Source: Raillietiella orientalis
Lineage: Eukaryota
Direction of reading: 5' to 3'
Assembly (NCBI GenBank): GCA_036172245.1
Contig: JAYWIR010000035.1
Coordinates: forward strand, 434,001-498,000
Length of the DNA: 64,000 nt
Part shown: one piece after another, positions 1 through 64,000 of the stretch
Numbering within the stretch: position 1 is the first letter of the stretch
How the letters are laid out: each line of letters begins with the position of its first letter
Program-made: the position numbers and the translations under genes
The notes under the pieces: generated by a model
Databases searched by the model: none
What the model was told of the DNA's origin: nothing
The model's input: only the letters and a program-made list of their open reading frames with translations

Positions 1-607
1 TCATTCTCAGTGACTCAATCTGCGCTTTCCCGCTTGCAAAACCTCTAAATAACTGATGACGGTCAGAAATCTGCTTTTCAAAAAAAGAAAAATCAGGTCT
101 CCTTACGCGAGAGTGAAGTGTGACGGAAAGGGGAGAAATTCGTCTGCCGATCAAATTTCCATGGTAATGTCTTTGAACGTAGCACCTCGACAAGGAATCG
201 CATCCCCTTGTGGGTGAGGCATTAGAGAAATACGGATGTGGAAGAAGCAGCAGCAGCAGAAAAGAGCAAGCATTTAGGTGAGATCTGAGATTACCGGTTA
301 GCCCACAAGGAATCAGGTGGATTTCGGCAGGCTCAAACGGATGGGAATGGTGAAAATGACGTAGCCTCAAGTCTTTTGTGAAGATGTATTGAGAATCATC
401 GTACAAGAGTGAACTGCTTTTTTTAATTATAAATGAGCACCAGCGTGCTCTGGCATCGCAACAGGCATTTCAGTGTTTTCTTGAAAATGAAATCCAGCAG
501 AAATCCATTCAGAAAATGCTTTGCTCGAGTGGACAGTGTTTATTCAGCACGTGACTATGCTTGAAATCAAACGAGTAACGTTACTGCAATGGCATCTGCT
601 ACTAAAT

Positions 608-1339
608 TCACAAGGGTTGACGTCCACTAAAATGGCGAAAATCGAAGGCTGTGATGTCGCAATCTGCATCTCGGATTTGATTTACATTACTCGATTGCGA
701 CTGAGCTGACCACCGTCGGTATCTACGTAATTTAAGAAGTCGTTGTGATCCACTCTTCGCTTCTTTTTCTCTTTTTAAACGACACTTGGTGCTGTCTTGA
801 AAGCCAATCCTATGTCTATTCTTTAACTTACAACCCGATTTGTCATCCCTTAGAACATTCCAGCCGATGAAATTATCGGAAAAGTGCAGCGCGAAACGGA
901 CAATACATAGAAAGAAGAGCATGGGCAAACTTTCAAACCAAGTGGTTTTTTCAAACGCAGCTGAGTAGGCTGTTTTGAACGGCTTTCTGTACAGTACTGT
1001 TCCCTGGACGCATACCCTGTGGCACCACGTGATCACGTCGTATTGGTAATCCGTTCTTCTGCAAGCTCCTTGCATTGTTCCTCTTCGGAATGGACCTCTC
1101 CTCTCCTGACCCTCTTGAGCAGAAAGCTCGCAGAATGTCAAATGTGTCGTTCGTAACCTGGCAGGGATGCTTGAAATTCTGCTCCTCACTTCTATCACAC
1201 AACTCTCCTTCAAAAGCTCGCCTTCAGCTGTCTCGAAGAGTGAACGCTGAAGGGTTTTCTTTTGTAACAGCGAAGCTGGGATGGAAATCCAACCACTCAT
1301 TTTGCATCGGAATCTGGAGAACTGGCGCGGTTCTTTCAT
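608..1339 (-). mobile_element. Decayed non-LTR retrotransposon (L1/Tx1-like) reverse-transcriptase relic in an OATP intron
   Basis: The ORF has eroded RT motifs in the expected order: SLLQKKTLQRS (~LDQEKAFDRV), PFRRGTMQGA (~RGVRQGCP), AYSAAFE (~YADD region), FIGWNVLRDDKS (~SG..N.DKS). Recognised by eye only. Confidence 0.45.
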
Positions 1340-2611
1340 TTACGTACTGATCAAGAAACATCATGCTGAAACAAGGTTAAAACACCAGAAGTACTGTGTC
1401 TAGCAATGACTGCAAGAGACCAGAGACCCTCACAGAGGAATTTCGAGTTTTCATGCCTTTTTTGCTTTGAAGATGACCATCTTAACCAATCGAGGTCACC
1501 AACACTGGAAACCAATAATTGCCAGAATGAAAAATAAAAATGGAGATGACCTGCTGGAAATCGTGATGTATGATGTTCTAAATTGCAAAGAAAAAAAAAA
1601 ATCCAGCATTTCCAATTATTTGTGTATTCACAAGAATGGTTTTTGTTGGCATAAAATGATGAGAGTCTGTAATCAGCAGTTCTTGAGAACACAAACAGAA
1701 CTTCTCTTCCTACTTGTTTCCGCGTTTCATAAATGAATTCAAACATCATCATTGCTGGAAAGTTTTGTCTGCTTTATTTGCATTAAGCCTTCCTCGAACT
1801 TCTTTCTGCTATTCAAGAGTGCATTCGATTTGGGATGCTGCACCGGAGCTTCACACTGATGATGAATGCAATGAAAAAAGGTGAAGTTGAATCGGATCTC
1901 CAGTCAACGAATCGTCAGCTTGAGGATCCTTTCGGAAAAATTCGTGCAATCCGATAGACAAAAATGAAACAATTTTTTAACATGCAGAGCTAACTCTGGT
2001 CCAGAGAGCGAAAGAAACGGTGGGCGCGCAAATATCTGATGGGAAAGTGTGACGGGAATCCAGGATGGAGGCATTTCCATTAAGCACTGCAGTATCGGAT
2101 GAGCGCAGAGCTTAATTTATTTATAATGTCAGGTGCCAATGCAATGGTTCTTTCTTAGTAAATAGAGCAGAGGTCAACGGAGACCACCTTTCGGATGGAT
2201 GTTCCTCACGCTAATTTTTTCGCAATTTCCGTTCGAACTTTGTGGAATGAATCCTGTAGACAGGAGGGCTGGAATTTAGAAACCCGCCACTGGAAACTCC
2301 AGTTTGCCTTTAGGTTGTCGACGCGCTTCTAATACTGAATTTTTATGCATTCGTTTAATGAAACTACGAAGCGAAAACAGGGCACCTTGCATTTCACTTC
2401 CTACACAATTGAAACCAAAGAGGAATGGTACGGAAGAACCATTTCAAAGGAAATCTGCGTGTTCTAAGTGATGCTTGTGATGGGTGGTGATATCCCGAAG
2501 AGAGTCGCAGTTTGTGTTTCGGTGTTCCGAATGTCTTCAAGAATTAAATAATGATTAATATTTTGAATACTTTATTGTAGTTTTGCATCCAGTAACTATA
2601 CTTTCTGTCAG

Positions 2612-5600
2612 CAATCACTTCTGGAGTTCGGATTTTGGGACCCATGTTCGGATTTTATTTAGGATCCTTCTGCATCAAATTATATCACTTCCCATGGGAG
2701 AACCCTGGATTAAAGCCGAGCGACCCAGAATGGATTGGTGGCTGGTGGCTAGGTTGGTGTCCAACTCCCACCTTTCGCTTTTTTCAGATTCATATTTAGA
2801 ACTTCGAAATTATCCCATCTTTAGATGAATTTTACAGTCAAGTAAACACTGTTCAGTTTTTCAAATCTCCCAGCATCCGATTTTTTTTTTGAAACATCCT
2901 TAAAAGATGAAGTTCGTCAATTGGTGTATTTTCCCTAACGTATTCGTATCTTCTCACAACTGTCCTTTCCAGGTTTTGTGTTCATTAGCTGCTGTCTGTT
3001 AGTGCCTTCACTGGCCATGTTTTTTTTCCCCGCTACGTTTCTTCCTGAGAATGTGCTCCATAAAGAGGCGCTTGTGCAGAAGCCACAATCTCCTAGCCTC
3101 AAAGGTTTGTTCACTTTTTTCGTTAGTGCGTGGTGGCGACGTGACAGATGACGCGAAGTTTCCAGTTCCGTGTCTTAAAAACATCTTTCGTCGATGGTCG
3201 TCCTGAGAATTAAGAACCGTTCTTCCGCATGAAAGCCGATTCCCATCGTAGTCCAGGATTCAATAACCGCCTCCTGCAGACACATTCACCGGATGCTGTC
3301 ATCTCTGAACGCACATCATTTGAAAAATGGTTGCCACTCAGAAGTAGAATTGCACTTTCTTTTCTTACTAGTACGTATCTGGGAAAGCCACCGTCTTCTC
3401 CAGCCAATTCTGCACGCGCGGTTATCGAATCTTTGATGGGTGTGGTAGTCCATGCTCTCCCCCCCTCTCTGTCTGTCTGTTGCGAACATTCTCTCTCAGT
3501 GCTCAGCTGGGAAAGAAAGCACCTAAGAGATGCCAAAAAGTCCGAAGTTGCCTCGATCGCCTTCCTTCCTGCCTCCTCCCCACCCCATCCCTTCTTCCCT
3601 TCCGAAACGAACAAATTGAAACAGCTTTTCCCTTTCGATTCCCACATCCTCACGTCAAGAAGTTCTGATTATGCCTCTCGCTTGGGAAGTGGAGAGAGAT
3701 CACCTGTTGTATTCCCGACTTCGTATAGTGATGATGCCCTGCTGTGAGTAAGACGCTTCCGGTCATGAACTTTCCTGACTTTGCGGATGACTTAAAACGT
3801 GCATTTTTGGCTTTTTGGCTTTGACTTTTTTACCTTCCGCTGTTGTTTTCTCCAAAGTAATGTCGCCCCATCATCATCGTCATCGCCACATCCTTGAATT
3901 TCTCGGAAAAGCAATGAATGAACCCTAATCAATGAACAAAACTTTCATCTAAGGTATCGTTAAAACAGCTAGCTTACATACGCATAAATAAGAGATTCAA
4001 AAATTATTTGAAAGGACTCTAAAGGACTTCCATCGAGCACTGAAGTTTTGTTTGCCCCATTCCATGATTTCTTGTGATGAGGATTTATTTATTTTTATTA
4101 TCATTCTTATTATTTTATCAGTTGCTTGCAGTTCTTATAGAAATTTTCACCGGCTGAGCATAGCAGGCTGCTCCGTGAGAGTAAATCGCATGTTATAGTG
4201 AAAGAGACTCTCTCTGGAAAAAATATCTTTATTTAGAAAGATCCAGTGCATGGAATTAAGGGAGGAAAGTGTATTACCATAATGAGAATTAATCAGATTC
4301 AAACATGAATCGGGAAGAAAGACTGATGACTCACTTCCCGATTCGTGTTTCAATCTTTCAGAAAGTCTTCCGTCTCCCTTGGAATCTCATATTGTATACT
4401 TTATCTTCACCTCGTGATTGTTATGATGCTGAATTTTTTTTTCCCTCTAAATCCATGATCCTCACTAAACTCCGACATGGAACTCCATGGTGCACGCTGC
4501 AGGCGTCCGGGAATATGTAGCTGCATAAGAGGCATACATAATGCGAATCGAAATCACATTCTTATTGCATCACTTGGCCGACATAGCAGAAGACGTCGAA
4601 TGGCAAACTGAACAAAGCTGATCCAGTTTGTGGTGATGCCGAGGACACCTTAAGCGGTGATCTCGCTACCTGCTCCTCAGCCAAGAACACAGCTCGTCTT
4701 GATGGGCAGCTCAACTTGGGACTTCGTGAATGAGAGCCGTGGAATTACAGATGATTATGAGAGTCTTCTAGGCAAAAAGGAAGGTTCGGGTTTGTGGTTT
4801 TGCATAAGCTCATACGTGAAAGCACCGGAATCGGATTTTGCTGATCGTGTTCTTCGTGGGGACTCAACAGAACCAGACCAGAATAACAAAGTTTTGAGAA
4901 ACACCTACGGCTACTTTTGACAAGGCTTTCGGCATGTGAATCCAGACAAAGACCGAAAAGGCATGTAGAAATCAGACAGTGCGTTACGAGGATTGCGGAA
5001 ATATTGCCAGTTACTGACCTACCTAGTTTTCTGGAAACCTTCAAGACCCCATTCTTCAAAAACTCTGTGTCCTGACATTTTTCGTATGGTCATCTCATGA
5101 ACGATGAATTGCAATTACGGCAATGGAAATCCATGTAACCAAATTTTGAAGGGAATCACGGGAAGACGTGAAAAATGTAAGAAAAAGGTTTTTGTGCAAC
5201 TCTTCCAATGACATGCATTTTCAAAAACCAGGACCCCGTGTAGCTAATCATGCACTGTCTCTGATTGCTGATGGAGCTGCTCAAAGGCATCTTCCGGTAT
5301 TCAGCAGCTGTCAATTTTTCACCAATTTTATTAGAGAAAATTTTAATGCGGTATAGCTTTCTCAAGGAGGGGTCAGCAGCTCGTTGCTTTGTGCTTTGAC
5401 CGCTTGCTGTCTTCTTCCGAAACGCACTTCCTTTGCCCCTTAAGTGACCAGCTTGTAATTTGCTCCAGTGTTGTAGCTGTCTGCTGGCAACTCCGAGACC
5501 TTTTTATTTTTTCTTTCGAAAATGCAATTGGCATTCAGAAAAGCCTTCGAAGTGAACTCTATTCTGAGTGGGTCTCTTGATTTCGTTCCTGATTTTAATG

Positions 5601-8600
5601 TCTTTATAAGGAGTGGGCTGCTCGGACTCGGAATCGGGAATCCGAACCGCCTTGTAGGCTGGCAGCAGCCTCCGTTGCACTTCTGAAAAGCGAACGTATG
5701 GGCTGAGCAGCCGCGAAATGCGGCGGAAGATGGAAAAATTCTCCGAATTCGGGAAAACCCAATCATCACGCGGTTGCGTGTGCCGCGGTGTGCTTTCCGA
5801 GTAGCAACTCGTTCCCGCGGTGCCTTCGAGATCTTAAGAAGGAACTCTGATGGGATCGAACTTCTGATTTCCATTTCAAGTAAAGACTCAGTCCCACAGC
5901 CGGTAATAGAACTGAGCGCAATTACTTCTGACCTCAAGTCCTTTGGGTAATCGGTGAAAAAAAAAAAAAACATCTTTTAACACTGCTTGCACTTTCACGT
6001 AGTCTGCAATATCCAACTCTTCGATGGCTTCTTTTGTAACTGATGTCAGATTTGTAGTCAAAGTCACTTCCTCAGATCACTACCATTAAGGTGTTCTATT
6101 GCCAGGTAATCTCTTAGAGAATAGAGCGAAAAAGAATGAAATCCATGCAAAGGTTCAGTACTATTCGTCCGCATGTCTGAGCGTCTATTCAGACAACTGC
6201 AGAGTCGCTGTCGCGAGAATACCTCGTCGATGCTCGTCACGAAATTCACCTTTGCTTTTCCTTTTTAGAGCTCCCACAGACATTACGATCGCTTCTTCAC
6301 AACGATTTTCTCGTGCTAAGGATGGTCAGCAGTGTGTTGCATATCATACCTATAGCTGGCTTCTACACTTTTCTGCCAAAATACTTGGAAGCGCAGTTTC
6401 ACGTCGCAACTCACGTCGTCAGTTTCATAGCAGGTACGAGAGCACAGAATTGATTCACCATCTGCATCCGTTCGAAGCCTTTGCGGCAGCATTTGAAAGG
6501 TACGACAGCATGCAACTGATTCACCATCTGCATCCGCTTGCCTTGCCTTTGCGGAAGCCTTTAAAAAATGTCTCTAATCCATTGGTCCAAGTCAAGGCTT
6601 TTTATCCTCTCAGTGCCTTTGCCTACAACAATTTTGCTCAGAACTTTTAGATTCTTGCAATGTTTTCCACCTTTGGCTTTTTTTTTTTTTTTTAATTTGA
6701 AAAAAGCAGCGAAAGATCGTAAGAGTGCTGCGCCTATCGATGCGGATCGTGTAAGCACTCTTCCTGAAGAGCGGAAAGAACTCCTTGCTTCATTTTCTCC
6801 TATTTGTAAGATCCTTTGGTCACCCTGTTAGGAATCTGGAGAAGTGTCAGTCGTTCGACGAACCGACTGAAAACTTTTTTTTAACAACCGTCGGGACGAA
6901 GAGCCGACGTGGACAAGGGATTGGTGACGGGAAACTGATGGGTTGATTCCTCGGTTCCCAGAGTTCGATTTTGCGGATCGCCCGCTCCCAAGTGGTCTCC
7001 CGGAATTGCAAATGTTTTGGAAGCTTTGATGAGCACGATGATGAAGTGCGCTCCTCCGAGTCCGGGTTGACGTAGCGTCTGAACTGAGTTGGGTTCCGCG
7101 ACTGCATCATGAGCAGGGGACTGCGAACTGAGCTGTCGGAATGTGGCTCACAAGAGTGCTTCTTCGCACCTTCGGACCTGCATCAAGAGGAAAGCTCAAC
7201 GCTTGGGAGCCTGCGTTTCGTAACGGAAGTAAACGGAAGAAGATTCGAGTTTGTGATTCCAGGTTCGCCTGGAGCACTCCTCCCACAAGTCACCTACGAT
7301 GAATCTTGGAGAAACTTGTCACGCTTGTGCACAGTACGAGTTTTCCTTGGAGGAGTGGGAGGGGGGAGAAGAAGAAAAAAGAATACAAAGGACGGTGGAA
7401 GACTTTGCAAGGAAAGCATGCGCGAAAATTGTGGGCAGCTGAAGATAAAATCGAGTTTCCTGTGAGGATTCGAAGCAGGCAGTAGAGAAGAACGGGCAAG
7501 GAAGCATAGGAGAGTATCCCATACTTTGGAGCGAGGGACGATTTCAGGAGCGCCCACATACCTCTGTAGTCTCCAGGAGAGGATTGCAGATCGCTAGTAG
7601 GCTCGTAGATTCGTGCAGCGCCGACAAGAGGGTTCTGCGTGAGATGCAAGCTGAGAGAAGTCGGACCCAAAGAGAAAAGTAGTATTCTGGAATGAAACAG
7701 CACTGCTGGCAGGTTTCTTAGACGGGACTCTTCAGATAGATTTCGCAAGCTGAACCAATCTTGGTTAAAGAAGTTGCAGATAAAATAACCAACAGGTAGG
7801 GAGCAGTGCCGGTACATCGCCTTCGAAGAGACAGAAAGCTCAATGACAGTCTTCCGTATGAACCACACGGTCGGCTCTGCCTTTGTGATGGAGATACCTC
7901 GAAAAAAACTTGAGAACGCTTCGCAGGCACCTGAAATTCCATCATCTCCCCATGGTACCTGTTGCCACGCTGCCTGAGTCTCTACTTCAGATAGCGTGAG
8001 GACATCACGTCTTCGGGAATTTTTCGCACCTGCGCGGGATGTAACCTGGAGTCCTCGAATTGCCGCACGGCTGGAGCCCCACTGCCCGTAATCTGATGCC
8101 CAGCACTCTCAGTGGTGGAAGAAATCGAGGAGGATTAGCAAAAACTTCTGGCACGCGTTTCCAAGTCCTTCCTTCCGGTAGAGAACTAATTGCTCCCTCC
8201 TCGAGAGCGCATGGTCGGATGGAAGCACCGGCTTGAGCTGATTCGGAAACCTGAAAGAATGCGTGCTTTCTGGTACATTAGGTGAGCGTTCCTCATCGTC
8301 CTGCTGCAGGGTGGCTTGATACCATCAGAGCAGCAGCACCTCTGTTTTGTGCACTTGAGCATGCTTTTAATGAATGCTGCCTAGATCAGATAAGAGCATT
8401 CCTTGAGTGATTGAATTGAAATTGAAACGCGAGGACATGTAGAAAATTCCACAGTCTGCGCCTACGATAGATTTTTCTAAATAATACATACATGAGGAAA
8501 CGGTGTTCTTATCTGTCTTGCAACAGCGTCTTGTGATCCCTCACCTGTTTGATACCGATCAAACATCGAGCTGAGGACTGACTCTCGTTGATGGTTGCTT

Positions 8601-11600
8601 AGTTGCTGAGTCGCGCTGCCACGAATGCCACTTAATTCACCGGATATTCTAGAAATAAGAAAGATGGCGAAGTGATTCGAGATTTTGAAGATGATGATAG
8701 TAAAAATGAGTCTGTTTATTGGAGAAGACTCATTCGTGATGAAGAAGGAAGCAGGGAAAGGTATCGAGTGGAAGGATTGAGGTTGTCCGACTTGCTGTGG
8801 TGCTTGCTTCAGTACTCACTCTTGGAAATGAGGAAGAGGAACAGAGGATCTTCGAAGCTTCCAAGCACGACATTTGGAGAGCAATTCTGCGGATGTCCGT
8901 GAAGATGACATTCTCGTGGGCAAAGAATGCAGTCCAATCAGACATCAGGAAGGAGGTCAAATCGACTTCGCAACACTTCAATGATATGAGCAAAAGCAAG
9001 CTTTTAGAATATCTAAGGATTAGGATACAAAGCACATATGTCCGGTTCCAGTGCCGTTCACTTCACCGGTCTTATTGGATGGTTTTTCTGGAACTCACCT
9101 CTCCATATTTTTAAAAGATTCTTGTGTTGCGCTGTCCATCCCTTCCGTCCTTCTATTTCTGATTTCTCCTCATAAACAGCGATAACACCAATGGGGGGAA
9201 AATCGTTCCCTACTCGACAGTTTTCAGATTCGAGCAGCTTCCATGAATTTAACTCTCAGTGTGTCCCTTGTGAAACAGCAGTTTGTCTGGAAACAATTTT
9301 CAGTATTTTTCGGAGGAACGCCCGTGAAGAAACAAGTGTATTTGTCCCTCTTGAACTCGATACGCGGTATTCGTGAAAGACAGGAGGTCAGCATTCCTAA
9401 GCACGTATGGTCAGCCCTGCTCTCTGAGAAATTTTCGGGTTCGAATTTTGTTCCCTGTATCTAAAAAAGTACCCGCCTTTAAATCAGTGAGGGTGAACAG
9501 GAAGCCGGTCGCAGCTTCCTCACAGATTCTCCAGAAACAGGATCATTCTCCAATTCGCAGCTGAAATCTGATCCGGAGCCAATGTCTGTTTGGAATTTGC
9601 GCATAGTTTTCTTTCTTTTAGTGATTCGAAACACGGAAGATATTTATGAGGAAACACTCAGGAATGCAAAATAAGCAATTTTTATCATTATTATTATTAT
9701 TATTATTATCCCCCCCCTTCCCCCCCAGTAATCCTGGCTGCTTTGTGCCTTTGTTGCCATCTTGCGGATTTCCCAGAAACGCTAATTTCCGCACTTCTGC
9801 GTCTCTTCAAATAACACTTGAGCCCATTCACAGGGCAAAAGGGTAGGGAGGGAACCGAGTATCCGCTGGAGATGCACTGCAAGGCGAAGTCCATCGCACG
9901 CGATTCGTTTTCTTCTTGCTTTGTTTTCACGTGCTGGCATTCTGTGTCAAGTCACCTTGAGGAGGGCATGCACCGGCCATCGCAGCCACAACCAGTCTCC
10001 TTCCTCCATGGCTCCGTAAAAACCGTAAAATGCGTTCAGAGCTTCACGTTGATCTTTGAGGCCGACCTGAATCGGCGAAAACGGAGTGCCCAGATGGAAC
10101 GTGAACTTTCGAATTCGCCTCTTTTTTTTTTTTCATGTAAGAGGTTGCAGCGGATGCGATACCCCTTACAGATCGTGACTTGCTTCGAGTACAATTCCAA
10201 ATGTTCGTACACAAAATTCCATGTACACGGGAGTTACTACTTCCTTCCCTTTAAGATTCGTACCCGCTATAGTGCTGAGGCCGCACTTGTGCGCCGACGT
10301 ACACTATGCAAAAGATGTATTCCTGACGTGCCCTCTGGTGATGTCGTGGCACCTGAAAGGATGCACGTTCGGAGGACTCTGAATCCAAAAACGAGAATTT
10401 CAAGATTCAAGAAAATTGCAAATTCGCGACCACGTCCTGGAGCATTCCAGGACGCAGTACTCCATTTTAAAAACCGGTAGGAATGTGAAGGCGGCGAACA
10501 CAGGACACGCCAGCATAGTCAGTCGCAACGGTGTCACGTGAAGTTGAGGTAAAGAAAAAAAATCGAGGGAACAGGAATGCAGAAGAGGTGAAAATGGTTG
10601 GCGTCCGTTTTGATCTCGGGAAGTATTCAGGATTGGAAAAGAAGGGAGGAGTCTTCTCTGATAGTCATTCGGATGGAGAGGCGGTCCCTAGAACAATCAT
10701 GGGAGGAAGATCTCGTGCTTGCACTCAAGTGACCTCTGATCGCACGTGTGAGACGTGTGCCCGGGGTTCTATTTGCTTCGAGGAGAGCGCTCGTCTCTCA
10801 AGAGCGTAGCTTTTTTTTCTTTTTCTTGTTCTTTGTTGCAAGACGGTTTCTGCAGCGTAGAGGAAAATTTCTCGGAGGATGAGAAGATGCCCCCATAAAA
10901 GGCACACCACAGGGTATCACTCAGTCCTCGTCTGCTGCGGCGTCAGGAGTGAGTGGCTAGTCGTGAGACGGGGTCTCGAAAAGAACAGTTGGTCTACGCT
11001 GCACTTGCTCGAAGGGACCAACATCAATAGATATCTTTGAAGTTTATGGCAACACATGTACCTCCCAGGGTGAAAACTGAGACAAGAACATTATTTTCTT
11101 TCAGAGCAAAAACGCCAAACCCCTTTCTAAGAATCCCATTCCAAAGTAAATCTTTTTTTCATGTGTCTCAAGGAACCTCAGTAGGTTATGTCCGGTGAGC
11201 TTATGCAACTCATTGCTTTTCTTTTTTCCTCTTTCGGGGAAGGGACTTTTTCTTTCTCTTTCGAGAAATTTCCTACTTCTTATTCTTGACTCGTTCTTCA
11301 TGGTAGCACGCAAAGGAACAAATCCGATCCTCCTGAGAAGTACGAAATTTGCATTGCATCCCACATGCTTTAACAGAACGCTGCACTTTGCAATGCAACT
11401 GGCAAGCAGGGCTTGCAGCCAGTCCCAGATGTTGCAGCTTGCAGTTCCAGTCGGATCTCTTAGCCATGTGTTCGAGGAGCTCAGAGTATTTCGAAAGGAA
11501 AGTGTCTTTTTAAAAGGGAGACCTCAATTCTTTTCTTAGTCCTTTCCCCGAATCTTTTCGGATGGCTGCATGTGCAGAGTACCATACGTCTGGATCGCCA

Positions 11601-14600
11601 TCTTTTCTCGTCGTCTCTTTGCTTGGCTAGTACGTCGTGAAGAATGCGCACGACTACTCTATGCCTTGGACTTGAAACTGTAGTCCACTGCTCACGTCCC
11701 ATTTTCCCCCCGTAATTCCTGATTACCTCCTTGTCCAACGGAGAACAAAGAGACCTTCATTACGCAAAAATCCCTCTCTACCATTGCAAGAAACCCACTG
11801 GGATGCCAACATTTCAACCACAGTTCCGGAAAGACAAAAGACGAATTAACATTCAGTCAAATGTTCCGTCCTTCTAGAAGCTGTCTTTTCTGAGCAAATT
11901 TTTTAATATCATGGAATTCCTATCTTCTGAGTGCATTACTGAATGTAATTTCCGGGGAGGTGTGAACAGTACAGACAGTTAATCGTGAAGCGTCTATACT
12001 ATTCAGTGCGTAAAGAATGACCGGTGAAAAATCGCTGAGAGGAGTTACAGAGATTATTTATTCAATAAGGGTCAGTTTCTCAGGAAGAAAAGTGCTTGGA
12101 ATTCGAATACCACAAAGTTTTACTTTTCAATCTCGACGTTTAGTTCCAAATGGCTTCAAACAAGTTGCAGCGTTCTCGACGATTTCTGAAAAGAAGTCGT
12201 CAGGAACGCTTGGAGCAAGGGATTGATGAATCAACTGGATGAATGCACTTAGGACGAAAATTTCCTACGGAGAGTTTTGGCTCACTCTGAAATTCCTCGT
12301 TTCTGGCTGCATTGAGCACGATAGCAATAACGTTGCTGTCCATCGATTTCAAACAGGTAGATCTCAGAGTCACAAGAGAGCATTCCCTTCATTTCTTTGA
12401 GGCGCCTACGTAAGCACACTGCTTGCATGCTTTATGAAAGAGCTTACGTTGAGACCATGAGCTCTGAGGTGACAGCTGTTGTGTACTGACATTTACGCCT
12501 CTGTCTAGAAGTCTTACTTTGGAGATGCTTTGCAATTCAGTTCCATATATTCCATTCTTTTATTTCGGAGTTGTGTGAAACAGCACGAAAAGAGTATCGC
12601 ATTCGCCTTTATGTGCATCCCAAGTGTGTGCTTCAGTACTTCCGGGATTACATTTCGATGGACTTGAGCCTTGTACTCGATTTTAAGTTTTCTGCTTTTC
12701 CAACGTACAAAACTTTATCCTTATCTCCTATCATCTGATACACGCCCACTCCCGCAACTGTTCACAATGCACGACTGTCAAGACATACCACGTTTCTAAG
12801 AGCGAACAGCTTATACTAACAGGTAATATCAGTCTTCTTCAGGATCATTTGTTGGAAAGTGACTTCGCTCTTGTCATTAATCAAATCAAGCTATGGAAGG
12901 GATTTGAACGACTTTAGTTAATTAGTTCGTCCCGTAAGACTTTTCAGAAGTCCGTTCGGAATGGCATATTGATCTGCCTTTACAGAAATACCGAAAGATT
13001 CTCTTTTTTTAGCCAGAATGCAAGCAGTAACGGCTGTTCTGTTTTGGTTTTTTTTAACAGGAAATTTTTTGCCACAGAAGTCATTATCATTGATACGAGG
13101 AAAACAAATTTGCTCATTTGCTCAACATGACGTGACGCGACATTGTATTGAATCATTCGGCAATGTAGTGTTAATACAGACACAACCTTCTTAATACTGA
13201 GGATCATAAACTGCATCCTACAATCTATGTGTTCCATAAAGAGTCGCTCTTTTTTTTTTTTTTCCTAACCCTTCTCCAGAACAAATGCATTCAAATGCAA
13301 TAATTTCAAAGCAGAAAGCATTTGTGTTTGTCGTAGTTCGTGAGTGCGTGGCTGGAGCACCTAAAAGAGCAAAGCAGATATAATGCGAGGAAACTTGCTG
13401 TGGAAGGAAAGCAATTCTCAGTGTTAAAAGCATTTTACAATTCGTTCTTTCGATTGGAATCTTATCAAACTCATTGAGATAACAGTGTGCTCTTAATAAA
13501 GACATCAGGAGTTGCGATTTTTGACCCATAACCTTTAATCTGGAAACTCAAATATTGCTACCACTCAAATATCCCCATCACTTAACAGCTTTTAATTTGC
13601 TGGCATTCTAAATATGAGAGCCAAAACATTCTCAATTTGAAATCTGTGCTATCAGCATGTTTTTACGAATTCTAGGCACTGCAGGCATGCTTGTCATGGG
13701 AGTAGGAACATTGCTAAGTGGAATATGCATACGGTGTTATTTACCTAATGCAGAAACTATAGCGGCATGGACTGTTATAGTGTCATTCCTTCATTCCATG
13801 GGAATGATGATTTTGATCTTCATCGGTTGTCATCGAACTTACATTCTTGGTATCTCCGACGGAATGAAGTGAGCTTGCTAAGAAGTTTAGTTATTCGCAT
13901 TAACTGCTACAAATGCATCTTATTCTTTTAGACACGAGGTGACAATTAATCCTGTGTGTGATACCAATTGCCCATGTGACAAACAGTATATGCCTGTATG
14001 TGGTTCCGACGGTTTATCCTATTACTCTCCATGCATAGCAGCATGCCACAGTCAGTATTATAATGAGACGCCTGGCAATAACCAGCCAGCGATGGTAAGC
14101 TCCTGAATTTTCAGTCTTCAGTACTTACTTATTCCAGTTCGCAGACTGTGATTGCATTGATGGTAAGGGAACGGCTACCGAGGGACCCTGTCATGTCCCT
14201 TGCAATACTTTCATGTGGTATCTACTTGTTTTCTCTTTATCCGTTTTTATCCATTCCACTACGGAGGTTGGTTCCCTTATGCTGACACTCCGTTGCGTTG
14301 ATAGCAAAGATAAAACTATGGTAATGGGCTTAATATCCGCAGCTATTGGTCTTTTCGGTAACACATCTTCATTAATTATATGCATTATTGCTTTTAAATA
14401 GGTAATGCTCCTTGTGCAGTCATATACGGTAGTATCATCGATCAAAGTTGCTTGGTATGGGATAATATCTGCAACAGCATAGGAGCATGCAAATTGTATA
14501 ATGCAGACCTGTTTCGACAAGTGTTTCATGGTAATTACCGGGTTCTTTGGAGTCTTACTTTGATGTTCCCAGGTACGAGCGCTGCTTTAATGTTGGTAGC

Positions 14601-14652
14601 ACTTTCCGTTGACGTGATCATTTGGAGGAAAGCAAAAAGAATTGCACTCTAG
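2612..14652 (+). CDS. Oatp74D: Organic anion transporting polypeptide (SLCO/OATP, arthropod 74D-like), 5'-partial. Exons: 2612-2752, 2973-3104, 6269-6433, 13676-13868, 13932-14094, 14138-14357, 14402-14530, 14573-14652
   Basis: The spliced translation gives the OATP signature DPEWIGGWWLG, then VLHIIPIAGFYTFLPKYLEAQF, a Kazal-like loop CDTNCPCDKQYMPVCGSDGLSYYSPCIAAC, LRCVDSKDK, and YGSIIDQSCLVWDNICNSIGACKLY. All introns are GT-AG with matching phases. The symbol is a family-level best guess. Confidence 0.93.
3200..5960 (-). mobile_element. Decayed L1/Tx1-like LINE (ORF1, APE endonuclease and RT fragments) filling OATP intron 3105-6268
   Basis: On the minus strand in order: ORF1-like LEMEIRSSIPSEFLLKI plus a degenerate Cys/His knuckle (~5950-5650); APE-like GRSVTGNISAILVTHCLIS (~5020) and HHKLDQL (~4630); RT-like GGFPRYVLVRKESAILL and RRRLLNP (~3400-3250). 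Confidence 0.4.
6432..6562 (+). repeat. Two-copy tandem duplication (~66 bp unit) that includes the OATP splice donor
   Basis: AGGTACGA.AGCA....A.TGATTCACCATCTGCATCCG....GCCTTTGCGG.AGC occurs at 6432 and again at 6498. Confidence 0.9.
7150..8100 (-). mobile_element. Decayed LINE APE-endonuclease relic
   Basis: Minus-strand fragments SRILLFSLG, KVWDTL, HRKLDFIFS (~SRLDYIF.S) and ITNSNLLP (~WKLN.SLL) occur in APE order across frameshifts. Confidence 0.4.
10550..11750 (-). mobile_element. Decayed L1/Tx1-like LINE (end of ORF1 plus APE)
   Basis: ORF1-like EVIRNYGGKMGREQW...RVVVRI is followed by an APE N-terminus: RIRSRKF...HNLLRFLETH...RGLAFLL (~DII.LQETH...GVAIL), PGRYMC...LVPSS...LFFSR, and SRDRLSI. 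Confidence 0.55.
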
Positions 14653-15049
14653 AACTCGTAATCTCAGGAATTGGAAAATACGGATTGTAATCAATGCTCC
14701 AAATTTATTCAAAAGGAATAGTAATTAAATAATTGATGGAAAAAGCATCTCTCTCGTTGAAATGTTTAAAATACAGGTTTCTTGTAACCTTGCAGAGTTC
14801 ACGAAAAGCTCTTGAGCAAGCTCGGCTTCACTCGATTTTTTCGAATACAATCTTTTCTCATGAAAAGAATAGAGTTAACTTGACTGGCAGACAAGTTAGG
14901 GGCTAATTCCACTTTTAAAAGAAACCTTTTAAAACACTAGGCATTCATTTCGAAAAATCTTTGATTCATCTTTCGCATTCATCTTTTTCAAAAATGTTTC
15001 CGCAATCAAATTTTCACGTGTTATTATGCAGCTAATGGACTCGTAATTC

Positions 15050-15900
15050 TTATAGTATTACTCCCTTTCAGATATGATTAGATAACTTTTCGATGTTATC
15101 CGTAAAATCCAATGTGATACGAACTTCATGTAAACATTTTCACTATAACGAGCCGATTCCACGGTTGGAAAAAAAATTAAGGCCATAATAATAATAATCA
15201 TCCAGAACACTCTTGTGGTGAATAGGAATATAGTTTGTTCTAAGCAACTCATTCATCGCAGTAAACGCAAGATATGACTGTGGAACATTATAGTGTACGT
15301 GAAGATCAAAACAGCATCAATGGAAGTGCACCCGCCACCGCAAGGGAGTAGCGTTATGGAACGCAGGGGTCCCACCACATTCTTCACGAGCAAGCGCAGA
15401 ATCTGTTTGCTGAAAAGATTTGAAGTTCCTCCTCGAAAGAAGTTTGAAAACATAAAGGGAAATATAGCTGGGGAATAAATACGAGAAGAAGTATAAAATG
15501 CGTGAATTCGTGGAAAGGGGTAGCAGTGCACATCTCCAACTTTCCTGTTTTATTTTTCCAGATGGAGAGGGTTTGCTGCAACTGTGATAGCATCATGTAA
15601 TGCTGTTTTGCACGAGATGCAGCATTAGGCGATCTAGCGAAAGCTGGGCTTCAAAACTGCTTTAATTATTGCCTGTTTCTGCTTACGTAGTAAGCCTGCT
15701 ACGGTTTCCCCATACATTGGTGGTTTCCGACAAACTTTAGCAGCTTTGTGATCCAACTCCCGAGTTTTGAAAACATTCGGCTTGGCTTCTTGTTCGATGA
15801 ATAGTTACTTGGCAGTAAATCAACCAAATCAGATAGTCAAGTGTGTTTCGTTTGTTGGCGCATGCCTGAACACCTCACCAAAACTGCTTATTCTAGGGTT
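15050..15900 (-). mobile_element. Decayed non-LTR RT relic (CR1/L2/Jockey-type motif spacing) between the OATP and UGGT 3' ends
   Basis: YPFPR...RIYSPAIFPFMFSNFFR (~IPIPK...NYRPISL...SK.FE), GGGCTSIDAVL (~GRST.DA), FFPTVESARYSENV (~AFDTV.H..L..KL), ILRITSKSYLIISER (~L.W..SYL..R). Confidence 0.55.
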
Positions 15901-16621
15901 TCCGCAGTTCACTTTTGTCTTGGACCGTCTGTCTTGGACCCATTATAGACGCCAGATACTTGTTTTGGTTGTACTTTCCTGTCTTGCTGAATGTAAAGCA
16001 TGTCGAGGGCTACTATGGTTCATCACTGTTACCCCCACATACTGCTGCTCAATAAATGACTGAATAACATTCAGAAAAAGCATACCCACGTTTAAATAAG
16101 GATTTGGAGAGCAAACTTCAGCTGTGCTGATAAGCATAGATGCCCAATCACTGAACTGTTTGCAAAAAACTTATTCACTAGTCCAATTTTTTATTACGCT
16201 TTTTTATAAGTTCCTTATAAAAGTTCCCAAAGTAGTATTCACAAAGCCAATCTCTGAATCACGATAACTCTGTGAAGAATCCAATTTTTTAATTCCTCTA
16301 TATGCGAAAGCATTATATAAAATGCCCAAGTCATTTCGGAACCATGCATTTTTTAATTCTATAAGATTGATTCTGATTCGGACTGTTTCTACTATTCCCT
16401 GAATCATTTGGGCAATAAATATCCGAATATAATGAAAGCTTGCATTATTGTTTTCAATGAATATCTCTTATTTCTGCACTTTTGATACCTATTCTTAGAG
16501 TTTATTGTTTTGTGAACACAGTGTTTTACTTTGAATCAATCTTTTACAATAAACAACAAAAAAGAACCTCAATATGCTTGTTAAATATCACAGATACATA
16601 TGACTTCATCACAATGGATAT

Positions 16622-19600
16622 TCAAAGTTCAGTATGTGACATTTCTGCAAATCAAAATTTTTTAGTAAGCAACCAGAAACAAACCCTATTTATCATACTT
16701 TTTGTTTGTTCTACCGATGCATTTTCTGTTGCATTTGCTGATACTTTTTTGGAATGGAGGTTTTGGAGTTGCTTAATTTCCTTGTCATAATCCAACCATT
16801 CAGGAATAATTCTCATTGCAGCATCTAATTTTGCTTCTTTAGTCATAGGATTGTTGCACTAAAATAGTTAAAAATAAACAAATAAAGTAAAATAAATAAA
16901 TAAAATTTAAAATAAGCACATCGACATTCAATGATTACCAAATCAATAGTTTTTGCATATTGCTTTGAGGCATCATCACACCAGGTCTCACACCATAGCC
17001 ATTCTTGAGGTAGAGATTTAATGGTAACTTGGTGTATCATATTATTGGGTAAATCTTGATCCAAGTTTGAAAGTGAATTTGGATCTTGACTAAGACCTTG
17101 ATATTGACCTCTTAAACGATCACCAGCAGCAATGTGACGGAACTTTTTCAAGTCAACTACATACAAAGCACTAATATGATAAGGTCGATGCCCTAAGTGG
17201 CTTTTCCAATAGCCAGATTTCCAAAACCTGAGTCAAATTCAGAGAATTAGAAGTTCATTTCATTTAAGAATACATATGTACCTATAGCCATCCATTTCTC
17301 TCCGACTATCACAGAAGGGTGTGTATCCATATGGTGCTCCACCAAGATCAAATTCCATAAGTTCTTTCATATCTGCACGAACCACTTGGTCTGCATCCAC
17401 AAAAATAATTTTTTTTACATCAAGAGGGAAAAGAACATCAAGAAACAAAATTTTATATCCCCATATAATTCTCTGTTTCTCAGTTTGCTGAAGTAACCAG
17501 CGAGGCCACTTATATTGCACTAATTCATACTGAAATCCATAAACTTGAGCCATATATGGCAAAAAATCCTGTGAAAAATTCCCAAATGCAAGTTCTCGTG
17601 TTGTGAATAGCTTACCTTAAATGTTGGAGATATAAAATTCTTCAGGAACCAGAATTTGACAGGAGTTTTTGTATGTTTCAGTACTGATAACATCATAATA
17701 CGCAAGAATCTTTCATAGAGGTGACCAGATGCAACAGAGAATATATTGATTGCATCATTTTCCTGTTGACTTTTAACTCTCAAGGAGCTATGCAATAAGT
17801 TTCAGGACGTGTAGCAACATTTATACAAAAAACATCAATGGCAATAAGTACCTTGTAATGGAGTTCCATAAGCCAGGATGAGGTTCATCCTGCAGCAACT
17901 CTTCATGACGTTTATCATATTTTTTCATCACTTTTACGCGAATTACATGGCTCTTAAACGAACTAATCACAACTTGAACACCTTTGCCTTCAGTCTGCAC
18001 ACCAGTTCCTTCATAACTGAAAAAGGACAAGCTTGATGCATTTAACATACTAACGCACTTCACTATATCGTAGATATCCGCTGATCTGCCTTCTCTGAGT
18101 TCCAAGTTCCATAAGCCTGGATTAGCTTTCAGTTGAAAATAACCAAGATTAGCCATCACAATTGTGTCCACTTGCACAGGATTCTGACTTGTTCCCAGTG
18201 TGAACTGAAGACCACGAGGAGGATTGCCAGTTTGTTGATCAAAACAGTGTCCCTCTAACAGCAAATGTTCCAATTCAAAAACGCTAAATAAAACAAGATT
18301 GTTGTACTGCACTTTGCTCCATTACCTATGTACAACACTGTCCACATCAGACAAATAAATATTATCCAAATCATAAGCACTTTGAACCACCTCAACAAGC
18401 CAATTATCTGGAACATGCATATGGAGAGTCAGGAGTGCATTGGGGGGCATATTCGCAAATGTAGCAAATGGGCCTCGAACAGCATTATCGAAAAATCTCA
18501 CCTCAGGTTCAAGTACAAAACGGTAAAAACTAAAGTGCAAATATAAGCATTTAATAGATAGCAAGTTACCTTTTCAGAGGCACTTCACTGTGCTTGACTT
18601 GAGGATTTAATACAATAGAAAAGTCACCATTGATCACCTGCCATAGAACTGAAAGAATTGAGGACAATTTCTGTGCCCCACGTGATAAGGGATCCACAAT
18701 GGCAGTTACATCAAATGTTGAAACTCCTTTCTGTTCATGCTGTAGATGCATAACGCTGAAAACAATATCACATAAAGCAAAACGAAAATTTCATTTCATA
18801 CCTATGCTTAGTTTGCAACTCAGGTAATTTATGTCGAGGTTTAGAAGATGGGTTAGATAAGATCAGAGAAGATAATATTGGGATCAATAAATTCATATCT
18901 TTTTTTGATGAGTCAGCATCAGCAAGCACTGAAATCATTAAATTACAAAACAAATATGTCATTTTCAAGCACCTTTAGCTTCTAATAATGATGTCAATTT
19001 CTTAGTAATTTGTGAGTCCAGCAATTTTTCGATTAAATGAAAGTCATTTTCAGCAAAATGCAAGACATCTGAGTTGAATGGTCCAAATACCCTTCCATTG
19101 GCCACAACACCCCAAGTGTCTTTAGGAAAAAGCAGCGCTTTATTTATGAGTGCATGATGAACGAGAAGAAAATGCAGACTCTCATTTTCAATCAAATTCT
19201 CCATAAATGACATATTGACATCCTAACAACATGTACTGTAGCCAACCACGGCATGTGAATGAAATCTGCCCCTACTTACAAGAGTGTGCAAATCGGCCAT
19301 TCGTGTATTTCCAGCTAGTATGGATAAGGCAGTTGACTCTTTAAAAAGCTCGAATAAGAATTTCAACCTCTGGTCCATAGGCAAATGTTTCATCCCCACA
19401 TGCATAGTTGTAAGGAAATATTCTTCTTCTGTATGCAGATGTTTGGGAATGTTGAGTACAAAAACCATCCGAACAGAATAGGAATTTTTCTAACAGACAG
19501 AAAGAGAAAAAGAAAAAAACTTAACTGGAATTCAGTGTTTTCATACCACATGTGAAAGAGCTGCTAATATTAATGCACGATGTGCTGCATCTAGTGGATT

Positions 19601-22600
19601 TACTACAAGCCATAAGTGATGTGATCGTATTTTTGGTGCTTCAGAAGATAATTCTAGATAAGGGAATGTATGCATAATTGTCATAATCAGATCAACTGTA
19701 TTGGCAGTTTGCAGATCATCTATGGAACTATCAAGATGGTGGCCGCCACAGAGATCGACAAAACGAGGCTGCAAATCATTCAAAATGTGTTCATTGAGTC
19801 TAAAATAAATATTAACAAGCAAGACCATGTATACCCAGATTATAAATGTAGGACATATAACAATCCATAAAACAATAAACACTGTAATTTTACCTTGGTA
19901 AAACATGTGGCTGGCTCAAAAAAAAATCAAGTACATCATCTGCATCATTCAATTCATGTTTTGAAAGAGATTGTGTCAGTGATCTCGTAATTTTTGATAA
20001 ATAACTAAAAATGGTTTCCTCAAAGGCATCAGCTTTTATTTGCTTTTCAGTCAAGGGTACTCCATTAATCAATACCTGGAAGCTGTTTATTAATAAGAAA
20101 CACACTATTGACCCAGGCTAGCAATACCTTTGGAAATTTGCTAATTCCTACACGTTGCAAAAAATCCTTTGCAAGTTGACGCCCATAATCATAATCAGAA
20201 TCCACACCAAAGACTTCTTCCAAATCGGTATTCGGAAACTGGGACTGGAAATGATTCAACAAATCTGAAACCTGAACTGGTTTATCTTTTGAGCTGGCAT
20301 AAATCTAGACCAAAATTAATGATGAATTATGAATCATCACTCTAACTTCAGTCAGGAATCCTAAGGCATCCTGTGCACTTTTTGTTTCAGTTATATAATT
20401 GAAAGCTTCTATGAATGCAACTCCCACATCTTTCTTGCCAATTACGTTAACATCATGACTGACAGCAAACACAAAGCCTATACGCAAAGGAAAACGATTT
20501 ACGTAAAAGGATTCCAACAATTTCACTAAATCAAAAGATGCTGGATCAGATGGATTAAGAATCAACACCTGGATAATTTTTAGCTCATAAAACTTTTTTC
20601 TTAGCAGGCAACTCACCACATGGTAAATGTTCCGTCTTACTGGACGAAGCATACCAGGAAAAAGAGGCTGGAGCAATACTTTCAAAGATGATGGCCACAT
20701 GGAATAAAAGTCATCTACTTCAATATTGTTGATATATTGTACAGCACTATCGCGGAAATCCAGTGCAAATTCTTCTTGATCATCCTGTGTACTTAATTGC
20801 AACAACTGCTTTAGAATAGACTGACTTAATCCTGAGAGATTTTTATCTTACATGTACACTTCAACATTGTGGATCAAGAGAACATACCCAATTTGTGCAC
20901 AGATTCCATGATATGCAATTCATTACGGATGAATTCAAATAAAGTAGACATATCTAATGACTCAACATCAAAATAAACACCATTGACAAACAAAGCAGCT
21001 TCAAATGGAGATAGATTAAGCTCTTCAGAGAGAATTCTTTGGTTTTGTACAATTTCATTTTTGCGCTGTGGACTAACAATTGTTTTGACTAGTGACCTTG
21101 CCTGGAAGAAAAAAAATTGCCATTGAATTACTGTTACTTTGCTTTGATTTTCAAAGTTACCAACCAGTAAAGGGAAGTTCTGGCTCAGAGTTGCTAATTC
21201 CTTCAAAACAAGTTCTGATGAGGAACTCATGATCCTCTCTACTGCTTGCAAACCCAGATCCTGTAGCTCCCAAATCTTCAAAGATGCAATTTCATTAGTT
21301 GATTCAATCAAGAGTTTCCTAAGTTCATCTAAATTTGACTGTTTCTCAGGGTAAAGTTTCCTAAAAATAATCACCTAATTTGAATCAAATATTTAATAAG
21401 CACACATGCCAAATGGCAGATGAATTCAATGGAAATCTGCCCTTCATGAATACAATCTTAACCACCAAATATAAGCTCCCAAATTAAAATGTAAGCTTAT
21501 CAGCAACTTAGTATATGTGTAATGTGACAAAACGTAATTAATTAATAAATTTAGCTAATTACAATGATAGTGTGAATCATTTATATGCATACAAGAGAAT
21601 TTACATTCTTGTCTACATTCGAACTTTTGACACTTAGGATTCTATAATCAGACAACATCCCTACAATAAATAAGTAGAGCAGGCAGTAGGAATATAAATT
21701 GAAACTAGTAGCATAAAACAAATAACTTTAAAAGAACGACTTGGAAAAGCAACAAATATCAGTTGTTATCAATTTGGTATCATTCATGGTTTAATATACA
21801 AAATATCAAACCTTAATTTCTCAAATATGAAACCTTCAATTTCATCCTCTTCTTGTCTCCCAGATAAGTTCTCTTCTTTTACATTAACTTTTGTATCATC
21901 TTGAGCTCTGTATTCTGTAGACTTTATGGCTAACTCTACACCATAACCAGATAGCCAGACCTTTCTATTGGGAATTTCCTAATAATAGCATGAATATGAT
22001 CATCACTGGCATAAATCTTAAACTGCTACATAAAAAACTAACATGGACTCTGAATTCAAGTAAAAAAGAAATATTAATAACACTTCATTAAATTTGCAAC
22101 AAACCTCCCGAAACAAATTTAATAAATTCACACAGTTAAAAATTCTCATTTGCAATTTTCTATAAAGATATGATCACAAAATCCTAAGAATAAATGAAAA
22201 CTTACTGTAGGTACTAAGCGATATACGTAGTTGACATCTCCTCTTTGTGCTAACTCTTTTAAATAATTATGTGCTTCAAGAAAGCCTGCAGCATTTAATG
22301 CACTATAAAGTATAATCCTAAAAGGAGCATTTTCACTTCCAGGATACTGATGATCAACTGCTAGTATTGAAGGATTTTGTTTACGAGCATCAAATTTTGG
22401 TATCTCTGTTATATTGCAAATAATGTGCCCATAAACATCAAGTGCTACTGAGCACTCTTCGGGAATCTTCCTATCTTCAACTATTTTTCTAGACATTTCT
22501 ACTTGGGCGGAATACAGTCTAAGGGACAAAGCAAATTTTAGCAAACTCAATTTGCTATCGCTTAAGTGATTCCGTGCAAAGGGTAAAATAAAATTATTGT

Positions 22601-22884
22601 AAACATCCTCCTCATTTTCTAGGGTAGATTTTTTTTTTTTTTTTAAACCCAATTGTATGCATAATTGCAAACTTACTCATATCCTTATTTTTAACATACG
22701 TCGCTGCCTGCTCAATGAATAACCAATAGAAGCTTTTATTTTCATCACCTAAGAATTCTGCAGCTTCTAGTAACAGTGATGTGTACTTCCATTTTGCAAG
22801 CAGCACTGTACTAACTGACTTTGACGACTCTCTTTGAAGGGACAGAGGATAAAACAGACACAAAACGAAAATCTGCTTTATCAT
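16622..22884 (-). CDS. UGGT: UDP-glucose:glycoprotein glucosyltransferase, complete, 22 exons, 1514 aa
   Basis: Signal peptide [66 protein letters not shown]24 domain with [58 protein letters not shown] and WLWCETWC; C-terminal HTEL. The 21 GT-AG introns are all phase-consistent and the exons sum to 4545 nt. Confidence 0.97.
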
Positions 22885-23096
22885 AATGCATCACATGGAA
22901 CCTTGTGTTCAATGTAAATTGTTCATGTCAATCACCGCGTCCAATGTTACTCGAAGGATAAATAAAAAATGGAAGCATCTGATGAGTCACTTTTACACCA
23001 TAAGCCAACATGTGGCATGAGCATACCAAACATCTGTTCCTACAGCAGAGTTACCAAGAGATCCAGGAAAGCTTACGCAGGGTTTATAGTTACATA

Positions 23097-24781
23097 AATC
23101 ACCGCGATTAGTTATTTGCAGTCGGTTCCTTTTTTTAGTTAACAGATTTGGGATTGCACTGAACCCCTCAATTTCCACTAAATTTGGTGGGGGAAATACA
23201 ATTAGAAACTTCTGTACTATGGCATATAATCCAGGATAGTGTGGGTACCTGCTTTTGAAGCCAAAATTGTTGGTAGCCCTCTTTGAATTTAAATTTCAAT
23301 CCATCATTTGTTCTTAGTTCTATCAGTTCATCTTGTAATTTTGGAGATTATCCTGTATCAGTACTCGAAAAGGGATCCTAAACCCAATCAAGTATGTTCA
23401 CATTGAGAACATCTTCAAATCGTTGATTTAAGTTAGAATGGAGAGCCTCTGCGTTCTGACAATAGGTAAAAAATTTTTCATCGTGTTTTCCTAATGTTGA
23501 TCAATTTGGAAATTGGCTGGATTTCCCACGTCCGAAATTTCGTTTGTACACAAAAAGTTTCGCCGAAAAACGCAGAAATAACGGTTTTTGTTTTGATTAA
23601 GTTCAGCTCATCGCCTTGGAACTATAGATCTGTTTCATTAAATTTATTAAACAAGTCTGTCAAATAAGCTATGCCATTTTTGAATTCAATAGTGTTGAGT
23701 CGTACAGCCTTATCATGTTTTTCTAGGAACTCTAGCACAGATTCAAAGAGTTTATAAAACTGATCCAAACAGGCACCTTTAACAGGTGAAGAAGCAGCAA
23801 ACGATTGGAGTCTTCATCGTTTTCAATACAAAGCTGTCTAAACGTTCTATCATTCAAGGAACTGCTTCTAATTTTGTTCGTTGCTTTAATGACATAATAT
23901 AATGATCTATTTAGGCGATCACTCAGATTTTTGTCAACTAAATGTTGACAATGAATGACACAGGGCACAGATAATGCATTTGGTACCTCTTTTTTTAAGT
24001 ATGCAAGAAAGTCGCTGTGGCGCCCTGTCATCGTTAGAGCACCATCAGTAGCAGTTGAAAGATATTACTCAGGGGAATTTTTTGTTCTTTAAAAAACTCT
24101 TTCAATGTATGATATATTGATTCTCCTTTAGTTTGCAAATTTTTAGCAAATAATAATTCTTGGCCAATTTTTTTCTTTTATGAATCTCACGTATACTAAA
24201 AGTAAGGCTTCATTTGCTGGCAAAGTTGACTCATCAAGCTGTATAGAGAACTGGGATGTTTTTAAATACCCACATAATGAGTCTTCAACATTTTGAGACA
24301 TTTCATCAATTCTTCTTTGCACTGTATTATTGCTCAAAGAAATTTCCGTGGTAATATCAGATGATGGCCTGTATAGCACAGTGCTTATTACCTCACTTAT
24401 AGCTGGTAGAATTAGTTCTTCGCCAATAGTCTGTGGTTTTCCCGATTTAGTAAAGAAATGTTGTAAGAAGCACGCAATCCACCCTGTTTGGATGCTATCG
24501 ACAAGAGTTTTTCCAATGTCGGCTGTCTGTTTTCCTTAATTACTTGAAACTTAGGTAAAACTTTATCCTTTTTATCAGCTTGAACTTTTGTCATGTATTC
24601 TAGTCGTCTTGAAGGTTTCATGGCGTCATTTTATCAAATGATCCATAAGCCTTTAGTTATTAAACTTTTTGGCAAATCAGGCACATCGGTAATGTGTTGT
24701 TTGTAGGCGACTGGATGAACCCATAGTTGAAATATTCAATATTATATTGTGCACGTTTTGTCTTAGGTTTTGCCTTGCCAT
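23097..24781 (-). mobile_element. hAT (Buster/Charlie, ZBED8/SCAND3-like) transposase pseudogene with frameshifts
   Basis: BED-finger start QYNIEYFNYGFI...PMCLICQK...NDAMKPSR; ISLSNNTVQRRIDEM; FSIQLDEST; DGALTMTGRHS; CVIHCQHL; LLTKKRNRLQITNRGDL. There are multiple stops and frameshifts, and I did not recognise TIRs. Confidence 0.9.
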
Positions 24782-25299
24782 TTCTCTTAAATCACAAAAA
24801 TTGCTCTGCAAACATTGTATTTTTTCAATAAAATCTTTAATTCTCCGTTATGTTCATTCATTTAAAAATTCATTTTAACTATATGCATTAGGAAATGCTG
24901 ATATTTATGCATATTGACATTCTTAAAAATCAAGTGGTTATTCTCTCTCCTCAGTAGTGTAGAGTCCACTCTTTCTGTGCATATGAACTTTTCAGAAAAG
25001 TCAAATAGTCGAAAATAACAATTTGATCAATTCTCCTTATTCCGCTTGGAAGAATCGGTTATTAACTTTCTTTGAGAGTATTGGTAGAACTAACGAATTT
25101 TGCGATGTAATCAATTTCTGAAAGTTTAAAGAATTTTTTGTATTTGCGGCAGGAAGAGCAGTCTTCTTTTTATGAAAGTTCAAGTTTCTTATTGTGACAG
25201 CATTTTTCAGTGTTTGTGAAGAAATGTAGCTAAATCATTATCAAAATTGCTATTGATTAATTGTCAATGTTTTTATTATTAATTTTCGGCCAACGTTGA

Positions 25300-25700
25300 A
25301 AAACTTTCTCTTTTTTCCAGAAAAACTTCCTATATTCCTGATGTTGCTTTTAACCCTTAACCTTGGCATGCTTGTTTATCGAAGTGATTTTTCTTTGAAG
25401 ATTAATTCTAAAGGCTTACACTGTAATAGTTTTAGATCCTTAAAGGGTTCCAGCTTTTTAAAATGAATTTTCACTGAAAATGTGCATGCTTAAAGTATTC
25501 ATTTTTCAGTTTAGCCGCGTTTTAAGACCCCTTTCAGATTTAGCTCAGGTGCTGCAGAGTAAGCAGTCTAGGATATATAAAGATTTAAAGTATATTGACT
25601 CACATTACGAACAATTTGATTTTGTTTTTCAAAACAAGATGACTATTTTAGATAAGTACCATACTCTTTAGATTTATGATCATAATTAATATTACGCGTA
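25300..25700 (+). mobile_element. Old hAT transposase fragment (ZMYM1/Tip100-like)
   Basis: FSRVLRPLSDLAQVLQSKQSRIYKDLKYI resembles the IL..T..LS..LQ.K..D helix of these transposases. Confidence 0.4.
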
Positions 25701-26992
25701 TAAATTCTCTAGTTCAGAAATTAAAAGTCCTCTGCTGAAATTCGCGAACACAGACTTTTCGAGAAGTTTACTTCTGCTGCTATAATCTTTCATGATTGAA
25801 CCGAAAGTCTGTAATTATATTCCGGTATTCCGAATCCCAACGGATACTTAACATCAGCAGAGTAAACTTGAAATTCAGCTAAATACATATTCTGATTCTG
25901 ATGGAAAATAAAATTTTGCACTTTTTAAACATATGAATTAGTAAACCTTTTTCCATTAGCTTCATCTTCATTATTTCTAGAACTTCACTTGTTTCACTTG
26001 CTTGTCGCTTATGATCACTTGCATAATCTTTATACCTTCTATCATTGATGTGTTTTTGCGAGCTTTCTCGAATGAAGGTTTTTAAAATGATATTTAAAAA
26101 TTTCCATGAATTTCTTTTTATTAATTATAATGATTTTTAATACCTTGCATTAATGTGAAATTAAAAAGAGTCATCAAAAATAAAAAAATAGAAACAAGTT
26201 CAGAAACTTGCAGGATGAAAATCATCCTCTCAGAATATAAATATAGAATTTATAAATTTCAATAAATCCCAAATTCCCATTCAACGAGATTTGTGTGATA
26301 TTAAGGTTGCTATTCATAAGCTTATTCCTGAGCTGACTATAAATATCTGAAACCCACTGATACTAGATCAAGGCAATCACTTTAAAAAGTCATAAAATTT
26401 AGTGAGAAAATTATGCTGCAAAAAGAATTGTGGTTATTCAATAGAGTATGAAACCTGAAGTGCATGATCAATGAATACATTGAGTTGCCATTTAATCTTT
26501 TTCCTAAAAAAATCTCCAACTCAGTTTCAGTTTCAACTTTGATTATAGGTTGTGATTAATAATTTTCCTTTTTGATTTCATTTTTCTATGACGAATTTTC
26601 AAGTTGATCGAGTTTCGAGAGTCAAATATTTTCAAAAAATTAAAATTCTTTGCTGTGTAAGAAACCTGGCTAGCGTGTATCATAATTTATCTTTTGGACA
26701 CATGTTGTGCAACCTTTTGGCCGGTTTTTTAAACTTAAGCGTGTAGCCATAGGTATTTGGTTTTTATAATGCAGTCACATATGTGGATCAAATTAAAAAA
26801 GAATCTCACACATGCATACTGTGGAAGTGATTTTGTTCGATTTTTTTCAGCTTCCTTGTGAGTACTTCTAATATGTAGGAATGAAGCAGTCTTTTATGGA
26901 AAACATTGTATAAGGTTGGGAATGTGCATGTACTCTAAATGGAAATGTAACAGTGTTTTCAGATGTATTTAGAGAATTGTGCCTTCTGAAAT

Positions 26993-29900
26993 ATGTCTTG
27001 GTGTCATGCACGCCCGTTTTACGTTTCCCGAACCGTTTCGAGATTTTTGAAATTTCAAACCAGAACAACGTATATAGTTTTGTAAGTATAATGGGATTGT
27101 AAATACCCGAGATATATAACGAAACTATATAGAGTGAAGAACTCTGAATTTCCTATGCATGAAACAAATATAACTTGTAAAGCATTTTTCTCCAAAAGAT
27201 TAGGAATGAATTAGGCAATGAAATTATCACATAGATTACTTAATTACCACACCATATCTATTCGAGATAGTAACGATTGATTTTAGGAAACAGTCCTAAG
27301 GATTGATCGTTGCAAAATTGTGTTGTCTTTCAATTATATATTATGTATGATTTGTTGTGTTGATATTTTGTTGCACATATAAGTTTTATGAATTGCAGCA
27401 GCAATAATCGATTGTTAGAATCCGCATTCTAAGTACTCATTGCGTGAATCAGTATCACGGTAAAACGTACATTCAAACAGTTTGGGGTCTTGTTCAATTT
27501 GGATAACTGATTTATGTATATGATAGAGTGATCCTTTAGGAAGAAAACAAAAGCAGTGCACTGTAAGCTGATTTGGTTGAATTAAAGTTCGTACACTTGC
27601 TGCTGGGTAATAGAGGAGCAAGATTTTGTTACATAAGAGAGGAATACATCTTTATAAAGCTATGAAAGTAGATGCAAACTCATGATTGATGGGATGGTGA
27701 ATTCTCTTTTTAATGCTGTGAAACAAATTCTTGTTTCAAAAACTTTTGCTACAACTTGCATAGCTTATCACGTGAACAGCTCACTTTTTTCACTTAGTCT
27801 ATTCTTATCATTCTCTCAAAGTATTGGGTTGAATTCTCGAGTGCTGAATTTAATTATTTGCAAGATATAGTTTCATTATGTTCAATTTACTTATCTGTGT
27901 GATAGAGATTCCATGTTCATGTTTTTAAGACAGTCCAGTGGAAGATAGTTGTTTTCCTTTCATTCACTTATTCGGAGAGTTCTAAAATTTCCTATTTTAA
28001 GAGTCTTGGAGTAGCTTCAAGTCAAATTGTGTCAGGCATTCTGTAAATGGTTTGATATTTATGCATATATGTTCTATATTTCTAATTAAAGCAAATGGAT
28101 TTGGGTAACGGATCTTTAGATGTTATATAGTTTACTGTTTTGGGTTGATTGTGAAATAGTAATCAGAGTTAATAGAAAAATTCTAATGCAGCAAATGTGT
28201 TTTCAGTTCAACATGGATGACATTGTAAATTGAAATTCTAGGCAAAATTTTCTTTCAAATAATTTCCAATAAATATGAATCCTAGATTTATTCATCTGTA
28301 TAACAGCTGTGAGAATTCTATTGGTTTTTAAATTTTTTCCAGTGATTTCTTTTTTTGTGTGTTCTAAATCTTGAATAGAAAATGCAAATGAATGAAGTGA
28401 TTTTATCCTTTCTCATTGTTTGGTGATCAGCAGTGAATTGCCCTTAGTGCTTATGAAGAATAGAAAATATTCTGAGTAAATGATTGTCTTTGTATATTAT
28501 TGCAGGTTCTTTGAGTGTTTCTTGGTTTCATTTCTCAGTCCAATTATACGTGCGGTTTAATTGATGGATAATTTCCCTGTAAATTCAGGATTGGTGAGAA
28601 AGAGAGAATATGATTAGCCAGAGAATAAATTTGGAAGTCATCAGACATAAATGCTACCAGATGCAGTATAAATAAGAAAATTATAAGAAGAATCGGTCAA
28701 GGTTATTTAAGGGATTGATAATTAAAGAGAAAAAAGAATCTTATGTGGATAGGAGGATATAATTAACCAGAGAATGAGATATTGAATTCATCATGTTGCA
28801 ATGTCTTTACGCATACCAAAGAAAAATCATTTAAAAATATTCACCATATTTATTCAATGTTTTCTTTCAAAATTGCTAGCATATTTAAAAATTGAATGCA
28901 GGGAAGTCTTTCAGAAGAGATTTTTATGTACATACATAACTTCAAATAATCAAATTGAATTCCAGATAGAATAAATCAAATTGAATTGAATTCATCTTTA
29001 ACTTTGTTCAACCATTTGAGATTTCAAAAATCTTTTTTCATAATATGACTTGGTTAAATGTGGTCAACCTTTGTTAATTTTTGATTGTTATTTCGTGGTT
29101 ATTTCTCCTCATTGTTTTATTTAATTTGTTCTAGAATCCCCGAAATTCCTGGTGCTAGTGCTGATATAAGTTTATTATTTGATATTAGAAGATATCCAGA
29201 TTTTAAATCTTTAGATTTCAAGGAATGCTATTTTGCCATAGGAAGGGCTCTTTTTGAATATGAATCAAATATTAATGAACTTGAAGACAAAGTGAAAAGT
29301 AAGAGAACAAATGTGGATTCCTAACTATGTTTGGTTTAATAAAACAGTGCAATGTTTTGTGCTGCTTGAATCTTTTAGTAACTATTATATTTATCTGGTT
29401 AACAGTTTTCTATGAAATAATGTTTTGGGCATAGAAAATCATCTGACAAAAATTGCGAATTATTGCAGATCTTTTATCCTTACTTGCATGTTCGTGTGTT
29501 CATATTTCAATTTGGGATCAAGGTGATTTAACGATTTTTCGAGCCTATAATGTGAGTCCTAATACATTGCAGATGCCTGCTAAACTACTTTAGCATGTTT
29601 TATGGTACTGTTTCAACAGTAGTCAAAATCTAATAATTCTTCATATATGACAAAAAAAATGGCTAGCCATTAAAAAAAGTGTTATTTGTATCTAATGCAT
29701 ATTTTTAGGTAATGTCTCAAATGACTTTTCAACAGTTGTTAAACCAATTGAAAAGTATAGTGTACCTCTCGAGTTTTCTTTGTGTACATTCAAAGTTTTG
29801 CATTACGCACGACATGATCTCATTCCTGATAACCAATATTATCCAGTGTATCATCATGCCATGAAAGTTTTAAATATGAAATATTTGAGTACTCCGATTT

Positions 29901-32098
29901 ATCGTGCCATTAAGGTTATTGATGTAAAATTATAAAAAGTTGGGTCATAACTTTTTTTTTATACTAAAGAATATTCATGGAAGTCAAGGAGTGACAGATG
30001 AACTGCAGAAAAAGGTAATCAGGAAACTTTTGCTGGAAATGGAACTGCGTGGAATTGATGAAGTAAAAAGTAAACGGTTGCAGTTAGACAATTGTTCGCA
30101 AGAACTTCAGAAAAAATGCGCACAATTTAAAAAAAATTTAGAGGTGAAGATTTCTAAACCTTGTTTAATTCTGAAGCTTTTTTTGTAGTTATCGTCTTCC
30201 CAATTTTCCTGCAATATTAACAACCCTTATATAGTCAAAGAGTTCCCCCCAAGTTTACTGTCAGCAATGTCTGCAAATAGGTAGAATGATTGAGTAAAAT
30301 TTATTAAAAACATAGATTTTTATTAGTAAGATGCCAGAAATGGGACCATGGAAAGTCACATTGAAGCATGAGGTCTGTCTTCCCTTCCTTGAATATTGTC
30401 CCGATCGTATTTTACGCTGGAATACATGGCAAGCATTAGTTTCATGTGGAATGGTACTCACAGAAACGGAAAACAACAGCCTTACCTTAGAACAAATCAG
30501 AAATTTGAGGTAAAATAGTAAAACGCAGGTACTATGAATTGAATTAAATAGACAGCAGCAAGCAAAATTGTTGGGATATCCAAATTATGTGACATTATCA
30601 TTGAACACCAAAATGGCTAAGAGTGTGGATAATATTTTGTCAGTCCTTTCAACTCTTGCATCAGCTGCCAAATTAAAGCAGGAGGAAGATATTAGTGTTT
30701 TGCAAGAATTTGCTCTAAAATCTGGATTTAAAGGGAAATTAGAACTATGGGATGTACCATATTGGCGGCGTAAACACAAATCTTGTTTTCAGTAATTTAA
30801 GCATGTATTTATTATTTTTTGTGGGTTTATACTTTTTGTTGCAGATTGGATGAAACTGATGTTTGCAAATTCTTTCCATTATCTCATGTTTTAACACAGC
30901 TGTTTGATCTGTGCAGTCGCTTATTTGATATTAGCTTTTCTGAATGTACTAATGAGGTCAACACATGGGATGATCAAGTAAGGTTCTTTAAAGTGAAAGA
31001 TAGCAGTGGCAAGCAAATGGGGGCTTTCTATCTAGATCCATGTATGAGGTAGTTGATTATTCCTGCAAGGTGAAAATTTTACATGTTTCTGTAGATCAAA
31101 TAAAAAGTTACCAGTATCTGCTCATGGGACAACATTAGCCATTCTTCCTCGAAGTGCTGTGCTTGGCACTGAACCTCTTGTTACCCTTATTTTTAACTTC
31201 CGACCACCAAATCCAGGACAACCGATTTTACTTACTTTCAATGATATGCTTTCTCTTTTTGAAAAGGTGAGAAATATGAGTGTTATGTATTCCTAGCAGA
31301 AATTTTTTCTTCCAATTTTTGAAGTTTGGAAGTATGCTGCAGCATGTTCTTAGTGAGGTTGAATATAGTGACTTGTCTGGAACAGCAAACATGGAATGGG
31401 ATGTAGTTTGCTTTCCAGCTTACTTTATGGCTAACTGGTCAGCTATACTTACTAAATGTCTGTGCTTGATATTATGCTCACATGAAGGTTACTTAATACA
31501 CACATGTTACGGAACTTTAGTTGCCATTATGAAAATAGAAATCAACTGAGTGATGAACATTGCCAGGCTTTGATTTTTGCTCATCTGCATATGGCTTCAT
31601 ATGATTTAATGCAGGAATTATATTGCAGCCATCTTGATTTAGAGTTGCATTCCAGGTAAGTTGTACTAATTTTAAAATTTCATGGGATATCTCTCTAGTT
31701 CTACTTTCTGGTTGGATATAGTCAAGAGATTGTGGCCACAATATTTTCCATTTGCTCTAGAAAAGAAAGATCAGCATCCATGTTCTTTTGAGCAGATATT
31801 TAGTGGAGGTTTAGGAGCTGGTTACTATTCAAGAATTTGGTCCAAAATGCTGGCAGCAGATACCTTTGAAAAGTTTCAAGATCATTACCCAGATGTTGCT
31901 AAAATCTCTCAGTTAGGACAAAGGTTAGTTTTTCTATTTTTCTTTTGCTTATAGTTGCATAGTTTTCGCTCCAACTTTTTGATTCATGGAGGAGCTTTGG
32001 AATCGTCAATCAAGTTCCACGAATTTTTGCAGCGTGATCCATCTCCAGAAGCTCTTCTTAGATTGTTGGGAATCTCTAGCAAGTCCACAGCAAAATAG
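26993..32098 (+). CDS. Peptidase M3 / oligopeptidase A-like protein, predicted catalytically inactive, 721 aa. Exons: 26993-27081, 29135-29298, 29709-29914, 29970-30143, 30189-30280, 30327-30509, 30552-30791, 30845-31048, 31095-31266, 31325-31437, 31488-31655, 31699-31923, 31963-32098
   Basis: GPWKVTL, LEQIRNLRQQQAKLLGYPNY, LELWDVPYWRRK, FFPLSHVL, GAFYLDP, MEWD, HPCSFEQIFSGGLGAGYYSRIWSKMLAAD, FLQRDPSPEALL. Joining exons 1 and 2 gives YIVLIPEIP. The exons sum to 2166 nt in one frame. Confidence 0.92.
27420..28050 (+). mobile_element. Old hAT transposase relic in intron 1 of the M3 gene
   Basis: KQFGVL; GMVNSLFNAVKQ...FATTCIAYHVN (~G..NSV...LK...C.CH..HL); LRQSSGR*LFS...IRRVL (~LRH..TRWLSL...I.RVL), in the expected order. 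Confidence 0.5.
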
Positions 32099-32799
32099 TT
32101 TTACTGGAAAATGAAGTGTCATTCTTTTATTGGGAAATTAACATTCAAACCTTGATCAGTTTGATGGTAGAAAAGTCGTAGAAGTATTTAGGTACACTTT
32201 CAATTTATATAAGTGCATTATGATACCAGTAATATGACTATGAGTAAATTGAAAGAATAAAACCCATTTAATTAAAGAGTTATATTGGTTGACTTTTTGA
32301 TTAAGCTGTTTTCATTCATAAATAGTTGGTGCTTTAGATATCAGATGAAAGTGAAAGAACAGATTTTTGTCAAACTCAAATATTCTCAATTGCTCATATG
32401 CGTACATGTTTTTTCATATGCACTCACAGGTTTCATCTAATAAAAATTGACAATTTGGAAGTGTTAAAAAGCTGCGTCACATCGTATTTTTATTCAAGTC
32501 CACTTATGTCCAAAGTTTCTGCATCCAAAACAAAATGTATTTGTGGTTGTGCTCAATTTAAAATGCTTTTGTTTTTGGATTGCAGTTGAATTGGGATAGA
32601 ATTGAAAATTATGGATATGAAAAATGTATACATCATCTAGAAGGAATACTTAGCTAAATATAGGGATTTTTAATATTTCTCATTGACTTTGCGGGCACCT
32701 TATTTGTAATGATGATTTGTAAACTGACCTTTATTGTTTTACTTTGAGTTTGTCAGTATCATTGCCTTTTGATTGGGATCCTAGTGAAGAATCAAAAAC

Positions 32800-35150
32800 A
32801 ATGCTTTTCTTGTTTGTTATACTTTCCATTTCTTTTCTTTAAATATGAGCAAAACTGTAAGACCAAAACCCTGAAGAACTTGCAAACATCTAGAAATATG
32901 TTCCAATGAATAACTGAAGATTAAAACAATTGAGGCTACACAAAGAATGAGAAATCCGAAAAACAATTCTAGGATGAATTTATTCGATGTAAGCTGGAGT
33001 CTTTTTCTTAAATTTATGGAATCTGATGGCTCCAAAATTTCCAAAAACTTGCCAGGTATTCAACAGTGGACACCCACAAGTGTTTTTTTGAGTCTCCGAA
33101 GTAATGTATTATTCATTAAGGCGCAAATATTGTATTTATTTTATTGTATTTAAGGTAGCGGAAACTAGTACTGGCTTCTCATTTCTAAGGAGTCCAGGCT
33201 TATGCTCAGCTTGTTTCAGTACTAGGGTATCGTGTTGATTGATTTTCATAAAAAAATTATAAAAAATTATGCATCAAGGCCATTCTCAGTTTTTAATTCC
33301 TTAAATAACGTATCCGTTTATGGCCCACTTATAGCATGATTAATTTGTTTTTAAAATGAATAAATAGCATGTATAAACATTTCAGGAGACCCAAAGTGAA
33401 GAGAAAAAAACTGAAGAATTTTTTTTTTTCAATCAAAATTTTGTCTTGAGGAGCAGGGCAGTTTAACTGCCAACGCATAAGCAGCATTACATAGAAAAGA
33501 CTTGGTTGACCAGCAGCAGTATATTTGTATGTTTAGTAACAACGTAATAGTTGTAATACCCCCTTCTTTATCACTGCCATGTTGCATAAAATGTTACGGA
33601 TCAACTTTCTCCATGTGAAAAGAATTACAAATGCCACATGTTGCTGACGAATGTCGGAGTGAATATCGTTGTTCGCAACAAGGGTAATAACTTTTTCTTG
33701 AACTCGAATAAAATTACTTATTTCTTCGTCCCTTTATGAAAGGTTCCATGTGAGGAAGTGTTGTAAATAATTCTTTCACGAGCTGTAAAAGCACATGTTT
33801 CTTCTCTCTTGCTGAAAGACAGCCTGGGGGTGCCTGTGCTAGCTTGCATTTTATCGTTTTCGGTTTCCGTGGTTTGCAAAATCTTCTCAGTAATTTCTAA
33901 GTGAATTTTCTATGTAGTTCAGTCTATACAAAGTTCTTCATCAAGGTCCTTCTCCAATGGAGTTTTGAAGCAAAACGGTTGGTTGTTAATTTGTCAACAA
34001 CATTCTGTTAACTTGGAAAATCCATTACAAGCATTTCATCTCAGCTGAGATGGAAAGCATCACTTGTTTTGAGCACAAGACTTTCTCTGTGCAGAAAATG
34101 TGCATTCATGGCTGAAAAACAAACGACTTTTTTCATCTGTTTGTTTGTTTTCTATTTCCATCTTGCTTCCTTTAAGTGCCACATAAAAAGATGCATCAAC
34201 GCATCTAGTCAATTCAGAAAGACTTTGCGGTATTGCCCAAGGGATAGTTTCCTAATCTTGAGAGTTTCGTGGAGATTGCTGTTACACATAATTTCCCCAT
34301 GACCAGGCCCTTTGACTTTTGCACCCCTACAGGCAATGCTACAGAATATAGTCAGCCTTTACTGAATTGTGGGGTCGGATGCGATTGTATTTCACACAAA
34401 TCTGCATCGTTCATGTCGTACAAGTCGTGCATATGGCTGGAGGACTGGTCCGATGTCACATCAGCTGTCTGCAGTCATCTGTTCATGAACATTTTTTCGT
34501 ATATACAGCAATGGTTGCTGGGAATAGGTACTGAAGAACTCTGTAACGACACTCAGGCGTGCAGCATTATCTTTACCAATACTGTCTCACCCTGCTTTTC
34601 CTTAGGTAAAGATGGATGACTAGGAATTCCAATTACTTTACCCTGAGGAAAATGATTCAGGGAAAATTTATAAATTGTTCCCTGAATATTTAATAGGAGC
34701 TTTGTTATAATCTTTTCGTGCCTGTTTCATTTTTTGCAATTTTATACCAGATTTATTTTTGAAGAGTAGTTGATATCTACGGAGGAATGCAAATTTGTTC
34801 ATCAATTTACGTTTTGCCTCAGGGTTCTTATATAGCAGTCGCATCTGTAATCTTCGGCTTTTCTAGATTTCTTTCCGAAGTTCTATTCCATCGTTTTTTC
34901 TGCCAGCATAATCATTGCTGCATCTGCTTCTTTTTAAATGAAATGCTGCTATCCTGCATGCACCGTGCAAAATCCATGTACCAAAACTCAAGGCACCCTT
35001 ATGGTCACAATGCCCTCCTTTGACCCGAACGGAAGACCTTTCTTGGCCTATAACTGACCGAAAATGTGGAATTTTTCGTGGGGAATTGCCTGCCCTTCAA
35101 AATGTCTTGTGGTTCGCATGGTAGCACGTTTTCGCCCGGAAACGGCTCCG
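32800..35150 (-). mobile_element. Highly decayed hAT (ZMYM1/Tip100-like) transposase relic
   Basis: Ordered remnants: LPCEPQ...FP and WYMDF...ADAA (TTF-type zinc finger), ADVTSDQSS (~DETTDIS), HFLHRESLVL (~C..HRLNLVL), LRRLKK..LWVS (~TRW), LQLTSNKFILEL...ISRCLQ. Confidence 0.45.
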
Positions 35151-36409
35151 GCTCCGAGGGAAGCCATGTGTTCCTTTTGCTAATGGAACCCTACTCGACA
35201 GTTTTAAATAAGGATCCTTTTCATGTACCGCACTTTTTCAGCGTCAAAACCGGAAATTCCCTGCAAACGTAAAGGGAATGGTATTTTAGAATATATGGAT
35301 CGTAATCCACAAAACAGCTCATTGCTCCCACCAATGGCGTTGTTAAATGATTGAGTGTCTGTTAAAGTTTGATTGCCATTGTTGCCACCATGGCATTCAA
35401 GTTGCTAATATTTAATTAGACAACCATTATATGGGATCATTTTTCCATATACGTTGAGAAATAGCAATTTATTTAATAAAAATTTCGAATTTTAGGTGTT
35501 CCTTTTTTCATCCACAATATATGTCCAAGTAATTCACCCATACACAATGAAAAAGTATGGTGTAGTACTCAAAAATAAAGTTTTCATTACTTTCTAGATT
35601 CCTGCTAAATTTTTTTTTCTCATTCATTCTCGGATGGCTTGCATCCAATCCACCATGTGCGCGTTGCATAATCAGTTATAATGGCGTGCACGTTTACGAT
35701 TCTTCCTTTACATTCGAAAACCTTACCATGAATCCCTTGGTGTCGCTCTTACTTTCACACTTTAAAATCCGGATATCTACCGCATGCTCTTCATATTTTA
35801 TGATCTCGATCTGCGTGCGTTGAGCTGCAGCCATCGCCGATCATGTCAAGTCACTGGCACAATCGATCATCACCATGTCCTTCACTGCTTTCCTTACTTA
35901 AGATCCTGTTCGTGTAAGTGTTCTTTTGTTTTCAGAGAGAGTGAGTTTGCTCCTGTTGATACAACATTGCTGTTGTCCTCGTCGTGTCTTGGAAAGAGCA
36001 TACTAGATTATGGAAACTGTCGAAACCCGCAGATGAGGAAGTTAACTCGGAATTCGATCCTAGGAGTTTGCTGTGAGCAGCTGTTTTCAGCTCTGTCAGT
36101 CCTTTTCAGTGAACGGAGGAGATTGCAGGAAACACAACGAGATCACCCAAGTGCAGAACTAGGTGCTCGAAAAGCATTCAACAAATGCTAAGTGTAAGAA
36201 CGTAAAAAAAGGGGTCAGGGCTTAACCTTACTGCCTTGTCTTTTAAAACTAATGTTATTTTGTGAATTCATATTTGCGTGTAACCCGGTTTATGGGTCGG
36301 CTTACTAATCTACGACACGATATGTAAGACACGTAGATTACATTATAAAGCAATAACTTGGATTCATGAATATGATTGTATTTTCCTATCAACAAGAGTT
36401 ATGCTTTCT

Positions 36410-36441
36410 TTGAAGCATTGAGGTATACCTCAATGCTTCAA
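36410..36441. repeat. Perfect 32-bp palindrome with no spacer
   Basis: TTGAAGCATTGAGGTA|TACCTCAATGCTTCAA is exactly self-reverse-complementary. Confidence 0.95.
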
Positions 36442-37607
36442 TGAGTAATTTCGAGTATCCTGGATTAATTTCTGATTCCCTTTCCATGCCGTATTATGCT
36501 TATAAAAAAGTCGTGTGCGTCATGTTCGTCGGATTAAGCTACGTCGTGTTCACTGTGCATTCATAGAAACCCTTTGGGTCACACGAAAACAGGACAGTCG
36601 ACCGAAAGCCCTTGTTTCATCACAAAATCCAGTCTTGCTGTCTATAATTCGAATTCCAAGAAAATCCAAACAACTTTTGCTCTCAAAGTCTGATTTATTT
36701 ATTTTTTATGCCAATTTTAGGATCTTTACATACTTTTGTTTTATCACTTCTAATGTTGAATACGCAAGTCACAGGATCAAATGCATTCCCATTAATAACA
36801 TAAACGTAACTTAAAATCTTTTGGCACATATTAATATTTATTTATTTTTTCTGATAGTAAACACAGATTTTCGAGCTTTCGACTGACACAGTTTTCTTGA
36901 TTGTCTGATGAGAATGATGGAATGAAGGATTCTTTAAATGAACGATTAAATGACAGAAATGATTTTTTACAGTACTGCAACAAGTATATACAATCGAAAT
37001 AAACAGATGTATCTCATATATATATATGTGTGTATATAAATCTACTTGCATGCACATATATACATATTTATACTGCGTATATGTGTACGTTTATGTGTGT
37101 CACATAATATTAATATAATATATGCACGAATACTACTCACATACTTGTTATGCATTTTACATAGGTACATCATGTGTATCAAGTTTGCCGTCTATGATAA
37201 TTGCAGCCTCTTGCTTTTTGCTACAGAGTTGGTACTTCATATTAATCAAGTTTAAAATAATGCAATTCCAGACCATTTCCCGAATGGTCACATCGGGAAA
37301 CGGAGGAATCTGTGAACTGAGAGAAACACGGAATTGCTGCTGCGAGGAAGGCGGTTACCCAAGCAGAAGTGGTCGCAATCTGTAGCACCTCCACGTCAGG
37401 GTTTTACGGGGGTCCGTGCTTCCTTGGTTACCGTTCCTTTTGTGGCAACGAAACTCAGCATTTTTCCAGACGATAACGAAACATTCGTTTCGACATTTGC
37501 AACGCAAAGCAATTCCTCCCCCGCAAGAGCAAAAAACAAACAAACAAACAAACAAGAACAAAAACACACACACAAAAAAAAACGCTCTTGCTTCAGTTGC
37601 CATCATC

Positions 37608-38627
37608 TTACAGGAAGTGGCGATCAATAGATTGGATCCATTCGTAGACACGGTCACATTTGATTCTCTTATCGAGACTGACATCAGAATTGAATAGAAG
37701 CTGCTTCAACAAAGTATTTTTATCTTCACAGCTGATGACAGAATTTTCGTAATAGGAAACAGGTCTTTTACACGTTCCAGGTTTTCCGAAAGTTTTTAGC
37801 AACCACCGGTAATTCAAGTACTTTGATACATGAGTGACTTGTATCCTTTTTTCAGGGTCGGGATCTAAGATTCTCCTCATCATGCGTATCAGCTTTGGAG
37901 AAAAGTGAGAGAACCTGTTGGGGATTTTTTGAAGTTTCCTTTTATGCCACTGGTTGAACTGGTAGAAATGAGGGTCGGAAGACTCCGCTCGTTGCCAGGG
38001 CAGCGAGCCCGTCAGGAGGACATAGATCATCATAGCAAGACCCCACACATCTTGAGAGGGTTCCATACCGTAACTTTCATTAAGAGGTGTTTCGCAGATC
38101 TCAGGAGAAGCGCATGGCAACCATGCGTTCTTCTTCTTCACTAGATCTCCGCGTCTCCTGGTTGTGCCAAAGTCACATAACTTCACACGGGAAAAGTCGC
38201 TCTCGAACACCAGAATTTTTTCCGGTCTCAAATCACCGTGTACCAAGTCTTTGCTGTGCATGAAATCCAGAGCTGAGATCACTTGTCTGATTACCAGCTT
38301 TGTTTCCATTTCTCCCAAGCTCTGTTCACTCAAGTATGAAGTCAGGTCACCGAAAGGGGCGTACTCTTGAGCAAACAGGTAACATTGGTCGTTCTGGAAA
38401 GCCACGTCGTATGTGCTGAGGATGTTGCCATGAGGACTCAGGTAGTAAGAGTAATGGAACTCCCGATAAAATTCACTTTTCGACACTTTGTGCTTGCAAA
38501 GAGCCTTCAAGACCACTTCGCTCCTTGTTCTCAAGTGCTCCACAAGGTAGAGGTTCGTGGAAAACCCTCCGAAAAGTGTGTGGATGATTTCATACTCGTC
38601 CGTGAGGTTGACCTGGGAAATTTCCAT
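37608..38627 (-). CDS. meng-po: SBK-family Ser/Thr kinase (meng-po/SBK1-like), intronless CDS, 339 aa, atypical catalytic loop
   Basis: EVVLKAL, FYREFHYSYYLSPH, TYDVAF, FAQEYAPFGDLTS, HGDLRPEK, VKLCDFG, LTGSLPWQRA, and C-terminal DRVYEWIQS. An in-frame TAA two codons upstream supports ATG 38627 as the start. The symbol is a family-level call. Confidence 0.9.
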   Translation of the reverse strand: MEISQVNLTDEYEIIHTLFGGFSTNLYLVEHLRTRSEVVLKALCKHKVSKSEFYREFHYSYYLSPHGNILSTYDVAFQNDQCYLFAQEYAPFGDLTSYLSEQSLGEMETKLVIRQVISALDFMHSKDLVHGDLRPEKILVFESDFSRVKLCDFGTTRRRGDLVKKKNAWLPCASPEICETPLNESYGMEPSQDVWGLAMMIYVLLTGSLPWQRAESSDPHFYQFNQWHKRKLQKIPNRFSHFSPKLIRMMRRILDPDPEKRIQVTHVSKYLNYRWLLKTFGKPGTCKRPVSYYENSVISCEDKNTLLKQLLFNSDVSLDKRIKCDRVYEWIQSIDRHFL

Positions 38628-40049
38628 GAATTACTGAATCAGAAATTTATCAAACATTTACGTATACGAATATGCCTTTATGGCTTTTCAGCGATTTCTA
38701 ACCGCAACTCTTTCTCTTCTGCACGAGGGAGAATACGATGACAATCCCTCGGAATTTAACAAATTACAGCACTGTGTGCCGCGGCCACGGCAGTTTGTTT
38801 GAAATTATCCGCAAGCAATCGGTTCAACGATTAATTAATCCGTCTTCTGCTGCTTACAGCTTTTGAAATCATCTACTGTGCCCTTAGGAATTCTTTGCGC
38901 TCGCTGTGACCTGGACGCATTACTGGTGTGTTTTACGAGTCGTGGGTGCTTTGCACAGCTGAGAACCAGAATAAACTTTTTTGCTTCAAGTGAGATGTCG
39001 AGAGAGAGGGTTGTTTGCTTCCTACACTTCTATCGGATTCTTCAACTCTCTTATTAATAAATATCCTTAAAGAAAGCAAACAAACAAACAAACAAAAAAA
39101 CCAACTTTTGACAATTTGGCACGAGTCGGTAGACGGATAACAGGCGTAAGTCTCGGAAATGCGTTATTTTTAGTATCCAGAATTAATTCGCTTGCAAAAG
39201 TGTAGACACGAAGAACTTTACATTAAGAACCACATTGCACGCTAAGAAACACACTTTTTAAAAAAATGCATTTCAGATGACACGAGCGTCTGAATCTGGC
39301 AGCTATCAAATAATTAGGCTCTTTAGTTTCCAGCAGTGCTCTCCTTGACTGGCAATGCTGATTGACGCAATGGCATCTTGACTCAGAGTTCTATATTTAA
39401 TTATACACATTTCAATTACATACATATTTTTTGTGTGTGTGCAATTGCAGCAGAATGCTCCCGTCGAATTCACTAAAGGGTCCATAGAAACAGGTTGTGG
39501 AGATGCCGCTTCCTTGTTTTCGCGTTTCGTCATTTCTGGTCCAGAGACCACGCCAATCCTTTTGCCAGCTCGGAAACAAAGTCCGCTGTACAAATTAAAT
39601 TCCTACGGAAATGCCCACTCTCCTCCCAGGAGAGGCTCGACTACTCCTTATCCTCCTTATTCTAAACATGTGCACCGTCTTTCCTTTTAGGAGAACACCT
39701 ACCGACGAACGTTCTCTTCCTTTGTACGTCACAACATTCATAAATTCCACCTTGCATATCCAATTGTCACAAGCTAGTCGATCCGTCGTTTACCTCTCGC
39801 AGTGTCTTGAAGATTTTAAGGCCCGAAAAGAACAAAGAGATTATTTATCGTTTCTGTACATGGAACGACCATGCCTGGCCTGGCCTTTTTTTGAGTGTTT
39901 GTTTCTAAAATCACGGGGTCCATTGTGCAGTTTTCAATGCACGTATGAGGCTCGCGCTCACTCACAAAGCAAGTATTAAGTTGGGAGTAAACTCGTTAAA
40001 GTTTAGTGACGACTTCATTACGTTGGGACGGGAAGGCCTATCCTGTAAG

Positions 40050-40700
40050 GCAGGGAGAGAATGAGAAACATAGGGTGATTTACATTGCTTGGTGATTCCC
40101 TAGGCAAGGAGGGGAAAAGACTTCACGCGCAATTCTGCGTTTATATCCGGCATTCTACTGGTTCATTAAGGAAAGCCAAGAGATCTTATCCTGGCTAATT
40201 ACAATACCGGAAGGGATCGCTAACCTAACGACTTGGGAGCGCCATGACTTTTCTGTAATTTGCAATTTCAGGTCATCCCGAAACAAACAGTGTGATTTAA
40301 GATACGAAGGCTAGAAGATCCAGGAGAATGAATGTCGTACATGTCCTGAATTTTTTCATCCACATCTGATACACGTCCGTGTCCGAGAATGCACTGTTCA
40401 TGTCAGTCAGCGTAAATTCTAGGTTGCTGCCGTACACGTATGCCTTCCATGTTGTGTTTGCCCTGATATCTTTTGTAATTACTTCCATTTTCGTTTCAAA
40501 AGGTCGATCTGCGCTCACCCATTACCACATTCAGGCACTCATCTGAAACTGCTGCTTTATGTCAATCTGTGCTCCCATCTTGGCTAATAGTTCCTGATGG
40601 ATGACTTTGGTGCGAAGAGCAGACGGTGTTTTCTCCTATGCACCTTATTTTTTTTTTTGGCGAGTGGACAGCGACCAACTAGCCCAACTCGATTCAGCTC
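40050..40700 (-). mobile_element. Decayed LINE RT relic
   Basis: TKMEVITKDI...KAYVYGSNL (~RL..V...II...Q.AYV.GR.I) followed by FILLDLLAFVS (~LD..KAFDSV). Confidence 0.5.
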
Positions 40701-43527
40701 GGTGAATCACCTCCGTTTATGGAACAAGCGAGTTATCAGCGACCCACAATGATAAATCGGGGATCAATCCGAGTGCAATCACTTTTACTTTTATTCCGAT
40801 TCGTAATCTGTGTGGTCACAGTTCAGCGCCGAGGACAGTAAGGAATATTCAGACTGGAGGACAGAACGGAGCTCACGAATTCGCTAGAGGGATTTTCCGC
40901 GTTAGAAAATGATTCCGTGGTCTCTGTGGAAACAGCGGCAGGTTAGCACAGGGTGGTAGCAAAACGTATCCTCTTAAGTGCTTCGGAAAATGCTTTTTTT
41001 TTCTTTTTTCTCGAACGGCGTTGTGCTCGATTTGTAAAAGTTTCTCAACAAAATCTTACTTACTTCTGGGAGAGGAAATTCCCTGATTCTGTTAATGCTG
41101 CTGCTCCTCCTCAGTAGCTGATTTTCCTTTTCCATTTGATTTGTTCCGTTTTTCCTTTGAGACTCTGCAAGAATTAATGAACAGTGACAAGGCGGTTTCA
41201 TAGCGTTTTCCTTCCAATTTTTCCCGACAACATTGCCACACTATTTGCCTAGAAAATCTCAAACACAACAATCTCAACAACAACAACAGTATCATCTAAT
41301 CATAACAGCTATTCGATTTCCGGCTGATCCCCAGCCCGGGTTTCTTTCGACTGCAATGCTTCGAGTAAACTTCGAATGCATCGTTAAAAAAAAGTTCCCA
41401 TTTGTTTTACTTTTTAATGAGAATCGAAACCAGACATCCACTTTAGCCGATGAAAGTTCAAACCACCGGTACCACTGTTTTTTTACGCCGCATAATTGCA
41501 AAACAAGAGAACAAACAAGATGGGGGGAATCAAAACAACCAAGCGTTATGCCAAAAAAAAAAAAAAACGATTCCGTACTTTGAAGCACAAACATGAATGG
41601 AACTTATGAGATTCAAACACCTTACTTATCAGAGCACTTGTTATCTGAACGGAAAAATCGGACGGGGGTATTTGGTATCCTTCTTTAAATGCATCTGTCT
41701 GAATATTTTCCAGTCTAGCAATCTTCTGAATGGCAACGCTACCACAAAATGATACGGACGAACTGCTTTTCTTTTCTTTTTCCTTTTTTTTTTCCCCCTC
41801 TTTCTACTACGCAGATCCTCTTGTTGGTTTACCCAGAACACTCGCAACCAGAGATATTATATGTGCTGCTTAGTAGGGAGACGTTTCTTTTCTATTGGCT
41901 ACAGCCAACTTCTGAAAGATTTTAACAAGAGACGGCAAAAAAAAAAAAAAAAAAGTTGGCAAAAGACTTGAAGTTGCTGCCATTCACGCAAAGCGGGCGT
42001 TCTCGGAAGTATTTTTCAGAACCTTGCGTTCCGAGCTTGACGAAAACAAGCCATGTTTCTTCGTCTTCAGAAATTAATAATTCAAGGAGAGAGGGCAGCT
42101 GGTGCAAAAGAATGAAATTTTGTAACAGTATCTTAAAATTTTAATGGCCTTTCTTCTTCGACTGCGAATAATTCGCTTGTTAAAAAATGATGGATGTGTT
42201 TCAAATCGACCCATGATGCCTAAAGCTCATCTTCACCGACTCCAGTAAACACATACTGCCTTCTGAAATGAAGGTGCAATAAATAAAGAAAATGAGGAAG
42301 AAGGAGAAGAAGAAAAGGTTCATCATTCATCTCTCACTCAATTTCAGGTGTGTAAATTTTCTCAAACTCTTACAGATTCCGTCTTGCCCACTTTGGCATC
42401 AGACTGGGAATATGCATTTCATAAGGTCAGCTTTTTTGGATAGCGCTTCGAGTTCTGGTCAGACATGACAGATTCCTTTTTGACACGCAGGCACTCTGGT
42501 CACGAGTAACGCATAGTAGAAAGTGCATAATGAGGTAATTAATTAAATAGCGCTCTTTTGGAGTGGATGCATGAGGACGGAGGCCAGGCGCAGAGGTACG
42601 GTTGGCCCGACTACTTATTTCAACATGAAGTTGTATATACGTAAATCAAATACTGTAAATCATAATCTTTGCTTCCCTTCTCATTTCATTTTCAACAACT
42701 CTTATAAGATGCATTTTATCGTTCGGTTTTTCCCATATATATTTACTAATCTTCTTGTGCTTGCAATATTCCTCAATCAAAGAACATCGGAATTTCCCTT
42801 CTCAAGATGTAATTATAGCGTTATAAATTATGTGTTTATATAATTTCACAAATTAATATTGAATACTGCCAAATCGCACTTCTCCCACGATAATTTCCTA
42901 CCCCTCCGTTAGAACTTCATTTGATTCCCTTCAGTGTTACTTCATTGATTTCGAAATTACATTTTCGCGTTTCTCTAAAGCCACAAATTTTCCAATCGAC
43001 CAAACAGTTTAGCAAAGACGTTTCACTCGGAGAGCAAAAGATTTATGCTAACTTCGAATCCCGCGTCATCTTCTCCAAATGGCGGCGCCATGACCTCCTA
43101 TCCAGTCCCGGTTGAGTCTCCAGGATCATTCTTCAACACGAGTACACCGTAGCTTCTGACGACATATTCGCCGAAACCATCCGTTGCTATGCCGAAAAGT
43201 TCACGAGTCCGAAACCGGCGATCGTTTCCGAGATGGATTTTCTCCAAGAAATGGCAAAATGGGTTGTTCCGCAATCGAACAGAACGAGTTGTCATCGAAA
43301 CTCCCTGTTCGAAGAGCTGAAAAAAGGAGTTGATTCCAGTTTGATGACATCGTGAGAAGCTGGATGCTGAGCGAAGATGGGATTCTTTTCACTGCAACCA
43401 TTTCTGGGTCCATGTGGGAAGCAGTGCAGTTTTCTTAGTACACTAGAGCTTGCAAATGCCAGGTAACCAGATGCATCAGTGCCTATAAGTCAAATCACGG
43501 AAACGTCTGAGAATTACAAGTTTAAGT

Positions 43528-46500
43528 GTGCACTCGGAATTGCATCCCCTGCCTCCAATGCATCCTGATTTTTTGGAGCCTCATGATGAGTATGGCGGCG
43601 GTCAAATTTCGAAACGGATTTCTGGTGTTGCCGTGTTGTTATCGCACGCGGGTAACAGATGGGTTGCCCATAGGTCCGTGGTGATGGGCTTTCTGCTGAC
43701 CTGCGTCATCAGCATCACATCATGGAAAGGAACACTTCAAATCGGCGTTACCGATTGGCACTGCACACGAGTTCGACTGCCCTGGTCGAATCTCAGCTAA
43801 TGGAGGGGGGCAGTCGATGAGAGAACAGGCGTCGTCTCGAGCAACGTGGTGGTAATGGTGAGTAAGGTATGGAAACCTGGCCGTTGTCTCAGTTTGATTT
43901 TCCACGTGTCTGTTCGGAAGGTGAACTGGATTTCCTAAAAAAGCAAAACAAAAAGGGAATACGACTAGAATGCTGGAGTAAAAGTCGAAAAACGAATCTT
44001 TTTACGATTTATAGCTTATTATGTATATTCTGAGTAAACAGAATATGCGTGCGTGCGTGCGTTTTTAATTCGCCATGCTTTTTCCAGTTTGTTTGCCCGA
44101 TCATCCAAGATAAAAAAGGATCCTAAGCTGCATACATCTTGTATCGTTCCCGATGACCTGCTTTTTGATTGCCATTCATCATTTTCGTTTTCCAAATAAG
44201 AGACAACCTGAATCTGTAGACAGCTTGTATGACTTCTACGCAGTTTCTCTAGAATTGCATTGCACGATCCAGGAACCGATCAGCAAATCCTCATTCTGGA
44301 TGGGAGACGACGAATGACGTAGACAACGAATCTGATCTCTTTCCGGGATGTGTTTCGCATTCTACGGTGTTTCCTCTTTCTTCATCACTCTAATCTCTTC
44401 GAAGCGGATTCATTTTGGTCGCGTGAAGAGAATTCCTGGAATTTCGAAGCAGTCGGCTTTATTCGGGCACGCTGCCTCTTTAATGGCAAGTGCTGTTGAT
44501 GTTCTGTTTTAGCCCTCACAGCTGCTGCTCACGGTGCAATGTCAGCGATAAATATTTATCGAGACATTTCAGATTTGTATAGGCACAGCGTATGCGTCTA
44601 CATTTCAGTGTCGAGTGTTGCTCCACATGATTGCACGCTTTGTTCTTGTTTTCTTACAGCTGCTTTGTAGATTATTCTATTTGAAATTTGTAGAAGCGAA
44701 CGCGATTCATTTTGGCAAAGGAGGAGGGTTGCTTCGTGGAATCCGCCTAGTATTTGATCCCACTATCGTCCAATGATCCGCAACACTTCTGGGTTTCCCA
44801 TCGTCCAGTTTGTGAGCGCAGAGGCCGCTGCCAGCTCTCGATCCACGATAGAAAAAGGAACCGCCTCAGACGCTGTGCTTCTTTCTCATGAAGAACTTTC
44901 TGGATTCTTTTGAGACGTTTCCTACAATTCCTTTCTCGATACAGTGTGCATTCGGGCTGCTTTTCCCGTCTCGGACAGGCTGCTTGCAGGAACGAATTCG
45001 AGCTGGACGAGCCGGACGAACCAACGTTTACCCAAACCTGTCGGGAGTCCCGAAAAGGCCCAACAGTTCGTTGATCGTCCAGTGCTTTGGATCAAAACAC
45101 TTTGCTTCTGCTTTCCTTTCACGTACTTAGGATACACGTTTCAGTTTCCGTGCATGCAGAGATGCATTCTGCCCGGGCAACGACGACATTTCTTAATTAT
45201 CGGATAACCCCGAGTTCTGAGTGGTCACTGGCTCCCCACATCACTTCTCAGCCCACGGACGTCCCCAGCTGGTTACACTGGGGCGTTTGTCAACATTGCC
45301 AAGTACGAGGAACATCCTTGGGATTGTGGAAACTAGTAAGATAACTGATGATTCCCACAATTCAGAAGCGTTGCGGTCACTGAGATCAGCTACAGCCACG
45401 GTCAGCCGGAAAGGCGAGAGATCGGATGAAGAAACGAAACAAAACAATATGCAGTTAGGATGCGAGCTTAGAAAGACCGCCATCGGTCAAGCAAAAGCCT
45501 GTGCTGCCACCTGTGTCTGGTGGTGCTTCGTGATGTCTCCTGGCACGTGTCCCGGGAGGAGCCATCTCTTCACTGCTCTCGAGAGACACTGGTGGCGGTG
45601 GATGTGGTAAGTGAGCCATTCCCATTCCTCCTGCCAGCATCCCGAGACGTGACGCCGCCATGTTGCGACTCTGATGATAGGACCTTGATCTTTGCTTCAG
45701 GCTGTGAGTCTGTTCTCAGGAAAGGTGTGTCTCGTTAGCTTCTCTGGAGTATCTTCTGGGCGATATTGGGGTGAAGAGGGCTTGCTTTAGGCGCTCTCAG
45801 CCGGGACGAAGCCCAGCGCAATCTGGAATCGGGATCGCAGGAAGGATTCGGTACGGAATAGGAATCTTCCCCTAAAGTGGCAGAAGTCGGCGACTCTGCT
45901 GTTGCACTGGGGCCTTTTGTGCAACGCGTGCCGACATCATTGGACCCGGGGGAGTGTAAGTCCGAACTGCGGCAGGTGCAGCGAGAGTGAGTCCCTCCCG
46001 CACCTGCTCATGGAGTGTTGCCCTCCACCCCATGTGAGAACCCTTCGCCACGTCCTTGTGGATCCCCGAGGGCAACCCCAGAGACATTTTCGATGGCCTC
46101 TTCCTGCGAGACGCCCTCACGCCGGCCGCATCCCAAGCAGCACTTTGCCTCCCAAGCGGTGGGATCGTGGCTGCACGGAGCAACGTCAGAGAAGGCCAGA
46201 ACGACAGGGACGCCATCTATTGTGCTGTCCTCTTCATGAGGGCAGTGTCAAGATGGACCCATCTGGGAGCCTCGAAACAGGAACTTGCGGGCATCCTTAC
46301 AAGGATGCAGAGGACATCCTCCAGCGCACAGTGATCCCTTCCCCAACCCTCCCATTTCTTTGACTGTATGTTTTTTGTTTTGTTTTTTTCTTTTTGTTTG
46401 TCTCCCCTTCTCCTGCGCTGTCGTGGACAACCTCGCCGGCCTGCGCGCCGGCTCTCGGCAGGTTCCTTCGGTACATTTTGTGACGTGGCAGGATCACGCT

Positions 46501-46540
46501 CCTGCCACTGACGCCAAAGTTTTATTTTTAATAAATAAAC
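43528..46540 (+). mobile_element. Decayed, internally deleted L1/Tx1-like LINE ORF2 plus 3' region (copy A)
   Basis: APE-like SGVAVLLS...GFLLTCVI (~43620); RT-like AVGFIRARCL (~44450) and LPSTRNILGIV (~GGLGI, ~45300); C-terminal zinc finger WGLLCNAC...PNCGRCSESESLPHLLMEC (45905-46020); T-rich 3' segment, stem-loops, and AATAAA at 46530. Confidence 0.7.
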
Positions 46541-49330
46541 GCCTCGGTTGACAGAAAGTCAGCCCACGCAACTTGCACGGGCTAAGGAGATGCCACCCCC
46601 TTACATGTGGTTTGTCGGTATCGAGTGCAGCCACTTTGGGGAGAAAGGCCTGAGGGGAGTTTCCAAGAAGAATGGCAGAACCGGAATTTCGTCCGGAGGA
46701 GGCTCCAAGAGTCCCTTTGAGTGGCTGTCTCTGCGTACGCCTACTGTTTCGACGTCCGTCCTCCACGAAGTGCCTCCTCGTAGTTCCTGCGAGGGGTGGT
46801 CTTTCGCTTCTCCCCGTGGGCAACTGCCACAATTATCCCCCTCAGGGGGGGATGGAGCCACGCGAGAGGTGAGGACAGCCGCTCTGCCCCACTTCCAGGG
46901 GTCTGGAGGATGAGCTCAGGTCTGGCCCGTTTGAGATGACGGGTGGACCTGAGTTCTTCCTCCGTGGTTCCCATGACGTGGCTACTCTTCATCCGCGCTC
47001 GGGTGCACGCACTGTCTCCTGACTCCGAAGCACCGAAATCTGTAAGGAGGGGGGAGGGAGGATGGCAAGAGTCCCCTCCCGGAGGCAAGGATGTGTCACC
47101 GCCAGCGGCGAGGCTTCCGACTTCCCGTGCTCCAGAGAGGAGAGGGCACTGTATTTGCGCTACCGTGGACCACGGTCAGACAACAGAGTTTTCCTTTTCC
47201 CCCTCCCTGCACCGAGCGTGCGTGTGTCCTGAGGAGGCAGATGAGTGGACTATGTGGAATCGAGCTGGCTCACCAGAAAACAAGCAAGCAAAAAAAAAAA
47301 AAAGGCAGAACGAAACACACGGATGAGGAGGCTGGTGATAGCACGCGCAGGCATCAGCGGATGATCCAAATGAATTGATACGAGCCGAAAGCCGGTTATG
47401 GAAAAAACGTCCGGGTACTTGTTCCTGCAGATGACCTTGCTCTGGAGGTGGCGTTCAACGGGCGTTTCGCTCGTTCGTTTCTCCTGCCGCGTGGTTTGTG
47501 CGAACAGCCACGGTGGAATCCTGAGCTATCGGGAGCGACGCAGGCATCGCCATGGAACCCAAGGTCTCCTCGTTGCGTAGTTTCCACCTCGGGAGGCGAA
47601 GGGCTCGACTCGGGAGGGGAAGGCGTCCTCAGCAGCGGTCTGCCCCGCACCGGAGCGGGGGAGAACCGACTGTCCGTCGAGTCCTGAACGGATGCTCTAG
47701 AGAGATGCGGCGGAGATCTGACTACGGGCGACCACGCATCGAAGGGGCGGTGGGTGGTCACTACCTGCTCTGCAGACTCTCTCCGCCACGGAACAAGGGG
47801 AGCGTAAACAAAGCGGTGGATTAACTTCCGTAAAGAGTCCCCCGCTTGCTCCACAGAAACACCGGGTGCGACCAGCGGCGTCCTGAGAGTACCGGTGCCG
47901 ATCCTCAATTCGTTGATCGCACCACGGAATCGTGCAAGAAGCAGGGATGCGAGTTCCAGATTCCTCTCAAATCTCTTACGCAGCCAACTGGTTCTTGCCA
48001 CGCTGTCGCCGACGGGAGCGGAAGGGAAAGCATGCGGCGTGCGCCTCCTCAGAGGTCATCGATGGATCCCTCGGAGAGGCAGCACTGCTTTTTCCATCTC
48101 GCACGTGCACTGAGCACACGGAGAGCCGCGGCCCGCGTTACGGAGCCCGCCGGGCAGGGAGGCTCCATAACAGGCCGCGGCTGAGTCAGAAAGCGAGGGT
48201 CACTGAGTGAGAGGTCCTTCCCTGAGGGCGCGAAGGACGCCGGGAACGAACAGGTCGTGAAGGGAAGCCGGTAGAAGCCGCTTAGCGCGTCTTCCGTGCA
48301 GAGAATTGCTACGGTCACGGCCGGGAAGCGGCATGGCAATGCCAAGTCCGTGGTGGATTCACCCAAGGGTGCCAAACTCGAGCATCAGCGGCAGTCCTCC
48401 CCCCCCCCCCCACCGCGCAATGCGAGAGAGGTTTCTCCCAGGAGGAGGAGGAAACCTCTCCTCCTGGGAGAAACCAAGGGAAGCAGCCCCATGGACCTCG
48501 AGACCGTCGCATTCCGCATCGAGGTGAGCCATCGCAGCAGTGCGCCCCACCCTTCGCCCCGTTCCGCCGCACAGAGCTCGCCAGTTCCCGAGTTCCGTCA
48601 TCATTGATATCCGGGAGCAGATGCCGCTTAAAAAGAGGCGTTTCGCCCGACGAGACGCACTCTACTTCGGAAAGGAAACTCCCGGGATGAGAGCCAGACA
48701 GAGTGCAGAAGAAGCACCTGGATGACCATCTAGCTCAAGTAGGCAACCGGTGGAGGCCGCGTAGAGACAGCATCCGGGTGAGGTGCAACATAAAGGAAAG
48801 TCAGAGGGAGAGGAGGCAGCTCCAGGGAACGAGGCGGGAAACACTCAAGATGAAGAGGTGCTTGGTCTCGAGGAGACGTGAAGCAGCCGTGTGCCTGGCA
48901 ACGTGTAGAACGCCCAATCGCAACCCGATTCTCGGGAGCGGAAGCAACGGGCATCGCCGCATGGAGCCACTTCAGGTGATCAGGGAGAACTCCCCGGGAT
49001 GCAGTTTTAGTAGTCGCGCTCCGGCAGCAGTCCACGGGTCCTCCACGAGCTCAGGCGACCACCCTGGTGCGGTAGGAAGACATCGACCCGCAGGCCACAA
49101 ATACCCCAGAGAACCGGGCATGAAGTGCGTGCGGTTGCCACTTTGCGAAGAGCCCTGTCTGCTCGTGATGAGCGTGGACTGTCATGAAAACAGAAGCGGA
49201 CGTTCAAGGAGACCTTTGGGATCTGACGAGAGTGCCCGCTGCGCCCGCCTCATCGACAGCGCCTTCTTTCGTGGTCCCTGGTTCATCGAGCTGCAGAGCA
49301 GCAGGCGAACGTGCTCACGACAGAATGTTT
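46541..49330 (+). mobile_element. Decayed LINE 5' half (ORF1-like plus APE) directly following copy A
   Basis: ORF1-like PGATSGVLRV and QHCFF knuckle remnant (47860-48130); APE-like LQVIRENS and PGMKCVRL...LLVMSVDCH...RLIDSAFF in ORF 48703-49467. Confidence 0.5.
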
Positions 49331-49839
49331 TTCTTTTCTTTCTTTCGTTGGGGGGCGGAGAGAGGAAAGTGAGGTTCCGGCTGAGCTCCATTCCTCTTTG
49401 TTTCCCACGAGAGTTTAATCCGCAGTATGAGATGCACCCGAGGCTTCCTCGGTTGGTCCGTTTGTGATTTCAGGACCTCCCTCCCCTCCTTCGCCCCTCC
49501 CTCTTTTGATCAAAAGTCGTGAATGTCTTTCACGCTGTGGTATCAGCTTTGCAGCGATGCAGCTGCCACTTGCAAGAATTTCTCGGTCCATAGTCTTCTC
49601 CCTCAATCCTCTCATCTTCCTGGACGAACCCGCAGAAGATGCTACCTGCTTGTTTTCCTTTCCCTTCTTCGGTGGTCGCTTCCATGGTCACGGAGGAGGA
49701 GGCAACCTCCCGGGAGAATCAGAGTGAAGCGGGCTTCAGGAAGATCTAAGACGAGGAAGGAAAGAGGGAGGGAGACAAGCACCAGGGATCGCGTTCAAGA
49801 ACTCAACAGCCAGCGCTCACAGGGGAGGGGAGGAAGGGT

Positions 49840-52800
49840 CTCCTAGCGCCGACGCGCGTGATCCCGTGAGAGACAGACGTCCTTCCTTGCAAAGCGTGAC
49901 CAAGACTCCTGAGCCGGGAGTCGACGTCGGGGCGCTCCCTGATACACGGCGAGCATCCTCAGGCTGGTGGCGGATTCAACGCGAACCCGCTGCCCACGTA
50001 AGACAGGCACGGGCCGCCAGGTTGTGCCAGCGAGCCGAGCCGCGGTTACGGAGAGGCCCGGCGAGCTGACGATCCCAATCGATGGAGGCCGCCCCGAAGC
50101 TCTGGCAGCAGCAGCTGGCGGCTGCCAACCAGAACGCTTCCCGTCCAGCTGGATCCAGGGCCCCCTCTCCAGGGTAAGGGGAAATACGGCCGTGCCCCGC
50201 CGACGGCGTCGGGTCGACGGTGGGACAGAAGAGAGCGGAGGATCGCTTCTCTGGCTGGCCGGCCTCCCTGGGAGCGCCCGCGCCATCTTGCGGTTGGGAA
50301 GCGATGGAGTGCGGAGGGGACCGAAGGAGCAGGAAGGGGGGAAAGAGGTCTCCAGGGAAGAGAGGGTGCTCTCGAACGTGCGGTATTCCCGAGATGCGTT
50401 CTGGTAAAGGTCGGCTGGGTCGCGGTCCGCAATACGAAGAACCTCCGGAGCTTCTTCGGAGGAGCTGAAGAGAGAGAAGAGTCAGGAAGAGGAGGAGGAC
50501 ATGGAAGGGGGAAATAGAGAACTGGAAGCTCCTCTTCCTTTCTTCATCTGATCCATTTTTGCGCAAAATTTGGGCTAAGCGGAGCAGAGGCCGCACTGCA
50601 GTCAACGACTGCTCATCCCCGTAGGCGACGTCAGAGCCTCGTAACACCTGAGATGAGCCAGGCTTTGCTCCACCTAAGCTCCGCTGAAACTCCTGCCTCC
50701 CGATGATTGGATCTCAGCTGACCAGAGTCCACATGGACAACTTCTGCCTCGAAGTGGTCTCCGAGTTGAGGAGGGCGTGCGCAGAGCCGCAGAGTGGGAG
50801 GTTTCATGGCTTGGGGAGATGGAGGGGGAGGCTTCCTATCCCCTCTGACGACGGGATGAATGTGCGAGCATCTCTTCTTCTCGGCGTTTCCGCTCGCCAT
50901 GACGTTCGCTGGTCCCGGCCAACTCCGCGGAAGCTAATTTGTCCCGGAGATTCGAAAAAGGAATCCAGAGTTCCTCCCTCCCTTTCTGAGCCCCCATCCC
51001 GAATCGCCAACTCTGCCGTACCCACACAGAGCGACGTCCGGCGGTGCTCGCTGATCTCACGAAATTCTTCAGCGCCTTCGAGACTTCGGGATTTCCCTCG
51101 ACCAGGCCAGCGAGCTGCAGCTCCGCCGGCTGGAAGACGAGCGCTGGCCGCCATTCCTTGGCCGTCACTCGACCGCATCCGTTCCTCCGGGCTCACGCGG
51201 TTCTCGCGCTGGCCGCTGACAGCAAGCAGGTCGGTGTTTTCTCCTCCTTTTCTCCTCAGCCCCGTTCCTCCCTCTCCTATCGTGCCTCTGGTCCGGGTCT
51301 CTGCTACTGATTGGCTGTCCGCCGCAGTGCAAACGCGCGATCGGAAGATGGTTCCCAGGGATCCTTCCTCCAAAGGGCAGGCGGCGATGCCCTGCTCGCT
51401 TCAGCTCCCTTCTCCTCGCCGTGCCCTCCTGCTTCTCTTCTCCGGAGCACTTTGCTTTGGATGGGGGGGTGGCGCTTTGTGGCTTGTGGGTTCCCGTGGG
51501 AGAAATAGTGCCGCTACCTCCGCGGGGAGGCATTCTCGCACCGAAGTCCGGTTTTGCCTCTCAGGAGGTAGGGGTAGGGAAGAACTTCGTTTCGGTCCGT
51601 CACGTCCCTCCTGCCTCCGCGGCTTGGCTGACTGCTGGGATCCCTCGGGTTCGATGGGACATCGGACCCTTCTTCCCGGGAGCCATCTCGAACGAGGTGT
51701 GAAGAGCCGGAGACCGTAGGAGGGAGGGAGGGAGAAGGAGGAGTCCTCTCAAAAGTTCCACCGCGTGAATCCTGCGCCCAACGCATCAAGGAGACCTTCT
51801 GCCTCCTTGCAGGAAGCCCCCCCTTCGTTCAAAAGTCGTTTTTTCTTTTTCCTTTTAGGAGTGAAGGGTGCGGAGACCAATGGACTGGAGTTTGACTGCT
51901 CTTTCTCTGGCAGGTGCCCAAATCTGCGGGTCCCGCATCTCCCGATCCATCTGAAAGGAGGAGGTCCGACCCATTCGTTCATCAGACGCGTCTCCTCTTT
52001 CCACAGCCCTTCCTCCTGGTCAGCTGTGGAGCAGCGGTGATCGCCAGAGCAGAAGAAGGGTACGGCGGCCATTTTGCAATCCGCCTGCAATCGTGCAAGG
52101 GAATGGGAAGAAGGGGAGGGGGGTTGGAACACCCACTCTGGGATGTGGGGTGCAAGGGGACCCTTGGATGATTGTGGGTAGATTCCCTGGAAACCGGCAA
52201 ACGCATCCTTTCCCCTTCCCTGCCCGACGCAGACCCTCGGGGAATAATGTTCGCCACCAAAGGGGTAGATTCGTCCCATTCCCCATTCATTTATTTGCTC
52301 GCTGATCACCCTCCGCTCTCCCGTAATTCCGCCTTCAGATCACCGGAGTTTCGACCCGACACGCGTTGGTCCCTCTCCGAGTAAATGAACTTCATTTCAT
52401 TTATTTTAAATAAATGGACCGGGTGATCCGGGAACGCAATGGTCGGTGCAGACTACAGGAAGGGGGAGAGGCGTTCGACCCGCGAAACTTCTTGGGTAGG
52501 ATAGTCAGTGAAAGAGTCGCGAATGAAGGCCCCTGTCAGGGGCGATTGGAACCAGGACATCCCCCGTTTGGAACCCATCCGAAGAGACCTGAGCATCACG
52601 GGATCCCCTAGGCGAAGCGCGCGCTCCGTTCTTCCACGAGAGGGAGGGACCGGGAGGCGAGGGTCCCGCTGAAGCGGGGAGTTGGGCGTTCGTTGCTTTG
52701 CGGACGGGGTCGCCACGCGGGGGCTCGCAGAGCTCCGCGGTTCGAAGGGAGACGCAGTTTCCCTATCGACCGGCGCGTGCACGATGAGCGCGCACCATCT

Positions 52801-53250
52801 TCTAAGGAGGAAAGGACAGGGCGGAGGTGGGAGGAAGGGACCCATCCGTTTCCTGCCTACGGAGATTCTCAGGTCCCAAGAGGCTCCCACTGTCCACGAT
52901 GAGGCTCAGCGGCAAAGGGTCTGATCAAGTTCACGCGAACGGGAGGAACGGGATGAAAGTCTTCCTGGCCCTAGAATAATCGACTTTCCTGCAATCAAAA
53001 CTGCCCAGCTGAACCGCCTCTCGGATGTCTGGCAACCGAATCCGGATCTCGGGAAGCGTGGAAGATGGCAAATGTAGGCGGAAGTATGGCGAGGTAAATG
53101 GTATCCAGGCGAACCACGAATAGAAGTATTTCTGGGTCACAGAGTACGGGTGCCACGTCATGTAATGCCGAAGGGAAGCTCCAGATGCTGTAGACGAAAG
53201 CGGGACCCGTCGAACGAAAGCCCGGACGAGCCATTTCTTCCGCCTCTTCC
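49840..53250 (-). mobile_element. Decayed L1/Tx1-like ORF2 relic (end of APE, RT and C-terminus)
   Basis: WIPFTSPYFRLHL (~SDH, ~53100); QGIAACPL (~RQGCPL), TAADSQSV (~YADD), AVSGQRENRVS (~SG..N..KS), SWRAETPR...FIPSSEGIGSLP (~W...P..EGGLGLP); around 50120 the DNA resembles the pre-zinc-finger segment of copies A and B. Confidence 0.55.
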
Positions 53251-54239
53251 TTTTGCTTTTCTTCCCGGGAGGTGGAGAAACCCCCATTGAGACCGGCAGC
53301 CGTGGGTTCTTTCAGAACGCGCGCAACCACAGGCGCTGCAGGGTTGCCACTCTCGCTTCTTCACCTTCCCCCTCCTCTCGATCGGAGCCCTCCTCCCCCC
53401 TTGGTTCATTGATCTAAATATGTGATCCCGTTTTTGCTTCAAAAATAGCAGCAGCGTCTCCTATCAAGTGGTGACTCAGTTCTCTTCCTCCTCCCTGAGA
53501 TTGAGCTCTCTGTCAAGACGTTCACCTTCAGATGCAGCGCAAGTCGTTTCGAGGATTTCATTTCTCCTCTCGTTAGTCAGATGGCTTCACTCCAGATCTT
53601 CCCTGCAGAATCCAGAGCGTGTCCAATAGCCAATTTTCGGTGTGGTTTGCAGGAGGGGAAATCGCCCCACCGACAGCTTCTCTCCTCCCCCCCCTCATTC
53701 CTTCCTTTCCCGTTTTTATCGATGTTTCGTTGGATTCCACCCCGCGCGCGCGCCGGTCTTGCGCTCTAGGTGGCAGCGGTGTCCAGTCCCTCGCGTCTGT
53801 TGGCCGGCTACAGGACTAACCGCCGATTTCCGCGCGGTGACGTCACACAGGCTCACGATGCGTTCCGCGGGGTTCCGCCCGGCGCTTTCTCCCATAGAAA
53901 GCCGCTCCCGGTCCTCTGGGGGATTCCACGGCAGAGCATCTTCCCGTCCTCCTCTCGTCCGGTTTCACAGTGGTCCAAGAACGGGTGCGATCAGCGGTAC
54001 CTGTAGCCACGTATCGAGACAACAACAACAACAACGACAGCAACAGCTATGGAAGCAATCGAGAAACTTCTGACGTCGGGATACTCGCTGGGGAAAGTCC
54101 CCAGGGAACCCTGGGCGGAGCGAAATGAACCGGATGATGGGAATCCTTCTTTTCTGTCTTCGCAGCTCTTTGACACGGGTCCATGCCACCCAAGGGTGCG
54201 TGTAATTCTTCAAGATAGGAAGCACCCCGGTAGGGTCCA

Positions 54240-55370
54240 CCCTATGAATCCAGGAAGTGCTCGAAGTCCATTCCTCTCACGCCTAGGGAGGGATCCTCGG
54301 ATAAAGATCGCCTCCATCCTGGTTGTCTCCGAAGGGGAATCCCGAAAGGAATCTCCTTCCTTATTCTCTCCGGAGGGACCCCCGGGTGAGGCCGCTCCAT
54401 TTTTTCTTTTCCGAAGGAAACCCGGAAAGGATCTGCTATCAGGAATTGCTTCTCTGGAGGGAACCTGCAAGGGAACCCTGGACGGAACAATCTCTGATTG
54501 TACACAGAATTCTGTAGTTCCCAGCTGAAACGGAAGCCGCCTCTCGGATGCTTGGCAGTCGAATCTGCGCTCGGTGCCGAAGATCGCAAATATAAGCAGA
54601 AGTGCGGCGAGGTGAATGGCATCCAGGCGAACCACTGTGAAAGTTCTTTTCAGTTGTGTACAGAGGTCTGTACACAACTGAAAAGAGCCGCACGATCTTC
54701 GAGTAAGCACAGATTCGCGCTCAATGCAGCTCAACCGCTTGAGAAATGGAGGCAAGGGCGCTGCACCCCGAACTGCGCCCAACTCGGTAGCAGGAAGCCT
54801 GCGCACGCATCTTTTGATGCCGGGAAAGCAAACCGGGGACCGCACATCCCGCTCAACTCTTCCCTCGCGCCCTCAGCATTCAACACGTCTGCCTGCGTGG
54901 CAGAGCCTGCAGTGCGCCGCCTCCAAGATCAGCGAAAAGGGATGGGTGGGAAAAGGGCACCCGCGGAGCACAAGTCCTGGGACTAATGCTGCACCGCTTC
55001 GAAGGCGGGAGCTCATTTCCGGAAATTCTGCCCGAATGGGTTTTATGTGTGCTATCAGAGGTCGCGCCCGCTGACCGCAGAGTCCAGTTCTCCAGAAGAG
55101 CAGCTCCTGGCCTGCAGGGCTCGGATTTTCTGATCCCACGCGAGCTCTGGGACGTTTACGATCAAGGAATTCCGACGGATTCACGTTTGCTAGCTTTTCG
55201 CGGCCCTCCCTCTCTAGCCGCGGTTGCCGTAGAAACGTCTCACTCGGGGCCGGCTTTTGGCCGGCGGGACACAGGAGAACAGAGCACGCGACTCTGATCC
55301 TACAGGTGCCATTTCCTTGATGCGCATACCAAAACTGAAGTCGGGGTACGCTTGGCACGTACACGTACAC
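54240..55370 (-). mobile_element. Decayed LINE APE-endonuclease relic
   Basis: GQELLF...ARPLIAHI...LILEAAHC, SKIVRLF, WMPFTSPHFCLYL...KHPRGGFRFSWELQNSV (~SDH...RG..WKLNNS). 54520-54640 is clearly paralogous at the DNA level to 53005-53120. Confidence 0.6.
54645..54686. repeat. Perfect inverted repeat, 20-bp arms, 2-nt spacer
   Basis: TCTTTTCAGTTGTGTACAGA-GG-TCTGTACACAACTGAAAAGA. Confidence 0.95.
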
Positions 55371-58300
55371 AATACTCTACAACAAGCAAGAGCAGCATTC
55401 GCTGAGGTGGGAGAAGAAGCAGAGCCATCCCTGGGCTGCCAAGTGCAATGTCCCACGAGCAACTCCAAGAGTCCTGCTCGGTCCTGCTGTTCCGCTTCCA
55501 TTCGGCTTCGCAGAGCTCCTTTCCCGATTTCTGGTCATTTGGACTCCAGTGCAAACTTGGGACCGGAAATCCCTCAAAGGGACGGGGTCAGGTCATTCTC
55601 ACACGTCTCGTACCTTCTTGCACCGCGGGTGCACACGCCCGTCTGCTACTGAACCGAAAGAGGCACATATTCGGAAGGTGCTTACTCCCTTTCCTTGTTC
55701 GCAGAACCGGAAGTGTGTGATCCCTGTGACTAAAAATCCCCTCCCCCACTTTCCACATTTCCTAGACGACCACGCTTTTCCGCTCCGACCGTTGCAGAAG
55801 AGAGCAGCAGCAGCGGAAGAAAAGTTCTGGCTCCTGCTCGCTTCGTCTTGCCTTTCGTCATTTTTCTCCTTCTGGGATCAAGCTGTCCCGAAGGAAACAT
55901 CTCGGCGGAAGTGATTTTTCTGCTGGCGTTTCAAGGTGTGGCACATGGACCTCGACGGAAAGCTTCGTAGGCCGTGCCCGAATGAGGGAAGCTCGATGAG
56001 TGGGCTGAAAGGAATCCTGGACGCCTCGTTTCTACGAGACCGAAGCCATGGATTTGCTTCATTCTGGGTATATGTGTGTGTGTGCTTTTTCCCGTTGACA
56101 ATGGGGACGTGGATGATGAAAGACAGATGAGACACATTCCTCGGAGTTATGCGTCCATTGGGTAGGTACTATGACCTCAGGATAGGAAAGAAATTTCTCC
56201 TCTCCTGGGGGTACGTAGACAGAGAGGTCCTCGGTTCGACTGAACAAAAAGCACATCACAGCCTGGAGTCGCTCTCGGGAGACGCTCCGGGTCGACATAA
56301 GAGACCCCTGTGGCGTTCGGAGTGGTTTTCTTTCTTCTTTGGACGGCAACTCTTCCCAGGGGTCAAATACTCGCTTGCAGCACACCAGCAGCCGACAGCT
56401 GGAAGTATTGCAGCACGGCAGGCAGAAAGGCGAGGTGACAGGTCTGAGGGAAGTCTGGAAGGTTTCTGGGTTCGCTCTTCAAACCTCGTAAATCCAAAGT
56501 AACCACTCTTCCATCAGTGACTGTTTTTTCGTTTCACGAGGTCTCCATGGACACGGGCTGCAGGCTCACTGGTGACAGGAAAAACGAGCCGACGAACCTT
56601 TTGCTGCGAGCATAAACATCTGCGATTTTGTTCGTGGTATGAAACGGAAGACGAAAATTCCTTTAAAGACACCTTCGACCGACGCCGTTTTCGGTGGACG
56701 AAATGGAAAGCTGCTGGTCGAAGCGCGAGCGGGACCTTTGGAATTCCGCTGGACAAAGATGGGAGCGTTTCACCTTTCTGGCCTTGCACCGTCGCGGCGT
56801 GGGACCCAGCGCTGATAGATTGATACCTCCCTAGGGTGTAGAAAGGCGCTCTGCTCCCTTCGGGAGAGAGATCATTCAGAGAAAATAGTAGATGCCCCTG
56901 ACTACGGCTTCTGAGCAGCTTTCCTTTCCTTCGACCTTCCCGGTAGCCAACACCCGTTCGTTCGCTCGTGCCCCATCACCGTTTCCGAGCGAAGGATAAG
57001 AGCCGCAGGCGGTGACCGGTTCCCACCGCAGCTTGTAGCCTTGTTGTGAGAAGGTAATAGGAAGCCGCACAGGAAGCCGTCAGTGGTGTTGGGACAGGAA
57101 AGAGCAATCCCGCGCCTTAGAAATCATCCTATGGGGGCACTTGCAACGCCTCTGATACTTTCATCCTTCGGGAGGATTCGAGCCCGTGGTCCCGCGCATC
57201 CGTGTTGCGTGGAACGAACAGGGGAGGAACACGCGGACGAGCAGGGAACGCAACGTCCCTGTGAACCGAACCAAACAAAATGTTCCTTGAGGGACAGACG
57301 GGAGTGAACGGGGAAGCAGCCTTTCCATCTCGCTTGGACACTCGCCGGTTGCGTGGGAGGAGCTCCCGGAAGTTGCTGCGCCTGAGACGACGGCGACAAA
57401 GAGAGAAAGAGAGCAACAAGGATTCTTGTGGTCCAGGGCTTCAGAGGGAGGGAGGGAAGGCCACTTCACACTTGCGAGACCGTAGCACCGCCCGAAGGGA
57501 AGCGAGAAGGAGGACAGGATCCAATGCAGCTCTTCCCGAATCCCGGCGCGTCCCTCCTTCAATGGCGGCGAAGGTCTCGCTGCTGCTCCGCTCCCTCTCG
57601 GGGGTGGATGCGGGGAGCGCGCGCGCGCAAGGCGTCTATTTTTGAACGGGCGACTCGTGCTTCACAGGATTGAAATTTCGCTCCCGACACTTTCTCCGTG
57701 CTGCCGCGCATCTAGGTCTCTCAGCACTGCCGATGACACGGGATTTTTGGATGGCGTCATTCTACAGTTAGTCAGCGGGACGCAACTGGAAGGAAGGAAT
57801 ACTGCTCGCGGCTCAACAGCAGCGTCCTCCCCTAATGGATTTTTTTTTTTTTTTAGCGAAAGGGGGGGGGGAGGGTCGGGAGGTGCTACTTGGGAGAAGC
57901 GAACGGAGGGAGTTCTCGGCAGCTGGAGGATTCGCCTTGTATTTTCGTACTGGATGTATAAATCGTCACTTCGATAGGCGTGACTTATTGGGTATTCCGG
58001 CGCAAAGGCTGCAGCCAAGGAGCAGGCAGACTGCATGGAAACAGAGCAGCAAGGAATTATATTGATGTTGCTGGTGGTGGTGTTTTTTTTCTTTTTTTTC
58101 TCCCCCGTCTTCCACGAACCCGAAAAACGTGTGGGAGATCCGCAAATATTGGGCGCTCGCGTTGCGCAGGGAAGCCGCGCGCGGCAGCCATGGAAGAAAC
58201 GATGAATGACGATGAAGCGGGGGGTCTCTATGGACAGTGGATTGGGACCATGGTCCCGGTAGGGCGGATGTCCCGCAACATTTTCCTCCAGGGCATCTTG

Positions 58301-59049
58301 GAGTTCGTCTCGTCTCGTCTGATCTCTCCCTCTTTCTCTCGGCAGCTCAGTGGTTCGTGCGTCCTCCATCGAGAGACCAGCCGGTCCACCCTTGCCTGAC
58401 ACGAGATTCAACCCCTGTTCTTGTCATCGGGGTGATTCCCCCAGTGGGACACAGGGATTCCAGCCCGCCCCTCCAGGGGAGAACGAGAAAGTGCGGTTGG
58501 GTGGGCTTGTGTGGAAGTGAGGGCGTGCGTGTGTGCACGGGATAACGTTCTCGGCCTCGCGAACTGGATGCGATGCGAGTGACGTCACAGTGCACTACTC
58601 CGTGCAGACTGCCTATTCTTGACATGCACACACACGCGCACACACACAATCCAGTGACACTTGAGGACCACTTCTCTCAGCGCCGAAACATTGTTTGGAC
58701 CCATCCTGGCGGGAACGGGGATCGAGGGCGTGCGAGCACCACCACGAGTGCACCACGGGCGCTTCCCCCCCCCCCCCCTTCCTCTTCCGTGGAAACAGAG
58801 AGCGGCAGGTGTGTGTGCGGGATCGCTACGGATGGATGCGCGAGGAGGTGAAAGAGGAAAAAAGAAACGAAATCCGCTGCCGCTGCCGGAACTTTTCCCT
58901 GCGCACGTCAGGTGTCGCGTCCTAAGGCGAAGCATCGATAGCACGCAAGTGTTTTCCCCGTTCACAGGGATGTCATCGACGGAGAGTGGAGGAAGCGGCG
59001 GGTGCGATCGCCGGACCACCTGATGAACATTCGTCAGCCAACCCCCATT

Positions 59050-61955
59050 CAACACGACGCCTCCCGATGCCGGGGCGGAAGCGGGGATCGAGCGCTCTTC
59101 CGTGTAAACTGATTTCGTCATTGCGAGAGAAGGTGGCTCGAGCTAGCGATCGAATGATCGCTTCTATTTTTAAGGCGGGACTCGCGCCGACTGCATCAGT
59201 TTGGGAGAAGGGCGTGTGTGGGGCTTTATTTTTGCTCTGGAGCGCGCGAGCAGAAATAGCTGGAGAAATGAGTTCACGCACATTCGGCGCGCGCTCTTTG
59301 ACTGCTCCGCCGGGTGCCAGATGGAGCAGCGGTGATGGAAAGGATGAGAGAGTTTTCTCTGCGAGACGAAGAGCTCGGAGTGACCCGACGTCTGGGGGTC
59401 CATGTAGGGCAAGGAAGGGGGAGCATTTCGTCGGTTCCTCGCCCTCTTCCCCCCCTCCCGGCTCAGAACGCGCGCCCGCCGGCTACCTGATAGGCGAACA
59501 GGGTGGTTCTCGGGAGTTGCCAAGGTCGGGAGTTCCTAGCCGTCTTACTGGTTCCGAGGGCTCGGCGGTTTCGATTCCAAGGCCAAGGTGCATAGGGCTT
59601 CCTCCCCTACGACCTTCTCGACCTTTCTAAAACCGAGTCTCTCTCCGCAAGGACTCGACCTCCGCGAAGTCTCGCCCCGGGGATGCACTAGTTCTTAGGA
59701 CAACTTTGCGTTCTACCCGTCGTCCGTCCTCGCTCGACCACAAGAAAGCAAGGTTGCCACTCCCTTCCAGATCACAGACGGCTGAAAGTTGAGCATCCAG
59801 CGTTCGCTGGAATCGCAACAAACACGGGGGAGAGTGGTGCTTGGCCACAGTGCTCCCAAAGCAGTGGCCTTGAGGTTGCTGGGGTCTCAGAGACGAGTCC
59901 GCCATCATCACAAAGCCACTACTGCAACACCAGCTGTGCGTTCAAAATCGGAGATGAAGGAAGAGGGAAAGAAGGAAAGAAAAAAAGGAATGTCGAGTGT
60001 CTGAAGCATCTTCGCGATGTCACTGGCATCTGATCCGGAAATGATGCTTGGCATCTCATTGCTCGCTAGCACATCCGGTCTTTGCCGTTTCTTTCGACTT
60101 CGTGGAACACGCGACCGGAGCGACAGAGTCGAAATGTCTCATCGGAACCCTTGCTTCCGCCAAAGACGTTTCCCTCGGGGTTCAAATTTAACAACTCGGG
60201 CATTGCACTGTAGACGAGGTGGTGCATCATGGAAGCCTCCACAAACTCCACAGATCTCATTCGGTTGTCGGAGCCTTTGCCGCGTGGCTGCGGCCTCCGC
60301 GCGTCGAGCCAAGGACCGCGGGTACGAATCCGCCCGGGGTAAGGATCGAAGCCAGAGAAAAATGGGGCGCGTACGTCGTGGTTCCGAGTTCCCTCACGCT
60401 GGTTGGTCCACGAGCTCCAGGTGCGGAAGCCCCAGTGGAAGCAGCCGGATGCTCCCGTCGACTGGCCAGGAGAGGAAACTGATCTTTCGGGTCCTTCCAG
60501 GAGGAATCAAGGGACAGGTTTCCTCCGGGGCTCCCACCCCTCCGGTCGAGAGAAGTTCAATATCCAGAAGCCCTATTCTTCCCTCGGAAGCATCCCTTCG
60601 CGGTTCTCTTCGGAAGATGAGTGAATCTTTTCCGGGAGGTCCTCCGGAGAAGAAATTCCATGAGCGGATCCCTTTGGGGTATCCTCCTAAGGGTGAGAGG
60701 AAAAGGACTCTTTCCTCTGGAGCCTTCCTGGATTCCCGAGGTATTCCTCTCAACTCTTGAAGAGTTGACACGCACCCTCGAGTGGTGTGGGCAGCGCGAA
60801 AAAGCTCCGCGGGACGCCAGGCGAACTCAGCAATACTCAGTTCCCTCATACTCAGCAAAGCGGAAAAAAAAGAACCTGGGTGATCCACCGCGCCGGATGA
60901 AACCACGTAGGAGAGGACTGCTGGGAGAGGACCCTCCATCTCGTGTCCTGGAGCTGGTGGATTGATGGTGTGCAAAGAAGTGCGCTGCTCCCTTCGGGGA
61001 GAGCTTTTGGGAGAAAATTCGGGAGAATCCCTTCGGAGTTCTCTTCGGAGGAGGAGGAAACGAGGAGTAAATCCTTCGGAGAAGGGACTCTCAGCATGAG
61101 CGCGTTCGCGGATCAGATCCCCCTTGCAGCAACGATGCCCTTCCTGAGGAGTGCACTTGGCGGCGGCCAACCGATTCGCAGGAAGGAGGAAGTTGATGAG
61201 CGGATGAACCATGGGGCAGCTGGTGGATGTAGCAACCCTAAGTGTCCTTTCGCAATGACTACAGTGCTGGGGCGAGCCGCTCGGTGTTCCTAGTAAAGAC
61301 CTGGGGTGGCTCTCAGTGCTCATGTGCAGCATCGCTCCCTGGAGTGGCAGGATTCGGCACTTCTGCTGTTGCACTGGGGCCTCCCATGCAACGCCTGCTG
61401 ACACCACTGGATGCCGGGAGGGCGAGCCCAGACTGTCGCAGGTGTGTGGAACGGGAATCTCTCCCGTACCTGCTAGTGGACTGTGTCGCTTTCCGGCTCC
61501 TATGGAAAGGTTTTGGGACGACCCTGAGGGATCTGGTTGGATGGAAGCTTTACGGCTCCTCTTTGTGCGAGACGCCCTGCAGTCTTAGTAGCGCCTTGCT
61601 GCATCCGCAGGATTGCGGCAGCCTGGAGAGAAGCTGACAGAGGAAGAAGCGAGAGGGATGCCATCGAGTGTGCGCTTTCGCTTTCTGCGGCTAAAAGACC
61701 CCATCTAGGACCTATCCGGAAGGACATCCTGGAAAGGTTGGAGACTTCTTTCAGTGGACTTCCTGCCCCTCCCAAAGATTTTTTGCTTGTTTCCATTTAC
61801 TTATTCTTTTTGCTTTTTCCCATCCCTCTCTACTGTCCTGATGACCTCCGCCGGCCTGCGCACCGGCGACCTAACGGTCATTGGACAAGAGGAGTGTGGC
61901 AGGACCACGCATGCTCCACCATAGTGTGTGAGTTTCTTTTGAATTTTGATGAACG
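59050..61955 (+). mobile_element. Decayed L1/Tx1-like LINE RT, zinc finger and 3' region (copy B)
   Basis: KRGSSALPCKL...IFKAGLAPTASVWEKG (~PG.DGLP...G..P.S...G), SSLDHKKA (~LDQEKA), FVEHATGATESKC (~F..ASGA...KS), zinc finger PDCRRCVERESLPYLLVDC. 61340-61960 aligns by eye with 45875-46545. Confidence 0.75.
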
Positions 61956-64000
61956 CCCTGGCATGACCGGGTAGAAGTCGGGGACAACCGGGGTGGAGAT
62001 CCCTCCCCAGGAGTGAGAAAAAACGAACTCCGGAGCCCTTCCTGGATCCATAGTGTGTTCCCCTTCCGGGGCTACCCCCTGTCTCGAAGAGTGAGCGCGC
62101 ACCCTCGGGTGGCATGGAGCAGCGTCAAAGAGCCGCGTGAACAGCCAGCTGCACGATGGTTCTTGAGCGTTCTTCAGCGAGCCGAAAAAGAAGAAGAAAA
62201 AAGCTGGAAGGAAAACAGAGAAGGCAGAAAAGATCCCTGAGGGATTTTTTATCAAATTGTCCGGCTGGTGAAAGACTTTCCACCAACCAGACAGCAGAAA
62301 CCTCAAACGCCTTCCCCAAGCAGCAGCAGCGCATGAGGTAGTTCGCTGCTGCGCCTCCAGGTGGAATTTCTTCCATCTCGGGTGCGTGCGAGTGGTGCTA
62401 GGAGGAAGCTCCCCACAGTGGTGTCGGAGGGCGTTGCCAGCGCCCCAGCAGGGCAAGAAGACCGTCAGCTCCAGCTCCCCTACTTCTGCCGATTCGTAGG
62501 ATCCGATTATTCCCGAGATGTCAGGACAAATCGAGTCACTGCCATTTCATTACAATGGAACCACCAACATTTATGATTATTATTGCATGCATCGCCCCTC
62601 CTCCCCTAAAAAAAAAAAGGTAATAATAATAATGATGGGACCGTGACGAAATACAGGCACATTGCAGTTACACGCCTTTCTTTCTTTCCCCATCCACAAA
62701 TCTCAGGAATACCTAATGATTGCTTATTAATTGGAAATTGGAAGGGAAAAATGTAAACAAGAGTGTAGTTCCACGATGGCAATAGGCGAAGCGCCATCAT
62801 GAATAATTAATGTAAAGTGATTTCAAATGGGAGCTCCGAAGGGGATTGCTTGCTCCAAGGGGTCACGTGACTTGAATGCATACTGATGCCTGTGTGACAC
62901 GCAGTTCGCATCTTGGGGATCAGCCGTCATTTTTTTCACCCCTTAATTCGATGCATAGCAATGCCGCGTGATAGATGGTCCCCCTCCTTGATTCCCGGTG
63001 CTCTGATTGCGGGCCGGGACAAGCAGCTGGGGTCAGCGCGAACCTCGGGCGGCGGGATCTTGAGGTGCGTCGCGACGCGCCTTTTTCTTCCTGTTCGGCG
63101 AGTGCGGTTGTGCCATCTGCAAAAACCGGGAACCCCCGCACCGCCTGCCTTTTCTCAGCTGCGATTTGAAAAGGAGCGTTCGTGCGACCCGTTCGGAAGG
63201 GAAAGACGAAACTTTGGGGGAAGGAAGCTGGAAGTTTTATGGCTTCGTCCGCATGGGTTAGGAAGGAAATTCATCCCGCCGCCAGCCACGGCGGAAACTC
63301 CGTGGAAGATGCGCTCCCTCGAGTTCTCCACCCTGCGGTTCTCTCCCTGCCCAACCAACCATCCTCGAACGATCTTTCGATAAGTACCTTCTTAGCGAGC
63401 TTTACCGAGGAGTTCTTGCGTTCGTGGCGCAAGGAAAGTCCCTCTAAGTTCGCCTGCTCCTCCGAGTTCGTCCTCCTGCTTTGGTTCCTCTTTCTTCTCT
63501 GCCCTGATCCAAACCCACTGCCCTTGCGACTCGCTAGGTGCATTTTCCCGCTTTATCCACGTTCTCGTGCAATGCGTCCTAAAACCTGCTGGTGAGCGGC
63601 ATCGCTCTTTTTTTTTTTTTTTGTTTTCGCCAAGAGTAGTAAACGTAAAACAACAACGGAGGATAATTAATCAAAGCGGCGAGAAACACATCTGGCAAGA
63701 ATTTTAATTCCGAATAATTCGAGAGCCTTTGACTCTTGAAAAGGATGCGGCAGCCGTTTCGGGATGAGGGAATGCAAATGTGTGTTTTCAATATCCCAGT
63801 CGGCACATTTCGCACGGCGAGAGGGAGAGAAACTTTCGTACTGAACCGGAATTGGATGCTGCCGCTTATCGGATGGAGCAGGAATTTCCGTGCCTGCCGA
63901 GGGGGAGGAACCTCTAATTTACTAATTGGGCATGGCATATCATTCACATTCGCTTCGTCTTTTTTCTCTCGGTGGATTCGCCGAGCCTTACTAATTGGTC

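Follow-up and report, generated by a model that had tools for sequence, protein, structure and literature searches.

The solved proteins that come closest, by both sequence and fold, to the one described here are the M3A oligopeptidases OOP/TOP1 (4KA7, 4KA8) and CyOP/TOP2 (4PUT) of Arabidopsis and the bacterial OpdA/PrlC. In OpdA, a flexible loop spans residues 600–614, and its Tyr607 is a substrate-recognition residue (PMC5124237). OOP homologues have been treated broadly (PMC9291397), and the accessible portion of that account makes no mention of inactive animal forms. In Drosophila, CG11771 has been reported to be an M3 non-peptidase homologue that lacks key catalytic residues (PMC13523200, 2026). 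Knockout flies are viable and male-sterile, with an age-dependent loss of photoreceptors, and display intramitochondrial aggregates, cristae defects and swirl mitochondria. Loss of CG11771 raises HTT72Q aggregation and its overexpression lowers HTT96Q aggregation, while the overexpressed tagged protein sits in mitochondria, with an uneven intramitochondrial distribution in muscle. The authors suggested either residual activity or a role as a regulatory subunit like Mppa, cautioned that the phenotypes, which loss of many true proteases also produces, may be indirect, and took CG11771 as the neurolysin orthologue (Table 1 of that paper, 7/14 sources; PMC13523200). As far as the text is accessible, CG11771 appears in PMC12340828 only as an entry in a candidate table, and a single M3A non-peptidase homologue is tabulated for Lucilia (PMC4826915); a mention of 'cytosolic oligopeptidase A' in PMC12660746 was set aside as irrelevant.

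Here, we describe a gene of Raillietiella orientalis (assembly GCA_036172245.1) that lies in a 64 000-nucleotide stretch of contig JAYWIR010000035.1 (the window) and is very probably, on sequence grounds, the arthropod orthologue of CG11771. The connection to D. melanogaster was made through a D. busckii record of that name (P0332, 'CG11771, partial [Drosophila busckii]'), which falls inside the same catalytically dead clade and shares 32% identity with the window model over 667 aa. The short introns might point to a nematode, but Col_cuticle_N has no match in the genome, a weak negative, and R&R cuticle domains have 14, so that an arthropod is the likelier source. The original prediction, made from the DNA letters, had put the gene forward as uncharacterised biology. 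This has been overtaken: the fly orthologue is already catalogued as a pseudo-protease, and its knockout and overexpression have been published together with the same MPP-α analogy (PMC13523200), so that the gene itself represents no new biology. We found no description of the clade-wide loss, the affinity to OOP or the N-terminal motif reported below in the literature within reach of our search, which took in few subscription journals and no supplementary tables.

The gene was modelled by three-frame reading and a splice-site search, with the start codon and the splicing deduced from homology. The 13 exons (Table 1) join into 2166 nt that encode 721 residues with a single terminal stop, and all 12 introns are of the GT-AG type, ten of them 39–58 nt long and the others 2053 and 410 nt, as had been claimed in calling the 721-residue frame and its 12 splice junctions intact. 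Six of the 11 exons scanned match PF01432 (Peptidase_M3) with E values of up to 0.1, three of which pass the Pfam cut-off alone, and the top BLASTP match of the protein is Penaeus P0261 (41% identity, 707 aa). Neutral decay was simulated in 2000 runs per level of divergence: the frame and the 24 splice dinucleotides came through intact in 59 runs at 2% and in none at 5%.

Table 1. Features of the M3 gene in the window (positions are those of the window; residues are those of the 721-residue model)
Feature	Position	Strand	Basis or remark
M3A-fold pseudo-peptidase gene, CG11771 clade	26993-32098	+	Gene model, PF01432 matches, BLASTP
Exons 1-5	26993-27081, 29135-29298, 29709-29914, 29970-30143, 30189-30280	+	
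Exons 6-10	30327-30509, 30552-30791, 30845-31048, 31095-31266, 31325-31437	+	
Exons 11-13	31488-31655, 31699-31923, 31963-32098	+	
Predicted mitochondrial presequence, residues 1-26	26993-27070	+	Composition; start codon inferred
Clade-specific motif YIVLIPEIP, residues 27-35	27071-27081 and 29135-29150	+	Clade alignment; split by intron 1
H461-G462	31123-31128	+	Site of the Gly-Ala pair conserved in active enzymes (97-98%), degenerate in the clade
E507-K508	31261-31266	+	Positions of the first zinc His and the catalytic Glu, both replaced
Intron 9, 58 nt, phase 0, GT-AG	31267-31324	+	Within the former HExxH helix
S511	31331-31333	+	Position of the second zinc His, replaced
C537	31409-31411	+	Position of the third zinc ligand Glu, replaced
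Former flexible substrate loop, Q634/L640/R647 for OpdA His601/Tyr607/Tyr614	31793-31834	+	Alignment; numbering of PMC5124237

The neighbours of the gene are functionally unrelated to it. Upstream and head-to-head lies a UGGT (UDP-glucose:glycoprotein glucosyltransferase) gene on the − strand (16846–22676 and on towards ∼23000), with Glyco_transf_24, UDP-g_GGTase and Thioredoxin_12/13/14 domains. Downstream, a 340-residue stop-to-stop frame on the − strand (37611–38630) encodes an almost full-length Ser/Thr kinase domain (Pkinase, E = 7e-36) with a catalytic loop reading HGDLRPEK and a glycine-rich loop that looks atypical; we take it to resemble PKDC/SBK-type kinases. Broken ORF pieces on the − strand at ∼23200–25300 (23735–24064 and 24146–24535) have no Pfam match at an E value of 0.001 and presumably resemble a transposase of the hAT/Buster type (ZBED5/SCAND3-like). 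The GC content is 50–62% over 45001–64000 compared with about 30–36% around the M3 and UGGT genes; 17 of the longer stop-to-stop frames in this GC-rich part gave no Pfam match, and it is possibly a large intron or an intergenic isochore.

The helix that would carry HExxH is interrupted by intron 9 and reads LFEK-FGSMLQH (the hyphen marks the intron), that is, EKFGS at residues 507–511. Residues Glu507, Lys508, Ser511 and Cys537 align with the His, Glu, His and Glu of active M3A enzymes, which bears out all four of the replacements originally proposed (H to E, E to K, H to S and, at the third ligand, E to C) and leaves the protein with none of the four zinc and catalytic residues. HExxH is not encoded in any of the six frames over 26001–33000. 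An alternative exon that restores the motif, a possibility raised with the original prediction, is not foreseen from the genomic sequence either, as the 18 GT/GC-AG junctions near intron 9 that are in frame and open all fail to yield HExxH and retention of the intron leads to a stop codon. The distal motifs, which had been called intact, did not stand up in the same way: OpdA His601, Tyr607 and Tyr614 correspond to Gln634, Leu640 and Arg647. Judged by its sequence, the window protein is thus without the hallmarks of an active M3A oligopeptidase, with HExxH, the third Glu that follows about 29 residues further on and the loop His/Tyr residues all absent, and we regard its assignment as an inactive CG11771 orthologue with high confidence.

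The loss extends well beyond this genome. Homologue searches, a profile-library search and cluster look-ups gave 382 proteins. After the removal of 11 on account of their length, 371 were aligned to the window protein, and a further 31 that were shorter than 600 residues or had gaps at any of the four sites were then set aside, which left 340. Profile scores assigned 251 of these to the group of the window protein and 89 to that of the active enzymes. At the site, HExxH occurs in 0/251 of the former versus 88/89 of the latter; this split is not independent of the motif, since the sequences used to build the active profile carry it, but the tree agrees with the split. Among 49 clade representatives at less than 55% identity, 22 keep none of the four residues, 21 keep one and six keep two; in the full clade, 24/251 members keep three, such as P0003, which has all three zinc ligands and a lysine for the catalytic glutamate. 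The 251 proteins come mostly from insects. Named arthropod members include beetles, flies, moths, wasps, decapods, an ostracod, a springtail, a millipede, a sea spider, a tick and mites; those from outside the arthropods include a tardigrade (Hypsibius) and molluscs (Lottia, Mizuhopecten and Dreissena), and there is no nematode among the named members.

A tree of 60 rows (28 chosen and 32 hand-picked active sequences, with NLN, THOP1 and MIP rows left out) was calculated with IQ-TREE in quick mode with SH-aLRT support only and midpoint rooting. The 23 dead rows, including the window protein, form one clade (SH-aLRT 100), within which there is a group that includes the molluscs (95) and another made up of ecdysozoans (89). 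Penaeus, at 42% identity, is the nearest row to the window protein, the branch of which is fairly long (1.07). The dead clade was recovered again in a FastTree calculation with 127 rows. The simplest reading of these alignments and trees is that the zinc site was lost once, before the split between ecdysozoans and molluscs, which would make this clade-wide loss ancient. The window protein scores 817 bits against the clade profile versus 518 against the active profile, and it carries the clade's majority residue in 63 of the 72 columns that are at least 80% conserved in the representatives versus 28 of the 205 most variable columns, a gradient that is partly built in and that shows the gene to follow the constraints of its clade. 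Together with the presequence-like N-terminus and the knockout phenotypes of the fly orthologue, this agrees with the earlier claim of a conserved mitochondrial pseudo-peptidase rather than a young pseudogene.

P0095 (Aphanomyces stellatus), the single exception among the 89, is an OpdA-type protein from outside the protostome clade that lacks HExxH, as does the unnamed fragment P0102; this is apparently an independent inactivation. The bichir and reedfish sequences P0041, P0187 and P0188 are OpdA-type proteins that retain every catalytic residue and carry a hydrophobic stretch close to the N-terminus, and represent a little-noticed active vertebrate form.

Against PDB sequences, the clade profile scores 577 bits with OOP and 571 with CyOP, compared with 329 for THOP1, 318–325 for neurolysin and 319–320 for Dcp, and the D. 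busckii protein scores 239 bits with the OOP type versus 138 with the neurolysin type. By this ranking of bit scores, which is not a phylogeny, the clade looks closer to OpdA and plant OOP than to neurolysin and THOP1, and with an OpdA/OOP-like rather than a neurolysin-like ancestry the human orthologue assignment used for the fly data becomes doubtful. A PF01432 profile search of the genome (210 Mb, 491 contigs) gave at least two M3 loci (six matches among eight candidates). None of those found is of the neurolysin/THOP1 type, and the window locus is the only one among them that is matched by an active OpdA-type query. The second M3 locus (contig C39, ∼1571400–1576100, − strand) has HEMGH and the third Glu intact and, from its motifs, is presumably MIP.

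AlphaFold2 models of orthologues have mean pLDDT values of 90.4 (beetle, 39 sequences) and 94.0 (Penaeus, 98 sequences) and best match OOP and CyOP (4PUT, Z = 46.4, r.m.s.d. 3.0, 666 aligned residues), ahead of neurolysin and THOP1 (Z = 41–42; neurolysin 42.3). According to these orthologue models, and to the PF01432 matches for the window protein itself, the two-domain channel fold of Peptidase_M3 is retained.

The positions that recognize substrate have fared differently from the fold. Across the 49 representatives, the equivalent of Tyr607 is retained in 20% and that of His601 in 6%, the Gly-Ala pair (461–462) in 14% and 10%, and the positions of Ser540, Gln541 and Glu544 in 31%, 4% and 4%. 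The four zinc and catalytic positions, which are invariant in 88 active enzymes, lie at the 64th–94th entropy percentile within the clade. Newly conserved, clade-specific residues are found instead at Pro32-Glu33, Trp276, Arg300, Arg376, Tyr591, Trp606 and Phe682. This list contains no His or Cys, and no replacement set of His, Cys, Asp or Glu is conserved at the old site. The losses and gains of the clade therefore point away from the old cleft and favour a non-catalytic factor with new surfaces. A second, HExxH-like string occurs in 37/251 clade proteins (in 32 of them at position 132, in an N-terminal helix) and was rejected as a rebuilt active site, as the positions are unrelated.

The N-terminus combines a basic leader with a hydrophobic motif specific to the clade. 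Residues 1–26 contain five Lys/Arg, no Asp/Glu and an amphipathic 11-mer, and are followed by a motif of the pattern [YF][IV]V[LI][LIV]PE, the two together occupying residues 1–35. Pro32 is present in 96% and Glu33 in 80% of the 49 representatives versus 10% and 6% of the 88 active enzymes. A Met start with the motif at least 15 residues further on is found in 161/251 clade sequences, in which the leader has a median length of 26 residues and on average 5.5 Lys/Arg and 0.25 Asp/Glu; the net charge ahead of the motif is at least +3 in 158 of these 161 full-length N-termini. From this presequence-like composition, the window protein is predicted to be mitochondrial. In the orthologue models, the motif region is of low confidence with a shallow alignment, and with a deeper one its block means rise to 61 and 87, which hints that the motif packs on the protein. 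A covariation signal between the motif and the core of the protein (effective depth about 91) was dropped as it looked dominated by phylogeny.

Beyond the sequence, the clade and the orthologue fold described above, we propose that an OpdA/OOP-type oligopeptidase lost its zinc site in a single event and was retained for a purpose other than hydrolysis. After import, the presequence of ∼26 residues would be removed, and in mitochondria, where the fly work places both the protein and its phenotypes, the mature protein would act as a non-catalytic proteostasis factor, either as a holdase or by regulating a partner protease of the mitochondrion, much as MPP-α does. Binding would use the newly conserved features (the YIVLIPE motif, Trp276, Arg300, Arg376, Tyr591 and Trp606) and not the old catalytic cleft. 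We put the chances at about even that the protein is such a factor and that clients or a partner are bound elsewhere on its surface than at the former active site. A more specific version, possible and on balance unlikely, is that in protostomes the peptidase has become a mitochondrial holdase independent of ATP, or a sensor of peptides, in which the newly evolved N-terminal motif, freed by the presequence cut, plugs the empty channel or docks on a partner protease and so gates the clients.

The strongest competing explanation, which we consider possible and on balance unlikely, is that the channel itself still binds peptides, either cleaved presequences or the octapeptides released by MIP, and buffers them or passes them on to PreP/PITRM1. 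The retention of the whole two-domain fold in the orthologue models would suit such a trap, as would the ability of OOP, the closest solved relative, to cleave targeting-peptide fragments of 8–23 residues (PMC9291397) and the late-spermatid arrest that knockouts of CG11771 and CG3107/PITRM1 have in common (PMC13523200). A conserved cleft would, however, be expected to keep some of its substrate-recognition positions, and since these are degenerate across the clade, the variant of the original prediction that envisaged a peptide-binding protein or presequence sensor is weakened. Still less probable is a structural or assembly role in an inner-membrane complex (the respiratory chain, a cristae organizer or the mitoribosome), comparable to that of inactive MPP-like core proteins. 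The hydrophobic N-terminal motif could dock on such a complex, and the cristae loss and swirl mitochondria of the fly knockout and the uneven distribution of the protein in muscle mitochondria are compatible with it, but the fly null is viable, cristae defects occur in most protease knockouts of the same study (PMC13523200) and none of the 12 PDB sequences that match the clade profile has a name that marks it as part of a larger complex. Residual or re-wired catalysis, in which some members still bind metal or hydrolyse with different residues, was left open by the fly authors (PMC13523200) and may draw on the members that keep three of the four residues and on the database label 'oligopeptidase A'; we consider it very improbable in view of the complete loss in the window protein, the absence of a conserved replacement set at the site and names that appear to have been transferred by similarity. 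A young pseudogene or an annotation artefact (a hidden exon or a wrong splice), for which only the fairly long branch and the predicted status of the gene model might speak, can be dismissed with near certainty given the open frame with canonical introns, the failure of such a frame to survive 5% divergence in the neutral simulation, the conserved columns that are kept, the lack of any junction restoring HExxH and the uniqueness of the locus in the search with the active OpdA-type query.

The comparison has consequences beyond this gene. Ecdysozoans and molluscs appear to share a single loss of catalysis, while fish retain an active OpdA-type enzyme, and many database entries bear a misleading enzyme name ('cytosolic oligopeptidase A'). 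If the holdase or sensor version is true, the clade would constitute a lineage-wide branch of mitochondrial quality control that has no dead counterpart among the vertebrate sequences compared. The N-terminal motif and the clade-specific residues provide mutagenesis targets for use with the male-sterile fly null, which makes the mechanism directly testable.

Set against the known systems, OOP and CyOP are the first matches of window exons 10 and 12; unlike the window protein, they and OpdA/PrlC have HEFGH, the Glu that serves as third ligand and the loop with its His and Tyr residues, and the alignment with 4PUT begins at model residue 35, past the N-terminal motif of the clade. Neurolysin (NLN/MEP) and THOP1 have the M3A fold in common with the clade, the profile of which scores no better on them than on Dcp. 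The 'probable cytosolic oligopeptidase A' proteins of bichir and reedfish (P0187 and P0041) are, like the window protein, OpdA-type proteins of animals (about 31% identity) and are among the active rows nearest to the dead clade, with a sister placement at an SH-aLRT of only 90, below the support mark; they differ in having the four catalytic residues intact and a different, more hydrophobic N-terminus. CG11771 belongs to the same clade as the window gene and has likewise lost the zinc motif, for which the D. busckii record has KTFGT...Q, and the drosophilid clade member P0327 also has the basic presequence and the N-terminal motif, whereas the replacement residues differ (EKFGS...C in the window) at an overall identity of 32%. 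MPP-α/PMPCA resembles the clade by functional analogy only, as a mitochondrial pseudo-metalloprotease with a non-catalytic role, and fly Mppa and CG11771 act alike in HTT polyQ assays (PMC13523200); it differs in belonging to family M16, with an unrelated fold and a known catalytic partner.
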